Positions 1-64,000 of a stretch of DNA of 64,000 nucleotides are shown here, piece by piece. The notes beneath the pieces are model-generated. The model saw nothing but the letters and a program-made list of their open reading frames with translations, was not told the origin of the DNA and did no database searches. How positions within the stretch are numbered: the first letter of the stretch is position 1; each line of letters starts with the position of its first letter. The position numbers were made by a program, and so were the translations under genes. Origin of the DNA: Blasia pusilla (Eukaryota); NCBI GenBank assembly GCA_050084515.1, contig CM114271.1, positions 11,904,001 through 11,968,000 of the forward strand. Reading direction: 5' to 3'.

Positions 1-440
1 ATGGACTATTGCTGTGACATGTCACTGATGATGTGGACTTGAGTACGACTCATCTAGTCATATGTGTATATTTTTCTAGTTACCACCAACGACTCCTTTA
101 GTCATGGTTGGTGTGCAAAATTTCAGGATATCCTATCAAAATGCACCAAGTATACTCCATTGAGTTATAGTTGGCAACTCATGTAGTCATTTTATTTTAT
201 TGAAATGTTGGTATGGACTCATGTAGTCATGTACTATGACTAGAAGAGTAGAGTTACATGACTACTATAAAAGAGGACACAACTGGTTTAGTCGTGAAGA
301 TATGACTATATGAGTAGCGGAAATTATATAGCCATTGCAACAGAACTGCATGAGTCATACAATTATGACTAGAGAGAACTTGAAGCTTACTACTTTAGTT
401 TTTGAAGAGTACTATGCAAGTTATATTGATATGACTAATG
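1..440. repeat. CACTA left subterminal repeat region
   Basis: Many short ATGACTA/TAGTCAT motifs in both orientations; inverted homology to 50790-51300. Confidence 0.75.
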
Positions 441-949
441 GGAATATAAATTTTTGATATTTTGGAATATTTATTATGCCTTTTGAACGGTGCAAGAATG
501 AATGGATCTGAATTATTGAAATCCTCTTTTGAAAACAGATTTTGAGGGGTGGAATGTCACTTAAGAGTAGCTTCCATACACCAAATTACAAAATTAATCA
601 TTATTACATGGGGTTGTCATTCAAAAATAGATAAAAATACAAATATCAAATATAATAGGGTTTATGATCTCATCTTGAAAGAGCAAGAGAGATTATGCCA
701 TCCATGAAAACAAAGTTATTGCACCTTAGATAGTTGGGTGCCAAAAGAAAAGACTATTCTATTGATTCATCTTTCTCATATGCATCTCTGGCCAGAGCAT
801 GCTTGAACCAAGAGCATCACCAAATGTTTCCTATGCAAGTTTGTCTATCAAATTCGGCATCCACAAAGCATGTTGTGGTTGAACACCTCGTTTAGATCAA
901 CCCTCACCATGCCTAAGGGGATGTCTTTGGCATGGAAACCCCACCAAAA

Positions 950-3900
950 CCTGATATAACTCCTGACCCAAGCACCATCCTACTCAACTTTGGCTTGGTG
1001 AGTAATACGTGATCACCAATTCGTAGCTAAAAAAATACACATGCATTTAGTTAGTACCAATTCAAATTCTTTCCACATGCATTTGCACCATTGATCTGAA
1101 AATAAAAAACTGCTATGATATACCTGTTTGAAAGACCATCCCCATTTCGGAAGATGACGTGAAAAGTTCACAAGTCCTAGACGACCATTTGACTGTCCAC
1201 AACAAGAATTATCAGTGTCGTCATATAAACCTTGAATAGAAGAGGCCATTATAGATGAGATAAATTACCTTAGTTATTTTCTTAGACGGGCCTGATCTGA
1301 TTTCACTTTCTGCTCATTCAAACCATCAGTTGTAGCCTAGACTTGTCTTTTGGATGGTGATGATTTGGCTTGGCTATCCATACTCACGTTTTCTGCACAT
1401 TATGCACGACAAAGTCCATTGAAGGTTGTAGGAAGAAATGAGTTTTGTTTCGTGGATAGTTTGAAAACTATGCCACAGATAAATTCATTATGCCAAGGAT
1501 GACATACTTACGAGTGATTCGAGTATCACCGTCTACACTTTCTGTGGAACTTCTCCTTTTGTTGCTCCGTTCTCGCACTTCAACAAACAACCCAAGTATT
1601 GAGAAATGAATTGTAAAACCAGATTCTTCACTTCAACAAGTAATTATATTATACGACCCTACATGTAGTGAAGCTAAACTCTCTACTTACCACAGTTGTG
1701 TAGTTGGCATTGCCTCTTTTTGTGTGGAGATCTTCCTCTTCCTTAATTTTCATTTGTCAGAGCGTTGGTATAGGTTCAACACTGATCTGTAAGTTACTCA
1801 AAACAAAGAAAGTCAGGTTGTGAAATGCTCATCTTTGGAAAGGACAAGTAGTTATAACCATTGAAAACCAAGGGCGGAAGAATGAGAATGGGCTACCTGA
1901 TGTGAGTTTCTCATCTGTTGTTGCATATGGTTGAGAATTGGATGGCGTGGAACTAGAAATCTGGTGTGGTGTTGAAGACACATCCTTTGAAGTAAGTTTG
2001 GACACCATATCCATGAGTACACTTAATGCCTTGTTTACGCGTTCCATCGCAACTTCACATCATCCAAATCTGCGCTCCACTTCTTTTCCACTTCTTCCAA
2101 TTGAATAGTGACTCTAGATTCCACACTCTGCATATATAATCCAACGATCAATTAGGTACCAAAAAAATATGGTTTTGCAATTACACACTTAGATACAATC
2201 ATGATACTAACACCATAATTCAACATGATTAAGGATATGATATTAACTCCATGACCCAATCAGATGAAGGTCATAATACTAGCCATGTCAAGCCAACGGG
2301 TAAGAAAAGAGTTAAGCATTTACATTTACCGATGAACTCAATTGTGTGAAACCTGGTTGCTTAGGCAACTCGCTTCTCTCCGTATATTCTAGCCCGTGCC
2401 CAAGGACTCCTTTGAGGTGCGTTGTTGCACTGCACATGCTCCTTAAATACATAAATTATGAAATTCATGCATGTGAAAGGATTCATTGCAAATATGGAAA
2501 TGAAGCAATAATGGAAGTTTTCTACCATTATATAACTTTAGCAAGAAAACTAGGAATGCCAAGATGACTTACATCAAGTCCATCTAAACTGCACGGCCGG
2601 AGAAATTTAAAGTCCGGACCTTGGCCCTTGCTCGAGCCATCTTTTCGCCTTCATTTTTCCTTCCTCGGAGAGCCAATAATCTACTAATCGATTCCATGAC
2701 TCCTCATTGGTATCAGGGTGACATGGGACTGGCTCGATGAGCCCCATGTAATGTCCAATAGTTCTTGACATTGGATCGCTCGGTTTTCAATAGTTGTGCT
2801 ATTTTTTCTTCATGAAATCAAGCGAAAGAGATGATGCACCCACATATGTGTATGCCTCAAGGATATGATTTCGAGCAGACCATCTTTGATAGAATTATGT
2901 TTACCAATCTCAATACATGATAAGTCCAAGTACCTCATCACCCATACCTTCAATTCATTTAGCCAAGGCTCATAACCAGGAACTCTAGGCGACGGAATAC
3001 CATTTGGCATGAGCTCACATCTAGGTTTTAAGTTTTGCTCCTTCCTAATGGAGACATCATGAGTCCAAAAATCACGCTTTGTGCGACTCTGCCGCTCTCC
3101 TACAAATATACCACCATCCCAATTCTCAGATATAAAAAATATAGGGCCGACAATTATAAACTCACCAAATGATAATTATGCTGAACTATATTAACTATAA
3201 GACCAACTTATACTAGTAACAATTTCACACCTTTCATAATACAACAACCTATTTTAGTATAAATTTGCAAACTTGGAACCAAGTGAGAAGTCACCTTTAG
3301 ATGCATCTGCTTGCGGGGTCAAATTTTCTGATGGGCTTGGTGTTGTGCAAGATTGAGACCTACTACGGTATAATTCATCATCCGTATTCCCGTTGGCCAA
3401 TGGAGGTACCAATGGTGTTGGGGCAGCGGTTGGGATGGCCCATGTCCCTTGTGTCCACAAAAGAAATACAATTAACTAGTTAGACTTCCAATTAATTGAA
3501 TTCCCGTGTGCAAAACAAGAAAGAAACAGAATAGTAAGCCACGCTTATCCATGGGGTGGGATGTTCATGGATGATTGAGCTCCATTGGTCCATGGTGGCT
3601 GAAATTGACTTCCATAACCCATCGGTGATTGCATCATCATTGGTACCCACCACGGCATCGGCTTTGTGCCCATGGGGGTGGATAAGGGGATATGCTTGCG
3701 AAGGCATTATGGGTTGTGATGGAGTTCCATCCATGGGTTTGCACATGCAAGTAAATGGATGAATAAACTAAACTAGAGACCATTTGATGAGCAAAGATTA
3801 GTGAAGTCATAATGACAGGCTTCTACCACTCAATTTATTACATACCAATCATACATATAGAGATAGTTGAATATTCCTCCATGTGTACAATTACATTACC

Positions 3901-4662
3901 GCATCGTTTGTATTGGTGGAATTTCGTACACTTCCTTGTTTGGATGGTTCGGTTGGATGCTCCTTTTCTTGTTTGGATGGTTCGATTGGACGCTCCTTCA
4001 AAACAGAAATTTTGTTGTGAGTTAACACAGTCGTCATAATTCTGAAATCTGAAGAGAGTAGCAAAACAACAAGATGTGAAGAGAAAGTACCCTCCCATCC
4101 TCCAGCCACAAGTCGTCATCCTCTTCAGTCCCCAAGAAGTCCATCTCTAGGAGTGGATTATAATAGGGATCTTTGGAATCACTATCTGAACAATCTTTTC
4201 GAATCTCCTCGGGGATTACACTTTGGTTAGTGGCCTTCTCCTCCAACCGTAAGCTGCGTCTTTGTGGAAGGGAAGGATTCCAAAATGGCAAAGGCTTGCG
4301 CTCCTTCACAACCCTTGGAGCAACAAACCTTCAAAATATGATCACACAAATTTTGTCATATTTTCTAATGTACAACCACTATATGCATATGATACACTTG
4401 ACCAAATAAAGCAAAAGAAAAAGATTATCCAAGATCATACTTACCAATCCTTCAACCCACCAAACAACTCCGCCTCTTTGGCCTTTCTCTCTTTCACTCT
4501 ACGATTCCTTTCTTCTTCGTATGGATTAGGACTTTTTTGAACATTATCTATACCATCCCAAGATGAACTCTGATTGGATTCCATGTTCTCTTCAGTCATA
4601 TCAGGTACACCGTTCCAAGCGCCTCCCTCCCTCTGTAGACGACAAGTTAGCAAGAATAACAC
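950..4662 (-). pseudogene. Fragmented multi-exon ORF(s) downstream of the CACTA transposase (possible TnpA-like accessory gene)
   Basis: Short minus-strand coding-like segments separated by AT-rich intron-like DNA, in the position expected for the second CACTA gene. No recognisable domain. Confidence 0.3.
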
Positions 4663-4830
4663 CTAACTTGACGGCAATTCGAGAGTTCTACTTGTTGCCG
4701 TAGAGTTTCATTCCATTATGCCCAACAACACCAGAATTCACTTACATCCTCGTAACAAAAGTCAATTATTTGAATCATACAAAAAAAAAAAACACAATGA
4801 TGAGTACCAAAGAAACAACTATGAATTAAT

Positions 4831-6883
4831 CTAATCTGATTCTGAGTTATTAGAGTCTGAATCAACATCTTCTATCATATCGCATACATGGATTATTGGC
4901 ACATGTTGCACATCCACTCTAGCAGTTTCCATCTCTGCATCACTTAGGACTCTAGCTCCTAAGGTACTTGCATCTGGTAGATTCCCTGGTTCCATGCATG
5001 TGGCATGGAAGGTGGGCAAAACATTACAAGCTCCATCTAGCGACTCTAAGTCATCAAAATAAACTCTCCGAGCTCTAGCTTCCTTCCTCATTACCACTTT
5101 CCATCCTCCACCCTCATCGGCATCTCCATAAAACACTTGTTGCACTTGTGATGGGAAAACAAATGGCTGGTGATCTAATGGCTCGCATGACCTCAAGTTG
5201 GCCAACAGAAAACCCTCCTTATCTAATTTCATGGATCCTACTCTTGAATCCCAATTTGCTTTAACCCACCGCCCTCGCATTAGTATTATGGGTTGTTCTA
5301 CAACCCCATAATCAAGTAAGAGAATATCAATCAACACCCCAACGTATGAGTATAGACAATTCTGGTTGGAACTTTTTCATCAACAAATCTGCACTATTCC
5401 ACTATCATAAGTGGAGAAGGGTGTCGCACCACTTGGCCCTTCTACCTTGAAGTGGTTTCCGTAGGCTTTCATACTCTTGAATGACAATGCCCTACTATTA
5501 GGAGGTATAGCTAACGATAGTAGGTGAGCATCAGGATCTTTTGAGTTGTCAATTGCATCATGTGTAATGGCAAGGCGAATCCACTTTTCAAAAGGAATGT
5601 CTCTTGAACATGACTGATATTTCCTGTTCAATAACAATGTTAATGGTATTAGTACATTCTTTTGTATTTAATGTGTCAATACCAAAATAATATACACTTT
5701 GAGAGTCCGAATGTAATTCACATAACTATAACCTTGAAAAGCATATATTGGAGAGTTTTACCTTTGCCAATCAACCATGACCTCTGTATTATGCAACACA
5801 TAATGATGTGCTAAGTTGATCATTTCTCGCGAAAGTCAAACTGGAGTGCTTGCACCTTCTAGCTCCTCACCAACGACCCCCTCTTCCTCCCCATCATCCC
5901 ACACTCGCGTGCGCACGTCTTCAAACCTTTTCATATACTCAGTCACAAACCCTAATGCCTCGTCCTTCACATACCCTTCTCGCCATACACCCATCTGGTC
6001 TAGCTTTAGACCGTACATATTTCTTCATGTACCCCATATATCGCTCCATTGGATACATCCATCGACATGCTCTTGGCCCACACATGTCCAACTCTTCTCG
6101 ACATGAATCAACAAATGTGTCATCACGTCGAAGAAAGATGGAGGGAAGTGCATTTCAAACAGACAAAGGGTTATGGCAGTCTCTTCCAAGAGTTTGTCAA
6201 ATAAAGCTGGATCATACACCTTTGTACACACCATTCTAAAAATGCCGGATAATCTAATAACCACCATTCTCACGTGGTCTTTCAAAAGACCACGGATGCA
6301 ATAAGGAAGGACTTCTTTGAATGAAGACATGGTAATCATGTGATTTCATATTGCCCAATTTTCGATTAACCACATGCTTGGAGAGTTCTCCATAATATCC
6401 AGATGGCACTTTCAAGTTTTGAATCCTCGAAAGGAAAGTGTTCAAGTCATGGGGAGATAGACAATAATCAAAAACTGGTTTAAGCAAAACTTGGGGTTTA
6501 CTAGGATGGGGTTGCAACCACAAATGGGATCGAATCCCACGGGCCTCCAGATCTCTCCTTACTTTCACAGTATCTTTCACTCCAAATAAGGTCTTGACTA
6601 GATTCTCAACGATATTCTTCTCAACGTGCATTACATCTAACGTATGGCGTATAAGCAAATTCTGATTGTATCGTCAAGGAAGCATGGACATCTCACAACT
6701 TCAACATGATAGCTAATATTCACAATCAAATCAAACAAAAGCTATCCTCCTCTATAGCCACTATTTCATAACATAAAGAATGGATAATACAGAGAAGGAG
6801 CAGGATACTCGCCAATATGGCAACGAATATAGTATACTCAGCCTTTTCACCCCAGTTCTCTTGTAGGGATCAGTAGTTCTCAT
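4831..6883 (-). pseudogene. CACTA TnpD-type transposase, 3' part (Transposase_21 C-terminus, DUF4218- and DUF4216-like regions), disrupted and 5'-truncated
   Basis: Motifs GVKRLSILYSLPYW, intron, LIRHTLDVMHVEKN, KVPSGY, MKSHDYHV, FPPSFFDVMTHLLIH, EGYVKDEALGF, YDSGI, PFVFPSQVQQVFY and WKVV. Contains frameshifts. Confidence 0.9.
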
Positions 6884-6900
6884 GTGATAACTCCACAATT

Positions 6901-9713
6901 GTGGAGTTATCACATGGGGAGTATGCATTTGCCACAGTCATGCCGGCGAAGAAGGATATGTATGGCAATTGGACGGATAGGCGGATGTGTGGAGATTACC
7001 GTCCTATCAACCGACAGACGAGGTCAGATCGGTATGCCATGCCTACTCTTGAGGAGATCTTTGATGCGGTAGGGCATGCAAAGATCTTCAGTACTTTAGA
7101 TCTCCGTGTTGGCTATCATAAGCTTCCTATCAGGTTGGAGGACAGGAAGAAGACAGCATTTTGGGGGATAGATCGGTTCGGGAGAGATTGCTTGTATCAA
7201 TGGCGGTTCTTACCATTTGGGTTGAGGAACGTGCCTGCAGAGTTTCAGAGAGTGATGGATAGGATTCTGGTTGGCTTGAATTTTGTACGATGTTACATAG
7301 ATGATATTCTTATCTTCAGTTTCACGGTTGAGGAGCATGAGCGACACTTGGGGGAGGTGTTTGGGCGATTGCAGTTACATGGACTGAAGTTACATCCAGG
7401 CAAGTGCAGATTCTTTCAGGAGCAGATTGAGTACTTGGGACACACCATATATCCGAGTGGGTTAGGCATTCTGCAGACGAAGGTAGAGGCTATTACGTAG
7501 ATTCCACGCCCTACAGATGTGAGTCGAGTCCGAGCATTTCTTGGACTGGCGAACTTCTATCGACGGTATGTCAAGGGTTTTAGTGCGATCCCAAAGTCTT
7601 TGACCTTGTTGACGAGACTTGATCAGGTTTGGTTGTGGGGAGATGATCAAGAGCGAGCATTTCAAGAGCTCAAGGACACATTGACGTCCTCACCCATTTT
7701 ACAGAGACCGGTTAGGGATCGCCCATTCTAGTTACATACGGATTGGAGCATGTTGGGTCTAGGAGTAGTGCTTACTCAGAGGGATGACGAGGAGAGGGAG
7801 TTCATTGTGGCTGACACGAGCCGATCGAACAACATTGCAGAGGCGAAGTACAGCTCCTACGAGGGAGAGTGCTTGGCTGCAGTGTGGGCCATGGCACATT
7901 TTAGGTGCTATTTATTCGGCAACCCTTTCACACTTATTACTGATCATCAACCACATGGGCTCTATTACTACAGGAGTATGAGTTTGAGGTGGTTCATAGG
8001 CCAGGTTGGCTGAACCAGGATGTGGATGGGTTGAGTTGTAACCCATGTCCGAGTCAGAGAGACGACACATGAGCTCAATGGCACGGAGAGAGTGATGAGG
8101 AGATGGTGCCCGGTTGGCATGCATCTGCCTATCTTTGTTGGTTGACTATGGCAGGTCAGCCACAGGTGATGACTCCAGTGGTGGGGTTGGATGATGAGTC
8201 TTTGGATCCGGAGGTTAGTGAGGAGGCGACAGGTGGTCGTGATATCCATGACGACGTGGAGGTTGTGGAGTTCTTGTGCATTGGTGTCATTGCGAGTACA
8301 GTGAGTGCTAGGGAGCGAGATCGGATCCTACAGAGAGCCAAGAGGTTCAGGTGGGAGGGGACTCACATTTTGCGGGTATGGGGAGATGGTAGGATACAAG
8401 TGGTACCTTATCCTTCCCAGCAAGCACGTATAGTGCGACATGCCCATGAGGAGTTGGGACATTTTGGAGTAAAGCGTACTTAGAGCTTACTCCAGGTTTA
8501 GTATTGGTGGCACGGCATGCATACTGGGGTACAACAGTTTGTGGCCTGATGTATGGTATGTGACAGAGTGCGAGCATCCTTTAATGCTCCCACTCCGCAG
8601 TTACATCCTTTTCCGATTATGGGTTTAGGTTATCGGTGGAGTTTAGACTTTGCGGGACCTTTGCCATTGACAGGACATCTTCATAGGTACGTGTTGGCCA
8701 TGGTGGAGCATTTCTCCAAGTGGATAGAGTTGGTGGCACTACCAGACAAGGCAAGCAAGGGAACAACTTATGCATTTCTAGATGGTGTGCTTAGTCACTT
8801 TGGTGCACCGGCGGAGGTGTTGATTGACCAGGGTACCGAGTTCAGGGGAGAGTTTCAGGCCTTGTGTGATCAGGCGCTGATAGATCACCGCACCATGTCT
8901 AGAGATCATCCTGAGGCGGATGGGTTGGCGGAGAGAGTGGTACAGACGGTGAAGAGAGGATTGTACAAGTATGGCTTGCAGCGGGGACAGTTGAGGGAGT
9001 GGGACCTACAGTTGCCATGGTTGGCTATGGGTTATCGCTTTAGTCGGAAGGCATCCTTGGCATCATTTTCACCGTACTTTTTGCTCTTTGGGAGAGAGCC
9101 AGATTTACCTGCAAAGCAATTCGGCGTGACATGGCGGAGGTGTTAGATCTTGATGATCCAGATATGTGGGTACAAGCATGTTCTCAGAGGGGCAGAAGTT
9201 TTTCGTAGAGTTATGCCTATGGCCTTTGAGAACTTAGCTATTGCCCAACATAGAGATACATTGAGGTACGCGACCATTCGTGGAGGAGGTTATCGTCCAG
9301 GGATTAGGAGGTTTCATCCTAGAGATTATGTGTATTTACAGCAGGCGGCACCCACAACGCTAGATGTCACTGTAGGGCGCACGATCCTACGTGTGCGCGA
9401 GGTATTACCGACCGGAGTCCTCATGTTGGAGGGACGGGATGGTATGGTTTGGAAGGATCATGTGCGCAATTGTGCGCCATGTCATCTTCCGAACGTAGAT
9501 GAGATGGTGGATCCGAGCTTGGCAGTGGTACTTGCAGGCTTGAGGTGTATGTTGTGCGGATCTGCAAGGGGTGCAACCACCATGTTGGTATGTGATGGTT
9601 GTTCTCGAGGGTGGCATATGTCATGTCTTACCCCCCTCTTGATGTGGTTCCCACGGGACAATGGATGTGTTCGAGATGTGTATAGGGTAGTAGGTCATGT
9701 AAGAGAGATGTGA
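6901..9713 (+). pseudogene. pol: Gypsy pol (RT, RNase H, integrase, PHD finger) with stops and frameshifts
   Basis: ORF pieces 6901-7500, 7519-7731, 7750-8013, 8103-8483, 8553-9146 and 9150-9713. PHD signature CMLC...MLVCDGCSRGWHMSCLTP. Confidence 0.92.
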
Positions 9714-9763
9714 TATTTTCTATCTGGAGTTGGGGGGATCCAACTGCCAGCTAGGGGGGCGGT

Positions 9764-10401
9764 TGTGTGATCTCCATGTATATGTATGAGTTGATTTTTT
9801 GTACATGTGTGGATCAACCCGTGTGTGGGGAAGATCGATGTTGTGTGGTGTAGATGTGACGAGCGATGTATGTTGTGTAGCAATATGTATGCGCACGACA
9901 GTTGTCACATCTGAGTAGCCGATAGGCCGAGATCTATCGTGGATAGGACGTAGGAGCCAACGGATTATCTTGAATGTAAATTTGTCCCACGGTGTCGGAT
10001 GAGGTTGAGAATAGGTCCATTGTGTCAGGAACGTCGTTTCTGACAACTTTCATGTTAAGGTCTTTTACAACCGAATGACTTGTTGACCAGGTCACCCGCC
10101 CCTGGTAACCTGTGCGCGCAGGTTACCAAGGGGAGGGCTATTTTTAGGGGAAGAGCCTTTTGGCTCTTCCCAACCCTATATAAGAGAGTAAGATGGCTTT
10201 CCTAAGCCATCTTTCTCATGTTGGGCCGTTGGAGCACCTCCCTTGTATGTGTGTGAGCTAGGAGTTGTGTGATCTCCATGTATATGTATGAGTTGATTTT
10301 TGTACATATGTGGATCGACCCGTGTGTGGGGAAGATTGGTGTTGTATGGTGTATATGTGACGAGCGATGTATGTTGTGTAGCGATATGTATGCGCACGAC
10401 A
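9764..10401 (+). repeat. 3' LTR of Gypsy A, itself bounded by ~137-bp direct repeats (9764-9900, 10266-10401)
   Basis: Starts TG just after the PPT and ends CA. The two repeats are near-identical. TATA box (CTATATAAG) at ~10176-10184 lies between them. Confidence 0.75.
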
Positions 10402-10820
10402 ACTTGCCTAGTAATACCGAGTCATAAACAATGACTTATGTGTTTAGTGATTTCATGCTCCAATAGTCCTGTTTTTTTTTTTTTTTTTGTTTTATATATA
10501 TAATGCGTTCTTGGCATTGGGTTGCCCCTCAAGAAAAAAATTAAGCATTCTTGGACCCTTGGTTCACGGGGAAGGGTACTAAAAGAGGGCTCAAGAAGCA
10601 AGAGGAGGAATTTGGGTTGGATTGTTCCACATCTCTATGCCATTTTCATCTAATCATGGACTTAACTTTTCTTCCCACCTTTGGGTGGTGCTAAGACTTG
10701 GCACCACCTAAGACCATAAACCCCTCCACATTTGAACGGTTCAGATCTGCCCGTTAGTCCCCCATACTCAAACCAAAAATGGAAGACCCTTTTTAGGGCT
10801 TACGATTTTTTAATTCCATG

Positions 10821-11400
10821 TGTCGTGCGAATCCACATCGTCATACAACATACATCGCTGACATACCATACTCACATACATAAATAACATAGACGAGAGC
10901 ATACACAAACACAAGTGTATCACAACTGAAATCTGTGAAAGACCTACTGTCATAAAACACGTATAGAATCACATACAATCGAGCCAAACCCACTCCACGA
11001 TGGGAGAATCCAGGTCGAAGCTTGCGAGAACCACCATAGCCAAGAGCTCTACTCACTACCAAGGCTAACTCCCAACGCAACAGGCTCAACTCAAAGAACT
11101 AACTGTTCTTTGAATACACTCCACACTGTATCCTCCAACCTAAGGGCGGGCCCTATTGGAAAAGTCACCCTCAACATAGTAACCCCCAACCCTATGTTTG
11201 AAACCGCATCCCTATCTACACACCACGGCCCTACATAAGGTATGGCCTCTACTAACACACTATACTCTACGACATAATCCGTATGGTCATGACAGCTGTT
11301 GTGCGAATCCACATCGTCATACAACATACATCGCTGACATACCATACTCACATATATACATAACATAGACGAGAGCAAACACAAACAAAAGTGTACCACA
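10821..11400 (-). repeat. 3' LTR of Gypsy B, bounded by 104-bp direct repeats (10821-10924, 11297-11400)
   Basis: Begins TG after the minus-strand PPT TAGGGGGGCGAG and ends CA. Two near-identical 104-bp repeats flank a 372-bp core. Confidence 0.75.
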
Positions 11401-11575
11401 ACTCGCCCCCCTAAATGGCGGTTAGGTCCCTCTAACTCCTAGGTAGCCCTATACATCTACTACATGCTATACACTTTTGTGGGTGCACAAATTAGAAGGC
11501 CGGGTGCAAGGCTGCCCCATCGTTAGTCGCATATCTGTAATCCATATCATGCAAAGATCAAGTCATCTACCCCTC

Positions 11576-13351
11576 CTAAGAACATCTAGGACAAACCCAC
11601 CTTCCACTAGGAACAATATCCATATGTGGAGTCAAACACATCATGTGCCAATCCCTAGAACACCGATCACACACTAACATACGGGCTGCGTTACCAGCAG
11701 ACCCACACAACATGCGCCTCAAGCTAGCACGTATCATGGCTAAGCTTGGGTCAATAGTACCATCCATATTTTGAAGATGACATGGCGCACAATTAGGCAC
11801 ATGGTCCTTCCAAACAACTCTGTCATGACCCTCCAACATGAGAACTCTAGAAGCTAACATCTCTCGCACTCGTAAAATAGTGCGGCCTGCCGTCACATCC
11901 AACGTTGTCGGTGCAATCTGCTGCAAATAGACATAGTCCCCCACATGGAACCTACAAATTGATGGTCGATAACCTCCACCCCGAATGGTTGCATACCGCA
12001 ACCTATCCTTGTGTTGAGCAATGGCAAGATTCTCAAAGGTTGTTGGCATAACTCTCCGAAAGAGCTCTGCAAGCTGAGAACACACTCTCATCCACATCTC
12101 TAGGTCATCAAGGTTCACCACCTCACTAGACTCCCAACGAATTGCTGCAGGCAAGTCTGGATCTCGACCGTATAACAGAAAATAAGGTGAGAAGGAAGCC
12201 AAGGATGCTTGGCGACTGAACCTATACCCCATGGCTAACCATGGCAACTGAATATCCCTGTCTCCAAGATGCCCCTTCTGTAGACCATACTTGCGCAATG
12301 TCCTCTTTACCGTCTGAACCACACGCTCAGCCAAACCATCCACCTCTGGATGATCTTGAGACGTGGTCGGATGATCCATCAATGCCTTCTCACACAAGAC
12401 CTAAAACTCACTCTGAAACTCTGTATCCTGGTCGGTTAGCACTTCAGCTGGTGCACCAAAATGACTAAGCACTCTATCAAGAAACGCATACGCTGTTCCC
12501 TCACTTGCCTTGTCAAGTAATGCCACCAACTCAATCCACTTGGAGAAGTGCTCCACCATCACCAACACATATCGATGATGTCGTACAGTCAATGGTAACG
12601 GTCCCGCAAAGTCCACACTCCAACGGTAACCCAACCCCATAGTAGGCAAGGGGTGTAACTGTGGTGTAGGGGCATTGAATGATGCCCTCACCCGGTCACA
12701 AACGATACAACGTGACACCAACTTCTGCACCTGAGAATGCATGCCACGCCACCAATACTAGCCAAGGAGTAGGCTATACGTACGCATTACCCCAAAATGT
12801 CCCAACTCCTCATGGGCATGTCGCACAATGCGCTCTCTCTAAGCCAAATGCGGCACCACTCGTACTCTACCATCCTCCCACATACGGAGAATATGTGTTC
12901 CCTCCACTCGATACCTCCTAGCACGTTGAAGAACACGGTCTCGCTCCTTGGCACTCACTATGCATAACACCCTACTGGACCGTAGGAACTCCAACACCAA
13001 CGCATCATCATGAATATCACGCTGATCCGTACCATCATCTCCAACCTTAGGATCTGAAGGCTGGCCATCTACCCTCTGACTAGAGTAAGATGTCATGTGG
13101 ACCTCCATACTAGAGTCCACCCCTAACCAACATAAAAAGGCAGATGCATGCCAACTTGGCACCATCTCCTCATCAACCTTGCCATGCCATCTAGACCCAG
13201 TTGCATCCTCTTGGCTAGTACATGGGTTCCTACTCAACCCATCAGCATCGAGGTTGGCAACTCCATGTCTATCTACCACCTGGAAGTCATACTCCTGTAA
13301 GATAAGAGCCCACCGTGCAAGCTTCCGTGTAAGCTTGTCAGACTCCATCAA
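11576..13351 (-). pseudogene. Gypsy B RNase H C-terminus, integrase and PHD finger
   Basis: LARWALILQEYDF, ADGLSR, WSVDFAGP, TDQDTEF, DGLAER; PHD MLC...MLVCDRCSRDWHMMCLTP...WVCPRC. Confidence 0.92.
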
Positions 13352-14232
13352 CCACTTGAGCGGCTGGTGATCAGTAACAAGGATAAACTATGTGCCAAAC
13401 AAGACACATGACCCAAGTACTCAACATCCTCATGGAGGAACTTACACTTTCCTAGATGCAAATGTAGACCATGAGCTTTCAACCGCTCAAACACAATCTG
13501 CAAATGTATCTGATGCTCCTCCACCGTGTTACTGAACACGAAGATATCATCAATGTAACACCAAAAAAAATCCAACCCTGCTAGGATCCTGTCCATCACT
13601 CTCTGAAACTCGGCAGGTGTATTCTTCAACCCCAAGGGTAAGAATTTCCATTGGTACAAAAAATTCTTGCCATGAGAGTTGACACCCCAAAATGTTGTCT
13701 TGGCCTTGTAACTCTCTCGAATCGGCAACTCATGGTATCCTGCCCGAAGATCCAAAGTACTGAAAATCTTTGCTTGTCCCACCACATCAAAGATCTCCTC
13801 AGGTGTAGGCATGGCATACCTATCGGCCTTGGTCTGCCAATTGATAGGACGGTAATCTCCACACATCCGCCTATCCGTGTAGTTGCCATGCACATCCTTT
13901 TTAGCAGACATGACTCTGGCTGATGCATACTCTCCATGTGACAACTCCACTAATCCAGCCTCCAAAAGGTTCAACGTCCTACTGTGAATCAGGTCCCTCT
14001 CCATATCACTATATCCGTAGGGACGATGGAAGATTGGCGTATCACTAGCCAAATCAATCCGTATACCAGGTCCAACCAAAGCACCCAACTCCTTCATGCT
14101 AAAGGCAAAACAAATCCTATAAGCACGTAGGAAGTGTGTCAAGCGTCGTTTCTCACCTCCCGTAAGCTTGGGCCCAAGTAATGGCTCCCAAGTCTCCTCC
14201 ACTGGCACACTAGAGGGAGAAGACAATGCCAT
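13348..14232 (-). pseudogene. Gypsy B reverse transcriptase; most of the connection/RNase H region deleted near 13405
   Basis: MCGDYRPIN, TLDLRAGYH, LKNTPAEFQR, YIDD. YLGH is fused directly to the TDHQP region, and the sequence equivalent to ~7445-7910 of Gypsy A is absent. Confidence 0.92.
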
Positions 14233-15764
14233 TGGCTGTTTTCAACCCCCTCACAAGATGGTACACCCTTAGCTACACCATCATCTGAGCAAATAACTCC
14301 TCCACCAGCATGAGCAACCAACTCCACATGCCCGGCCATTACATCCCATTTACTCCAAGGATGCAAAATACTACTCTCCTCGCCCCCAGCCGATGCCTCT
14401 ACCGTCCTGGTAGCCATCGAGCTCATCACAAGGGGTGGAAGACCCCCAGACATAGTCCAAAGCCGACGCTGCTCGGCCATACCAAGACTCAAAATCCAGG
14501 TCAAACAATTCAGGTCCATGGCTTGACCCAACACATGACGTCGTGAAGCCTCAGAAATTGAAGCAACCGCTATCACACCAGTAGCAAACCCCATCGCACG
14601 CTCTCTCTCATCAGCGTTAGGCTCCACCAACTATCGCACATGAGAATCCCATAAAAGCCCGGGACCACCTTCCCTGTAGGCATGTGACGAGGGAAAACTC
14701 ACAAATGTGGGTAGTGCCATCCTAGGGTGCCCCACACGGTTCACCACTGCCATGGGTGACCGATCAATAACCCTCACCACCTAAGAAAGTCACCCAGTAT
14801 CCAAGATACTATCCACTGTAAGGCAAGGATCCCACTGCATTGCATCATATGCTCGACGTAGAATCTCCCTAGGCAACAAGTTTATCCACCACAAGCGTGG
14901 ATGATGTGCACGTGAGCCAACTTGCGTTGCATCCAACAACACCGCTGGTCCAATCCAAGACCGCACCTCATGAACACTCGCCATCATCCGGGTCCGAGTG
15001 TCACCCAACAATGGAACATTCTCCAGAATGTAAGGTGGAGCACTTGCCTGATGAACCTGAAGATGTCGTAACACACGCAACATCTCCCAAAACAATCGAG
15101 ACCTAGGGTCATGTAATCCCTCACCACGACCAGCACGTGTATGACCTTGACATGGCCATCCTGCAATCACCAAATCCACGGGACCAACCCTCTCAAGGTC
15201 CTGTGCTCCCAACAATGCAATGTGTGACGGAAAATTACGTTGGTACCCACGAATAGCTGATGGTGGCAACAACTCAGGATATCTCCGCATCAACTGACCA
15301 ATATGTCGAGATGAGACTCTCTGGGCCGTCTCATCTCGCTCCACATACCCGTATCTCCGCACATGAATACCGGCCTGCAACACTGTAGCCAAACCAGTGT
15401 TAATCCCACCAAAGAGATCTAACACACAAATGCCCTCCAGCGGATACTGCCATACAATGGGTGTAGTATCCAAAGGGGACAACCCAACTGGACCAGAAGT
15501 AGGAGTCCACCGTGGAGCCTCCTCTTCCTTGTGAGGTATAACAGCCTCATACCAAGCCTCCTGCACTAGGCGGTCAGCCTCCTGCCATAGTGCACCGCTT
15601 GAACTCCAAAGTGGCACATCCAACGATGAGGATACCACTGCTAAAAAACTAGGGATCTCCTCTACCTCCTCATGCACAGGAGAATCCATAGCAGAAAGGT
15701 TACCCTCCAACAAGTCTCCTGGCCAAGTGACTATTCCACTAAAACCAGCCACAAATGCTAACAC
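14139..15764 (-). pseudogene. C5-cytosine DNA methyltransferase domain (DNMT3/Dcm-like) embedded in the Gypsy polyprotein
   Basis: Motif I VLDLFGGI, II YVERD, IV DLVIAGWPCQG (catalytic PC), RSRLFWE, VI ILENV, VIII AHHPRLWW, IX ERERAMGF and X RHVLGQAMDL. In-frame stops near 14790 and 14632. Confidence 0.9.
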
Positions 15765-16192
15765 TGTTGGAGAAGAGGTGCGGTAAGAGGAGAGGAAGAG
15801 AGGAAGAGAGGAGAGAGGAAGAGAAGAGAGAGGAGAGAGGAAACTACCTTCAACTGAAATAGATACTTTTTTTTAAGAGAGTTTCCGTTGGGTTGAAGAG
15901 AGGAAATTTTTTGTTTGAATTTTTTTGCACTTTTTTGTTCATATATTAAGCAGTCCCACAGTTTTTTTTTCCTCTTCCATATTTTGGCAACCCCTCTGAG
16001 TCCGACGAGTTGCAAATTGCACAAAATTTAGAAAACTGAAAAATCAGTGGAATCATAAGTGTGGAACCAATCACTTTTTCCATCCAAGGTTTGGAAAAAA
16101 TCTGTCATTTTCCCAACGCTGAATAGAGTTCAAGCTCAAAGTGAAGGTTGAGAAAAAAATAAAAGTACAATCTAAAACCTCATTTTGCATCC

Positions 16193-19100
16193 TCAAAGTG
16201 GTTTGTTTAAAATACTTCGAACTTCTTTGAGGGACAGAATTGGTTGGTGGATTCCTCCTCCTACCTCCGACTCTCTTAAAACTACCAGCAACACATAGTA
16301 CATATGCTTACAAGGGAAATACCTTTTGCCACTTGTCTCTCTTTGAACAAAGTCATCACATGAACATGTGGGAAAGCAACAGATGTGCACCACATACACC
16401 CCTATGACACTTGAATTTACAGTGTTGTTCCTGACCCAATACATCCTTCCTATTCCATTGCCACTCAAGACATCTTTCGTGGCGATGATCTCCATTTTTG
16501 CCTCCCGAGCTGATGCAATTCTCTTTGCTCTCTCCACCGTTGGCCTGCACATTTTGTTTCTCTTCACCCCATTTCTAGACTCAAACAGAAATAATGGATT
16601 GAGATCATCCACCTTCTCCGGGTACATGTTGACATCAATCTTGGGTTGAATACAAAATGCGAAGGTCTCTGTAATGCGAACATGGTCAAAACTTCCCCCG
16701 TCTACGAGTCTGAAACCGGCACTTGTAAGATTGTCCACTTCGTCTTGAGTGCAGTTTGTACCTGCGGCGATGGGCCAAATTGTGGGGGTATTCCCAGGAG
16801 CTCCAATGGCAGCCGGATAAGACTTCCGGAAAGCGCAAGATTCATTTGGGCAGAAGAAGTACTTCAATTGATCCCCGGTCCTCGTGAAACGATCAAAGGT
16901 TTTGAGTCCCCAAAACCCAGGCGGTGGTCGTCGATCCTTATGCTGATTCTTATTTAGGAAAGTGCCGCATGCTCTCCTAATGCCATCAGATCCTGCCCTG
17001 CAGGTGGATCCACGTCCTGGGTTGCTCTGAGATATATGCCACCATTTTAGGTTGCAATCCACCTCCATTACCAGAATCCCATATTGTTGAACCAACCCAG
17101 TGACAGGATGTTGCGAACTTCCAGCCACGGAGGGCTTTTGAAATAAAACATTCACTAATTTTGGAGAAGTAACTCCATCACAGATTTGGGACGGGTCCGG
17201 GGTCCCCAAATACCTGGGCGGTGTAATTTCCTCATCCAAATCAATCACGGATTTGTTCCTCGATCTTTGCCTCTTCACGCTGAAGTCAAGATACTTATCT
17301 GGTCTCCACGAGTCTCGCTCGGACTGCTCTACCACCATCCGTATGGGACGTCTTGAAACCCGCCCACGAATATCCCCACCAATGTGTACGTCTTGCTCGA
17401 GTGGAGTTCCAGCTACGCACCGGTTGAAGGCTTCCACATACATTTTTTCATCACCAGATCTCACAGCCGTCCTGACATAGAGCTCGTAGATCGACGACCC
17501 CTTTCCTTTTGTTATGCCTTTTGTGAAGAAGATATGGGATGCTGGAGACTGTAGCATTGCTCTTGCCTGGTCTTGTTGGCATGCCTCCACAAGTGAAATT
17601 CATTGGCATGCTTGTGACGACCTCCAGGAGGAATGAACACTTTCTGCTCCACTTGTGTTGGGGCAGAGGGCATTTTCATGAACGTTCAATCCCTGAAACG
17701 ACGGCAATGTTAGAAGGGAACAAAAATAACTCATGAGTCAAAGAAATAAGCAACCTGTCGGAACCACACGGGTTGCAGGCCCGAGGCATCCCATGAACGA
17801 CTCTGCGACCCGACGGAACCCGACGTGTTGTAACCTTAAACCCACCTACTGCAACCCGTCGGAACCCGACGGGTTGCAAGGCGGAGGCATCCGATGAACG
17901 ACTCTGTGACCGGTCGGGTCCCGACGGGTTGCACACTTGGGTTGCACCAAATATCTAGATGCAACCCGTCGGTTTCCGTCGGGTTGCACACTCGGGCAAC
18001 CCGTCGCATCCGACAACTTGCTTGGTTTCTTGGGTTTGAAATCCATATAGTTCCCACGCTTCTCACCCTGAGCTACAACTTTACAAACAATTCTCAGCGT
18101 GAGCTTGACAAGACAAAATAGTGAACTCACCTGCCGCATGAAGTTTCCCCATTGTCTCATACGTCTGATCCACCAACTCAACCAAGAGCACAACTCTTTG
18201 TACTTCCCCTCAATCGCATGCTTCCTCCACCACCCATGAAGTTCTTCCTGGCATTCCATGGCTTTGCTTCAAGGTTTTTTGTCCTTGCGGCGTTGGAGTA
18301 GAGTGACATGCTCTGTCCTCTTATTCACCTTGATGCAAGATTTGGTGTACCGGGTCACAGATTGTTGCCAATGGAAAGCATCCGACCTTTCCCTCTCCGG
18401 TTGAACCTCTCCACCCCATAACACTTCCCGGATTGCAATCCACCCAGGTTGTGCATAGTCCGCCATGAACCCATAAATTTCCGGAGGTGGCCTTTTGTTT
18501 TCCTTCACCACCTCCAATAAGAGTAACCAACACATCTTCAAACTGCCAACGTCTTCTGCCTTTACTTCACAAACAAATATAGTTTTGAGTCCCTTCTCCA
18601 CATGGTCATAAACGTGAGCACCCATCGTCAACCATCCGTTCAGCACTCTGTAGCAAATATCAAAGCTTACCCAGCTCTCGTAAAGATCTTCCCCTTCCCT
18701 CATTCGATCTATAAGATCGAGGCCACTCGACGGACCTGTGGTTGACATTTTGAAGACATAGGCCCTGGATCCCTTGCCTCCTTAGCCCATGAACTGCCAT
18801 CTCTGAATGAATGGAAATCTGGAGTTGGCCTTGATTCTGGTGATGGCATCCATTTCGGCCGTCTTTCCATCCAGAACTCGTATTTGACGCAGCAAATTCC
18901 GGAAGCATTCAGGATCAGCGAGAAATGTGAGATTTTCCCAGAGTTGTTTCTCCTCAACCGCCGTGATCTCGCCCTGTCCAGGGATTCCAAGCAATTGTTC
19001 ACAAATTTGTGATGCCGTTGTGAGCTTGATCACTCCGGGCTTTGAACCCGGAGAGTTTCTGTAGACCTCGGCTACTTTCTTCGCCACATCCTTCTTGATG

Positions 19101-20141
19101 TGTCTTCGAATTGCATCGGTCATAGGATGAGTGTGGGAGCCAACATGAACTGCCAGCCTTGTATACTCTGACGTGGAGCCCAAGTCGTGGACAATGAAAA
19201 ATATGTATGCAGGACACGCTCCAACGCACAAGGGCAATGCTTGACAATGAGGACATCGATGGCCTCCCGGCGGTATGGTGGCACCGACCTCGTATGGAGT
19301 TTCTGCATTCTTGGGAGGGAATTGCGACGTATTGACTCGCCCGTTGCGCTCTAGATACCGGCATGCTGGACTTCTACACTCCAAGGCTCCCACGCATTGG
19401 CGGCGGGAGACAATCCACGGACCATCTGGAATGGAAGCACTGGTCCGTTGAAGCCTGCACCAACGATGACAATCGGACTTTTGTCCATATCCTTCAGCGT
19501 CCTCCATCCTTCTTTTGAGCGGGAGCGGCAAGTGGAGGCAACTCAAAAATGCAATTACCATCAAATGCGTGGGCGGCGACTTGTCGACAAGAATGTGCTT
19601 GAACATTTTCAAGCCGAGACGAAAGCAAACTAATGCCGATACTCGCAAGAGAACAGTAGGCGGACGAGAGGTCCCGATTGGTGTCCGCCAGATCCACGAG
19701 GTTGATAACATCCGAAATCTCTTGGGAAGAACAACATTATTCTGGCGCGTGGAAGTTGGAGTCGGCCGGATCTCGCAGAGCTTGGAGTTGCAAACGTAGA
19801 GCTCGGAGCACTAGGAAATTCTAGACCGTCTACTTGGGAAACAGACGATTTAAGTCGAGGGGCGGGCCGTAAACTCTATATTGACCATTTGCTAGAGGTA
19901 GGAGATTCCATACTTTACGGTCTAAGGTCCTTTGGCTGGACCGTCTCACCTATTATGTCTTCCGTGCCGTCCACCCTAACATCTTTGGATACAAAGATGG
20001 TTCCAATTGGAGAAGAAATCGAAGCATGAGAAAATTTTCATCCTTTGCTATGAAAGACTCACGAGCTTGGGGTCGAATGATTTCCGATTGAGGAAGGGCC
20101 GCCAGATGACTGCCACAAGTGAGCTTAACATAATTATCCAT
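16193..20141 (-). pseudogene. Transposase: GCM-like zinc/WRKY-fold N-terminus, MULE-type DDE core, C-terminal SWIM finger; one intron (17693-18130)
   Basis: C-VGALE-C-x4-C...C-x2-C...C...HVGSHTHP. WVSFD, FMAD and DAFHWQQ, then after splicing (CAG|GTGAGT...TTTCAG|GGA) PNTSGAESVH. SWIM CSCDDF...PCKH. Contains premature stops and a frameshift. Confidence 0.8.
17750..18020. repeat. Palindrome cluster in the transposase intron
   Basis: About 6 copies, e.g. perfect 13-bp arms TGCAACCCGTCGG-AAC-CCGACGGGTTGCA at 17850-17878. Confidence 0.85.
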
Positions 20142-20192
20142 TCCAAGAGGATTCCAACGGGAGGAGACTGAGAATGAGAATGAGAAATTTTA

Positions 20193-20199
20193 ATTTATA
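20193..20199 (-). promoter_or_regulatory. Putative TATA box of the transposase
   Basis: TATAAAT ~50-85 bp upstream of ATGGATAATTATG, conserved in all three copies (also 51808-51814 and 61704-61710). Confidence 0.5.
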
Positions 20200-20339
20200 G
20201 TGAATAGGAAAATAGATACTCTTGACAGATTTTTACTGACAAGATGAATTCGGTGGGTGACATTGTCTGACACAATGGATCCAATTCTGTAACACATTCA
20301 ATTATGTTGCAATATGTTACCGGATTTGGGAAGCAGAGG

Positions 20340-21020
20340 GTTGCGCATCACACTTGGAACCCGTCGGAGTCCTGGTAACTCAAAACTTACCCGAAGCTAA
20401 CCAAAGCATGCAACCCGTCGGCTTCGGACGGGTTGCACGCTTTTGCCAAACATTGTCAAAGCGAGCAACCGGTCGCTCTCCGACGAGTTGCTCGGATACC
20501 GCTCCTTCTTGCCTGAAGATGCCAGAGGCGTGCAAACCATTTGTTCCCGACGAGTTCCGCGGGTGCCTCACCTATTTGCCCAAAGACGGCGAGGCGTGCA
20601 ACCCGTCGCCCTCCAACGGGTTGCGCAAGGGCCTCGCCTTGTGGTGCAGCCAGCCGGACTCCGACGACTTGCACGGGAAGCCCGCGTTCTTAACCCTTGA
20701 TGAGGGAAGCGTGCAACCCAACGGTCTCCGACGGATTGCCCAAGATACGTCCCGTTCCCGTCCTAAACACGGCGGAGGCGCGCAACATGTCGGTCTCTGA
20801 CGGGTTGCGCGGGTACCTCGCGTTCTTTTCCGAAGATGACAGAGGCTCAACCCGTCGGTCTCCGACGGGTTGCTCGCCCATGTGGCGACGTACCCACGAT
20901 GGCGGAGGCGCGCAACCTGTCGAACTCCGACGCGTTGCCATTTTTCACGTCCGGACTTCCGTAACCTCCGGCACGTCGCCGTCGAAAGAACGACGGGACC
21001 CAACGGTCAGTCCAACGGCT
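20340..21020. repeat. Palindrome array in the divergent intergenic region of copy 1
   Basis: About 11 degenerate CAACCCGTCGG-N3-CCGACGGGTTG copies at roughly 55-70 bp spacing. Confidence 0.8.
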
Positions 21021-21027
21021 AGAAAAG

Positions 21028-21035
21028 TATAAATA
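21028..21035 (+). promoter_or_regulatory. Putative TATA box of the cargo gene
   Basis: TATAAATA immediately after the palindrome array, ~290 bp upstream of the MTRKK start. Confidence 0.4.
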
Positions 21036-22529
21036 GGGCAGAAATCGCTCATTTCCGGTTTCTCATTTTGCGATCTTCATTCCTCACTCTCCCGCTTTGG
21101 TGAGCCGATCGATCTGAAGGCGTTTCACACGGCGACACATCGCGAGTCGATAGGAGGAATGAGAGCGAGGCAGTTCGATCGAGCAATGAGACAGTTTGGT
21201 GAACGATCGCGGGACGATTCGAGCTACCCATCAAGGCGATTCAAGCTCCCCATCTCGACATCAGTAAGGCGACTGATCAAGGGATTCGTCGTGGACATAG
21301 ATGGAGGCATTTCCGAAAAAAATGACGAGGAAAAAATCACAAGCCAACAAGTCTGGGAGCTTCACTCCGAAGTCCATTAGGACTCCTGCGTCAGCATCTT
21401 TTGGGCCTCGTTCGGCGAATGAAATTAGGCAGTAGGAAATCAAGGAGGGGGAAAGGGAAGCGGAGATGCACAACCAAGTGCTTCTTGCGAGACGTGTTCA
21501 AGAGGCGCTAGATAAACAGAACGCAGAGGCTGAGACGTCGCGTCGCAGGCCTTGAAGAAAAGGATCGCCGACGAAAAGAGAGAAAAGAAGCGTCTGGACG
21601 CGTCGGTGAGGAGGGCAGAATTGGCTAAAGCGAGGAGGGAAAAAGAAATAGCCATTGACGATAGCCTTGCCCGTCCAACCGCAAGTGTTGAGATGCGGGA
21701 AATGTCCCCCATGAAGGCCGGGGACACAATCAACATAGTGGAAACGCGAGAAGTTGAAATCGATGACGACGAGGTCATGAGGACCGCCAGCGTGGAGATG
21801 GTGGACATGGCCGAAGAAACCGGAGAGCGGTCATTCTCGACTCCAAGCCCGGCGGAGGACATCGACCTCTATCGGATCGACGAGTTCCCAGTCGATTTGC
21901 CAACTTCTATCTCAGACAAGTTAGCTGGTCAAGAAACCGACCCCATTTTCGAGCGGGTAAGAGAGGATCTGGGTTTTCTCAATTATGTGAATTGCAATTC
22001 ATTGGGAATTGATGTAGCTTATTCATCTTGTCCCGGTTCGACGGGTGGTAAAGCGGATGGCACTCATGGAGGGCCTGGCGCGCCGAGGATTCCACTCTAC
22101 CGATTGTGGACAATGGAATGCGTCCGTGAAATTCAGATCCGCGAGGACATCGAAAGCTTAAACAATCGGCGGCAACAAAGACATCCACGTCGATGCTTTC
22201 CTCCCTTCTATGTTCAGCCTTACGACGAGCATGGAACCCAAGCTCTGGTTACGGAGGAGGACTTGGAAAAGCTCGACACATTCTGGAGGATGCGAGACCA
22301 GGATTTCAGAAGGCAAGTTAAGGGCACGGAATTCAGTGGATGAGGAATCGCATTTCTTCATCTGGGATGGAAATCAGGAGTTCATGGCGTGGACCAAGTT
22401 TTGGAGGAGCGGCCCAACTCATTGGAGGCACATTTTGCGTGAAGGAGTGGTCCTTCACCCATTCCCTCATCACATGGCGGCGGTGGAGATGGCAATGCAT
22501 GCCATGAACACGTGAGTATCTTTAACACT

Positions 22530-23250
22530 TACGCAACTCGTCGGGGCGGTTGTTGGGATGCTTTAACACTTACGCCTTTCGTCGGACTCCGGCGAGTTGC
22601 TCGATTGATGAATGGGTTAGGTTTGTTTTGCGAAAGCAACTCGTCGGACTCGGCGGGTTGCTTGACTCCATGCTTTTTTGGATGTTTTTTTAAGAATGCA
22701 ACTCGTCGGACTCCAACGAGTTGTTCGATTGACCACAGATTTAATTAGTTTTTGGCCCAAAGCAAACCGTCAAAGTCCGACGGGTTGCTCGACTCGCCGC
22801 CTTGTCAGGATGTTTTTTGAAGAATGCAACTCGTCGGACTCGACGAGTTGTTCGAAATAACTCGAGTTTAGAAGGTTTTTCCCCAAAGCAACCCGTCGAG
22901 TCCGACGGGTTGCTTGCCTCGAAACTATTTTTGGCCGAAATCAACCCGTCAGAGTCCGACGGGTTGCATTCGGAAGTTGGTTCCCCAAATTTTGCGTCAA
23001 ATTGCAAGTTTACATTCAATTGCGCAACCTGTCGGATTCCGACGGGTTGCTATGTTCACGTTAGTATGTTCAGTTGCACAACCCGTCGGAGTCCAACGGG
23101 TTGAAACCAGGCATTAGCAAATCTGAATGCAATCCGTCGGACTCTGACGGGTTGCATCATTTAGCTCGTTGCTAGAATCCGACCTTGAGCTGTGACGACC
23201 CGTCGGAGTCCGACGGGTTGCAGGAACCCATGTAATTTCCTGACGGGTTG
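22530..23250. repeat. Palindrome array in cargo-gene intron 1 (62-64 bp period in part)
   Basis: Units start at 22637, 22699, 22763, 22827 and 22889, with further copies to ~23250. Confidence 0.85.
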
Positions 23251-25394
23251 AGTTTGGATGTGCAGGATTGTATCGGAGGGGAATGTCACCCACCACTGGA
23301 TCTAGGACTGCGATCGGGTGAGGCCCACAATTTCAAGGATACTGGTAATTTTCCCCACGTACCTGCATTCTTACACTGGACGAGGTACCTGAAGACCATC
23401 TGTTGGGCAGCTTTTAGTCGAACGGAATCGGCCGTCTGCTCCTGTAGATCTCGCTTCTTCTTCGCTTGATCCCATTTGTTCCCCTCTACTTCTTCGTCAA
23501 GCTCTGCCTGAGGGAGGACGCAAACCTTGAACATGGTCTTGAATCCTGGGTTTTTGGTTGGCTTGTCCCGGATGTCGTTGAGCCAAACCTCGAAATCTCC
23601 AGAACTTTCAAGGTTTGCTTCATCCGGGATGGGCTCTAATCTTCTGAGCTCCACTTGCAGACCGTCCAACACGGACTTCCTGATAACCCGCAACCCGTCC
23701 CAGAACGACCATTCGCGTAGCCAGTGGGAGATCAATGGATCAGACACACCCGGAGGATGGTGTGTCGCCCTCTTCTGGGCCTCTGAGCCCTCAAGACTGA
23801 TTTTCATCAATCGGATCCTCCTAAACTCGCTTATGCCGGACAACGCAAACCGATGCACGCGATCCAAGGACACTTTCTCCCCAATCCGACCATGCGGATC
23901 TTCATCCCTTTTCCGCTGGCGCTTGATAATCGCCTTCAGCTCCTTGTAGAACTCCGGACCAAGTTCGGGGTTGAGAATGCTGATGTATCGCTGCATCTTG
24001 CTCGCCGTGTATTTTGTTGCTGCAGCTTGGATGAATTTGGCGCGCTCAGACGCAGATACCCTCTCCCTCCGCTCCAGCTCCAGTGCAGCGCTTTTCTTCG
24101 CGGCCTGTATCTTCGACCAACAAAGGATGGTTACGGGTGCATCTTGGGAAATAAACTTATTTGCCCAAGTTTTCTTTTTAATCTGAGCACCCTTTGCAAG
24201 CATCTGATTGACAAGGGCATCGCCCAAGAACCCCCTGTACTCTCCCGGGTGCGTCGTAAGCACCTTCGCCGCCGGATGCAGAGACATTCTCCATGTACGA
24301 TATGGAGATGGGGCAGCACATGTTTGATTGGGAGGTGGAGAATTGCCCCATTTGGCTCGACTTCAACGACCCTGAAGACATCACCAATAAGGATTTACGA
24401 GTGCTTCATGATGCAGTGGCCTCAGGACAAGACGACATCCCCAATTTCGTCCAGCCTGAAGACTTCTTTGGAGGAGATGCAGAGGAGCAGGCCCACAAGA
24501 CAGCTGAGTTGGCTTCCAAGGTCCGCACAGCCAAAGACAAATCCACAGCGGGTCTCAAAGGCAAGGCGAGGGGAGGGAAAAATTCAGAGGCCGAGTCTTC
24601 CCAAAGAGAGGCTGAAGATTCAAGGCCAGAGGCGGAATCGTCGAGCGGCGGGAGAGAGGGTCGGACCAAGTCTCGGCAAAAAAAAAAACCCCACCGAGTG
24701 TGAGGTCATAGAGACCCCGACAAGCCGTCCGCAGACTCGGGAGAAGCGGAAGCGAGAGGTGCCAGGGTTGTCCCAAGGAGAATACAGTCCATCATCCTTG
24801 GGAAGACACATAAAAACAACGACCCAGACAAGCGTCCTCCTTTAGTTCACTCCTTTACTGGATGAGCTGAAGAGCTTCAGTTCTCAAGCGTCGACTCCAG
24901 CCATCGATAAATTGACAACGTTGGGACGGAAGCTCCAACGAAATGGGCACGCTGCCTGGACGGTGAATGGAGTGGTCGAAGAGGTTGCGGTGGATCTCTT
25001 GATCGCTGATCTGCCCTCGGGGTTGCGACTTTGGGGCAAGAATCCGTCGGACGAGGTACTTGAGTGGAATGTGCCACTCTCTTATGACCAGATTGCGCTA
25101 TTGTTCTCCTTTGCAGACGCCAATCTAAGTGACAGGGGCTGCTTCTTGGTGTTGACTGGAGGGAGCGAGGATGAGCTCTTCAACCTCCAGTGCGTCAAGA
25201 GGTCGCTAAAGTGGAGGACGGCGCAATCATGGATCATAAAAAATGAGTACCCACTCCGATCCGCAACGAGTCAGATTCGGATAAGGCTCAATTCCTGTAC
25301 TATAATTTCAATTATATTTTAATGATGTGTATAATGAGTGTTCATCTCCGTCGAGTGATTATAATGAGTGTCAATCTCCATTTTTTTTGTCCGT

Positions 25395-25760
25395 GAGCAA
25401 TCCGTCGGAAGGCGGGGTTCTTGGCTTAGAGCAGCCCATGCTCGGTGAGCAACCGTCGATTTCCGGACGGGTTGCATCTTTCCACATACAGGGAAAACCG
25501 CGGTGTACTTGCAACTGTGGGAACCCGGCGGGTTGCGCTTGCTTTTGGTTTTTCCTGTGTTTCGAAAAAGCCGCAACCCGTCGATAGCGGCGGGTTGCTC
25601 GGCGAGCATGGGCTGCTCTAGGCAAGCAACCCGTCGCCTTCCGACGGGTTGCTCACGGACAAAAACAACGGAGCCCGACGGGTTGTTTTAGTCACGACCA
25701 ACCCGCCGGAAGGCGACGGGTTGGTCGGGACAAAACAACCCGCCGGACTCCGGCTGAGTT
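25395..25760. repeat. Palindrome array in cargo-gene intron 2
   Basis: About 8 copies, e.g. GCAACCCGTCGCCTTCCGACGGGTTGC near 25626. Confidence 0.8.
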
Positions 25761-28130
25761 GATCCAAAGTCGTAATGGTGAAAATGTTCTCAAGCCGACT
25801 TCTTTAGTTCTTGACATTGTTTCCAACGTGTTGATTTCTGAGATGGACACTCCTACGTCTTTCGCCCGTTCGCCCGAGCACAATTTCGGTGTTCAAGATC
25901 CAGGATCTGTGGATCCATGCTCGATGGGTACACTTAGATAGTTTGTACAATTCCCGGAATTTACATGCAAGACAAGATACCCTTACTTCTGGGAGGAAGG
26001 GAAAAGTTTCAGCCCGATGCAACGCTCATCGAGCTCTGCTCAAGGCCGGGTGACTTGGTGTTCGACTTAGTGGGACTTTCGAGGGCAAGTATCAAAGGCG
26101 CTGGCAGAGTGGCAGAACATTCTGCCTCGAGGAAGGCAGAAACTGTTTGACCTTTGCAAGGAGGCAAAGGCATAATACGAAAGGCTCGTTGGGGCGTACA
26201 ACTCTCCACCGAAGCTGAGAGCTCCGGTTCCAGACCCACCCTTGGTAGTGACTCCATCGTCACTTCCAACGATTCCAAAAATCGGGAGGGCAAGGCCGAA
26301 AGTAATTTTGCAAGAGCTCTCGGACGATGACGAGTGAGTTCAAAGAACTCAAGGACCCAACTTGACTGCAGCGTTTGGAGTAGGAAGCTATTTGATGATG
26401 AGGCAAAAGATTTCATAGAATAGATCAAATGTACAGTTCCGAGCTTTTTTCGGATGATATAAAGGAGATGATTTTTTCGAACGATGGTGGTGCTTGTAAA
26501 AATTTGCTTAACAATTTTTTTCTTTTCGAATGCGATCGTCTATGAACTCCGCGGACTTCTATTTTGCAAACCGTCGGATTTCTCCTGCTTGCAAGTTTTC
26601 ACTTTTTGACGACAGCACCTTTTTACCACTTCCAGGCAACCTGTCGGATTCCGACAAGTTGCCTGATCGGACTCTTTCCCTGTTGGTCCAACTTAAGAGG
26701 TAGTCTGGCAGGCTTCTTCCCTTGGCACCTTCCCCTCAACTCGTAAAGGCAGGCGTAGGCTTCTTTTCTTCTCTCAGACGTGTTGGATTCCTACTACCTG
26801 TGCGATTGCCATAATGGTATTACCGGGGACAGAGCACATATTGATACTGGATGGGTGTCACATTGCAGAGCGTACAAGGTATACTGCCGAGGAAGGCGGT
26901 GGGACTCGAATCAGGTAACATGGGACCGTTATGGTGTACCTAGGGGGGGGCCAAGGCTCTCGAATTCGCCAACATTTTCGATCCCCGTCTATAATCAGCC
27001 AAAGGAGCCACTTGTATCCCAGGACATTCCTTTGGTATTGTCACCAAGGATAGTTAGGAGTAAATTTGTAGATGACGAGGCTGAAGAAATCATAGACTAG
27101 GTCAAATGTACATTTCCAAAGTTCCTTCAGAGGTAATAAAGGACGAGTTTTTTCAACCCATAATGGTGTTTGTAAAAGTTTGCTCGAATATTTTTTTGGA
27201 CTTGTGGATTGTGTTCTTTTAGCTACTCAGAATTACAATTCTGCAACCCGTATGATTTCGACGGGTTGCAACTTTTTGCTTTTTGCCCACTGTAACTTTT
27301 TTTTTTACCATTTCGGGCAAGTCGCCGATTCCGATAGGTTGACTGCTTGAGTGATCGGACTCTATCCCGGTGAGACCAACTTCTGACGCATTGTGCGGCC
27401 CTCTTAACTTTTGGCTCGTTCCCCTATATTCGCCAAACCAGTTGTAGGCTTCTTTTCTTGTCTAAGATGTGCATGATTCCTTCTACCTGTCGGATTGCCA
27501 TTCCGGATTCCCAACCTGTTAGATCGTCGTGGGTGCAGGGTGGAAGAAAATCACTTCTAAAAATCTTTCCTTTCTTATGGTGAGCTTTCTTACGGGTTGG
27601 GAGGGGTGCAGCTTCTCGGTTTCTCAGCCTTAGGATCTGATGTGTTCACATTTCACAAAGTTGGTCTTGAGCAGACACCATTCATAACCAAGTTATGAAT
27701 AGATATGGGGCAATTACGGGGCAATTTAGGGGAGGCCATGATGCAAGCAACAATCCCTGCAAAAAGAAAGGTTGGCATCCGGGTGGTCCTCCAACAAAAA
27801 TACCAAGGGCACTGCTTTTTCTTGACCGAGACAGGGAATGTTAAGAAACTTAGGCTCACATGGAGAGTGATGGAAAAATGTTTGTAGTGGTCTTATGATG
27901 TCTCCTTTTTTCTCACCCCCATGAAAGAGAAGGTTTTTTTAGGGCCAAATGTGGACCACTAAATACTCTCTTTTAAAGATTTCATGAATTTGAAAGCAAA
28001 CAAAAATTTCAAATATGTCAAAAATTTTGAAGAGAGGAGGCGGATTTGGCCCTTTTTTTTTAAGAGAGACTCTCCTCTCTTCCTCTCTTCCTCTCCTCTC
28101 TTACTCTCTCCTGCCAGAATACCAGCCCCC

Positions 28131-30583
28131 CTTGGGGAAGACCCTCTTGGTCGAGCCCCATAAATAAATCTCACAGGAACCTGGCTCATACGTCCATCCC
28201 CGGACTGCCAACCAGGTCTATACGACGCTGTCTCAGTCCAATAGTCCATCTGAAAACCCATCAGGTATAATATTGCTCCTCCAACTAGTACATCATACGA
28301 CTCGGCCGATGTGACCACTGCACGTACTCCCAACCTGGACCTATCGATCGCATGATCAGGTCTCAATTGTATAGACAACTTCCCCTGTGTCATGAAATGA
28401 GACCTATCATTGGCTCCTCCAAGTGATGTTTGAATCTGGAATGGGCAAGGCTCAAGCTCTAACCTCCGAATACCCAAACCAATATATGTTGCCTTTCCCA
28501 ACATCAAAGGTTGGGCACCAGAGTCTAACAAGACTCTATCTAGTCTATACATCTGTCTTATAGGACTCACCAATCAGAATATCCCACTCCGGTTGTCCAA
28601 CATACAAACACCAGGTGTAAGCCTCTCACGATCAATGGCTCTTTGGGCTGGTAATGCATCCATCTTCGCCGCTGCTTCCTGCCAAGTAGCACTGGTACTC
28701 AATGCTATACTTGACATAGAGGGTTGCTCCACCGCAACACACTCATCCACCTCAGCACGTGTAGCAGTAACACTCTCACGTTCACACAACGTGGCTGCTA
28801 GCTGAAATACAACAGCTAAGTCAACTCCTAAGGCCATCAACTCAATGGCTAAAAATAGTGGGGATCCCAACACTGAATTTTCCATCCGCAATACTGCACT
28901 GGATGCTGCATCCGTGTCTACTACACACGATGTAGATGCCTCACTCCCCACTGTAGGCTCAATAGGCTGCGTAGGAACCATGGATGGCGTCCTCAGCACC
29001 TCAGACAACAAGAATGATTGGGGGAGCCTAGCCTACCTCCCAACCTCACCCCTATGTGGGTCCAACTCCACAGTAGCACCACGTGGCTCTGACACTCGAG
29101 TGGCTCCTCTAGTAACTGCAGATGATGCCTCAACCTGTATTGCACTCGCCATATAAGAGAGATCATCCCCTCCATAAGAGGTGGAAGCCCCTGCTCCCAA
29201 ACTTGCTCTATGCTGGATACCAGCCATAGTAGCCAACCTCTGCTCCAATTGCTCAATCTTGGCAACCATAGCTGACTCTGTCGTAGTGGTAGGGGAAGCC
29301 AACGTAGGCTCTCGAAACGCTGGGCCACCTATACCACCCCTACCACCTCTACCACCTCGGCCTCTCGGAGCTACTCCACCACGGCCGCGGCCTGATCTCA
29401 ACTCTGGATGAAGATCAAAGCAATGCTCTCGAGGATGACCTGGTCTCCCGCAATGATCACACTGAGTTGGGGTTGATTGAGGCCCATCCTCCAAAGTCCG
29501 TCTCCCATCCTCTTGGGGACAAAACCTCCTAAGATGATCACCTCCACATGTCCAACATGATTGTCCTTGTTGCGGGGCAGCAAATGAAGGCAATGGTCTT
29601 TGTGCAAGCGTCCCTCTAGGACCTAACTGAGGTCGTGTGGACCCCCCACGACTCCCACTACTACTACCACCACCACTACTACGAGAGTATGAGGTGGACT
29701 GTTGAACACGAGAAGAATTTGTTGAATCCCTACTGAATACTGATGTCACCATCCTCTCCTCCACCATATTAAGCTCAATCTTCTTAGATAGAGCAAACAC
29801 ATGGGCCAATGTGGGTGAATCATCACTCATAAGAGTAGCATCACGTACCCTATGGCGCAACTCTCTGTCCAAGATCCCATACCAAAACTGGACTGCCTGA
29901 GCCTCAGTCACACCCTAGGTTACTGAAATCAAGGATCGCATACGAGTGTATGCCTAACGAAGACTCTCACCAGTCTTTCAATCAAATTCCTGAAGACTCC
30001 TCAACTTCTCTGTCTTCACTCCCTAATAGATTTTCTTCAACCTCTTGAAGAACTCTACAAATGGGCTGAACGATAGTGGAGCACTAGTACCTCCACTGAA
30101 ACCCCCACTCCCACCACTCAAGCTCGTACTCCCACCACTCAATGTCGGGCTGGCTGACACAGTAAGAGCACTACTACCACTACCACCATGGGTGATAGAC
30201 ACATAGCCTGGAGACCAATATTGTCTCCATGCCTCAATCTCAGCAGCATGGTCCCTCCTAAACTCATGGTAATCATCCATGGGTGGTCCCTCCAAGTGCT
30301 AAAACAACCCCTTCCAAGCCAAGAAGGGTGTTAACAACGTGGCATTCCACAACATCTGCATATCACACCACGTATCAAACTCCTGAATGAAGTCCTCCAA
30401 CTCAATGGTGCCTACTGCACCCGAGTATTTTCGTGGGCCCTTCATGGCTCCATACATCCCGTCCATGTCCCAAATCAATTGATTTGCGACACTCGATAAC
30501 AATGTAGAAGACTTGGTGTTTGGAACACCCTCGTCCTCCTCTTCATCAACCGTCGGAAGTGGAAAAGGTAGCGGATACTTCAA
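28131..30583 (-). pseudogene. gag: Gypsy B gag (two CCHC knuckles, RGG tract) and aspartic protease
   Basis: CWTCGGDHLRRFC and CDHCGRPGHPREHC; LEDFIQEFDTWC; protease VLLDSGAQPLMLG...YDVLVG. Reading continues into the DNMT region once the 15765-28130 insertion is removed. Confidence 0.88.
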
Positions 30584-31912
30584 TCCACTCCGTATAAAAC
30601 CACCACTCTCCGCACCACGGTCCCAACCAGATCACCAGACAGCTCCGTGATGAGCAACGCCGATGCCGCACCACCACCAAATCACCACCACTAAGTAACC
30701 AAGTGACGTCGATGTAGTTGTACTATTCTAGCTCTACTAGCCATGGGTGTGGGCAACCTAACCGACCATCACCACAAGAAGCCTCCCAAAGCCTACTGGT
30801 CATCACTCCAATCTCACCGTGAGAGAAAAAAATATAGTCTGATTGGTCATCACTCCAACCTCACTACCGCTAACACACAGGAGTTAAACTACTCTGGAAA
30901 TCAGCGTCAGCCCTAAAAATGGGCGCGCAAGCAAGAAGCAACGATGGAGGGGATCCAAATATAGGAAGTCCAACGACAACCCTCCAATCGCAAATGGAAG
31001 AACTAAACGGAAATCAAGGTAACACAATCCACCAAATGTGGCGCCCCCTGAATCCACAGAACCAACCACATAATTCTAACGCAATAGTTACTCTGTCAGT
31101 GGTCGATGACGTGCTAGTTGCACTCGTAGCACCTGAAAATGTCACCTGCATGGAGAGGCCACACCGTACTATGCGCTAGAGCTCCATCAACCAAAAACCT
31201 GAGCTGCATAAAAGTGTCTAACACATCTCCAAATAACACCAAATGAGCTACACTAGTGTGTACATTGGCATAGTTAAGTACTCAGCAGTTAAGCATCTTC
31301 TAGGTAGAATAGCCCAAAGATGGGTGACCAGTTACGCAACACTCAACTCACAAATCCTGCAAAAACTTCCTCACGCCCAAGCAAGCAAGCTTGCTTGCTT
31401 GCTCCTTACTCCTTACTCGGCCTCTTACGCCCATTGGTCCCGAGCTACCACAAGTTGCCTCGAAATCTCGAAACGCCGACAAATGCTCAAGACATGCCCC
31501 TATCGCCACGCTTCTCTATGCTCCTCTATGGAGAGAGGCCCAACCAGGGCACCCCCAGTGGGATAGGAGTCTCCAACAATGGATGAGTCACCAACCAACC
31601 AGCCCCTCCGATCTGCTGTCCACCATAGCCAAACCTTGAGCTAGTCCGCAAAATTTCGACCAGAAATTACTCCACAAATCCTCAACCAAAATTTAATATG
31701 TTTCAACCAGAATTTAATTGGCCACCATAGCTACCTCTCCACAAAAAATCAGCTACAACCGAGCTATGTACTCCGAGCTAAAAATCAGACAAACTTGCTA
31801 TCCATACACCTCCAGAATTGCAAATCCGACAGCGCTTCCGCCCAGATTCATGCACACACAAATCTTCAACACTCTTTCACCACAACAGCAATCCGCTCCA
31901 CACACTCAACCA

Positions 31913-32951
31913 GAAGTCTCAAGACTCAGAACGAAGCTTAACGAAGCTTAACGAAGCTTAACGAAGCCTAACGAAGATGTACGAAGCTCTGTTTTTTAAG
32001 TGCTTCGCTACATAACGAAGCATCACGAAGAAAAGAAGAACGAAGTACTTCGCTCTTTAACGAAGCACGAAGTACGAAGCACAAGAAATAAGAACGAAGC
32101 ATGGAGTACTTCGTCCTCCTGAAGTCCAACGAAGCAAAGCTAAGAAGGACTGTGATTTCAAGAGACACATGTTAAAACAGTTAGACTAGGAAAGGGCACG
32201 ACCCTTTGTATCAAATTGGTAGTTAGAACAGTTTTGTATTGCGGATTGAGAGGAATCATAGGAAGAACTAAGAGAACCATAGATCAAGGTAGTTAAAAAC
32301 AGTAAAGAGACACTAGCTTCATCAAGAACGTTTCAAATCTTAGGCTCACTTCCACTCCGGAGAATATTTAAGAAGCAAAGCTGAAGTCATTATCATCATT
32401 CTCTTATGAAGTCCTTATGTTGTAGGAATGGTCCGAGCAAGAGAGTAGTACCCTCTCGAGCTTGTATACACTTTGAAGCTTTCTCGTTCTTGATGGAGTA
32501 GTAAAGCAGTCATTCATTCATTCTGATGTGCGATGCTTATGTCTGAGTATTCTTTTTGGGTCTGCAGAATGAGGAATGAATCAAGAGAACCTTTCTCATC
32601 AGTGAAATAATCAACATGAGTTGTAGGAAATCTGTTTGACAGAGAGTAACCTGCCGAGACGGATTGAGTTCCGAAAGTAGGAGAAGCCAGCTTCTGTGTT
32701 GAGATCTCTGTGAGGTTTCTTGATGTCGAGAGGAAAATCTACCTGAACATGCTGTCAATTCCACTAGAGAGAACCGAGAAAAGATCCTTTTGGTACTAAG
32801 AAATATCAGAAGATATTGATAAGACATTGAATATAACTCACACACCTTGTAACAGAATTGTAATTCCAAACTCTCTTTTCATCAAGCAATGATCCTCTTG
32901 GGGATCGAACTTACTAAATCGACTATAAAATAGAAACACTTGTAAATTACA
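31913..32951 (+). repeat. 5' LTR of element C (first ~190 bp missing)
   Basis: Matches ~42173-43206 and ends ...ATTACA. Confidence 0.9.
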
Positions 32952-32968
32952 TATAGCAAGAAACTTTT

Positions 32969-32986
32969 TGGCGTCGCTGCCGGGGA
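32969..32986 (+). promoter_or_regulatory. Primer-binding site (Athila-type TGGCGCCGTTGCCGGGGA-like, tRNA-Asp)
   Basis: TGGCGTCGCTGCCGGGGA downstream of the 5' LTR. Confidence 0.65.
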
Positions 32987-34245
32987 TCATATTCTTTGCT
33001 GAAAAGGGAGAGAGATACATGGGGAATCCGGGAGCGGGGAAAGAAGCCTCGTCTCTTGGAAGACCCAACCAGCTAGTGCTTACTGAAGACCATCTGATAT
33101 CTCTAGCTATTCCCCTCGAGAAAATGGATGAAAGAAGATAACAACAGATTTGCTGCATTGGTGCTAGAAAAGATAGAACAATTAATTAGCCTTGTCAATA
33201 AACCAGTCGCCGAACGGTGCTCAGCCCATGAACATGAGTTGTACTTGGTGATGACCCGGTACTTCTGTTTATGGGAAGAAAACCTGGCAGGAAGATTAAG
33301 AGCACCTGGCACACTTCTGTAGGCTTAGGAAGTAGAAACCTTTAATTTCCCCTCCATGGACCCCTACCTTTTTGCGACCGTGGGTGCGGAAGCAAGTTTC
33401 CGGATCCCAGAAGGGGCTCATGGAAGGCTCCCGGCCCTCTTCGCGAGATGAGCGAGCCGATAGAAGGAGTAAGCAACAAGAAGAGCACCCGACTTGGAGA
33501 CCTCCTGGGTTGTCTCCCAGTCTTTGTCTTCGCGCGAAGCCCAAGAGCAAGAAGAGAGACAGGAAAAAACTCTCCCCTACGTCCGTTGCCACTTCGCAGT
33601 CGGACGAAGAGTCAACCTGGGACCCTTTTGGAGAGTCGGGAGACGCGGGGCCAACCCAATCAACTAGAGCGGAGCCGCTACCTCCGCCCTCCCGAGCCTC
33701 CAGCCCGGGACCCAACAGCAGACCACTCCCCATGGCCAATACTAGGAAGACGTTGCTAAGGTACCCCACCTTTGCTGGGGGACGGCGAGATGATGTGGAC
33801 AACTTTGTGCTGGAATTTACCCATGTAGCCAAGGCAAATGGGGAAGGTTCACAAGAGGACTTATTGCGAGTCTTTCCGGGCCTGCTCAAGAAGCGAGCAA
33901 GCCAGTGGTATGAGGGTCTCGGAGCGGACGTCACGGAAACATGGAAGAGGGTATTGGAGTCCTTCCTACATGAGTTCCGCGACTTGGAGTTCGAGGACAG
34001 GCTTCTTACAAAGCTTCACGACCTGAAATGGAAAAAGAAGGAAACTCTCCGGGAGTACACACAGAGGTTTTGCAGCCTGGTGAATAAACTAGATCACACC
34101 ACTACCTCGCAACTGGTAGATTGGTTCGTGTCAAGACTGTCCAAGGAAATGGACCGGTACTGCCGGCGAGGCCAACGTGATTCCTTCGAAGCAATCATTG
34201 CCTCGGCAGAGGCTTACGAAGCCTCAGAGAAGTCTCGTAAAACAC

Positions 34246-34535
34246 GAAGACGGCGTCACCAACGTCGAGGTTCATCGCAAACTAGTGCTTCGTCAGAGGA
34301 CGAAGCGTCATCCACAGACACGGAATCCTCTGTGGGGGATACTTCGGAGTCCTCGGACTCGGAACAAGACGCAAAATCTAAACGGAAAGGGAAGACGGCG
34401 TCACCAACGTCGAGGTTCATCGCAAACTAGTGCTTCGTCAGAGGACGAAGCGTCCTCCACAGACACGGAATCCTCTGTGGGGGATACTTCGGAGTCCTCG
34501 GACTCGGAACAAGACGCAAAATCTAAACGGAAAGG
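34246..34535 (+). repeat. Tandem duplication, 2 x 145 bp, in gag
   Basis: 34246-34390 and 34391-34535 differ by one base that I can see. Confidence 0.9.
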
Positions 34536-37116
34536 AAAGAGCACGCGCCACCTAAACCCTAAAACCCGACCCACAAAACACCTTCCCCAGCGGTCCGAAA
34601 GTCCAGTAAGGGGGATAGCCAGGAAGGCCGGCAAGTCGGCCATGGAAGAGTTGAGTAAGCAAATGGCAGAACTGAAGGTACATCTGGCGGCCCAGAAGGA
34701 CCCCAGAAGACGGCCAGGTCTGATGAGGCCCAACATTTGGTGCAGTACCTACGGATCCCAAGGGCATACTGGATGTATGCCCTTGGGATCCGCAGGGATG
34801 TACGTTGGATCCAGGAAGATCCCACTACTGAAGAAGGGTGGTATGAACCCGAACAGTGGGAAGGATGCTATGCCATCCAAGCTGTACCACCCCCAAATCC
34901 CGGATGAAGTTGGATCACCCGATATGTACCTCCGGAATACGGGGAGCAGAGACCCTTGAGGCAGATTATGGGCGCGGCGGCCTTCACATCCCCCATAAAA
35001 AGGAACTGTTGTTATAATTGCGGTGCGGCTGACCATTGGGCTAATAATTTCCCAAACCCAAAGCGGCCAGTAGGACTCAATCCCTTGTGCGGGAATTGCA
35101 AGAAAGGCGGGCACACTGCAGTGGAATGCCCGGAGCCCAAGGTTCCACAGTTGTTGGTAAAATATGTCAACACTCCAGCAGCCCAACCAGAGTCCAAGAA
35201 TTATGTCAAGTCGAAAAAGCATCTACCAGTAGTGGATCTCTTCCGTATTGAAGTGGAAGACTTGGGAGCAACAGAGGTAGAGGTAGAGATTGAGGGGCAC
35301 ACCATTAAGAAGGTGCCCATTGACTCAGGAAGTGGAATTAACATTATGACAGAACAGAAAGCTCGGGCACTAGGATATACGGAGTACGAGCCCACCAAGA
35401 AGTACCTGCGGTTTGCGGATGAGTCCCGGAAGCGACCCCTCGGACAGCTCACTCAGATTCCGACCATGCTCGGGGGGGTGCTATTTCTGTTGGACTACTT
35501 AGTCTTGCAGCCCCTGACCACCACGAGCTATCCCTTGCTCATTGGACGACCCTGGTTGTATGGTGCGCGAGTGACGACGGATTGGAGGAGGCGACGTTTC
35601 ATGTTCCAAGCTCCGGACCAGGTCTCCAAGTGGCTCATCAAGTTGTCATGGAAATCACGACCGCCCCAAGGAGAAACGCCACCGACCGACGAGGGCTATA
35701 CATCAGACCAAGAGCAAACTACAGCTATAGAGTCCTCGTCCAATGTTTATTATTTAGAATGTTATGAAATAGACGAGGAGTCGATACCTAGCAAACCCGA
35801 GGAGAAGAAAAGCTGGGTCATAGCACATTCCAGTTTACAGAGAGTATGGTTCAAGAAAAGGACTACATACCCGTCTTAATTACAGATCAGAAGTCTTTAC
35901 GCCTCTCGGCGAATTTGTTGCCCACCGAACTCCTGAAGTATAAGAGATTATTGTTTGAGTATTTGGATGTGTTTGCATACTCCATGGATGAAATGACAGG
36001 CATTCCAGCACGGTATGGTGAACACAAAATTGACCTAAAAGAAGGTGCGGTCCCTGTACAAATGAGGCAATATCGCCTCAACCCGAAATACTCGTTACTA
36101 GTCAAGGACGAGATTGACCAGAGTCTCGGAGCAGGAATAATTTATCCACTGTTAAGTAGTGAGTGGGTGTCTCCCATTGTGATTGTATCCAAGAAACAAA
36201 CGGGAAAAATTAGAGTGTGCCAGGATTACCGGAAATTGAATGCGGCCACCTTAAAGGACCATCTCTACCTTTTTTTTGTGATATTTTGGATAAGGTTGCC
36301 GGCCACGAGCGTTATATTTTCTTGGATGGATACTCGGGTTATAACCAAGTATCCATACGAGAAAAAGATCGGCCCCTCACCACTTTCACCACGGATTGGG
36401 GAACGTTTGCGTACCGCGTGATGCCCTTTGGGTTGTGCAATGCCCGAGCTACCTTCCAACGAATGATGATCTCCATCTTCCAAGAGTATCTGCGGAAGTT
36501 TGTTGAAATTTTCTTGGACGATTTCTGTATCTTCAGTACAGAGGCCGAACACTTGGCGAAATTAGAATTAACCCTCGCACGTTGTCGTGAAGTGCACTTG
36601 TCCCTCCATCCGGAAAAATCGTATATTGCTATGAAACAAGGGATCTTGTTGGGACACAGAGTGTCGGCGCAAGGAATTGAGGTCAACGAGGCTAAGGTGG
36701 ATATTATCGTCGCATTGGAACCACCCACCAATCTCCGAGAATTGAGAGGATTCTTGGGACATGTCGGATACTATCGACGATTTATTAAAGATTATGCGGT
36801 AAAAGCAAGAGCTCTTACTGCATTACTTAAAAAATCTATCGAATGGGAGTGGAATCCAACTTGCCAAGCGGCATTTGATACTTTAAAAGGGGCATTGCAA
36901 ACAGCGCCTGTACTCCGGTCCCCTGATTGGACCAAACCCTTCCACGTATATATGGACACATCCTCGTTTGCCATTCGAGTGGTGCTCAGCCAACTAGATG
37001 ACAACAAACATGACTTTCCGGTTTACTACGCCGGACGGCAACTCTCTTCGGCGGAACAAAAATATACCACCACCGAACGAGAGGCGCTAGGCATGGTCTT
37101 CTCATGTAAAAAGTTT

Positions 37117-38275
37117 TGTGATACCCACAATTTTGTAATCTTGAAGAATATATCTTTTTATTCAACGAAGGCTCTTGTATATTATGATTTTGATTATGAT
37201 TATCTATTATTATGAAGAAGAATAAGTGAATCACCAAGCTCCGAAGACAAGGCAGAGAGATGAAGATCAAGGATTTGCTTTAGAGGAGAATCAAAAGTTG
37301 TAAAGAAGTATAAAGGATCAACGCGAAGCTCAGCGAAGCTTAACAAAGTCTAACGAAGCTCAACGAAGCTCTATATACGAAGAGCGAAGCACGAAGAACG
37401 AAGCACGAAGAAGAAGGAAGAACTTTGTCCTCCGAAAATTTAGCGCAGCGAAGCTCAGCATGATTGAGATTCGAACCAACACATAGTTTAAACAATTAGA
37501 CTAGGAAAGGGCGCGACCCTTTGTATCAAATTGGTAGTTAGGACGATTTTGTCGCTGGATTCATAGGGATCGAGGAAAAGCTAAGAGAACCATAGATCTA
37601 GGTAGTTCTGAGATATTGAAAAGACACACCCTTCATCAAGAACGCCGGATCATAGAAACGATCCTACTCTCGAGAATATTTAAGAAACAGATGAAGCTAT
37701 TAGCATCATTCGCTCATGAAGTCCTATATGTCAGAGGAATGGTCCGAGCAAGAGAGTTGTACCCTCTCGAGCTTGTAGATACTTTGAAGTCTTCCAATTC
37801 TTGATGGAGTAGTAAATCATTCATTCATTCATTCTCGATGTGCGATGCTTATGTCTGAATATTCTTTTGGGTCTCTAAGTGAAAGTGAAGAGTGAATCAA
37901 AGTGAACCTTTCTCATCAATGGAATAATCAATATAAAGTTGTATGAAATTGTTTGTGAGAGTAATCTGCCCTGACGGATTGAGTTCCAAAAGTAGGAGAA
38001 GCCAGCTTTATTCTTGAGGTCTCTGTGAGGTTCCGAGATGATGAGAGAACAAATTGCTTGAGCGTCCTTTAAACTCCACTTGAGAGAATTGAAGAAGAAA
38101 ACATAGGTACTAAGAAGGATCGGAAGTTGATACTGGAATATTACATTTGAATTACATAATCAATTACACTTTTACAACATAATCATCACTTTATACTCTC
38201 TTTTCATCCAACAATGATCCTCTTGGGGATCAAACTCTACAATTGACTGTAAATAAGAAACACTTAGACATTACA
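37117..38275 (+). mobile_element. Solo LTR of a family related to element C, inserted in its RNase H
   Basis: TGTGATACC...ATTACA with 5-bp TSD AGTTT (37112-37116, 38276-38280). Removal restores SCKKF|RHYLLGYEF. Confidence 0.92.
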
Positions 38276-40022
38276 AGTTTCGACACTATTTATTGGGTTA
38301 CGAATTTGTTTTCCATGTCGACCATTTCGCGCTCAGACCATTAATGGTAAAGGCGGACTTGTCCGGTCGTATTGCGCGATGGATACTTCTGCTCCAAGAA
38401 TTCACATTCGATGTGGTCACCCGTGCCGGTAAGGTGCATACCAATGCCGATTTTCTTTCCAGGTTAAGGATGACGAACGCGGACCTCACCTAGTCCGTCG
38501 ATGATACCTTTCCTGACGAAGACCTGTTTCATATTACAGAAGACCGGTTGTGCAAGTCCTTTTATGAGGATATTTTGCGTTTTTTAATTACTTTGCAACT
38601 TCGAGGCCCTATGACAGCGGAGGAGCGCGCAGTTTTCTTACATAAGATAGGACCATTTGAGATATGTCAGGGGATCCTATTCAAATTAGGTGCGGATGAA
38701 GAGTATCGACGATGCTTGGAAGCAGACGAAGTTCCCCAAGTCATCAGAGCCATGCATACGGCTGATTCTGGTGGACATTATGCGGTAAAAAATACCGTCA
38801 AGAAAATCTTGGCCGCACGTTATTGGTGGCCAACTATGTACAAAGATGTAGGTCACTTTATCCAGAGTTGTGATGCCTGTCAAAGAGCAGGTCGACCCAC
38901 CGCAACCTCCCGGTGGCCTTTGGTACCTATCATGCCCCTAGCCCCTTTTGAAAAATGGGGTATTGACTTTGTAGGACCTATCTCCCCCGCTACTCGCCAA
39001 ACACGGCGGAAGTATATTCTCATAGCCACCGACTATTATACTAAGATGGTCGAGGCCGTGGCCACGCGCAAAGATGACAGCGAAGCAGTGGCCAAATTTT
39101 TATACGAGATGATTATCACTCGTTATGGCTACCCATTGGAATTAGTAAGTGATCGGGGCACTCAATTCTTAAACAAGACTATTGAGTCTCTCACTTCCCA
39201 CTTTTTGATTAAGCATCGGAAAACCACGCCCTACAACCCTAAAGCCAATGGGTTGACGGAAAAATCTAACGGCCTGATCTGCCGGATATTGAATCGATTG
39301 ACGGTCACCTATTCCTGTGATTGGGACATGAAAATCTCCGCGGCATTGTGGGCATACCAAACAGTGGAGAAAGTCACGACAAAGCATACCCCGTTCTTCC
39401 TGACTTATGGTGTTCATCCCTTAACCCCTATTGAATGGGCTTTGCCCACTTATCGAGTACTGGAAGGGACGAGAACGGAGGCCGTCAACGAAGTTTTCCA
39501 AGGACGGAATGAGACATTAGTTGCGTTGGAAGAAGCACGTACGTTGGCGTTACGCCAGACGGAACATGTCCAAAAAGCACGCAAACAACGTTACGATCGA
39601 CATCTCCGGCCACATTCGATAAGCGTTGGAGACCTGGTGCTGTTGTACGATAACCGGCGACTCAAGTTCCCCGAAAAATTAAAATTAAATTGGATGGGGC
39701 CCTACCAGGTATTGGCCATCTATGATAATGGATCCCTACAGTTGGGGACCTTACAGGGAGAGTCCCTACCCACGCGGGTCAATGGAATGCATGTGCGTCG
39801 GTATTATGAGCCTCAACCTTATGCGGACTGAAACCGGAGGAAGGGGGGTAAGCGCATGCCTCTAGCTTCGTAGCGAAGAGCGAAGAGCGAAGCAGCAAAG
39901 CGCGACGGTTCTTGAAAAGCGAAGCAGCAAAGCGCCCAACTAACTGTAGCAGTTCCAACACCAACAACAACAGCCGAGCAGGGACTATATAAGCGTCCTT
40001 ATGGAACCAGACATGTCATTTC

Positions 40023-41710
40023 ATGGACAGGGTAAACAAGAAGTTGCGGAGCAGACCAGAGCATAGCGTTCACCGAGCGCGACGTACAGCCATGCCTCGC
40101 GAAGACTCCACTCCCATTCTGCGAAGTGCGGCAATGCCGATGATCAAGCTGTCCCCCGAGCTGGTCGAAGCATTGGAAGCGCGCTCTTTGGCAACGTTCT
40201 TTCAATCCAATTGGACACTTACCTTAGGAGAAGTCCTCGGAGAGCTTCGTTCCTCAACGGCAGCAGCCAAGTTTTGGAAGAAGGGTCTTCGATATCGCGC
40301 ACAACCCCAACAGTGGACGCCGGATGATTGGTGAGCCACGTACATGCTTCCGGCTGCTCCAGAATATGAGTACGATACTGAGCTCTTGGTAAAACACGAA
40401 GAATTTTTGGCACTCGGCTGTGTCAAGTCTGATCGTCTGTGCAAGAATGGTTACAAGGCTACATCGCTGTCTCCACCATTATTTGGACAGTTTTGTAAGC
40501 ATGTGATGACGTTATTTTATCCTGCTCAATCTTACTACCTAACCAACAAGCTCGTCAAGATTTGGTACCTTCTTTGGAATCAGCACTTGGATCCCCAGGC
40601 GCCGGGAGTTGACTTTGCTTCCTTTGTCGACGGGAACGTACGAAACATGCTGGAGGTGCTTCATCCAAGCACGAAGTCCTACTTATCGCCTTTTATAATC
40701 CACTTGTATCTTCATAAGCAGGAATTGACGTCGGACAAAGCACTCAAGTGGTTGCAGGTCACTCTGGTTTGCTTACCAAGAATAAGCGGAGCGGGCACTA
40801 GTGGAAGCCGCAAAGCCACACCACCAAACGAAGCAGCCCTAAAGCACCATCCTCATGCTTTGGCTTCGCGCAAAGTCGAAGATGTCATCGAACAGCCAAG
40901 ACCGAAGCGCGGAAGGGTCAACTTTGAAACGCCATCAGAACCAGAACCTGCTACTCATGAGGACTCCGATGAGATGCCTCGTGCTAGCGATCACCACCCT
41001 TTCCTTCGTTTGATGTCTTAGACAACCAACGATATGGTGTGGTTCTTGAATATAGCGGTTCCGGTCATAAATCAACTGCAAGACATCCTCCACCTAGATG
41101 ACACAGCGTCAGTGGAAGATTATTTACAAGCCCTGGATGACCTCAACTGTAGGGCTCAAGCTTCGTCAGAAAACGAAGCACAGCGTCGAATAGCAGAAAC
41201 CAATCTTCACGTTCGGGATCAAGAACTCAAAGATACGAAGACCACGCTTCGCAAAGCTCAAAGCGACTTAGTTCAGTGTCAGTACGAAGCACAAAATGCA
41301 CGCCAATGGGAGAGCTTGGCGATTAACTTGGAGTGTGGGGCTGATCAGTTAGCTTCGCAGATCAAGGAAGCTTCGCACCTTATTGACCAATATCGACAGC
41401 AAATACATTGTGTGCAGTGCGAGTTCAAGAAATTGGTCACCCAACATGCTGAGTCCTCGAAACTGCTTCAGGAAGAGCAAGAAACGAACAAAGACTTACT
41501 GGCCGAATAGTCAGAGGTCACAGGGAGGATTGCGGTATTGGAAGCGGAGCAGAAACTGCTTAACAAAGTGCAGTTAGACCCCGAAGATGTCAAAGAGTTA
41601 GTCGAGGAAGCTGCCAAGAGTTTCGAAGAACAAATGAATGAAGAAATCGACTACATCAACAAACATTGGAAGCGCCAATTCGACAACCATACAAAGTCTC
41701 TTCCATAAGT
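40023..41710 (+). pseudogene. Extra ORF between integrase and 3' LTR (unknown function, C-terminal coiled coil)
   Basis: In-frame segments 40023-40334, 40344-41021 and 41034-41510 separated by single stops. Preceded by TATATAA near 39986. Confidence 0.6.
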
Positions 41711-41984
41711 TGTACCCACTCTTTCCATTACTCTTGAAGACTTACCAGTATTTAATCCATCTGACGTCTTAGTCCACAACGAAGTACTAGGGAGTAAATT
41801 AGTTGTTAACAAGTCGCGAGAAAGAATGCGCAATCATACTCCTAACATTATCAACAAACCTTCTACGATTCACGATCGTTTTGCATCTACCCCGGAGTTC
41901 GATAGTTTAGAGGCTACTCTTATGGAGATAGGAGAAACATCATGAAGTGTTCGCCGGGGCGGCTCACATTTGAGGGAGGGGGTA

Positions 41985-43206
41985 TGTGATACCCAAAATT
42001 TTGTACTCTTGAAGAATATATCTTTTTATTCAACGAAGACTCTTGTATGTTATGATTTTGATTATGATTATTTATTATTATGAAGAAGAATAAGTGAATC
42101 ACGAAGCTCCAGGGACAAGGCAGAGAGATGGAAGATCAAGGATTTGCCTTAGAGGAGAGGAAAACGCAATAACGAAGTCTCAAGACTCAGAATGAAGCTT
42201 AACGAAGCCTAATGAAGATGTACGAAGCTCTGTTTTTGAAGTGCTTCGCTACATAACGAAGCATCACGAAGAAAAGAAGAACGAAGTACTTCGCTCTTTA
42301 ACGAAGCACGAAGTACGAAGCACAAGAAATAAGAACGAAGCATGGAGTACTTCGTCCTCCTGAAGTCCAACGAAGCAAAGCTAAGAAGGACTGTGATTTC
42401 AAGAGACACATGTTAAAACAGTTAGACTAGGAAAGGGCACGACCCTTTGTATCAAATTGGTAGTTAGAACAGTTTTGTATTACGGATTCAGAGGGATCAT
42501 AGGAAGAACTAAGAGAACCATAGATCTAGGTAGTTAAAAACAGTAAAGAGACACTAGCTTCATGAAGAACGTTTCGAATCTTAGGATCACTTCCACTCCA
42601 GCGAATATTTAAGAAGCAAAGCTGAAGTCATTATCATCATTCTCTTATGAAGTCCTTATGTTGTAGGAATGGTCCGAGCAAGAGAGTAGTACCCTCTCGA
42701 GCTTGTATACACTTTGAAGCTTTCTCGTTCTTGATGGAGTAGTAAAGCAGTCATTCATTCATTCTGATGTGCGATGCTTATGTCTGAGTATTCTTTTTGG
42801 GTCTGCAGAATGAGGAATGAATCAAGAGAACCTTTCTCATCAGTGAAATAATCAACATGAGTTGTAGGAAATCTGTTTGACAGAGAGTAACCTGCCGAGA
42901 CGGATTGAGTTCCGAAAGTAGGAGAAGCCAGCTTCTGTGTTGAGATCTCTGTGAGGTTTCTTGATGTCGAGAGGAAAATCTACCTAAATATGCTGTCAAT
43001 TCCACTAGAGAGAGCCGAGAAAAGATCCTTTTGGTACTAAGAAATATCAGAAGATATTGATAAGACACTGAATATAACTCACACACCTTTAAATACAATT
43101 ATTACAACAGAATTGTAATTCCAAACTCTCTTTTCATCAAGCAATGATCCTCTTGGGGACCGAACTTACTAAATCGACTATAAAATAGAAACACTTGTAC
43201 ATTACA
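41985..43206 (+). repeat. 3' LTR of element C (1222 bp)
   Basis: Follows PPT GAGGGAGGGGGTA; TG...CA ends. Confidence 0.92.
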
Positions 43207-44560
43207 ATATGTAATGCCATTGCCTCTTGACCATAATGGTCATCCACAATTGTGAAAAACTACCTGAATAGATGGGTTGGTAATATCCTTCCCATCCACC
43301 ATTCCCTATAGGGAGGTCTTGTCAAGGAGGTTTGTCACCTCCAAGGCTTGGTTTTGAGTTGTAGAATTGCTAATTCCCTGGTTGGAATCCAAGTTTTTGC
43401 TCATTGCTCATTGCTCCAAGGTTTTGCTCTTGTTTGTAGTATTGGTGGTGCATTGTTGTGTCTTCTAGGTACTGATGTCGTGGCCTTTCCTTCCCTGAGT
43501 TCATTCCAAAGACCATTGTTGCAGGCAGCCAGAACCTTCTCTCTTTCAATGGGGATTGTTGCTCTTTGCTTGGTGGTCAAATTTGGGAAGATACGGATAG
43601 TGGATCCTTTCAGGACTGCTTTATTGCGGAGGATGGCCAACCTCGTTTCCATCGCTGGTCCCCGTTATGAGGGATCAAATTGTACCAATATTGGTGTTGG
43701 TTGGTCCCCTGTTCCTTTCCCAAGTCTGATCCTTATGAAGGTGACTGTTGGTGTGAGCCCTAGAGTTGTGAAGATCTTCTCTTGCAAAACTGAATTACAA
43801 TCTTCTTCTTTGGTAAAGTGCAGCCCTATGATAACTAAATTGAGTTCCCTGGTTTTCCTTTCCTGGATTTCTAGGACCCTATCTGCTTGCTCTTTTGCTA
43901 CCTCTTTGGCTACATGTGTTGCAACCTCATTGATTTATGTTGTGGCCCTGTGCTTTCCCACTACTTCTGTCCAGGTTCTCATAGGATTTGCAAAGTTATT
44001 CCTAGTTAAACGCAACTCTTGCATTATCTTCCCAAGCTGAGTGTTATCCTCTTTGAAGCAGGCAGCTAAGTCCTTCTTCAATTGCAAGTTCTCAGCCCTC
44101 AAAGTGACTAGCTCTAATTCCAGAGTTGTCTTCTAAGCCGTCCATCCGAGAAGGTTCGATTCCTTGCTGGACATCCATCTCCCCTGCTCTTCTTTTGCTT
44201 CCTGCATCATTGTATTCCATGCCAACATCTGGTTGGCCTAAAAGCTTTCCCATTTTCCCTCTAATTCAGAGAATTGATCGATAATGGATGCCACTTCCAT
44301 ATATGGTATAACCTTTGTTGAATGTGTGACAAGTGCGTGTAGTCGTTCCTTGTCACATTGCCTCATTTTTTTCTTCACATAGTGGCAAGAATTTGGTGCA
44401 ATCAATCTGCGTGAACCATTTGATCTCACTGATCATCCACTATCCCTGCTCTTCGTCTGCTTGAGGGAAAGATCCTTGACACTGGTCGTGTCTTGGACCT
44501 TCTCTGGCGAGGTTTCTAATGCTGGTTGTTTTGTAGTAGTCACGAGTGCAGTGTTCACTT
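43207..44560 (-). pseudogene. Degenerate LINE ORF1-like sequence (coiled coil plus RRM-like part), cut by the element C LTR
   Basis: RELNLVIIGL and RLAILRNKAVLKGSTIRIFPNLT resemble L1-type ORF1 motifs, with coiled-coil-like sequence upstream. Confidence 0.5.
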
Positions 44561-46077
44561 GATTTACTGGTCTATGTGCTCATGCAAACAATTAGATAGG
44601 GTGTGCTTTTCTCTAGAGAAAACATAGCCCTGTCTATGGAGAGGTACAAAAGGGAGGTCAGAACATGAGAATCGTCTCAACATCCTTGGCTTTTGCCCGC
44701 ATGGTTAGGTAGGGTCGTCCATGGAGGTGAAGCCCGATTTTGCTAGGAGCTTATGGTCCTTGAGACGAGAGAAGGGTTTGAAGTAGGGAGACTCTGAAAA
44801 CACGGTTGGAATTTGACAGAAACGTTGCGAGGCAGACTTGCTCTAAGAGAACTCGGAGTTATGGAGAAGGAGACAAGTCGAACATGGAAACCGATTCAAA
44901 ATCTTGGTCAGTCCATTCTTTCTTATGGCATACAGGGTTGCCCAAGGATGTAGATGCATATTGTGCAAAAATATCTTGACCCATAAGTCCAAATTTGATT
45001 TTACTGATTGAAATCTCACAAAATTGAGAAGAAGAGAGATAGGGTTGCCCATTGAGATTATGTGTGTAGATCACCAGCCGTTTTGTGGAGATGGGCCTTT
45101 CCTTCAAGCTGGAACCACCCTCGACTACCATAGCCCTCCAGTTGTAAACACGTCTCAGATCTTAAGACACCTGGTTTTTGTGGCAAGCCAAGTATTGGCC
45201 TCCTCTGCCCTTGATAGATGCCTTGAAGATACATTGATTGCCGTTCATCATCCGAGTAACCCCAGCAGAAGATGTGAATTCAAAGCCCAAAGTCTGCGAC
45301 ATGATCTTAAATGAGACAAAGTCTCGTGGAACGATACATCGAAAATGATCATGTGGAACCGTGGTCTCCTCATGTAGACCAGATTGAACTCGCTGCCCAG
45401 TCCGAACTCCGGGGCCTTTGAGCGTCTAACATAAACATGCCGGTATTTCCCCGGCTTGGGGATCTTTGGGCTTTGGTATGCGCCTTTGATAGGTGAACGA
45501 TACTCCTCACAAGCTTCGGAGGACGGAGATATGTTGGGCTCAAGGCCGCTGATTATATGTAGAGGTTTGGCAAACAACTGATTTAGGATCTGGGAAGAAT
45601 GTTTAAGCTCCCGGCCGAGAGTCTAGATAGGGACTCGCTGTCCTATTTGTGCAGAGGGGCGCCTCCAAGCGGTGGTGCCCAAAGAGAGCCCGCTTGTTAC
45701 CCCCAGAGATCATCACTACCGCCAAGGTGAACAGCCCTGGCATTAAGTCGCAGAGCAAGGCCCGTGAATCCGGTTCAAAAGAAGGAGAGGTCTCCATTTC
45801 TCCAACTAAGTCCACTGATACCTTACTTGTGGCACAAGCGCCACAAGTCACATGGATTACATGACACACTAATCCACACCTACCAACCAGGGAACGACAT
45901 CGCAAGCTCACTACAGTTCCAACTACAGCAATGGCCAACTCGACAGAGAGTATTGCTATATTGCTTGCACACGGTTCACTCATTATAAGTTACCCAAGAG
46001 CAGTGCTTTAGAACATGTCGTCCCAACATACCAGGCCTGTCAGGACTTGTAGTTTTGGGGTTTAAACCCAACCAGGC

Positions 46078-46287
<210 letters not shown>

Positions 46288-46299
46288 GATTTCACAAAC

Positions 46300-47900
46300 T
46301 TAGGCAGGACTTTGTATAAATATGTTTTGGGCCTTAATCCAATATCTGCGCAAAGTCAAAATATGTTGAATCGAAGCCCTATGAAATCTGAGGACTCATT
46401 GATGATAGTTGATAAGGAGCCTCTTGAAACTGTAGAAGATTAGGATGAAAAGCATGGTGTGTCTCTCAAGGAAAATTGGCTAAGGCTATTTTCAAGAATG
46501 CAATAGCAGCTGTTCCAAATTTGTGCAAGTGTTTGATTCCTTGGAATTTGAGCAGAGAGAAGAACTCCAGAATCTGTAAACGCGTTTAATACATGATTTT
46601 CCAGCCAACGAGAGCAGTTGGGATTGGATTGCAATAAGGCATGGAGCAAGGAAAAAATTGAACGAAGATGAGAGCATTGTGGAAGGTCAAAGGAGAGGTA
46701 TCAAGATAAAATTGAGTTTCTCTTGTAACTTTTTGTGTTGTGGAAGTCAAGTAGTTATAGGACTTAAGTTCATGTTGATGAAAATGGAAGTGATAGCTCA
46801 CATTGTGGGAGGTCTTTCTAGACTAGAACGATGTCTGCCATTTCATATGGTTCTAGAGATAATCTTGGGTAATTAATGCAAGCCTTGTTTGAGCACCTAG
46901 TCGAGTTCATGTATGATCAAAATTTAATCCAAGTGTGTAGAGCCCATCATGTGCACAGAACCGATAAGAAACCTTTCATCAGCAAGGTTTGTAGATCCAA
47001 GTAGAGATATGCCTACGTGGTAGCAATTGCATGGAGCACAATTAATGTAAAATTTTGTTGTGTTGGATGTTGTATTTTATGCTTTTTCATAGACCAGCAA
47101 AGGTGTATTCTTAGCTATGTATCATGGTCAGAAGTAGTCATGTGAAGGATTGGGGTTGAAGACTTCACTGAGTTTAGATCGTTTTGCACGTTCTAATCAC
47201 AGAGAACCTTGTTGATCCTTACTGGAATGTATATCCCTGTCCTGTGTACAGATGTTTGTAGAAGCCCTTAAATCCATTCCCTCTGTGCACATGTATGAGC
47301 ATATGTAAAGTTTTTGTTAGACCTTCTAAGTGATAGTACAACAGAATTTGGCGCCCATGGTGGATAGGATGGTATTGGTAACAGTATTAGTGGGCATAAG
47401 CCGCATGAAGTTGTGGCTACTCTCCTTTCTCTGTCTGAAAGAGCCTTGGCTTATGGCAAAGTCTCTTTGGTTTTCCAGACATTTTCCCTCACATATGAAA
47501 GCAAGACTAGCTTTTCTTTCATCTCAATCACGAAGTGATATCTTTCTCGGCTTCTGTTCTTGGCGGTTTTTTATTGGTTTGTCTTGTCTTTCTGTGTCAA
47601 ACTGAAAATTAAAGTTTTGTGAACTTCAAGCTTCAGGAATATGGGCGAAAGGATACCCTTGATGTGGTTATCGGGATGCTAGAAAGGGCTATGGGAGGTG
47701 GTGTTGGTGGAAAGGTTGGAGCATAGCTAGCTTGCGCATCTGTGGAGTGGATTCTTCACTCACAAGGGATCAAGCAAGCTCGGCTGGTTTACACACGGTA
47801 AGATATCTTGGGGTCCCTAATCATATTGTGATACTAAAGTTCATGACTAAAATATTTCAAGTAATTCCCAATGCTTTCGGTTTCATCCAAGTCCCTTACG
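46300..47900. pseudogene. Highly degenerate LINE-like ORF2 remnants
   Basis: Isolated motif VRYLGVP (~47797-47817) and decayed coding-like composition only. Confidence 0.25.
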
Positions 47901-50789
47901 TGATTGATGTAGGCTGATGGAAACAGTCTCAACTACTAGTGTCAATTGGATTTTTCCTCCCGAGACCTCGATGTCACAAAGAAGAGTTTGACCAAGATTA
48001 ACCTTTGGAGGGTAAAGGCGTGAAAGTGAGTATTGAGAAGGGCCCTCCTTGTAGTGTTACTAGCCACTACACATAATGTTTAGATTTCTTGAAGATTTTG
48101 AAGAAAGCATACTTCTTTTTTTTTGCCCCCTCTAGACTTGAGGTGAAAGAGAGGAACATTCTCCGATCCTGCCATGATCAAGTAGTGTTTGTTATAGCCT
48201 TCCAATCATACATTCAAAGGGGAAATATATCTTAAGTCTTAATTTAGATGACTGACAACTCAAGCCTTAGTATGGTGTATTTTTTCTGTTCTTGAGCATT
48301 TTCAGAATCAAAAGTCACAATCCTTATGATTTCATTTCCTTCAATGTTCCTTGACAGTTTTCTGGCTCTTCTACGTCCAAGTGTGGATTTGTTCAAAGAG
48401 TGTATCAGTATTGAGACACGGAAAGTGGAGGCTAGCTGTATGGAAGGGGTTTACGATATGAGAAAGCCCTTCAATAATGTTGTTCAACTGTTTGGGGAAA
48501 CCGACACTGATCTATGGCTCATGTACTATAACGAATAGATTAAGGTGGGGAACAATTGAATTTCCATTGAGCTTCACTGGTGCATATTCTTTGTATGAAC
48601 AATTGAGACATCTGCAAGTAACTCATACTCTCATTAAATTGAACTGCATTTGGTGTGTTACAGTTTCTTCATGTGTTATAGATCCTGAAAGCAGAGCAAT
48701 TCCAAGAACTACGCCTAACCCCAGTATCTAGCACTCTAGCTTTTGCACTTGAACAAACCTTTTCTTGTTTCATTTCCATTCAGTATTTGCTAAGGAAGAA
48801 TTTTGTTCTCTTGTAAGTATTGCTCGGGCATCTTAGCCTTGGGTGCATCAGAATATAGTTTTTGTTTATAGCTTAGCTTTTTTAATTCATCTAGGGCGGA
48901 AATATAGATGCAGCAAAGAATATTTATTGGCGAGCAAAGAAAATGTCGAAAGATCCTTCTAGTTTCATTGAGGGACACCACATGTTGTGAATCTAAATCA
49001 ATTTTGATCGTAATGCTCATACTCCATTCTATGCTTGTGTTTGTTGATCCCAATTACAGGGAAAAGAGCTCGCTCGTGAGCAAGAACTCAAGGCCGAAAT
49101 GCAATTAGAGTTGTGTGGATCACAAAAGATTGGTCTCAGGTCTTTGAGTTATTTTTCACTAGCATATGCTACGAGTTTGGGTGATAGCTTACGCCAAGCC
49201 ATGGCCATGCTTTTCTAAATCAATTCAAAAAAGCACGTCGATGGCTTGGCGTAAGCTGTCGATGGGACGGATTGCCCGGTCGATGGGACGGATTACCCGG
49301 TCTCCTGAAACGAGGCTCGGTCCTCTTACTTGACTAAGTTCTTAAGCTCGATGTCCTTCAACTATTTGGAGTTGTGATTGTATGTGCTACAGCAGAAACC
49401 TAGGGATGGAGAAGATGAGATTTCCAACTAACTCGCTATTTTGCAGGTGAGAGAGTCGTTAAGTAGTTCCAATTGTAGTCTTGTGCGATAGATCTCGCGC
49501 CTTGATTGGATTATGCTAAAGATTGGGATGGATGCAGAGGCAAGAAGAAGTAAAGAAAGTAACACGTGACATGAGGAAGACTATCATAAAGTGCGAGTGT
49601 TGATGCGGAGCTTCTAGGTATTAGCCAAGGAATTCTCTAGGACAAGATAAAGCTAGCCCGATTTATTTGAATCCTCTAAAGCTGATTCTTCCTAGTGCAA
49701 CAGATTTGGACGGTTAATCTAGGCTATTGAACCTGATATACGGCTGGTTGATGCTAGCTTATCAATTTCATCGATGTTTGTTTATCTTAGTGTTTTTAAT
49801 TTCGTACAAGTCAACATAGAATGACAATAGGTGTCAACCCGCTGTCACGTAAGGTACGGAAGTTTCATTGCGTTTATATTCTTGCTTTTCTGGAATCTGA
49901 TAGGAGAGATTACTCATGCGACTAGGGTCATGATTACTGATAAACTCTCAATGTGGGAGGAATATGATCAGATTTCTGATGGAATGGATCTCCATTGGTA
50001 CTTTTCTAAAAAATGTGTATGCCATATTTCCATTCTTCTGCAATTTGATTCCAGCAGATGAAGTCACCTTAACCTTGCACTAGCTTGGTTGCAGCTGTGG
50101 TCGTCCTCCTATGGTTTTTGGATTTGAGCCTTGAACCCAAGGGCCAGGACCCCAGGTAGATGCATTGAGAAAGGTGATGCAGTAGAGTAGGGTTTCATTT
50201 TGGCACCCAACTACCTAAGCTCCATAGGTGCAGGCCCCCGTCAATTCCTTTGGTAGGGTCGGTACCCATCTCCCATGTGGAAGACATATACCTCCCTCCG
50301 AACCATACGTGCCACTTCTCTTTTGAGCTGAATTTAATGGCTTAAGACACCTTTCTGGTCTGTTGGATATGAGAATCAGAAATTGTGCTAATCTAGAATG
50401 AGATCTTACTTTTAAGACACTCATAATATGTTCTTTTTGCATTTCATCCTCTTGTAGTTGAGTTGCCATGTTGCTGGTTGTGTGCCCTTTTTCCAGATTG
50501 TATTTTATGCTTAGGTGTATGCTTTAGTGTTGCAATTGAAAACAAAAATGGACATGGGGATTTCAGTAATTCAGATCCAATTACAAATGAAAGATCTTTC
50601 AAAAGGCATTAATAAATTCATCTAAAACTCCAAAAAGGAAATCTACATTCACTACTATTGATATCAATATTAATGGTGCAGTGAGCTTTCATTCCTACTT
50701 TTTCCAATTGCAATGACTATGGAACTCATTTTTTCTTGTCCGCAACTCCCACAGTCGTAATGTTATGTCTACACCAGTTGTATGGCCTT

Positions 50790-51372
50790 CTACTCTAGTC
50801 ATGTGTCACTACACAGCGAGTGATTAAAGGTGACTACATGAGTACATTATAGCATTGGAAAAAATTGGAATGACTTCACGAGTCGCTAACTACGACTGAA
50901 CCTGAAAACTTAATGATTGGTGGAGACATGACTATTACTGCCAAGTGGATTCCTCACCCATGGGGTATACCTGTCACAATTTCATTGGATATTTTGTACT
51001 TTTACATGACCAAACATGACCACTGTAGTCATTGGTGGTAACTAGACAGATACCCTAGATATGACTACACGAGTTGTCTTCCATAGTCCACATCATCATT
51101 GACATGTCACACCAATTAGTCCACGTCATACGTTGACGTGTCATTATTCCACATCATCTAAGTGATGTGTCAATCATGGCTTCATGACTACACCCTCTAG
51201 TCATATACCAGCGTCCACCTAAGCCGACCATCCTAGTTAGCCTAGTTTCCACCCAAATATGACTTGGCTTTTGTGTCTAAAGTAGTCGTTAGTCATTTCC
51301 AATCGTGGAATCTAAAGTATATCTTGTATGAGTCATATAACCCAGTTATAAAACCAAGGATTTCTTCTAGTG
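50790..51372. repeat. CACTA right subterminal repeats and terminal TAGTG
   Basis: ATGACTAC/GTAGTC motifs; ends TTTCTTCTAGTG. Confidence 0.8.
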
Positions 51373-53012
51373 CAAGTAGACAAACTCCAAAAATTTGCAA
51401 CCAGATGGATTTTGAGGGTTTACAACCTGTTGGACTCCGACGGGTTACAACTTGGCGGATTCAGAAAATTTGCAAGTAGACGGATTCCGAGGGTTTGCAA
51501 TCTGTCAAACTCGGAAGAGCTGCAACTTTTCGGAGTATGAAAATTTGCAACCATAAGGATTCCAAAAATTTTGCAACCTGTCAGACTCTGACGGGTTGCA
51601 AGTAGTCGGAATCTGACGGGTTGAACTAACCCCATGAATGGCCAAATTGAGGCAATCGGGATAGTCAAAAAAATTCAATGTGTTCAATCCCAAGGGTAAT
51701 TTATTTGTAATGCACTTTCCTTGGTCCACACAACGACAGAAAATCTCACCTATCAACCAACAGCTTGTCAGACGATTTATGTTAGAAGTTTAACGATCAC
51801 TATTCTCTATAAATTAAACATTCTCATTCTTATTCTTATTCTCCTCCCAGTGGAATCATCGGTGTTGACATCTTCAAATGGATAATTATGTGAAACTCAT
51901 ATGTGGCAATCATCTAGCGGCCCTTCCTCAATAAAAAAATAATTCGACTGCAAGCTCGTGATTCTTATGTACAAGTGGATGAAAATTTCCCCTCACTCCA
52001 ATTTCTTCTCCAAATTGGAACAATTTTCATTTCCAAGGATGAACGTCATAGGTGAGATAGTCCAAACAGGGATTGGAGACTCCAAAGTATGGAATCTACT
52101 ACCTTACAGAAATGAACAATGTAGAGTGTATGGCTTGCCTCTAAAGCCTTTTGTTTCTCAAGTCAACGGTCTACAATTTCCTAGTGCACCGAGCTCCACG
52201 TTTGCCACTCCTACCTTTGGAGATCTAGCATCGACTCCAACATCACACTTTAGTAACAATGATGTACTTCCTGAAGAGATTCCGGATGTTCAACCTCACA
52301 GGATCTGTTGGACACCAACCGGACCCTGCCTTTGCCTACTCATTCTTGTTGCAAGTTTTGGACAATAGTTTGTTGTCCTCTCTGCCCTTGAAAATGTTCA
52401 AGCACATTCTTTTCGACGAGTTTCCGCCCACATATGATGGAAATTGCATTTTTGAGTTTCCTCCACTTGCTGGTCCTGCTCGGAAGAAAGATGGATGCTT
52501 GAAGGGTATGGACATAAAGTTTGACTGTCATCAATGGTGCAGGCTACAACAAACTAGTGCTTCAATTCCATGTGGTCCTTCGATTGTTTCTCGCGGCTAA
52601 TGCGTTGGAGCCCTTGAGTGTAGAAGTCTTGGCTGCCCGTTTCTAGAGCACAATGGGCGAGTCAGTACCACGCAATTCCCCCCCAAAGAATGCAAAAACT
52701 CCATATGAGGTTGGTGTTGCCATACCGCCATGAGGCCATCAATTTCCTCATTGTCATGCCTCCCCTTTCTACGTTTGAGCGTGTCGAACATACATTTTTT
52801 CTATTGTGCATGACTATAGTTCTACGTCTGAGTACACCAAGTTGGCACTTCATGTTGGGTCCCACACTCATCCTCTTGTCAGTGCAATTCAGAGACACAT
52901 CAAGGAGGATGTGGCAAAGAAAGAGGCTGAGGTATATAGAAATTCTCCAGGATCAAAGCGCGGAGTGATCAAATTGACAACATCACAAATTTGTGAACGA
53001 CTTCTTGGAATC
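51373..53012 (+). mobile_element. Mutator-like element copy 3 (fragment: palindromes, promoter and 5' transposase 51878-53012), bounded by the CACTA end on the left and copy 2 on the right
   Basis: ATGGATAATTATGTG at 51878; homologous to 61792-62950 (GCM-like cysteines, HVGSHTHP). Breaks at CTTGGAATC|GGGGGCTGG. Confidence 0.85.
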
Positions 53013-55951
53013 GGGGGCTGGTATTCTGGCAGGAGAAAGGAAGAGAGGAGAGTCTCTCTTAAAAAAAAAGGGCCAAATCCGCCTCCTCTCTTCAAAACTT
53101 TTTGACATATTTGAATTTTTTGTTTGCTTTCAAATTCATGAAATCTTTAGAAGATAGTAGGTAGTGGTCCACATTCGGGCCTAAAGAAACCTCCTTTTTC
53201 CAAGGGGCGAAAAAAAAATAGACATCATAAGACCACTACAAACATTTTTCCATCACTCTCCATGTGAGCCTAAGTTTCTTAACATTGCCTGTCTCGGTCT
53301 ACAATAAGCAGTGCCCATGGGTATTTTTGTTGGAGGACCACCCGAATGCGCATCGGTACGATGCCAACCTCTCTTTTTGCAGGGATTGTTGCCTGCATCA
53401 TGGCCTCCCCTGAATTGCCTCATAACCAACTTTCTGTTGGTTATGAATGGTGTCTGCTCAAGACCAACTTTGTGAAATGTGAACACATGAGACGATAATT
53501 GAACCAAAAGATTGTTAGCTTTCTGGAGTAAAGAGGAACTGATGTCCCTTCATTTAGATCCTAAATCTGAGAAACTGAGAAGCTGCACCCCTCCCAACCC
53601 GTCAAAATTTTACAGGTTGCAACTCTTGCAACCCGTCGGAATGAGATGGCTTGCACACCTTGCAAGAAATCTCACCATAAGAAAGGAAAGATTTTGAGAA
53701 GTGATTCCATTCCACCCTACACCCACGAAAATTCAACAGGTTGGGAATCCAAAATGGCAATCCGACAGGTAGTAGGAATCCTGCACGTCTTAGACAAGAA
53801 AAGAAGCCTACAATTGATTTGACGAATCTAGGGGAACGTGCCAAAAGTGAAGAAGCCGGCCACAATGCCTCAGAAGTTGGTCTCATAGGAAAAGAGTCTG
53901 ATCAAACAAACAGCCAACCTGTCGGAATCGGACAGTTTGCCTGGAAATGGTTAAAAAGTTGTAGTGGTCAAAATTTGCAAAGTTGCAACCCGTCGGAATC
54001 AGACGGGTTGCAAAATAAACATTGTGACTAGCTAGACGAACACCATGGAAAAGTCCAAAAAAATTATTCAACAGACTTTTACAAACACCATTATCGTTTG
54101 AAAAAATCTTGTCCTTTATTACATCCGAAGGAAGCTTGGAAATGTACATTTGATCTAGTCTATGATTTCTTGAGCCTCGTCATCCACAAATCTACTCCTA
54201 ACTCTCCTAGGTTCCTGTACAAAAGGAAAGTCCTGGGATACAAGTGGCTCCTCTAGCCGATTGTAGACGGGGATCAAAAATGTTGGCGAATTCGAGAGCC
54301 TTGGCCCCCCTCTAGGTACACCATAATGGTCCCATGTAACCTGATTTGAGTCCCACCGCCTTCCTCGGCACTATATCTTGTAAGCTCTGCAAGATATACA
54401 AGATGACACCCATCCAGTATCAATATGTGCTCAGTCTTTGGAAACACCATCATGGCAATCCGACAGGTAGTTGGAATCCAACACGTCTTAGAGAAGAGAA
54501 GAAGCCTACGACTTGTTTGACGATACTAGGGGAAGGAGCCAAAGTGAGGAAGCCCACCAGAATGCCTCTAAAGTTGGACTAATAGGGAAAGAGTCTGATC
54601 ACTCACGCAACCAACCTGTCGGAATCCGACAAGTTGCTTGGAATTGGTTAAAAAAGTGTAGTGGTCAAAAAGTGAAAAGTTGCAACCCATGGGAATCCGA
54701 CGGGTTGCATAATAAATTGTCGGAGTACATAGACGATCACAATTGATGAGACCAAAAAAGATATTCATCACTGTTCGAAAAAATCTTGTGCTTTATTACA
54801 TCCAAAGGGAGCTCGGAACTGTACATTTGAGATATTCTATGAATTCTTCTGCCTCGTCATCAAATAAATCCCCACTCCAAAATACTGAAGTCAAGTTGGG
54901 TCCTTGAGTTTTTTGAACTCACTCGTCATCGTCCGAGAGCTCTTCGAGAATTACTGTGGGTCTTGCCCTCCCGATTTTTGGAATTGTGGGAAGTGACGAT
55001 GATGTCACTACCAATGGTGGGTCTGGAACCGGAGCTCTCGACTTCGGAGGAGAGTTGTATGCCCCAACTAGCCTGCCGTAATCTGCCTTTGCCTCTTTGC
55101 AAAGGTCAAACATTTCCTGCCTTCCCTCAAGGCAGAGAATGTTCCTGCCACTCTGCCAGGCGCCTCTCATACTCGCCCCTGAAAGGCCCACTAAGTCGAA
55201 CACCAAGTTACCCGGCCTTGAGCAGAACTCGATGAGCGTTTGCATCAGGGCTGGCGACTTTTCCCTTCCTCCAAGTAAGGGGGTACCGTCTCGCATGTAA
55301 ATTCCCGGGGAGGGGAGGGGGGGAGGAATTGTATAAACTATCTAAGCTGTACCCATCGGAGCATGGATCCACTGGATCGAGGATCTGAAACACTTGGAAG
55401 TTGTGCTCGGGCCTTACAAAATAGTAGACAAAGGAGTGGTCCATGTGTAAAGAAGCAGGTTGGAAAAAATATCAGCACAAGAAAGAGCTAATTTCAGTCT
55501 GCAACAAGAAAGGCATACTATCAGAATGCTGACAACGTGCAACTCGTTCCCAAAGAACTTCGCTTAACCCGAGAGAACTTAGTTATAATCCTAACATTGG
55601 AGCAACCTGTCGGAGTCCGACGGGTTGTTTTATAAGTGTTAGTGAAATTTTTTGCCATGAGCAACCCGTCGGAAGGCTACAGGTTGTTGGATTAGAGCAA
55701 CCCGTCGCTTTCAGACGGGTTGCATCATTCCAGAAACACAAGGAAAAAGCATAATCATTTGCAACCCGTCGGGTTCCGACGGGTTGCATTCACCCAATGG
55801 AGACTTGCGGTAAATTTGCAACCCGTCGCTTTCAGACGGATTGCACCATCAAAGTCTCTAGCTCAAAAAATCCAACGGGTTGCATGCAGAGATGCAACCC
55901 GTCGGAGAAAGAAAATTTGGATATGGATTTAGAGCCCTTACCCAGATTTGA

Positions 55952-56346
55952 TGTGAGAAAAGTAGAAAGTGACTAATCACTGAAATCTTTACAAAACTTA
56001 GAGATACAAAGTGGCCTAGTCCGTCCGTGCGCTCACAGAAGAGCTTCGATGGAACCTAAACTGGGAGATTACTCGACATACGAGAATGCGCTACCGCTGC
56101 GGCTCCCAACTATTTGACTACTCGGAAAAACTAGGGTTTTACCTATTTTTCTTTGTTTCTATTAATAGAAAATTTTTGCCTAACAGGTTTATTTAAACCT
56201 AGTAACGCTACTCTGTAAACCACCTACGTCATATTACTATGACTCCTTCGACGTCTAAGTTGGAACCATCGATCTAGGCTTCTCCTCATACAAGGGGGCC
56301 GATCAAATCAATGGTGCTCAGAGGAGTGGATGTTGAGAATCCAATA
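55952..56346. mobile_element. Probable solo LTR (395 bp) inserted in cargo gene copy 2
   Basis: Absent from copy 1. Flanked by 5-bp TTTGA repeats (55947-55951, 56347-56351); TG...TA ends (probably mutated TG...CA). Confidence 0.65.
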
Positions 56347-58429
56347 TTTGACTCGTCGCGGATCAGAGTGGGTACTCGTTCTTGATGACCCACGATTACG
56401 CCGTCCTCCACTTCAACGACCTCTTGACGCACTGCAGATTGAAGAGCTCATCCTCGCTCCCTCCAATAAAAACTAAGAAACAACCCCTATCACTAAGATA
56501 AGCATTTGCAAAGGAAAACAGGAGCGCGATTTGGTCATAAGAAAGAGGGACATTCCAGTCTGGGACCCCGTCGGACGGATTCTCGTCCCACAAGCGCAAC
56601 CCCAAGGGAAAATCAGCGTTAAGGAGATCCACCGCCACCTCTTCGACCTCCCCATAGACCGTCCAGGGAGCGTGCCCGTTTTGTTGAAGCTTCCATCCCA
56701 GCGTTGTCAATTTCTTGATGGCGGGTGTTGACGCTTGGGAATTGAAACTTTTCAGCTCATCCAGAAGATTCGTGGAGTGAATGATGACGCTTGTCCGGGT
56801 CGTTGTTTCTCTATGTCTTCCCAAGGATGATGGAGTGTATTCCACATCTTGGTCTGCTCCCTAGGACAACCCTGGCGCCTCTCGCTTCCGCTTCTCTCGA
56901 GTCTGCGGTCGGCTTGTTGGGGTCTCTATTACCTCAGACTCTGGTGGAGTTTTTTTTGCGGAGGACCTGGTTTGACCCTCTCTCCCCGCTCGCCCGGACG
57001 ATTCCGGCTCTCGCCTTGAATTTTTAGCCTCTCTTTGGTAAGACTCGGCCTCGGAATTCTTCGATCCCCTCGCCTTGGCTTTGAGACCCGTTGTAGATTT
57101 GTCCTTGGCGATGACAACTTTGGACACCAACTCCGCTGTCTCGAGGGCTTGCTCCTCCGCATCTCCTTCAAAAAAGTCTTCAGGCTGCATGAAATTGGGG
57201 ATGTCATCCCTACCTGCGGCCTCTGCATCATAGAGCAGGCGTAGATCTTTCTCGGTTATGTCCTCAAGGTCGTTGAAGTCCAGCCAGATCGGAAATTCTC
57301 CACCTCCCAATCGGACATGCTTTGAGCCATCTCCATGTCGTACATGGAAAATGTCTCTCCATCAGGCGAAGAAGCCCACAATTTGCAGGCTGCAGGTATT
57401 TTTCGCCATGTACCTACATTCTTACAATGGACAAGGTACCTGAACACCATGTGTTGGGCAGCTCTTAGTCGAGATGCATCGGCCGCCTGCTCCTGAAGAT
57501 CTCGCTTCTTCTTTGCGAAATCCCTTTTCTTCGCCTCTATTTCTTCATCAAGGTCTGCCTGAGGGAGGATGCGATCCTTGAACATCGTCCTGAAACTTGG
57601 GTTTTTTATGGGCTTGTCCCACATGTCATCCAGCCAAAGTTCAAAATCTTCAGCACTCTCCAGGTTTGCTTCCTTCGGAATTGGCTTTATTCTTTTCAGT
57701 TCCGCTTGGAGATCCACGAGCATGGACTTCCGAGAAGCCGCAACGCATCCCAAAATGACCATTCTCGGAGCCAGTGGGAGATCACTGGATCAGAGACACC
57801 TGAAGGATGGTGTGCCGCCCTCTTTTGGGCCTCTCTGCCCTCGAGACTCATTTTCATCAGTCGGATTCTCCAAAATTCCAAAATTCCAAAATTCCAGACA
57901 AGGCAAATCAATGCACGTAATCAAGAGACACTTTCTCCCCAATCCGACCCTCCGGATCTTCATCCCTCTTCCTTTGGCGCTTGATCATCGCCTTCAGCTC
58001 CTTGTAGAAATTGGGGCCAAGTTCAGGGTTGAGAATGGCGATGTAGCGCTGCATCCTGCTTGCCGTGTACTTCATAGTTGTAGATACTGCAGCTTGGATG
58101 AACTTAGCACGCTCAGACACAGACACTTTCTCCCTCCGCTCCAACTCCAATGCAGCGCTCTTCTTGGCGGCTTGTATCTTCGACCAGCAAAGGATTGTCA
58201 CGGCTGCATCTTGGGAAATAAATGTATTTGCCCAAGTCTTTTTTCTTATTTGAGCACCCTTTGCCAGCATCTCATTTACAAGGGCGTCGCCCAAGAACCC
58301 CTTGTACTCTGCCAGGTGCGTCATTAGCACTTTCTTCACCCGATCGTAATCCTGGATCTAGTGATGGGTGATATTCCCCTCCGATACAATCTTGCACATC
58401 CAAACTCAATATAAGAAATTTTGCAAGCT

Positions 58430-59070
58430 ACATGGGTTCTTGCAACCCGTCAGACTCCGACAGGTCGTCACAGCTCATGGTTGGAATGGTAGCTACGAGC
58501 TAAATTTTGCAACCCATTGGAGTCCGATGTGTGATTGCCTGGTTTCAACTCGTCAGACTCCGACGGGTTGTCAGATAATTTGTATTTAGAGAGTGGTCTC
58601 CGCGAGAAAAGTGAACATATCAACCCGTCTGAGTCCGACATGTTGCACAATTTCAATTAAAGCTGCAATTTGACGCCAAAAATCAAGCTCCCATACTCTC
58701 ATCACCTTCATGTGTCGGCGAATGCAACCTGTCCGACTCCGACGAGTTGCTTTGGGCCAAAAACATCCTAAACCAGTGGTCAGTCAAGCAACTCGTCGGA
58801 TTCCGACAAGTTGCTTTCTTCCAAAAATATCCAAAAATAGCGGCCAATCGAGCAACTCGTTGGACTCCGATGAGTTGCTTTTGGCCAAAAACATCCTAAA
58901 CGAGTGGTCAGTCAAACAACTCGTGGGACTCCGACGAGTTTCTTTCGGCCAAAAACATCCTAAACCATTGGTCAGTCGAACAACTCGTCGGACTCCAACG
59001 AGTTGCTTTTGGCCAAAAACATCCCAAAAATAGTGGCGAGTCAAACAACTTGTCGGAGTCCGACGGTTTG
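58430..59070. repeat. Palindrome array with 64-bp period in intron 1 of copy 2
   Basis: Units start at 58725, 58789, 58853, 58917, 58981 and ~59046. Confidence 0.88.
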
Positions 59071-60669
59071 CAGCAAGAGGAAACTTATGTGTTCATGGCA
59101 TGCATGGCCATCTTCACCATCGCCATGTGATGAGGGTATGGATGTAGCACGATTGCCTTCACGCAAAAATGCGCCTCCAATGAGTTTGGGTGCTTCTCTG
59201 CAAACTGGGTCCATGCCATGAACCTGTGGTTTCCATCATAGATGAAGAAATACACGTTCTGCATCCAGCTGAATTCTGTCCCCTCAATCGCCCTTCTGAA
59301 TTCCTGATCTCTCATCCTCCAGAATATGTCGAGCGCTTCCAAGTCCTCCTCTGTAACCAGCGCTTGGGTTCCATGTTCATCGTAAGGCTGAACATAGAAC
59401 GGAGGGAAGCTGTTGACGTAGGATGTTGTCGCTGCCGATTGTTTTAGCTTCGTAATATCCTTGTCATACTGAATTTTGCGGACGTACTCCATTTTTCGCA
59501 ATCGGAAAAGTGGAATTTTTGGGGCGTTCTGGCCCTCCATCAGTGCCATCTGCTTTACCACCTGTCACAACGGGGACAAGGTCAATAAGTTACACTGAAT
59601 TGCCAATGAATTGCAACATGGGCTTTCACATAACTCACAGAACAAAGATCGTATCTTACCCGCTCGAAGATTGGGTCGGTGTCTTGGCCAGCCAACTGCT
59701 CTGGGACAGTAGCTAGCAAGTCCACTCGAAACTCGTCGATCCGATAGAGGTCGATTTCTTCCGCCGGGCTTAAAGACAAGGAAGACCGCTCTCCTGCTTC
59801 TTCAGCGATGTCCACCATCTCCACGCTCGCGGTCCTCATGACCTCATCATCCGTCACTTGAACTTCGGCCGTTTCCGCAATATTGATTTTGTCCCCAGAC
59901 TTCATCGGGGACATTTCCTGCATCTCAATACTTTCGGTTGGACGGGTCGGGCTTTCTTCAATGGCAATCGCTTTTTCCCTCCGAGCTTTGCCAATTCTGC
60001 TCTTCTCATCGACCCATCCAGACGCTTCTTTTCACGCTTTTCGTCGGCGATCCTTTTCTTCAAGGCGTGCGATGCCTCAGCCTCTGCGTCCTAGTTTTCG
60101 AGCACCTCCTTTACACGTTTTGCAAAAAGCTCTTGCTTGTGCATCTTCGCTTCCCTTTCCTGCTCCTCAATTTCTTGCTGCCTTTTCTCATTGGCCGAAC
60201 AAGGCCCTGGAGATGGTGACACAGGAGTCCTTATGGACTTGGGAGTGAAGTTCCCAGCCTTGTTTGCTTGATATTTTTTCCAAGTCATTGTTCCCGAAAA
60301 TGCCTCCTATGGTCAAGGAAATTGCTCTATGTGCATGATGAGTTGCCTCAAGGAGTCGCCTTGATGAGTCGCCTTGATGATGTCGCAATGAGTTACCTTG
60401 ATGAGTAGCTCAAATCGTCTCGCGATCGTTTCTCTCGAATCGTCTCGCGATCGTTCGCTCGAATCGTCTCGCAATGAGTCACTGTGTAAAGCGCCCCTTG
60501 GTATCTGGTCAGCTGCTGTGGGCGGAAGAGCAATTGAGATCGCGAAACAAAAAACCAAAACTGAGCAAACCCTCGTCTATTTCTACTTTTCGAGCTGTTG
60601 GGCTAACCGTTGGGTCGCATCGTCGTTCCGACAACGACGTGTTGGCCGTTATGGAAGTCTGGACGTGAA

Positions 60670-61610
60670 AAACACCAACCCAACGGCTCCGACAGGTTGC
60701 ACGCTTCCCGTGGGTTCCAAGCATCTGTCCTCCTAGGCAACCCGTCGGAGACCAACAGGTTGCATGCCTCCGCCGTCTTTGGACAAGAACGCGAGGTACC
60801 CACGCAACCTGTCGGAGACCGGTGGGTTGCACGCTTCCCTCGTCTTGGGATAACAAGGCGGGCTACCCGCGCAACTCGTCGGAGGCCAACAGGTTGCACG
60901 CTTCCTTCATGTAAGCAGTACAAGGCGAGGCATTTGCGCAACCCGTCTGAGGTCGACGGGTTGTGCGCCTTCGCCATCTTCGGGCAAGAAGGCGCGGCAC
61001 CCGTACAACTCGTCGAAGACGGACGGGTTGCACGCTTCCTTCATGTAAGCGTTACAAGGTGAGGCACTTGCGCAACCCGTCTGAGGCCGACGGGTTGCCC
61101 GCCTCCGCCGTCTTTGGGCAAGAAGGCGCGGCACCCGCGCAACTCGTCGGAGACCGACGGGTTGCACGCTTCCTTCATGTTAGCATTACAAGGTGAGGCA
61201 CTTGCGCAACCCGTCCAAAGCCGACGGGTTGCACGCTTCGCTTATCTTGGGGTAATAGGTGAGGTACAAGGGCAACCCATCGGTTAGCGACAGGTTGCAC
61301 GCTTTTCTATCCCTCGGGTAACAATTTGACAACGTATAGTTCGGAGGCAACCCATTGCAATCTGACGGGTCACATGATCTACCCTGAGTTGGACAATCCC
61401 GCAAAAGTCCCCAACGATTGGTTTCCTCACCATATGCAAGCGATATCTCGTGTTTAATGCTAGCAAAATCGACTCAAAAGACCATTGGTCGGCTAGAAGG
61501 GGGTACCAACCCAACGGACTCCGACGGGTTCCATCAAATAGAAGTGGGTGCTTCGCAACCAACGTCTCTGATTCTCAAATTCTGCAACCCACCTGACTCT
61601 GACAGGTTGC
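60670..61610. repeat. Palindrome array in the divergent intergenic region of copy 2 (includes ~134-bp two-palindrome tandem units)
   Basis: CAACCCGTC...GACGGGTTG units repeating at ~60939, 61073 and 61207. Confidence 0.85.
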
Positions 61611-61791
61611 AACAGAATTGAATCCATTGTGTCAAACATTCTCACCTACCAAACTTCATCTTGTCAGTCAAATTCTGTCAGGAGAATCTGAGTCCCTATT
61701 CACTATAAATTAAACATTCTCATTCTCATACCCATTCCCATTTTTATCATCATTCTTATTCTCAGTCTCCTCCCGGTGGAATATTTTGGGA

Positions 61792-63813
61792 ATGGATAAT
61801 TATGTGAAGCTCACTTGTGGCAATCATCTAGCGGCCCTTCCTCAATGAGAAATCATTCGACCGCAAGCTCGTGAGTCTTTCATAGCAGAGGATGAAAATT
61901 TTCTCTTAGTTCGATTTCTTCTCCAAATTGGAACCATCTTTGTATCCAAGGATGTTAGGGTGGACGGTACGGAGGACATAATAGGTGAGACAGTCCAACC
62001 AGTGATTGCAGACCGTAAAGTATGGAATCTCCTACCTCTAGCAAATGGTCAATACAGAGTTTACAACTTGTCCCTGAATTCCTCTGTTTCCCAAGTAGAC
62101 GGTCGAGAATTTCCTAGTTCATCGAGCTCTACGTTTGCAACTCCTACCTCAGTAGATCCGACATCGACTCCAACTTCACACACTCGTAACAATGTTGTAC
62201 TTCCTGAAGACATTCCGGATGTCGTCAACCTCAGTGGATCTGTCGGACACCAACCGGGCCCTCTGTCCGCCTACTCATTCCTCTTGCGAGTATCAGGCAA
62301 TAGTTTGCTATCGTCTCTGGTCTTGAAAATGTTCAAGCACATTCTTGTCGACGAGCTGCTGCCCACGTATGATGGTAATTGCATTTTTGAGTTGCCTCCA
62401 CTTGCTGCTCCTGCTCAAAAGAAAGATGGAGAACGCTTGAAGGGTATGGACAGAAAGTCTAATTGTCATCGATGGTGCAGGCTTCAACGAACTAGTGCTT
62501 CAATTCCAGATGGTCCTTGGATTGTCTCCCGCCGCCAATGCGTTGGAGCCTTGGAGTGTAGAAGTACAACATGCCCGTATCTAGAGCGCAACGGGCGGGT
62601 CAATACGTCGCAATTCCCCCCAAGAATGCAGAAACTGCATATGAGGTCAGTGCCACCATACCGTCGAGAGGCCATCAATGTCCTCATTGTCAAGCATCCC
62701 CTTTCTACGTTGGAGCGTGTCCTGCATACATATTTTTCATTGTCCATGACTTGGGCTCCACGTCAGAGTTCACAAGGCTGGAAGTTCATGTTGGCTCCCA
62801 CACTCATCCTGTGACCGATGCAATTTAGAGACACATCAAGGAGGATGTGACGAAGAAAGTGGTCGAGGTCCACAAAGACTCTCCGGGTTCAAAGCCCGGA
62901 GTGATCAAGCTAAAAAAAACATCACAAATTTGTGAAAAATTTGCTTGGAATCCCTGGACAGGGCGAGATCACGGCTGCTGAGGAGAAACAACTATGGGAA
63001 AATCTCGCATTTATCGCTGATCCTAAATGCTTCCGGAATTGGCTGCGTCAAATACGGGTATTGGATGGAAAGACGGCCGAAATGGATGCCATTGCCAGAA
63101 TCAAGGCCAACTCCATATTTCCATTCATTCAGAGATGGCAGTTCATGGGCCAAGGAGGCAAAGGATCCAAGGCCTATGTCTTCAAAATGTCAACCACAGG
63201 TCCGTCGAGTGGCCTCGATCTTATAGATCGAATGAGGGAAGGGGAAGATCTTTACGACAGCTGGGTAAGCTTTGATATTTGCTACAGAGTGTTGAACGGA
63301 TGGTTGACAATGGGTGCTCACATTTATGACCATGTGGAGAAGGGACTCAAAATTATATTTGTCTGTGAAGTAAAAGCAAAAGACGTTGGTAGTTTGAAGA
63401 TGTGTTGGGTACTCTTTTTGGAGGTGGTGAAGGAAAACAAAAGGCCACCTCTGGAAATTTATGGGTTCATGGCGGACAATGCACAACCTGGGTGGATTGC
63501 TATCAGGGAAGTGTTCTGGGGTGGAGAGGTTCAACCCGAGAGGGAAAGTTCAGATGCTTTCCATTGGCAACAGTCTGTGACCCGATACACCAAATCTTGC
63601 ATCAAGGAGAATAAGAGGACAGAGCATGTCACTCTACTCCAACGCTGCAAGGACAGCAAAACCTTGAAACAGGCCATGGAATGCCAAGAAGAACTTCATG
63701 GGTGGTGGAGGAAGCATGCGATTGAGGGGAAGTACAAAGAGTTGTGCTCTTGGATGAGTTGGTGGACTGTACGTATGAGACAATGGGGAAACTTCATGCG
63801 GCAACTGAGTTGA
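61792..63813 (+). pseudogene. Transposase copy 2, exon 1 (GCM-like domain and MULE DDE core); remainder beyond the window
   Basis: MDNYVKL start in frame with ORF 61960-62814. ORF 62932-63813 has WVSFD, FMADNAQ and DAFHWQQ. Confidence 0.82.
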
Positions 63814-64000
63814 CTATTTTGTCTTGTCAAGCTCACGCTGAGAATTTTTTGAAAAGTTCCAGCTCAAGTTGAGAAGTGTGGGCACTATTGGGATTTCAAA
63901 CCGAAGAAACCAAATAACTTGTTGGATGCGACGGGTCGCCCGAGTGTGCAACCCGTCGGAAACAGACGGGTTGCCCGAGTGTGCAATCCCTGGGAAATGG

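Follow-up and report, generated by a model that had tools for sequence, protein, structure and literature searches.

Dnmt3-type DNA methyltransferase encoded between protease and reverse transcriptase in a bryophyte family of Gypsy-type retrotransposons with split direct repeats

Retrotransposons that bear the very enzyme by which they are normally silenced present a puzzle. De Mendoza et al. (2018; PMC5890265) describe KnitGypsy-Dnmt3 of the charophyte Klebsormidium nitens, an intronless Gypsy-type element with a Dnmt3, and SymbioDIRS-Dnmt3 of the dinoflagellate Symbiodinium; these are the two genera that the original prediction listed as hosts of retrotransposons bearing a DNA methyltransferase (DNMT). 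The same paper reports a split-repeat layout, A-coding-B-A-B, both in DIRS elements and in the K. nitens Gypsy-Dnmt3, and its species table does not include Marchantia; a further paper (PMC12344493) mentions, citing the 2018 work, DNMT3s embedded in retrotransposons “in streptophytes and dinoflagellates.” In the literature searched, no DNMT-bearing retrotransposon is reported from Marchantia or any other land plant (a point on which the supplements of PMC12344493 and PMC5890265 might bear), and a Dnmt3 in a retrotransposon polyprotein is so far described in algae only (dinoflagellate, charophyte).

The locus that we describe lies in a 64-kb stretch of DNA, referred to here as the window. We consider it very probable that the window contains a decayed copy of a bryophyte Gypsy family with a Dnmt3 under selection, a reading in which stop-codon read-through, packaging, and cDNA methylation are the parts that we infer. 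The family is organized in the order repeat A, ORF1 (Gag, protease [PR], and the Dnmt3-type domain), ORF2 (reverse transcriptase [RT], RNase H [RH], DDE integrase [IN], and a PHD finger), and repeats B-A-B. Compared on the basis of the published text and not of sequence, KnitGypsy-Dnmt3 resembles this family in having a nonrearranged Dnmt3-type DNMT inside an intronless Gypsy polyprotein, Gypsy domain content, A-coding-B-A-B repeats, and a DNMT under purifying selection (Ka/Ks of <0.2 there and dN/dS of ~0.2 here; PMC5890265). It differs in its host, which is a charophyte there and a land plant here (a liverwort by its best matches, with relatives in Marchantia polymorpha and Sphagnum). In the bryophyte family, the DNMT ends ORF1, between PR and RT and before a leaky-type stop; among the named matches, there is no protein labeled as K. 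nitens.

Other described elements share some of these traits. According to PMC5890265, SymbioDIRS-Dnmt3 likewise has a Dnmt3 in its Pol polyprotein and A-coding-B-A-B repeats but encodes a tyrosine recombinase, whereas the bryophyte family has an rve DDE integrase and Gypsy-type RT-RNase H. A homologous Dnmt3-type domain, 30 to 40% identical, is present in RT-RH-DNMT-IN-PHD Gypsy elements (Haematococcus lacustris QJQ45_013313, P0300, and many library proteins), which also have Gypsy pol domains and a C-terminal PHD finger in common with the bryophyte family but place their DNMT between RNase H and integrase. A single branch of an unrooted DNMT tree (FastTree) separates the two layouts (60 versus 8 labeled rows; support, 99). 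Chromoviruses have their pol domains in the same Gypsy order and likewise carry a chromatin reader at the C terminus of the integrase, but that reader is a chromodomain, not a PHD finger, and LTRs are absent here. Retrotransposons with PHD fingers have been described before (PMC6673714).

The features of the window are as follows.

28131..30466, minus strand: ORF1, part 1, Gag (two CCHC-like knuckles) and aspartic protease (DSG), from alignment to the M. polymorpha protein P0152; a single frame with seven in-frame stops
14244..15765, minus strand: ORF1, part 2, linker, Dnmt3-type domain, and C-terminal tail, from PF00145, DNMT3A/B/C, and P0152
14242..14244, minus strand: TGA ending the frame directly before ORF2; the conserved UAG of relatives would fall one codon later
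13405..14241, minus strand: ORF2, RT, aligned to residues 22 to 285 of ORF2 of the related locus L032, with no stops
11579..13402, minus strand: rest of ORF2, read in a different frame and with four in-frame stops; it comprises the C-terminal part of RNase H, the DDE integrase, and the PHD finger
11297..11403, minus strand: repeat B1 of the 3' B-A-B block, 94.4% identical to 10821-10927
10928..11296, minus strand: repeat A2; repeat A1 of the related locus L002 (8665-8835) matches 11113-10934 at 77%
10821..10927, minus strand: repeat B2, the 3' end of the element, from repeat comparison and alignment to L002
15777..28130, no strand assigned: DNA transposon with terminal inverted repeats (TIRs) in the PR-DNMT linker, 12,354 bp, its end set by a second copy
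15766..15776, no strand assigned: target-site duplication, copy 1, 11 nt
28131..28141, no strand assigned: target-site duplication, copy 2, with 9 of 11 positions identical to copy 1
6877..10401, plus strand: second, 5'-truncated family member, 74 to 76% identical in nucleotides to 11697-13954
6877-9713, plus strand: RT-RH-IN-PHD of the second member (Pfam RVT_1 and PHD)
9762-9900, 9901-10263, and 10264-10401, plus strand: repeats B1, A2, and B2 of the second member, from repeat comparison

The window DNMT is part of one Gypsy-type element, in which it lies between protease and RT. P0152 aligns to the window in only two collinear pieces (tblastn), with residues 1 to 778 forming a single piece at 30466-28103 (62% identity) and residues 766 to 1271 lying at 15776-14238 (67% identity). 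The DNMT is downstream of the protease region, and RVT_1 is matched at 13348-14241 on the strand of the DNMT (E = 1.3e-29). Excision of 12,365 nt (15766-28130), comprising the 12,354-bp transposon and one 11-nt target-site copy, restores the frame, which then runs as it does in intact M. polymorpha homologues, and joins ...GSSPR to VLAFVAGF..., where the P0152 counterpart reads ...GSSPA VLASIAGF.... Both the order PR-DNMT-RT on one strand and the 12.4-kb insertion, with the junction left by its removal, are as originally predicted. The protease ORF of the window has no Pfam match of its own at an E value of ≤0.01, and Asp_protease is matched at the homologous place in four relatives (P0025, P0171, P0175, and L032). 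Downstream of RT, the segment at 11579..13402 contains matches to RT_RNaseH, Integrase_H2C2, rve, and PHD, the last at ~11582-11710, and a 453-bp deletion relative to L002 (whose positions 14683-15136 are without window counterpart) removes the connection between RT and RNase H. The 5' partner, A1, was sought upstream of gag and beyond the neighboring LTR element and is absent from the 64-kb window. With 14 in-frame stops, two frame breaks, the 453-bp deletion, the 12.35-kb transposon, and no 5' repeat, the window copy is dead and cannot function.

The assignment to Ty3/Gypsy in the original prediction holds for the coding region and is refined as regards the repeats. The order PR-RT-RNase H-DDE integrase is that of Ty3/Gypsy elements (Metaviridae), and the integrase is recognized by rve and Integrase_H2C2, with no tyrosine recombinase of the kind that defines DIRS elements. 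Ordinary LTRs were searched for around the element and rejected, since no flanking pair is present in the window; relatives instead carry split direct repeats, with the complete A...B-A-B layout in seven related loci and B-A-B without the 5' A in the window (10821-11403). The family combines a Gypsy pol and DDE integrase with DIRS-type split repeats.

That the domain is a C5-DNMT with its conserved motifs and catalytic PC, as first read from the sequence, was confirmed by the PF00145 search proposed at that time: the window ORF at 14790-15872 (minus strand) matches DNA_methylase at an E value of 3.1e-10 and 40.4 bits, against a cutoff of 22. The match is unchanged when 14244-15782 (minus strand) is read through with its three in-frame stops (14790-14792, 14781-14783, and 14631-14633) as X, and relatives score 35 to 51 bits. 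Within the core, at ~14463-15440, motifs I (FGG), IV (PCQ), VI (ENV), VIII (the SRAH..RLWW stretch), and X (the ERERAMGF and GQAMD stretches) follow one another in canonical order when aligned to DNMT3A. Across 29 diverse members, neither the catalytic Cys of PCQ nor the Glu of ENV varies, and over 29 to 38 members, these two residues and the Arg of motif VIII are invariant or nearly so. Library proteins match in such numbers (3,158 at E values of ≤1e-3 and 225 at ≤1e-30) that the resemblance is far beyond chance.

By sequence, and by the predicted fold of a close relative, the window DNMT is closest to DNMT3A/3B, an assignment that draws on profile scores and fold ranking. A family profile matched against PDB ranks DNMT3A (1.2e-26) ahead of DRM (4.5e-15), M.HhaI (7e-10), and DNMT2 (7e-5) and has no match to DNMT1; the PDB sequence matches of the window domain itself are DNMT3A/B/C. 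For the L002 domain, an AlphaFold model (pLDDT, 83.8; pTM, 0.80) was compared by Foldseek, and among the matches listed within the top 50, all are DNMT3A/3B/3C (target-normalized TM of ~0.8; E = 3e-20). The catalytic fold and motifs are common to cellular DNMT3A/3B and DRM2, and the best matches are to DNMT3A/3B/3C, but PWWP and ADD domains were not found here (PF00145 is the sole Pfam domain in P0152 and its kin at E values of ≤0.001), and the domain sits in a retroelement polyprotein. Plant DRM2 differs in that its motifs are rearranged, whereas those of the bryophyte element are canonical. The ESM Atlas yielded generic DNA-methylase clusters only, the first of them mostly Streptophyta.

The methyltransferase is a family trait, a conserved and selected part of the polyprotein. 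Fifteen of 28 matches are M. polymorpha proteins, all with the order gag-PR-DNMT, and one is from Sphagnum fallax; the best named matches are 55 to 71% identical. Since the host is a liverwort by its best matches, the known range of such elements reaches land plants, as the original prediction had anticipated for a host of this kind. In metagenomes, 221 confirmed stretches or loci encode relatives carrying the DNMT, and 22 of 27 long library matches have retroelement domains. Among sequencing runs, none contains half or more of the sequence words (best share, 0.46). Comparisons of the window with 14 relatives give dN/dS values of 0.18 to 0.27 for the DNMT and 0.12 to 0.20 for RT (a 15th pair gives 0.11 for the DNMT, with dS saturated), which indicates purifying selection on the DNMT. 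The M. polymorpha annotation includes intact ORF1 proteins.

Of 58 loci, 41 have the DNMT and RT in one frame, either fused or separated by one UAG-CAA stop. In a more distant branch (15 loci), the junction is open, and P0020 is a single-ORF protein; among the closest relatives, ORF1 finishes with the DNMT, and one in-frame stop precedes RT. In the 19 closest loci, this stop is TAG (16 loci) or TAA (3 loci), and the next codon is CAA in all 19. One locus, L032, is intact, with a 1,369-amino-acid PR-DNMT ORF, TAG, and a 1,047-amino-acid RT-RH-IN-PHD ORF. Of the intact copies that the original prediction proposed to look for, L032 is one, with its DNMT in frame with RT, as it also is in P0020. 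A predicted stem starts ~10 nt past the stop, with 94.8% of cells paired and compensatory change in 7 pairs, compared with 3.5 ± 1.5 in shuffles. In the window copy, ORF1 is offset by one frame relative to RT. A programmed −1 frameshift, suggested by the −1 frame of the window RT, was rejected because the relatives with DNA have DNMT and RT in the same frame, with an in-frame stop between them; small changes near 14240 have removed this layout from the window.

Three alternatives bear on this reading, and the least likely by far, to which we give almost no weight, is that the DNMT was captured once or is a chimera of assembly or annotation, a host DNMT3 fragment between two retrotransposon fragments. 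The nested transposons of the region, and the stops and frame breaks of the window copy, are what such a chimera might present, but collinearity and family-wide presence refute it: the identical gag-PR-DNMT order recurs in the M. polymorpha proteins, in intact L032, in P0020, and in dozens of loci, the gene has no introns, and L002 matches the window element at 75 to 80% nucleotide identity along its whole length, DNMT included. The original prediction had named two findings that would count against it, absence of the DNMT from other family members and a DNMT out of frame with pol in intact copies, and the data show neither. A different question is how ORF2 is expressed. It is improbable, although less so than a chimera, that ORF2 is translated by termination and reinitiation at an ATG, or from a separate transcript, such that DNMT and RT never share a polyprotein. 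Reinitiation is compatible with the in-frame ATG that the window and most of the 19 closest loci have two codons past the stop (stop-CAA-CCC-ATG); L032, however, has no ATG near its stop, the next two codons being CAG-TTA, which we take to be of the CAR-YYA type, the leaky-UAG context of plant viruses. The stopless distant branch, P0020, and the conserved predicted stem with its compensatory pairs argue in the same direction, and in known LTR elements, packaging of RT needs fusion to Gag.

Under the read-through reading that we prefer, ORF1 would be made in abundance, and the stop, as its context suggests, would now and then be read through to yield Gag-PR-DNMT-RT-RH-IN. Because ORF1 would be abundant and read-through only occasional, the DNMT would enter the virus-like particle with Gag, to be released by the protease, and may then methylate the element's new cDNA or new insertion de novo; the PHD finger on the integrase may read histone tails during integration. 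By analogy, methylation of cDNA or of the insertion fits the CG de novo methylation observed in yeast with retrotransposon DNMTs, those of K. nitens included (PMC5890265). The third alternative, that the DNMT is retained but acts elsewhere than on its own cDNA, either on host chromatin, on rival transposons, or as a DNMT3L-like noncatalytic binder or partner, has a real but minor share of the probability and is the most serious of the three. De Mendoza et al. themselves call the role of DNMTs in these retrotransposons unclear (PMC5890265), but the (nearly) invariant catalytic Cys, ENV Glu, and motif VIII Arg and the dN/dS of ~0.2 argue, at the level of sequence, for a working enzyme and not a DNMT3L-like shell, and its place in the Gag-PR ORF favors packaging beside the cDNA. 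In its boldest form, our proposal is that liverworts, among them the model M. polymorpha, and mosses harbor an unreported, possibly active Gypsy lineage with DIRS-like repeats, which makes a working Dnmt3 at Gag stoichiometry before a leaky UAG, packages it, and methylates its own cDNA with it; we advance this version only tentatively.

Dinoflagellate and charophyte hosts are not easy to manipulate, and with a multicopy family in liverworts and a moss, the question can be taken up in land plants. If the reading is right, the family would give land plants their first transposon-encoded DNA methyltransferase, and this in a genetically testable host: M. polymorpha, with its transformation, CRISPR, and methylome resources, is a model for direct tests. 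Methylation of the element's own cDNA, the preferred sequence context, and the effect on the host methylome could all be asked about in Marchantia, and the location of a DNMT before a stop resembling the leaky stops of plant viruses is relevant to the dosage and packaging of the enzyme.

The DNA transposon inserted into the PR-DNMT linker is probably Mutator-like. It has TIRs, including a 30-nt perfect inverted repeat near both ends, and an 11-nt target-site duplication (9 of 11 positions identical), in line with the 9 to 11 bp of Mutator-like elements. A second, inverted copy at ~51.8 to 64 kb served to define its end. Its ORF at 16193-17599 has a weak SWIM match, below the cutoff (E = 0.036), and no other Pfam domains were found in its eight ORFs. 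The second family member, on the opposite strand, is cut within RT. As a whole, the window region is a mosaic of nested transposons.

Comparison of the minus-strand Gypsy-type element with its relatives shows, at the level of sequence, a conserved and selected Dnmt3 domain at the C terminus of the Gag-protease ORF, in frame with pol. The features of the window copy are as follows.

Upstream of the DNMT, past the long insertion, minus strand: Gag with two CCHC-like knuckles and a protease-like region
15777-28130: inserted TIR DNA transposon, 12,354 bp
14790-15872, minus strand: ORF matching DNA_methylase PF00145 (Pfam, 40.4 bits, E=3.1e-10, cut-off 22)
13348-14241, minus strand, downstream of the DNMT: RVT_1 (Pfam, E=1.3e-29)
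Downstream of the DNMT, minus strand: RNase H end, H2C2/rve integrase and C-terminal PHD finger (Pfam)

Reading the minus strand from 15782 to 14244 in a single frame yields a product of 513 residues, interrupted by three in-frame stops, with an unchanged PF00145 match and the motifs FGG (I), PCQ (IV), ENV (VI), SRAH..RLWW (VIII) and ERERAMGF plus GQAMD (X). The canonical motif order of the original prediction is thereby borne out, and the Pfam model that it named scores above its cut-off. The intact Marchantia polymorpha homologue P0152 (1278 aa) aligns with the window in two collinear pieces only, residues 1-778 with 30466-28103 and residues 766-1271 with 15776-14238. When 12,365 nt are excised, ...GSSPR runs in frame into VLAFVAGF..., exactly the join that had been predicted, and P0152 reads ...GSSPA VLASIAGF... 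at the same junction.

The inserted transposon has a 30-nt perfect inverted repeat close to both ends and lies between the two copies of an 11-nt duplication (9/11 identical); its ends and duplication mark it as putatively Mutator-like, its sole Pfam signal being a SWIM match below threshold. A second, inverted copy lies at about 51.8-64 kb, and the boundary at 28130 was set there because comparison of the two copies places it at that position. The copies (15777-28130 and about 51800-64000) are 76-91% identical in pieces, have GA-rich inverted repeats, and contain ORFs that lack Pfam matches other than the subthreshold SWIM. Internal tandem arrays of 64-67 bp occur at 58724-59043 and 60671-61322, and the second copy is rearranged near 51800-53012 and extends beyond the window.

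Among PDB sequences, P0152 has 27 matches at E<=0.01, 25 of them to DNMT3A, 3B or 3C (best, 1.7e-8). A profile of 38 family members matches DNMT3A (1.2e-26), DRM (4.5e-15), M.HhaI (7e-10) and DNMT2 (7e-5), with DNMT1 absent among its PDB matches. We built an AlphaFold model for the DNMT domain of L002, a closely related metagenome locus (mean pLDDT, 83.8; pTM, 0.80), for which every listed top-50 Foldseek rank is DNMT3A/3B/3C (target-normalised TM of about 0.8, E down to 2.9e-20). The family's motif order is without DRM-type rearrangement, and Pfam detects neither PWWP nor ADD in P0152 and its kin. Together, these matches, the modeled fold, the motif order and the missing PWWP and ADD identify a Dnmt3-type catalytic domain stripped of the cellular reader modules.

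An exhaustive HMMER search over 1.84 billion representatives returned 3158 proteins at E<=1e-3, of which 225 also pass E<=1e-30. Pfam scans of 27 long matches found retroelement domains in 22, with the DNMT between RNase H and integrase in 19 and, as in the window, between protease and RT in three (the related proteins P0019, P0020 and P0025). Across 182 DNMT-matching proteins, the DNMT follows RT in 60 and precedes it in 15, and 107 have no RT. A named search gave 28 matches, 15 from M. polymorpha (61-71% identity) and one from Sphagnum fallax (55%), and a profile search recovered a Haematococcus lacustris polyprotein with the layout RT-RH-DNMT-IN-PHD. In an unrooted FastTree phylogeny of 139 DNMT domains, built without cellular DNMT3, one branch separates the two layouts (support, 99), and the window DNMT clusters with L002 and Marchantia proteins (support, 98-100). 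A metagenome scan yielded 221 confirmed relatives, from which 79 loci were kept. The presence of the DNMT in these 221 relatives and in M. polymorpha proteins refutes the one-off capture that the original prediction had named as its refutation; the domain is a trait of the retrotransposon family.

The reading frame could be tested in 58 loci in which the DNMT C terminus and the start of ORF2 were both placed. DNMT and ORF2 share a frame in 41. In 17 of these, one in-frame stop immediately precedes ORF2; the junction is open in 15, and 9 have scattered stops. The intact locus L032 is fully open, its ORF1 (1369 aa; protease, DNMT) leading through TAG CAG TTA into ORF2 (1047 aa; RT, RNase H, integrase, PHD); an intact copy with the DNMT in frame with pol, by which the prediction was to be checked, is thus found, with one TAG between the ORFs. 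Among the 19 loci nearest to the window, 16 use TAG as the stop and 3 use TAA, and CAA comes next in all 19. The window copy has an altered stop position and its ORF1 is one frame off ORF2; a -1 frameshift between its DNMT and RT was considered and dropped, since relatives have both in one frame with an in-frame stop.

CAR-YYA after UAG is a leaky-stop context of plant viruses, and the family's UAG, CAA/CAG and pyrimidine-rich codon resemble it. A stem predicted from about 10 nt past the stop has 94.8% of cells paired, in the same, related sequences from which it was derived; compensatory changes affect 7 pairs versus 3.5 +/- 1.5 in shuffles of these related sequences, with 10 of 500 shuffles reaching 7. 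An in-frame ATG sits two codons past the DNMT stop, which makes re-initiation there a possible alternative to read-through. If read-through operates, translation would mostly end after the DNMT, and rare suppression of the stop would append RT-RH-IN. The DNMT would be packaged together with Gag, freed by the protease, and might then methylate new cDNA or the new insertion, and the PHD finger could steer integration. PHD fingers in retrotransposons are already known (PMC6673714). A conserved combination of UAG/UAA-CAA-CCC, an in-frame ATG two codons on and a predicted pyrimidine/purine stem occurs at the junctions of L001-L034, L065 and L075 (e.g., L002 13841-13969); the window counterpart is 14118-14246.

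For the DNMT core, 14 of the 15 comparisons of the window with relatives have Nei-Gojobori dN/dS values of 0.18-0.27 (dS, 0.70-0.91), with stop codons skipped and pairs of saturated or near-zero dS dropped; the remaining comparison, with locus L025, has a value of 0.11, its dS being saturated. In seven RT pairs the values are 0.12-0.20. The median of 0.47 for the DNMT among decayed metagenome copies is as expected from neutral decay after insertion. The window copy is dead: in-frame stops number 7, 3 and 4 in Gag-PR, the DNMT part and RH-IN, respectively, the frame is broken both where ORF1 meets ORF2 and between RT and RNase H, and, measured against L002, 453 bp have been lost.

No LTR pair was found around the element within the window. 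A 107-nt repeat occurs twice just past the integrase (11403-11297 and 10927-10821; 94.4% identical, 476 nt apart). The full pattern in relatives, complete in seven loci, is A1, coding region, B1-A2-B2; A1 of L002 matches A2 of the window, and A1 is absent from the window element, where similarity to L002 ends at 30653. Such A-coding-B-A-B repeats are typical of DIRS elements and, according to the text of de Mendoza et al. 2018 (PMC5890265), accompany Gypsy domain content in Klebsormidium nitens Gypsy-Dnmt3. L038, L039, L042, L053, L063, L070 and L078 are full-length relatives, 9-12 kb long, in which A1...B1-A2-B2 split direct repeats occur with a DDE integrase; they likewise join a DIRS-type repeat layout to a Gypsy-type integration enzyme.

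Compared by description in that text, KnitGypsy-Dnmt3 is like the family in that an intronless element carries a Dnmt3-type DNMT within its polyprotein, the repeats are laid out in the same way and the DNMT is under purifying selection; the two differ in host and possibly in DNMT position. Marchantia does not figure in the 2018 survey, and a 2025 paper (PMC12344493) mentions retrotransposon-embedded DNMT3s "in streptophytes" solely by citing the 2018 work. The literature searched, whose supplements may hold more, contained no report of DNMT-bearing retrotransposons in land plants.

Just upstream of the element's truncated 5' end sits a separate plus-strand Gypsy-type LTR retrotransposon (31950-43210) with 1-kb LTRs 96.7% identical. 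It encodes gag, RT and RNase H, and its integrase ORF of 445 aa is open; a third LTR-like copy (37368-38276; 77% identical) lies between its RT and integrase. Among 120 listed matches to an unrelated integrase of the window, all 12 with an organism name are liverworts (Calypogeia, Marchantia and Riccia; 47-65% identity). Together with the M. polymorpha proteins, which are the best named relatives of the DNMT ORF, they indicate a liverwort host. A minus-strand tnp2/CACTA-like transposase fragment (4831-6673; DUF4218, plus DUF4216 under cut-off) adjoins a 5'-truncated second PHD-integrase Gypsy copy at 6877. The two PHD-integrase family members lie 3' end to 3' end, about 420 bp apart (10401-10821), which could reflect targeted integration, e.g., via the PHD finger, or chance. 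At 46080-46284, a GA-rich microsatellite, perfect over about 200 bp, keeps a 6-nt register and translates as an (RE)n run.

Follow-up and report, generated by a model that had tools for sequence, protein, structure and literature searches.

The window, a 64,000-nt stretch of Blasia pusilla contig CM114271.1, contains two old, degenerate and mutually inverted copies of one Mutator-like (MULE) DNA transposon family. In both copies, a MULE-like transposase gene stands head to head with an accessory gene that combines a putative ParB/Srx-fold domain with a domain resembling the beta-class N6/N4 methyltransferases. We propose that the product of this gene would have acted on the DNA of its own element, and we assign a probability of about 0.55 to this explanation as a whole. 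Its descriptive part (the architecture, the ParB fold, the PF01555 homology, the motif states, the selection, and the number and placement of the palindromes) is held with high confidence. The self-targeting mechanism is a tentative suggestion, with the odds against it.

The DNA identity between the two copies was 72-89%. The accessory gene of copy 2 runs on the minus strand from an ATG (60288-60286) through to a TGA stop (60288 to 54919), and the heavily decayed one of copy 1 on the plus strand at about 21304-26337. The transposase gene of copy 1 (16196..19810, minus strand) encodes a C-x4-C...H-x-H block, a DDE-like core and a C-terminal CxCx(n)CxH (SWIM-like) block, with a Pfam SWIM match at E 0.036. 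It is interrupted by in-frame stops and a palindrome-rich insertion. The transposase gene of copy 2 (61849..63999, plus strand) is 89% identical to it at the DNA level, contains stops and frameshifts, and runs off the window end. The Pfam MULE profile PF10551 gave no match to the transposase; the ESM Atlas neighbours of the copy 2 transposase carry PF10551 (score 0.92-0.95). A third, partial copy, consisting of the 5' part of the transposase gene (51824..53012, plus strand; 79% identity to 61750-62952), directly adjoins the 3' end of copy 2. Copy 1 seemingly splits an LTR retrotransposon.

Both accessory genes thus lie beside a MULE-like transposase gene, which supports the suggestion of an earlier note on this DNA that the gene is transposon cargo. 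It is extremely improbable that a segmentally duplicated host gene is seen here instead, as the undefinable terminal inverted repeats and target-site duplications would allow (no clear one was found for the copies in the window). Such a gene is contradicted by the adjacent transposase retained in both window copies, by the decay of both, by the apparent interruption of a retrotransposon by copy 1, and by the dozens of paralogues and fragments dispersed over several chromosomes of Riccia sorocarpa. The accessory genes of copy 1 and copy 2 are pseudogenes, not working genes.

The earlier note described an intron-containing gene with two introns. The range from ATG to TGA was upheld, and the full-length 1207-aa R. 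sorocarpa protein P0121 is collinear with the whole copy 2 gene. The gene is not intact, since both copies carry stops and frameshifts, and its start codon and 5' exon structure are uncertain. As read from the sequence, the 5' part of copy 2 (59660..60288, minus strand) encodes a charged, low-complexity N-terminal region with an in-frame TAG (60093-60091) and a 1-nt frameshift near 59985. The latter site is read through in copy 1 (ORF 21534-22343; tblastn). Intron 1 (59562..59659, minus strand; 98 nt) has GT..AG ends and is in phase 0 on both sides. The upstream exon ends with ...GAG CGG, followed by GTAAGA, and coding resumes after ...GACAG with GTG GTA AAG; the flanking frames agree with the ORFs 59582-60031 and 59085-59564. 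The ParB/Srx-fold exon (59089..59561, minus strand) contains the motifs IPLFRL, VR and DGNHR. It is followed by a degenerate splice donor, ATAAGT (59083..59088, minus strand), where copy 1 has GTGAGT (22512-22517). With this intron unspliced, an in-frame TAA (59087-59085) follows the exon in copy 2. The GT-AG intron and the one after the ParB exon were therefore recovered, and the count of two proved incomplete.

Further downstream in copy 2, the middle region (56864..58357, minus strand) is collinear with P0121 residues about 333-900 and has no assigned fold. It is broken by stops (58360-58358 and 57910-57908) and at least three frame changes. Another in-frame stop (56863-56861) precedes the N-terminal half of the methylase-like domain (56399..56860, minus strand), which contains the motif IV equivalent VDLLNADFPLG at 56632-56600. 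The stretch between the methylase-like halves (55472..56398), an intron or insertion, is unalignable between the copies and contains four copies of a palindrome (55602-55844). The C-terminal half (54919..55471, minus strand), collinear with P0121 residues 1106-1176, has an HNF block and after it motifs X, I and II, which read EKSPALMQTLIEF...VFDLVGLSGAS...CLEG; an acidic tail precedes the TGA. At least one frameshift is present in this last exon, near 55300-55340.

In copy 1, stops and frameshifts affect the ParB, catalytic and SAM parts, and DGNHR reads DGNQE, out of frame. Its motif IV, VDLLIADLPSG, is located at 24990-25022 (plus strand). Most of the middle region is kept as a single 358-aa ORF (23289-24362, minus strand), carried by an inverted segment (23320..24267, minus strand) in the opposite orientation to the remainder of the gene. 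All three motif strings quoted in the earlier note were present in their places: besides the motif IV equivalents of the two copies, these are IPLFRL...YFFIYDGNHRFMAW (59516-59200, minus strand) and EKSPALMQTL...DLVGLSGASMRG...CLE (55263-55126, minus strand).

Database comparison of the ParB-like exon yielded 118 relatives at E <= 1e-3 (best 8.5e-22). Thirty representatives were looked up: 18 came from R. sorocarpa, 1 from Adiantum nelumboides, and 11 from environmental or raw-read assemblies, the named relatives being a liverwort and a fern. Two relative searches yielded Riccia paralogues exclusively (13/13 and 26/26 matches), with no Marchantia protein among them. The family accessory protein, about 1000-1200 aa long, has four parts: a disordered N-terminus, the ParB/Srx-fold domain, which retains two motifs with arginines (IPLCR..VR and DGNHR), about 600 aa of middle region, and the C-terminal methylase-like domain. 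Predicted Riccia gene models and collinearity suggest translation of the ParB and methylase parts into a single protein. At least seven models (P0121, P0127, P0021, P0012, P0039, P0123 and P0007) continue from ParB into the middle region with an identical linking sequence, and P0121 extends as far as motif I.

The two parts could instead belong to separate genes or products, joined by a gene-prediction artefact. The in-frame stop after the ParB exon of both copies, if the intron is retained, would fit this, as would the uncertain 5' structure and the many database relatives of 180-250 aa that end exactly at the ParB domain end. Such short relatives are expected, because ORF callers work on unspliced DNA. 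The consensus GTGAGT donor directly after the copy 1 ParB exon, the Riccia models that span ParB and the middle region or reach motif I, and the identical order and orientation in both window copies and in Riccia make this split quite unlikely. Between the two accessory gene copies, dN/dS, a measure proposed in the earlier note, had an overall value of 0.30 and fell to 0.14-0.17 in the best-kept exons, including 0.17 in the exon with the motif IV equivalent (56399..56860 vs copy 1). The overall value of 0.30 indicates that the gene was formerly under purifying selection, before the copies decayed. Taken with the 118 relatives and the collinearity with P0121, it marks the motifs as belonging to a genuine protein family and not to coincidence.

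The ParB/Srx fold of the N-terminal exon, claimed in the earlier note from its motifs, is supported by structure only. The AlphaFold (AF2) model of the domain, built with 123 sequences, had a pLDDT of 88.2 and a pTM of 0.83, and three fold searches agreed with the assignment. Each of the ten best Foldseek matches in the PDB was a ParB or Noc protein (E 0.018-0.053, probability 0.90-1.00), and the best BFVD matches were ParB-like proteins, phage DNA methylases among them. No match reached E <= 0.001 by Foldseek in the PDB or BFVD searches of the model. In the VIA-align comparison with 48,161 chains, only 15 had Z >= 2; the best were PadC (8.0, a level graded 'middling' by VIA-align itself), KorB (7.5), Srx (6.7), pNOB8 ParB (6.4) and SerK (5.9). 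The domain is detected by no sequence profile: there were 0 matches to ParBc in the Pfam scans, and PDB sequence searches gave none. Across the ParB-exon family, 103-118 of 120-121 sequences retain DGNHR, 72/87 retain R21 and 81/94 retain R29. Three positions of the domain that the family strongly conserves are changed in copy 2, which has F instead of C20, A instead of F44 and L instead of W78.

Homology of the C-terminal domain to the PF01555 beta-class N6/N4 methyltransferases, also postulated in the earlier note, is supported by sequence comparisons. PF01555 (N6_N4_Mtase) matched the C-terminal half of copy 2 at a sub-threshold E of 0.0036 and 8/11 of the Riccia relatives scanned at 9.4e-6 to 0.14, all scores computed being below the Pfam gathering score of 26.7. 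PDB sequence searches matched M.RsrI (E 0.0025) and DpnA. With hhalign, the phage Lrm1 PF01555 methylase was aligned at a probability of 94.8-95.9% (E 5e-8 to 6e-9, 42% identity) over 52 columns, and the confident alignment is limited to about these last columns. A looser threshold extended it to 212 columns, pairing the D-L-P-T of the family with the phage D-I-P-Y. In the ESM Atlas, PF01555 was present in 30/30 neighbours. Motif IV precedes motif I, as in the beta class. Motif I is D-x-x-G-G-W-G or close to it in 24/24 members, and the family keeps the SAM loop, D-F-x-G-G-W-G, as well as the acidic residue after it. The non-canonical catalytic motif seen by the earlier note is real and family-wide: all 27 database relatives (DLPS 11, DMPT 7, DLPT 6, DMPS 2, DVPF 1) and both window copies have D-x-P-S/T/L/F, and never DPPY. 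The single aromatic variant, D-V-P-F, belongs to the fern member.

These motif states bear on whether the protein was a catalytically active DNA N6-adenine or N4-cytosine methyltransferase marking the element or the genome, in the manner of the phage ParB-methylase fusions. The conserved SAM loop and acidic residue would suit such an enzyme, as would the collinearity with an entire phage methylase of 252 aa, in order as well as in length, the aromatic residue of the fern member and the strong constraint on the catalytic exon (dN/dS 0.17). The matched phage enzyme has D-I-P-Y, which implies that natural relatives can do without the first proline. However, S, T or L occupies the base-stacking aromatic position in 26/27 members and both window copies, and in METTL14-type proteins inactivity goes with loss of the motif IV aromatic residue. 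Its absence argues against ordinary amino-methyltransferase chemistry, and we regard an active enzyme of this kind as rather unlikely. In our explanation, the domain would derive from beta-class N6/N4 DNA methyltransferases (PF01555) of phages or bacteria, with a conserved D-[LMFV]-P-[STLF] in place of the catalytic DPPY.

The possible target was suggested by a 27-nt palindrome with 39 occurrences in the window vs 0 expected. All but one (38/39) lie inside copies 1 and 2, the other is at 51573, and the 24 kb that separate the copies have none, nor does about the first 16 kb of the window. An array of 8.5 units of 67 bp (60737..61304), each with the palindrome GCAACCCGTCGG-N3-CCGACGGGTTGC, sits between the divergent accessory and transposase genes of copy 2; its copy 1 counterpart is at 20410-20938. 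Another array, with 5.2 palindrome-bearing units of 64 bp (about 58724..59065), is inside the intron 3' of the ParB exon. Further palindromes occur within or past the transposase gene (15987, 17750-17987, 63948), and others lie 3' of the accessory gene (26636, 27243, 53985, 54682). The arrays beside the ParB-methylase-like gene suggest that, in the past, the element may have bound its own DNA or marked it. The palindromes in the shared promoter region and the introns would be loading sites, resembling parS for ParB, and the SAM-binding domain would modify DNA or chromatin, or block their modification. The outcome may have been escape of the element from host silencing, or help with transposition.

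Subterminal or internal repeats are transposase binding sites in many DNA transposons. The palindromes could be such sites, or an unrelated hairpin minisatellite, with the ParB-methylase-like protein acting elsewhere as a nuclease, an NTP-dependent transposase partner or a chromatin factor. Their occurrence within or past the transposase gene, as well as 3' of the accessory gene, is in line with this, as is the transposase C-x4-C...H-x-H block, which by our own motif reading is of the DNA-binding kind in MULEs; the accessory protein yielded neither an HTH nor any other DNA-binding module. Nevertheless, the densest arrays flank the 5' end of the accessory gene and lie within its introns, and a report on red-algal elements of another transposase superfamily describes inverted-repeat arrays beside ParB-type accessory genes (10.1101/2025.02.11.637652). 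We consider transposase sites or a minisatellite doubtful.

Among known systems, fusions of ParB with N6_N4 methyltransferases are reported to be enriched in phages (PMC12704722). The phage and prophage fusions share with the window family an N-terminal ParB/Srx fold and a C-terminal beta-class PF01555-type methylase. The ParB model matches phage 'DNA methylase' and 'modification methylase' proteins in BFVD, and a PF01555 enzyme from a phage can be aligned with the methylase half. Unlike these fusions, the window gene is eukaryotic, has introns and is transposon-borne; its two domains are set apart by about 600 aa without an assigned fold, both the second proline partner and the aromatic residue are missing from motif IV, and the ParB part is recognised by no sequence profile. 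Marchantia DN4MT1 and bdelloid rotifer N4CMT are likewise eukaryotic proteins with a bacterial-type beta-class amino-methyltransferase domain, and one of these lineages is a liverwort. They are reported to have been horizontally acquired, to be active and to deposit 4mC, whereas the window family is transposon-borne with a degenerate motif IV.

VANC is an anti-silencing protein that brings about hypomethylation via sequence-specific binding. Arabidopsis VANDAL (MULE) with VANC resembles our case as a Mutator-superfamily element with an accessory gene and short motifs repeated in non-coding DNA; VANC is described as targeting motifs repeated in VANDAL's own non-coding DNA (10.1101/2025.02.11.637652). 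VANC is without a ParB or methyltransferase domain, in contrast to the window family, and no homology is implied. The closest published precedent is the set of accessory genes of red-algal transposons, likened here by domain types and description. It is reported that giant Plavaka and Mutator transposons carry PAG2 (PF01555+SET) and PAG3 (ParB-like+2OG oxygenase), that the PAG genes adjoin tandem inverted-repeat arrays, and that the authors propose self-binding and self-modification of the element (10.1101/2025.02.11.637652). Compared with PAG2 and PAG3 as described there, the window family has the ParB-like and PF01555-like domains in one gene instead of two, a non-canonical motif IV, named relatives in a liverwort and a fern, and no SET or 2OG-oxygenase domain by Pfam profile in the window or the Riccia relatives. 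The window family and the PAG genes are both DNA-transposon accessory genes with the same two domain types, have tandem inverted-repeat arrays beside the ParB-type gene, and occur in mostly degenerate copies. The best HHpred match reported for PAG3, 7BNR_B, is also the top Foldseek match of our ParB model.

A direct look-up in the window located all three motif strings on which the earlier note had based its proposal of a gene fusing a ParB/Srx-like domain to a beta-class N4C/N6A methyltransferase-like domain, each at the place named there. The ParB-like string of copy 2 was found at 59516-59200 (-) and its D-x-P-x-G string at 56632-56600 (-); the D-x-P-x-G string of copy 1 lies at 24990-25022 (+), and the SAM-loop string at 55263-55126 (-). 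The window is crowded with transposable-element ORFs, and its G+C content ranges from 37 to 53%. Self-comparison of the window revealed two inverted, diverged copies of one element, with a DNA identity of 72-89%. Copy 1 spans ~16.0-28.1 kb and carries the accessory gene on the (+) strand; copy 2 occupies the window from ~53.0 kb to its end and has this gene on the (-) strand. A third fragment (51824-53012) corresponds to the 5' part of the adjacent transposase-side gene. The shared gene layout thus occurs in dispersed copies, two full and one fragmentary in the window. The transposase side is 89% identical between the copies (61612-63974 vs 17961-20290), whereas the accessory-gene side reaches only 72-82%. 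This gap could be due to inter-element recombination or gene conversion, or to unequal constraint.

The accessory gene of copy 2 starts with an ATG at 60288-60286 and ends with a TGA at 54921-54919, in agreement with the range previously assigned to it. An intron at 59562-59659 has clean GT-AG borders, a length of 98 nt and phase 0 on both sides, and it is followed by the ParB exon (59561-59089, (-) strand). In copy 1, the ParB exon continues directly into a consensus donor, GTGAGT (22512-22517). The equivalent in copy 2 is ATAAGT (59088-59083), and this splice site has therefore been lost there. Copy 2 also contains in-frame stops at 60093-60091, 57910-57908 and 56863-56861, and a further stop (58360-58358) stands where Riccia conserves a tryptophan. 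Its reading frame shifts by 1 nt near 59985, changes at least three times within 57.3-58.4 kb and changes once more in the last exon. Copy 1 is more broken than copy 2. Stops and frameshifts interrupt its ParB, catalytic and SAM exons, and its DGNHR block reads DGNQE, out of frame. A segment of ~950 bp in copy 1 (23320-24267, corresponding to 57371-58334 in copy 2) has been cleanly inverted against the remainder of its gene; the inverted piece retains a 358-aa open frame. The stops, the frameshifts, the lost splice site and the inversion indicate that both window copies are pseudogenes. The gene seen by the earlier note was a real observation, and its domain calls were largely right, but the locus consists of two dead copies of a transposon.

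The dN/dS ratio between the two copies, a calculation that the earlier note had proposed, was 0.30 when all alignable codons were counted and 0.14-0.17 for the best-preserved exons. Judged by these ratios, most of the divergence arose under purifying selection before decay set in. Selection presumably acted in active parent elements.

With the 159-aa ParB exon as query, HMMER scanned all 1.84 billion representatives and yielded 118 relatives at E ≤ 1e-3 and 33 at E ≤ 1e-10, the best having an E-value of 8.5e-22 and ~33% identity. Thirty of the 118 representatives were looked up: 18 are hypothetical proteins from Riccia sorocarpa, a liverwort, one comes from the fern Adiantum nelumboides, and 11 are from environmental or raw-read assemblies. 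Word-based searches with Riccia members returned further Riccia proteins as 13/13 and 26/26 of the matches, which shows that the accessory-gene family is highly multi-copy in the Riccia genome; its paralogues there number dozens. P0121, a full-length Riccia protein of 1207 aa, shares four collinear blocks with copy 2 (ParB, middle, D-x-P-x and SAM). At least seven Riccia gene models, which are predictions rather than transcripts, join the ParB block to the middle region by one shared linker sequence. A word-based search for 'longer' proteins with the ParB exon gave no match, and single-protein scans of metagenome contigs gave no confirmed DNA locus of relatives. The relatives, the collinearity and the dN/dS ratio rule out a chance ORF or an antisense artefact as the source of the coding signal. 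Some Riccia paralogues bear the UniRef name 'Trimethylguanosine synthase'; this is an automatic name, and no TGS1 profile match was obtained.

The fold of the ParB exon was assessed with AlphaFold (AF2). With a 123-sequence alignment as input, the model reached a pLDDT of 88.2 and a pTM of 0.83; the single-sequence prediction (pLDDT 36.7) was useless. In the Foldseek comparison with the PDB, ranks 1-10 were all ParB or Noc (E 0.018-0.053, probability 0.90-1.00), followed by KorB, PadC, sulfiredoxin and SbnI, and no match reached E ≤ 0.001. VIA-align, which is independent of Foldseek, placed just 15 of 48,161 compared chains at Z ≥ 2. These were headed by PadC (Z 8.0, rmsd 2.9, 96 aligned) and KorB (7.5), and included the sulfiredoxins of Arabidopsis (6.7) and human (5.8), pNOB8 ParB-N (6.4), SerK (5.9), Atu1540 (5.0) and SbnI (4.8). 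By the program's own warning, a Z near 8 is middling. With Z and E values this modest, the weight lies on the exclusivity and specificity of the match lists. The BFVD search also ranked ParB-like proteins first, including phage 'DNA methylase' entries. The AF2 model and the three agreeing fold searches bear out the ParB/Srx-like assignment, and the exon is accordingly modelled as a ParB N-terminal / sulfiredoxin fold.

Curated profiles did not follow this assignment. The ParBc profile (PF02195), a check that had likewise been proposed, matched neither the window exon nor any of the 20 relatives and 61 members scanned. Isolated weak matches at the DGxHR block were obtained for DUF1015 (3/61 members, best E 0.0056), DndB (1/61, E 0.066) and DUF6551 (1/61, E 0.23). 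Neither the ParB exon nor the family profile retrieved anything relevant from PDB sequences; a SET protein and PBP4 appeared among the matches and were judged to be chance. No HTH profile matched the relatives scanned. Conservation in the family is strongest at IPLCR..VR and (W)DGNHR..AW. The residues of DGNHR are retained at 104/120 (D), 113/120 (G), 118/120 (N), 115/120 (H) and 103/121 (R), and the two arginines of IPLCR..VR at 72/87 and 81/94. We infer that DGNHR and IPLCR..VR are the counterparts of the ParB arginine motifs, namely the N-terminal one and the phosphate-binding GxxR of box II, and of the Srx GCHR. Copy 2 departs at three strongly conserved positions, where C20, F44 and W78 are replaced by F, A and L; this fits decay.

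For the methylase-like half, the last (SAM) exon of the window matched PF01555 with an E-value of 0.0036 (17.7 bits, Pfam). PF01555 also matched 8 of the 11 scanned Riccia relatives (E 9.4e-6 to 0.14, 12.5 to 26.2 bits), always at the same C-terminal profile positions. The gathering score of 26.7 bits was reached neither by the window exon nor by the scanned Riccia relatives. This search, suggested in the earlier note, lent support to the methylase-like assignment at scores below the gathering level. The precomputed column of the source database lists PF01555 for five family members (P0128, P0169, P0171, P0175 and P0185). The Pfam scan of all window exons also produced a FancD2 match (E 0.023), which was judged to be chance. 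Against PDB sequences, the SAM exon matched M.RsrI (E 0.0025). The family profile of the methylase half performed no better than the single sequence, with DpnA at 0.023 and RsrI at 0.69; a paramyxovirus F protein (0.022) in the same search was clearly a chance match. PF01555 is present in all 30 ESM Atlas neighbours of P0122, another database relative; they score 0.94-0.95 and are mostly phage clusters.

A tblastn search of phages with P0122 gave three weak matches only, all confined to the SAM block of Lactobacillus phage methylases (E 4e-3). One of these, the methylase of phage Lrm1, was taken as the hhalign partner of the family, and it aligned with 94.8-95.9% probability (E 5e-8 to 6e-9). 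The confident block comprises 52 columns at 42% identity and spans motifs X, I and II. At a looser threshold the alignment extends to 212 columns, where D-L-P-T pairs with the phage D-I-P-Y and VPTWN with the phage NPTWY, both with low per-column confidence. In P0121 and P0122, the D-x-P-x block precedes the SAM loop by ~150 residues. The beta-class order claimed for the gene, with the catalytic motif IV before the SAM-binding motif I, was found in these two proteins and in both window copies. The hhalign, PF01555 and neighbour evidence together indicate, at the sequence level, that the methylase-like half is a full-length relative of PF01555 enzymes with beta-class order, 52 columns being aligned with confidence.

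The SAM loop reads D-[FLY]-x-G-G-W-G in 24/24 members and D-L-V-G-L-S-G in the window. Motif IV is DFPL or DLPS in the window. Among 27 database members it is DLPS in 11, DMPT in 7, DLPT in 6, DMPS in 2 and DVPF in 1, so that D-[LMV]-P-[ST] describes 26 of them and D-V-P-F the remaining one. The canonical (D/N/S)-P-P-(Y/F/W) was present in none of the 27, and the non-canonical catalytic motif noticed in the window is therefore a trait of the family. The D-I-P-Y of the phage relative shows that the first proline of motif IV is dispensable. What truly sets motif IV apart is the missing aromatic residue.

Head to head with the accessory gene, each copy contains a long broken ORF on the transposase side, at 19810-16196 (-) in copy 1 and from 61849 onward (+) in copy 2. 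Reading by eye revealed a C-x4-C...H-x-H block, a DDE-like core and a C-terminal CxCx(n)CxH, the last of which matched Pfam SWIM (E 0.036). Among the ESM Atlas neighbours of this ORF, 71-99% carry PF10551 (scores 0.87-0.95); the Pfam MULE profile gave no match. No convincing terminal inverted repeat or target-site duplication was found for the element, the far end of copy 2 lying outside the window. At the presumed ends of copy 1, GA/CT-rich low-complexity DNA contains a perfect 30-nt inverted pair (15786-15815 / 28070-28099), which may be part of terminal inverted repeats or coincidental low complexity. No 9-11-mer target-site duplication flanks this pair.

The surroundings of the copies are rich in retroelements. 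Copy 1 seems to sit inside an LTR retrotransposon (27962-29914 (-) and 11094-15800 (-)). Gag-like and aspartic-protease-like ORFs (DSG motif) end at ~28.13 kb, where the homology between the copies stops, and ORFs for reverse transcriptase, RNase H and integrase continue in the same orientation to the left of ~15.8 kb. The polyprotein at 11094-15872 (-) comprises a reverse transcriptase, an RNase H and an integrase with a C-terminal PHD finger; a second copy of this PHD-integrase retrotransposon lies at 6877-9710 (+). Weak similarity to DUF4216 (E 6e-4) was detected in an ORF at 4834-5376 (-). DUF4216 occurs in plant transposase-associated proteins of the CACTA/En-Spm type. Three direct repeats of ~1 kb (31950-32951, 37117-38276 and 41985-43207, one pair being 96.7% identical) flank gag, reverse transcriptase and integrase ORFs at 33.3-41.5 kb, and are probably the LTRs of one or two nested Ty3/Gypsy-type elements. 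In the retrotransposon at 11094-15872 (-), an ORF just upstream of the reverse transcriptase (14793-15872), which may or may not belong to the retroelement, matched the C-5 cytosine DNA methylase family PF00145 (E 3.1e-10). Retrotransposons with cytosine methyltransferases have been reported, for example in a preprint.

The element copies also carry arrays of a 27-nt palindrome, GCAACCCGTCGG-N3-CCGACGGGTTGC (12-3-12). With up to three mismatches, it occurs 39 times in the window against 0 expected; 38 of these sites are inside the two element copies and one is at 51573. Copy 2 has an array between the divergent genes (60737-61304, 8.5 copies of 67 bp) and another in the intron after the ParB exon (58731-59065, 5.2 copies of 64 bp). 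Matching arrays are present in copy 1. The association of the transposase and the palindromes with the accessory gene was observed within the window.

With these results in hand, the best reading is that the accessory protein belongs to a MULE-type element and was assembled from ParB and methylase domains paired in a phage-like way. Its target was probably the palindrome arrays of the element itself; we infer its binding, its activity and its expression as a fusion. A bolder proposal is that land-plant MULEs run a eukaryotic, ParB/parS-like self-targeting epigenetic toolkit. In this scheme, the NTP-binding ParB fold would load the accessory protein onto copy-specific 12-3-12 palindrome arrays in the promoter and introns of the element. 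The SAM-binding methylase domain of the protein, re-tooled with D-x-P-S/T in place of DPPY, would write an unusual mark or block host silencing marks. The toolkit would derive from a phage ParB-methylase and would have been kept under selection in bryophytes and ferns. We consider this proposal unlikely as a whole, with a probability of roughly 15%.

Transposons with their own chromatin- or DNA-modifying genes reveal how mobile DNA counters host silencing. Known cases include VANDAL with VANC, retrotransposons with DNMT or Dam genes, and the accessory cassette of red-algal Plavaka. The present family would add a fused ParB-fold and PF01555-like protein on MULE-type elements, with named relatives in a liverwort and a fern, and a conserved non-canonical catalytic motif. 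It also shows that a domain pair of phage style has persisted, introns included, in the genome of a eukaryote. As the palindrome arrays offer a candidate cis-site, the self-targeting idea is directly testable. The window copies are dead, so it is the family, rather than this locus, that has value.

Literature searches on ParB-like proteins with Mutator-like elements or transposons, methyltransferases, bryophytes and ferns turned up no description of the family, a point on which the supplements of the red-algal preprint described below may bear. Fusions of ParB with N6_N4 methylases are common in phages (PMC12704722). Iyer et al. described eukaryotic methylases that derive from phage ParB-terminase loci, as well as a ParB-HTH fusion in chlorophytes and chytrids (PMC4738411); the eukaryotic cases in the available text of that paper lack the architecture of the accessory gene. 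The closest precedent found is a red-algal genome preprint (10.1101/2025.02.11.637652). The giant Plavaka and Mutator elements reported there carry PAG2 (PF01555 + SET) and PAG3 (ParB-like + 2OG oxygenase, best HHpred match 7BNR_B). Tandem inverted-repeat arrays adjoin PAG3, and the authors suggest self-binding. In contrast to PAG2 and PAG3 as presented in that text, a single gene unites both domain types in the Blasia window, and motif IV is degenerate in the accessory-gene family. The named relatives of the accessory gene are, unlike the red-algal elements, from land plants.

What the first reader, a model, noticed from the sequence alone, without database searches (positions are those of the whole stretch)
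58430..59070. Phased arrays of a CG-rich ~29-bp palindrome restricted to non-coding DNA
Seen: consensus TGCAACCCGTCGG-N3-CCGACGGGTTGCA. It occurs with a 64-bp period at 58725-59070, 62-64 bp at 22637-22915 and ~134-bp dimers at ~60939-61240. The palindrome is kept while the DNA between units differs among clusters and copies, and I see none in exons. Inference: selection maintains it as a binding site for a dimeric protein (transposase GCM-like domain or ParB-like cargo). A ~63-64 bp spacing is about 6 helical turns, putting sites on one face of the DNA. In introns it would also form RNA hairpins.
Basis: partly seen in the sequence, partly recalled or inferred. Interest (0 to 1): 0.72.

Follow-up and report, generated by a model that had tools for sequence, protein, structure and literature searches.

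The report
Palindrome arrays in a liverwort transposon
A large, very abundant plant transposon keeps dozens of copies of one 27-letter mirror-image DNA motif in its introns and promoter, probably as docking sites for a protein it encodes itself, one candidate being an unusual protein built from bacterial-type parts.

Summary
The palindrome is real: 71 sites in the window against 0.09 by chance, and 1,334 exact sites genome-wide. Its core is GCAACCCGTCGGA-N-TCCGACGGGTTGC. It belongs to a 12-13 kb Mutator-superfamily transposon with thousands of copies, 9-10 bp target duplications and a GCM+DDE+SWIM transposase. A divergent second gene encodes a ParB-like domain and a beta-class DNA-methyltransferase-like domain with altered catalytic motifs. 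The 64-bp array is intron 2 of that gene.

No site overlaps an exon (0 of 37 in the consensus, 0 of 414 in single copies). The motif persists across subfamilies about 50% identical at fourfold sites, whose intron spacers no longer align. It is the only interior shared with an amplified 680-bp MITE. Selection on a DNA site is well supported.

Helical phasing is not supported: 67 bp is the commonest spacing and distinct spacings show no phase. RNA hairpin selection is not supported either.

Best reading: binding sites for an element-encoded dimer that licenses activity, like VANC or TnpA. The binder is untested, with gene 2 slightly favoured over the transposase. Mutation rates show little protection from methylation. 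Verdict: new variant of a known kind.

The parts
58441..59072 (.). The reported array: 10 palindromes, the last six at 64-65 bp, inside intron 2 (about 58392-59088) of gene 2 of copy B
   Evidence: the homologous intron is spliced in 4 RNA reads; both splice sites are mutated in this copy
53013..64000 (+). Copy B of the Mutator-like element. It continues to G000:C1:11970298 (13.3 kb), has a 9-bp target duplication (8 of 9 alike), and sits inside the transposase gene of copy C. 35 sites lie in the window. Decayed copy.
54919..60288 (-). Gene 2 of copy B: exon 1 about 60288-59660; exon 2 (ParB-like) 59561-59089; exon 3 about 58391-56346 (helical region, then the N-half of the MTase-like domain); exon 4 about 55393-54919 (C-half of the MTase-like domain)
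   Evidence: the splice model gives 1197 aa with no internal stop in the family consensus
61792..63804 (+). Transposase exon 1 of copy B (GCM-like DNA-binding domain and DDE core), frameshifted; the SWIM exon lies beyond the window
60736..61611 (.).
55601..55921 (.). Array in intron 3 of gene 2 (6 sites)
53593..54709 (.). Sites downstream of gene 2 (6 sites, partly in a local duplication)
63947..64000 (.). Start of the array in the transposase intron
53013..53110 (+). Left terminus with the GA-rich repeat (GAAGAGAG) that also occurs, inverted, at the right end: a second motif class, distinct from the palindrome
15775..28130 (-). Copy A of the same element (inverted, 30 sites, internal inversion at 23320-24267), inserted in a Ty3-type retroelement; 9-bp target duplication (7 of 9 alike)
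22573..23222 (.). Intron-2 array of copy A, homologous to the reported array
51380..53012 (+). Copy C: promoter sites (6, some at 25-bp overlap) and the start of a transposase gene interrupted by copy B; left limit approximate

Best explanation
The palindromes are cis-acting DNA sites of a Mutator-like transposon, bound by a dimer that the element encodes, most likely the gene-2 protein (ParB-like domain plus catalytically altered methyltransferase fold). They multiply by local tandem duplication wherever coding does not forbid it: promoter, introns, downstream region. Dense binding marks family members as 'self' and licenses them for transcription and transposition, as VANC and TnpA do in Arabidopsis. 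The MITE parasitises the system by keeping the two ends plus about five sites. SHOWN: element anatomy, exon exclusion, retention against spacer turnover, retention in the MITE, low-level strand-correct spliced RNA. INFERRED: binding, identity of the binder, and the licensing effect. That some element-encoded protein binds is put at about 0.75; that it is gene 2, about 0.45.
For: (1) 0 of 37, 0 of 414 and 0 of 81 in exons. (2) Three diverged subfamily copies are 0.44-0.52 identical at fourfold sites; their masked intron-2 spacers score 24-34 against shuffled maxima of 25-31, yet each holds 11-14 sites at about 87% core identity. A further copy alignable only at its terminus has the same motif. 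(3) Conservation is uneven along the arm and mostly one-sided, as for a protein site. (4) 20 of 20 MITE loci hold 3-6 sites, and the interior matches the long element only at the sites; 36 of 40 scored hits span the MITE. The one ends-only, site-free derivative is single among 40 scored hits. (5) For gene 2 as binder: its domains are 0.71-0.90 conserved in the diverged copies; 10 of 10 inspected distant relatives with the same kind of transposase have a short intron at the same position with no array; 0 of 80 relative loci show gene 2 or this motif; a separate terminal motif is available for the transposase. (6) Precedent: PMC5735166, bioRxiv 10.64898/2026.08.24.746577.
Against: No binding or methylome data. 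C-to-T decay at the sites is nearly that of exons (CG 4.8% against 5.5%, p 0.12; CHG 5.0% against 6.9%, nominal p 0.003 with non-independent copies), so lasting protection from methylation is slight. The motif is the same in all subfamilies, unlike fast-turning VANC targets. No sequence-specific DNA-binding domain was identified in gene 2, and its ParB call is weak (Pfam DUF1015 E 0.021; no PDB, PHROG or phage match). Gene 2 may be missed in distant relatives through divergence or short contigs. The site-free derivative is a single case. Site identity is partly circular, because sites are called by likeness to the motif.
Confidence: 0.45

Rival explanations
1. The transposase itself binds the sites through two GCM-like domains of a dimer, using them as internal enhancers for loading, synapsis or self-activation. 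Gene 2 does something else.
For: GCM fold confirmed (1odh, probability 1.00). The MITE keeps the sites although it has no gene to express. AtMu1 transposase alone binds, demethylates and activates its copies (bioRxiv 10.64898/2026.08.24.746577, section 7). The half-site shares ACCCG with the animal GCM1 site (recalled, not from a call). A few relative loci carry other palindromic arrays with a TCGG-N2-CCGA core (L092, L129, L143/L148).
Against: Most sites lie 0.6-6 kb from the ends, whereas AtMu1 transposase peaks at the terminal repeats. 10 of 10 relatives lack intron arrays. The TCGG-N2-CCGA core is only weakly enriched in 53 relative loci (10 against 3-5 in shuffles), and those arrays are not shown to lie inside the related elements.
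Confidence: 0.3
2. The sites recruit a host transcription or chromatin factor, for example in the germ line, and the element has accumulated them as enhancers.
For: Sites cluster in the divergent promoter and introns; both genes are transcribed at low level.
Against: 23 of 23 sampled exact sites are in the family, and about 1.07 exact sites per long copy is enough to account for the 1,334 in the genome, leaving little room for host targets. 13-bp arms are long for plant factors (own knowledge). The sample came only from the first 10 Mb of contig C1.
Confidence: 0.1
3. Neutral by-product: a palindromic monomer spread by tandem duplication and conversion, tolerated only outside exons, with no function.
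For: Arrays are ordinary tandem repeats with homologous spacers. 25-bp overlapping units occur. Exon exclusion is expected of any repeat. Sites decay at about the exon rate after insertion.
Against: One sequence is held across six separate clusters with unrelated spacers and across subfamilies near 50% neutral identity. It is kept in an otherwise unrelated AT-rich MITE interior. Arm-to-arm correction would let clusters drift in a compensated way, which is seen at one core position only.
Confidence: 0.1
4. The units act as RNA hairpins or DNA cruciforms (small-RNA source, splicing signal or structural mark).
For: Perfect inverted repeats in transcribed introns; position 7 is coupled between arms (46 complementary double changes among 523 units).
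Against: 10 of 13 pairs show no coupling. Wobble-keeping changes are not consistently favoured: 139 against 120 in gene-2 introns, 18 against 47 in the transposase intron, 101 against 62 in the promoter. A fixed sequence, not just pairing, is conserved. No Rfam match. Small RNAs were not examined.
Confidence: 0.05

Closest known systems
VANDAL transposons and VANC anti-silencing proteins (Arabidopsis; PMC5735166, PMC10398659)
   Same: Mutator-related element with an accessory gene and a family-specific motif clustered in introns, intergenic and terminal non-coding regions, built by tandem duplication; the motif is also carried by a non-VANDAL element (AT9TSD1).
   Different: The motif here is a 27-bp palindrome, not an 8-9 bp same-orientation word. 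It is stable across subfamilies. Gene 2 has no DUF1985/DUF287. Demethylation is not shown.
Spm TnpA and AtMu1 transposase as self-activators (bioRxiv 10.64898/2026.08.24.746577)
   Same: An element-encoded protein binds clustered cognate motifs and activates its family in trans, including non-autonomous copies.
   Different: Those motifs lie at the termini; here most are internal. TnpA derives from a transposase; gene 2 resembles prokaryotic proteins.
MULE transposases with WRKY-GCM1 fold and SWIM (PMC1702500); ISCth4 structure
   Same: DNA-binding domain + DDE core + SWIM; 9-10 bp target duplication; fold match to ISCth4 and GCM.
   Different: No Pfam MULE match; ends are mostly dissimilar apart from a GA-rich tract; large second gene.
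Bacterial ParB/parS (recalled) and phage ParB-methyltransferase loci (PMC4738411)
   Same: A ParB-like domain, a beta-class MTase-like domain most like phage enzymes, and repeated palindromes in cis.
   Different: No ParA gene; palindrome unlike parS (recalled consensus); HTH not identified; both MTase motifs altered; spliced eukaryotic gene.
Marchantia DN4MT1 (bioRxiv 10.1101/2021.02.12.428880)
   Same: Beta-class amino-methyltransferase of prokaryotic type in a liverwort.
   Different: DN4MT1 has TSPPY and is an active host enzyme; here D[LF]PS and DLVGLSG, fused to a ParB-like domain on a transposon. Relationship not tested.

Membership tests
Mutator (MULE) superfamily | 9-11 bp target-site duplication | tested here: met
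   9-10 bp in long copies with both ends; 15 of 20 MITE loci at 0.89 identity or more
Mutator (MULE) superfamily | DDE transposase of IS256/Mutator fold with C/D(2)H motif | tested here: met
   Top three fold hits are ISCth4 transposase, E 6e-4 to 8e-4; conserved D, D and DAFH in alignments; candidate E (AESVH) in exon 2 read by eye against relatives
Mutator (MULE) superfamily | N-terminal WRKY-GCM1 domain, C-terminal SWIM | tested here: met
   GCM 1odh probability 1.00 but E 4e-3; SWIM E 0.036, under cut-off
Mutator (MULE) superfamily | Long terminal inverted repeats | tested here: inconclusive
   Ends share only a GA-rich tract of about 30 bp and terminal G/C; non-TIR MULEs exist (recalled)
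VANDAL/VANC | VANC domains DUF1985/DUF287 | tested here: not met
   No such Pfam match on ORFs covering the four gene-2 exons
VANDAL/VANC | Motif clustered in non-coding tandem repeats of the family | tested here: met
VANDAL/VANC | Short motif in one orientation, turning over between related families | tested here: not met
   27-bp palindrome unchanged across subfamilies; turnover across species inconclusive
VANDAL/VANC | Protein binds the motif and removes methylation | not testable with these tools
   Indirect only: CG decay 4.8% against 5.5% in exons
ParABS partition system | ParB/Srx N-terminal domain | tested here: inconclusive
   DGNH[RK] kept in 4 of 4 diverged copies that cover it; Atlas 0.95-0.96 to unnamed clusters, 0.95 to one with ParB_N in 11% of members; DUF1015 E 0.021; no PDB match
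ParABS partition system | ParA ATPase partner | tested here: not met
   Only two genes in the element
ParABS partition system | HTH that reads the palindrome; CTP clamp | not tested
Active beta-class N4/N6 DNA methyltransferase | Motif order IV then I | tested here: met
   PF01555 C-half E 1.4e-4, up to 30.7 bits in the genome; M.RsrI E 0.004; N-half is a lead only, Atlas 0.86-0.88
Active beta-class N4/N6 DNA methyltransferase | Catalytic [DNS]PP[YFW] and SAM-binding FxGxG motifs (recalled) | tested here: not met
   D[LF]P[SL] and DLVGLS[GW] in the consensus and 4 diverged copies; D-F-A-G-S-G at the aligned place in M.RsrI
MITE of this family | Short, non-coding, same ends and target duplication, multi-copy | tested here: met

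The most novel reading that the evidence does not exclude
A eukaryotic cut-and-paste transposon has adopted a prokaryote- or phage-derived ParB-methyltransferase fusion and evolved its own parS-like sites. The dimer, with a dead methyltransferase fold as reader (the motif centre is often GANTC, 220 of 523 units), loads at the palindromes and spreads or bridges along the element, shielding it from host silencing or bringing its ends together. This would be an anti-silencing or synapsis system of independent origin from VANC and TnpA, and could help explain an expansion to thousands of copies.
Probability: 0.25. Interest if true: 0.88.

Novelty: new variant of a known kind. Interest (0 to 1): 0.62.

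Why it matters
Sequence-specific self-licensing by transposons is documented in the papers read here for Arabidopsis (VANC, TnpA, AtMu1) and, by their account, maize TnpA. This element shows the same layout in what is probably a liverwort, with an unrelated accessory protein made of prokaryote-like domains and a long, well-defined target. If gene 2 is the binder, it is an independent invention of such a system and a programmable-looking protein-site pair for plant chromatin work. If the transposase is the binder, it gives a target for a transposase-borne GCM domain. Either way the 27-bp site, the two candidate proteins and the MITE make the question directly testable. The family is also a major genome component: about 2,500-3,900 first-look candidates per probe in 390 Mb.

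Tried and rejected
Helical phasing: rejected. The pooled Rayleigh test is significant, but its mean phase is 91 degrees off and it is driven by repeated 67 and 64; 36% of spacings lie within 1.5 bp of a whole turn against 29% expected. RNA hairpin or cruciform selection: not supported. Centromere-restricted element: rejected, the best transposase hits lie on many contigs, though density along C1 is uneven. Active N4/N6 methylase: motifs not met; no other PF01555-type gene among the 8 loci inspected of 27 matches. Homologues of gene 2: three protein searches found none (weak evidence by the tool's own note), nor did tblastn on 80 relative loci. A diverged transposase family in the same genome: the search with P0002 returned this family among its top hits. 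Single-sequence fold: unusable, pLDDT 35. The motif in prokaryote genomes and viral contigs: 0 exact matches. Motif read-through peptides in 154 homologous proteins: none. Arrays in distant relatives: several candidates, one a plain 72-bp satellite, none tied to element ends; inconclusive. Run search: no RNA holder listed; raw-read runs came by species label. Earlier findings: three look-ups, nothing. Resemblance to ARF, DREB or LFY sites: considered from memory only and dropped. No complex prediction was sent.

Full report
OBSERVATION. At up to 8 mismatches there are 71 sites against a mean of 0.09. All 71 fall in three related elements: 30 in copy A (15775-28130), 6 in copy C and 35 in copy B (from 53013). 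About 39 kb of other DNA has none. The exact 27-mer occurs 1,334 times in the 390-Mb genome, with 0 for the reversed control. Over 523 units the arms carry 1.29 bits per position and the flanks under 0.08. The centre is A-N-T at 74% each side, so the core is GCAACCCGTCGGA-N-TCCGACGGGTTGC. The arm figure is partly circular, since units were picked by likeness.

THE ELEMENT. Copies A and B align over their length in inverted orientation. B runs to 66298 in window numbering and interrupts the transposase gene of C. Sixteen further loci chosen from transposase hits gave elements of about 12-13 kb where both ends were found, with fixed ends and 9-10 bp target duplications; several are nested or truncated. 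First-look candidates number 3,934 for the transposase, 2,536 for the ParB-like exon and 2,908 for a probe holding the right end; these are not copy numbers. A model of the transposase built on a 101-sequence alignment (pLDDT 75) matches ISCth4 and the GCM domain. Named homologues among ten looked up are from Riccia sorocarpa (5) and Calypogeia fissa (2), so the host is probably a liverwort; this is inference.

GENE 2. A divergent four-exon gene gives 1,197 aa with no internal stop in the consensus of 12 copies, and the transposase gives 1,171 aa. Exon 2 has a DGNHR motif with weak ParB/Srx support (nothing). Exons 3-4 encode a beta-class methyltransferase-like domain closest to phage enzymes. 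Both catalytic motifs are altered, and the altered forms are kept in the diverged copies, which suggests a conserved non-catalytic role (inference). Reads from two RNA runs with a matching species label laid on one copy at low depth (274 and 386 reads, mostly 90-95% alike). They follow the expected strand for each gene. Four reads skip intron 2 at CT..AC, and 3 plus 7 reads cross the transposase intron. That these runs are of the window's own organism is not shown. Copies A and B are dead: an inversion in A, frameshifts and mutated splice sites in B.

WHERE THE SITES LIE. The 37 consensus sites form six groups: downstream of gene 2, intron 3, intron 2 (the reported array), the divergent promoter, the transposase intron, and one site about 220 bp from the right end. 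None touches an exon although 57% is coding; the same holds for 414 per-copy sites and 81 half-sites. Of 23 exact sites sampled from the first 10 Mb of C1, 21 lay in the long element, 1 in a diverged copy and 1 in a MITE. Long copies average 1.07 exact sites, enough to account for the genome total.

SELECTION. Three diverged copies are 0.51, 0.52 and 0.44 identical to the consensus at fourfold sites of exon 2 (39-51 sites each). Their intron-2 spacers, with sites removed, score 27, 34 and 24 against shuffled maxima of 31, 27 and 25; the closer copy B scores 150. Each still holds 11-14 sites with 3.2-3.5 mismatches of 26. A copy that aligns only at its terminus has the same motif. Against a simple story, spacers within an array are homologous and the 67-bp promoter unit keeps its spacer in all subfamilies.

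THE MITE. A 680-bp element has the same two ends, target duplications in 15 of 20 loci, and an AT-rich interior whose only likeness to the long element is five palindromes at 95, 42, 42 and 94 bp (19 of the 20 loci entered the consensus). 36 of 40 scored hits span it. Among 30 left ends sampled, one was a 181-bp ends-only derivative with no site; no second copy crossed its junction among 40 scored hits. This fits a cis role in mobility, on one negative case.

TESTS THAT FAILED. Phasing: of 149 spacings from six representatives, 67 is commonest (24), then 64 (11) and 75 (8). The 54 distinct values give R 0.05, p 0.87. The MITE spacings do happen to be near whole turns. Hairpins: coupling between arms at positions 1, 2 and 7 only, and no consistent wobble bias. 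Methylation shielding: C-to-T decay at CG is 4.8% in sites, 5.5% in exons and 6.2% in spacers; at CHG 5.0%, 6.9% and 7.9%. The direction fits mild protection or purifying selection, but the effect is small and the copies are not independent.

RELATIVES. A metagenome scan gave 80 loci (53 distinct) with best-segment identity mostly 23-38%. None shows gene 2 or this motif. In 10 of 10 inspected, the intron at the same position is short and has no array. Some loci carry other palindromic arrays, a few with a TCGG-N2-CCGA core, but enrichment is weak (10 against 3-5) and linkage to the element is not shown.

MECHANISM. An element-encoded dimer most likely binds the sites (about 0.75). I favour gene 2 (0.45) over the transposase (0.30) for three reasons: the arrays seem to come with the lineage that has gene 2, the ends offer the transposase another motif, and both gene-2 folds come from families that act on palindromic DNA as dimers (recalled). 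The GCM fold and the MITE argue for the transposase. Binding and its effect are inferred, not shown.

COMPARISON. It is a member of the Mutator superfamily. It works like VANDAL/VANC or Spm/TnpA in layout but is not a VANDAL: no VANC domains, and a long stable palindrome. It is not a ParABS system and not an active methylase by motif. Papers seen: PMC5735166 (abstract, section 7, second part of Results); PMC10398659 (passages); bioRxiv 10.64898/2026.08.24.746577 (abstract, sections 4 and 7); PMC1702500, PMC4738411 and bioRxiv 10.1101/2021.02.12.428880 (passages). Others were seen as search listings only, and no supplements were read. Nine literature searches listed no description of this element or of a ParB-methyltransferase gene on a plant MULE. 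The library lacks most subscription journals and repeat databases, so this is limited evidence of novelty.

VERDICT. A real and selected motif in an undescribed-looking, very abundant transposon with an unusual accessory gene; the phasing and hairpin ideas fall. New variant of a known kind, interest 0.62.

Noticed in passing
window 14793-15872 (-), with 11579-14630 and 27962-29914: The Ty3-type retroelement that copy A interrupts carries a C5 cytosine methyltransferase domain (PF00145, E 3e-10) in its polyprotein region and a PHD-like finger after the integrase; a second related element lies at about 6877-9710.
   Followed up: partly
window 53013-53110 and 15775-15842; consensus ends: A GA-rich motif (GAAGAGAG / CTCTCTTC, often after GGAAA) is repeated at both ends and kept in the MITE; candidate transposase site.
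   Followed up: partly
window 60736-61299; copies D1, D2, D4: The promoter array keeps an exact 67-bp period and a conserved spacer (CGCTTCCCTC...AAGGCGAGG) across subfamilies, which may hold a second site.
   Followed up: partly
L045:1217-1912; L055-L074: MITE of about 680 bp whose interior is itself a long inverted repeat around the five sites; one copy sits inside a long element (L219).
   Followed up: yes
G000:C1 about 8-11 Mb, 44-50 Mb and 55-57 Mb: Left ends of the element are much denser in these stretches than elsewhere on C1; many copies are nested in each other.
   Followed up: no
window 51396-51625; L162/L163; L168: Sites at 25-bp spacing that share the TGCA end, suggesting a 25-bp duplication unit.
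   Followed up: no
L092:20-790; L129:644-921; L143:1160-1285 and 6296-6444; L152:1631-2903: Other repeated palindromes near distant transposase relatives (TCTCGG-AA-CCGAGA, AACTTTCGG-NN-CCGAAAGTT, GGGTACTTTC-N6-GAAAGTACCC); link to the elements not shown.
   Followed up: partly
L136:14256-19200; L140:12134-14840: A 72-bp satellite of more than 60 units downstream of a transposase relative.
   Followed up: no
window 4834-6673 (-): Decayed ORFs with a weak DUF4216 match (E 6e-4), probably a CACTA-type transposase remnant split by the retroelement.
   Followed up: no
window 46080-46284: A perfect (GA)102 microsatellite.
   Followed up: no
L161:8769-9964 in RNA runs X4 and X5: 19 reads skip 1,194 bases with 19 other letters between, perhaps a deleted copy that is transcribed.
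   Followed up: no
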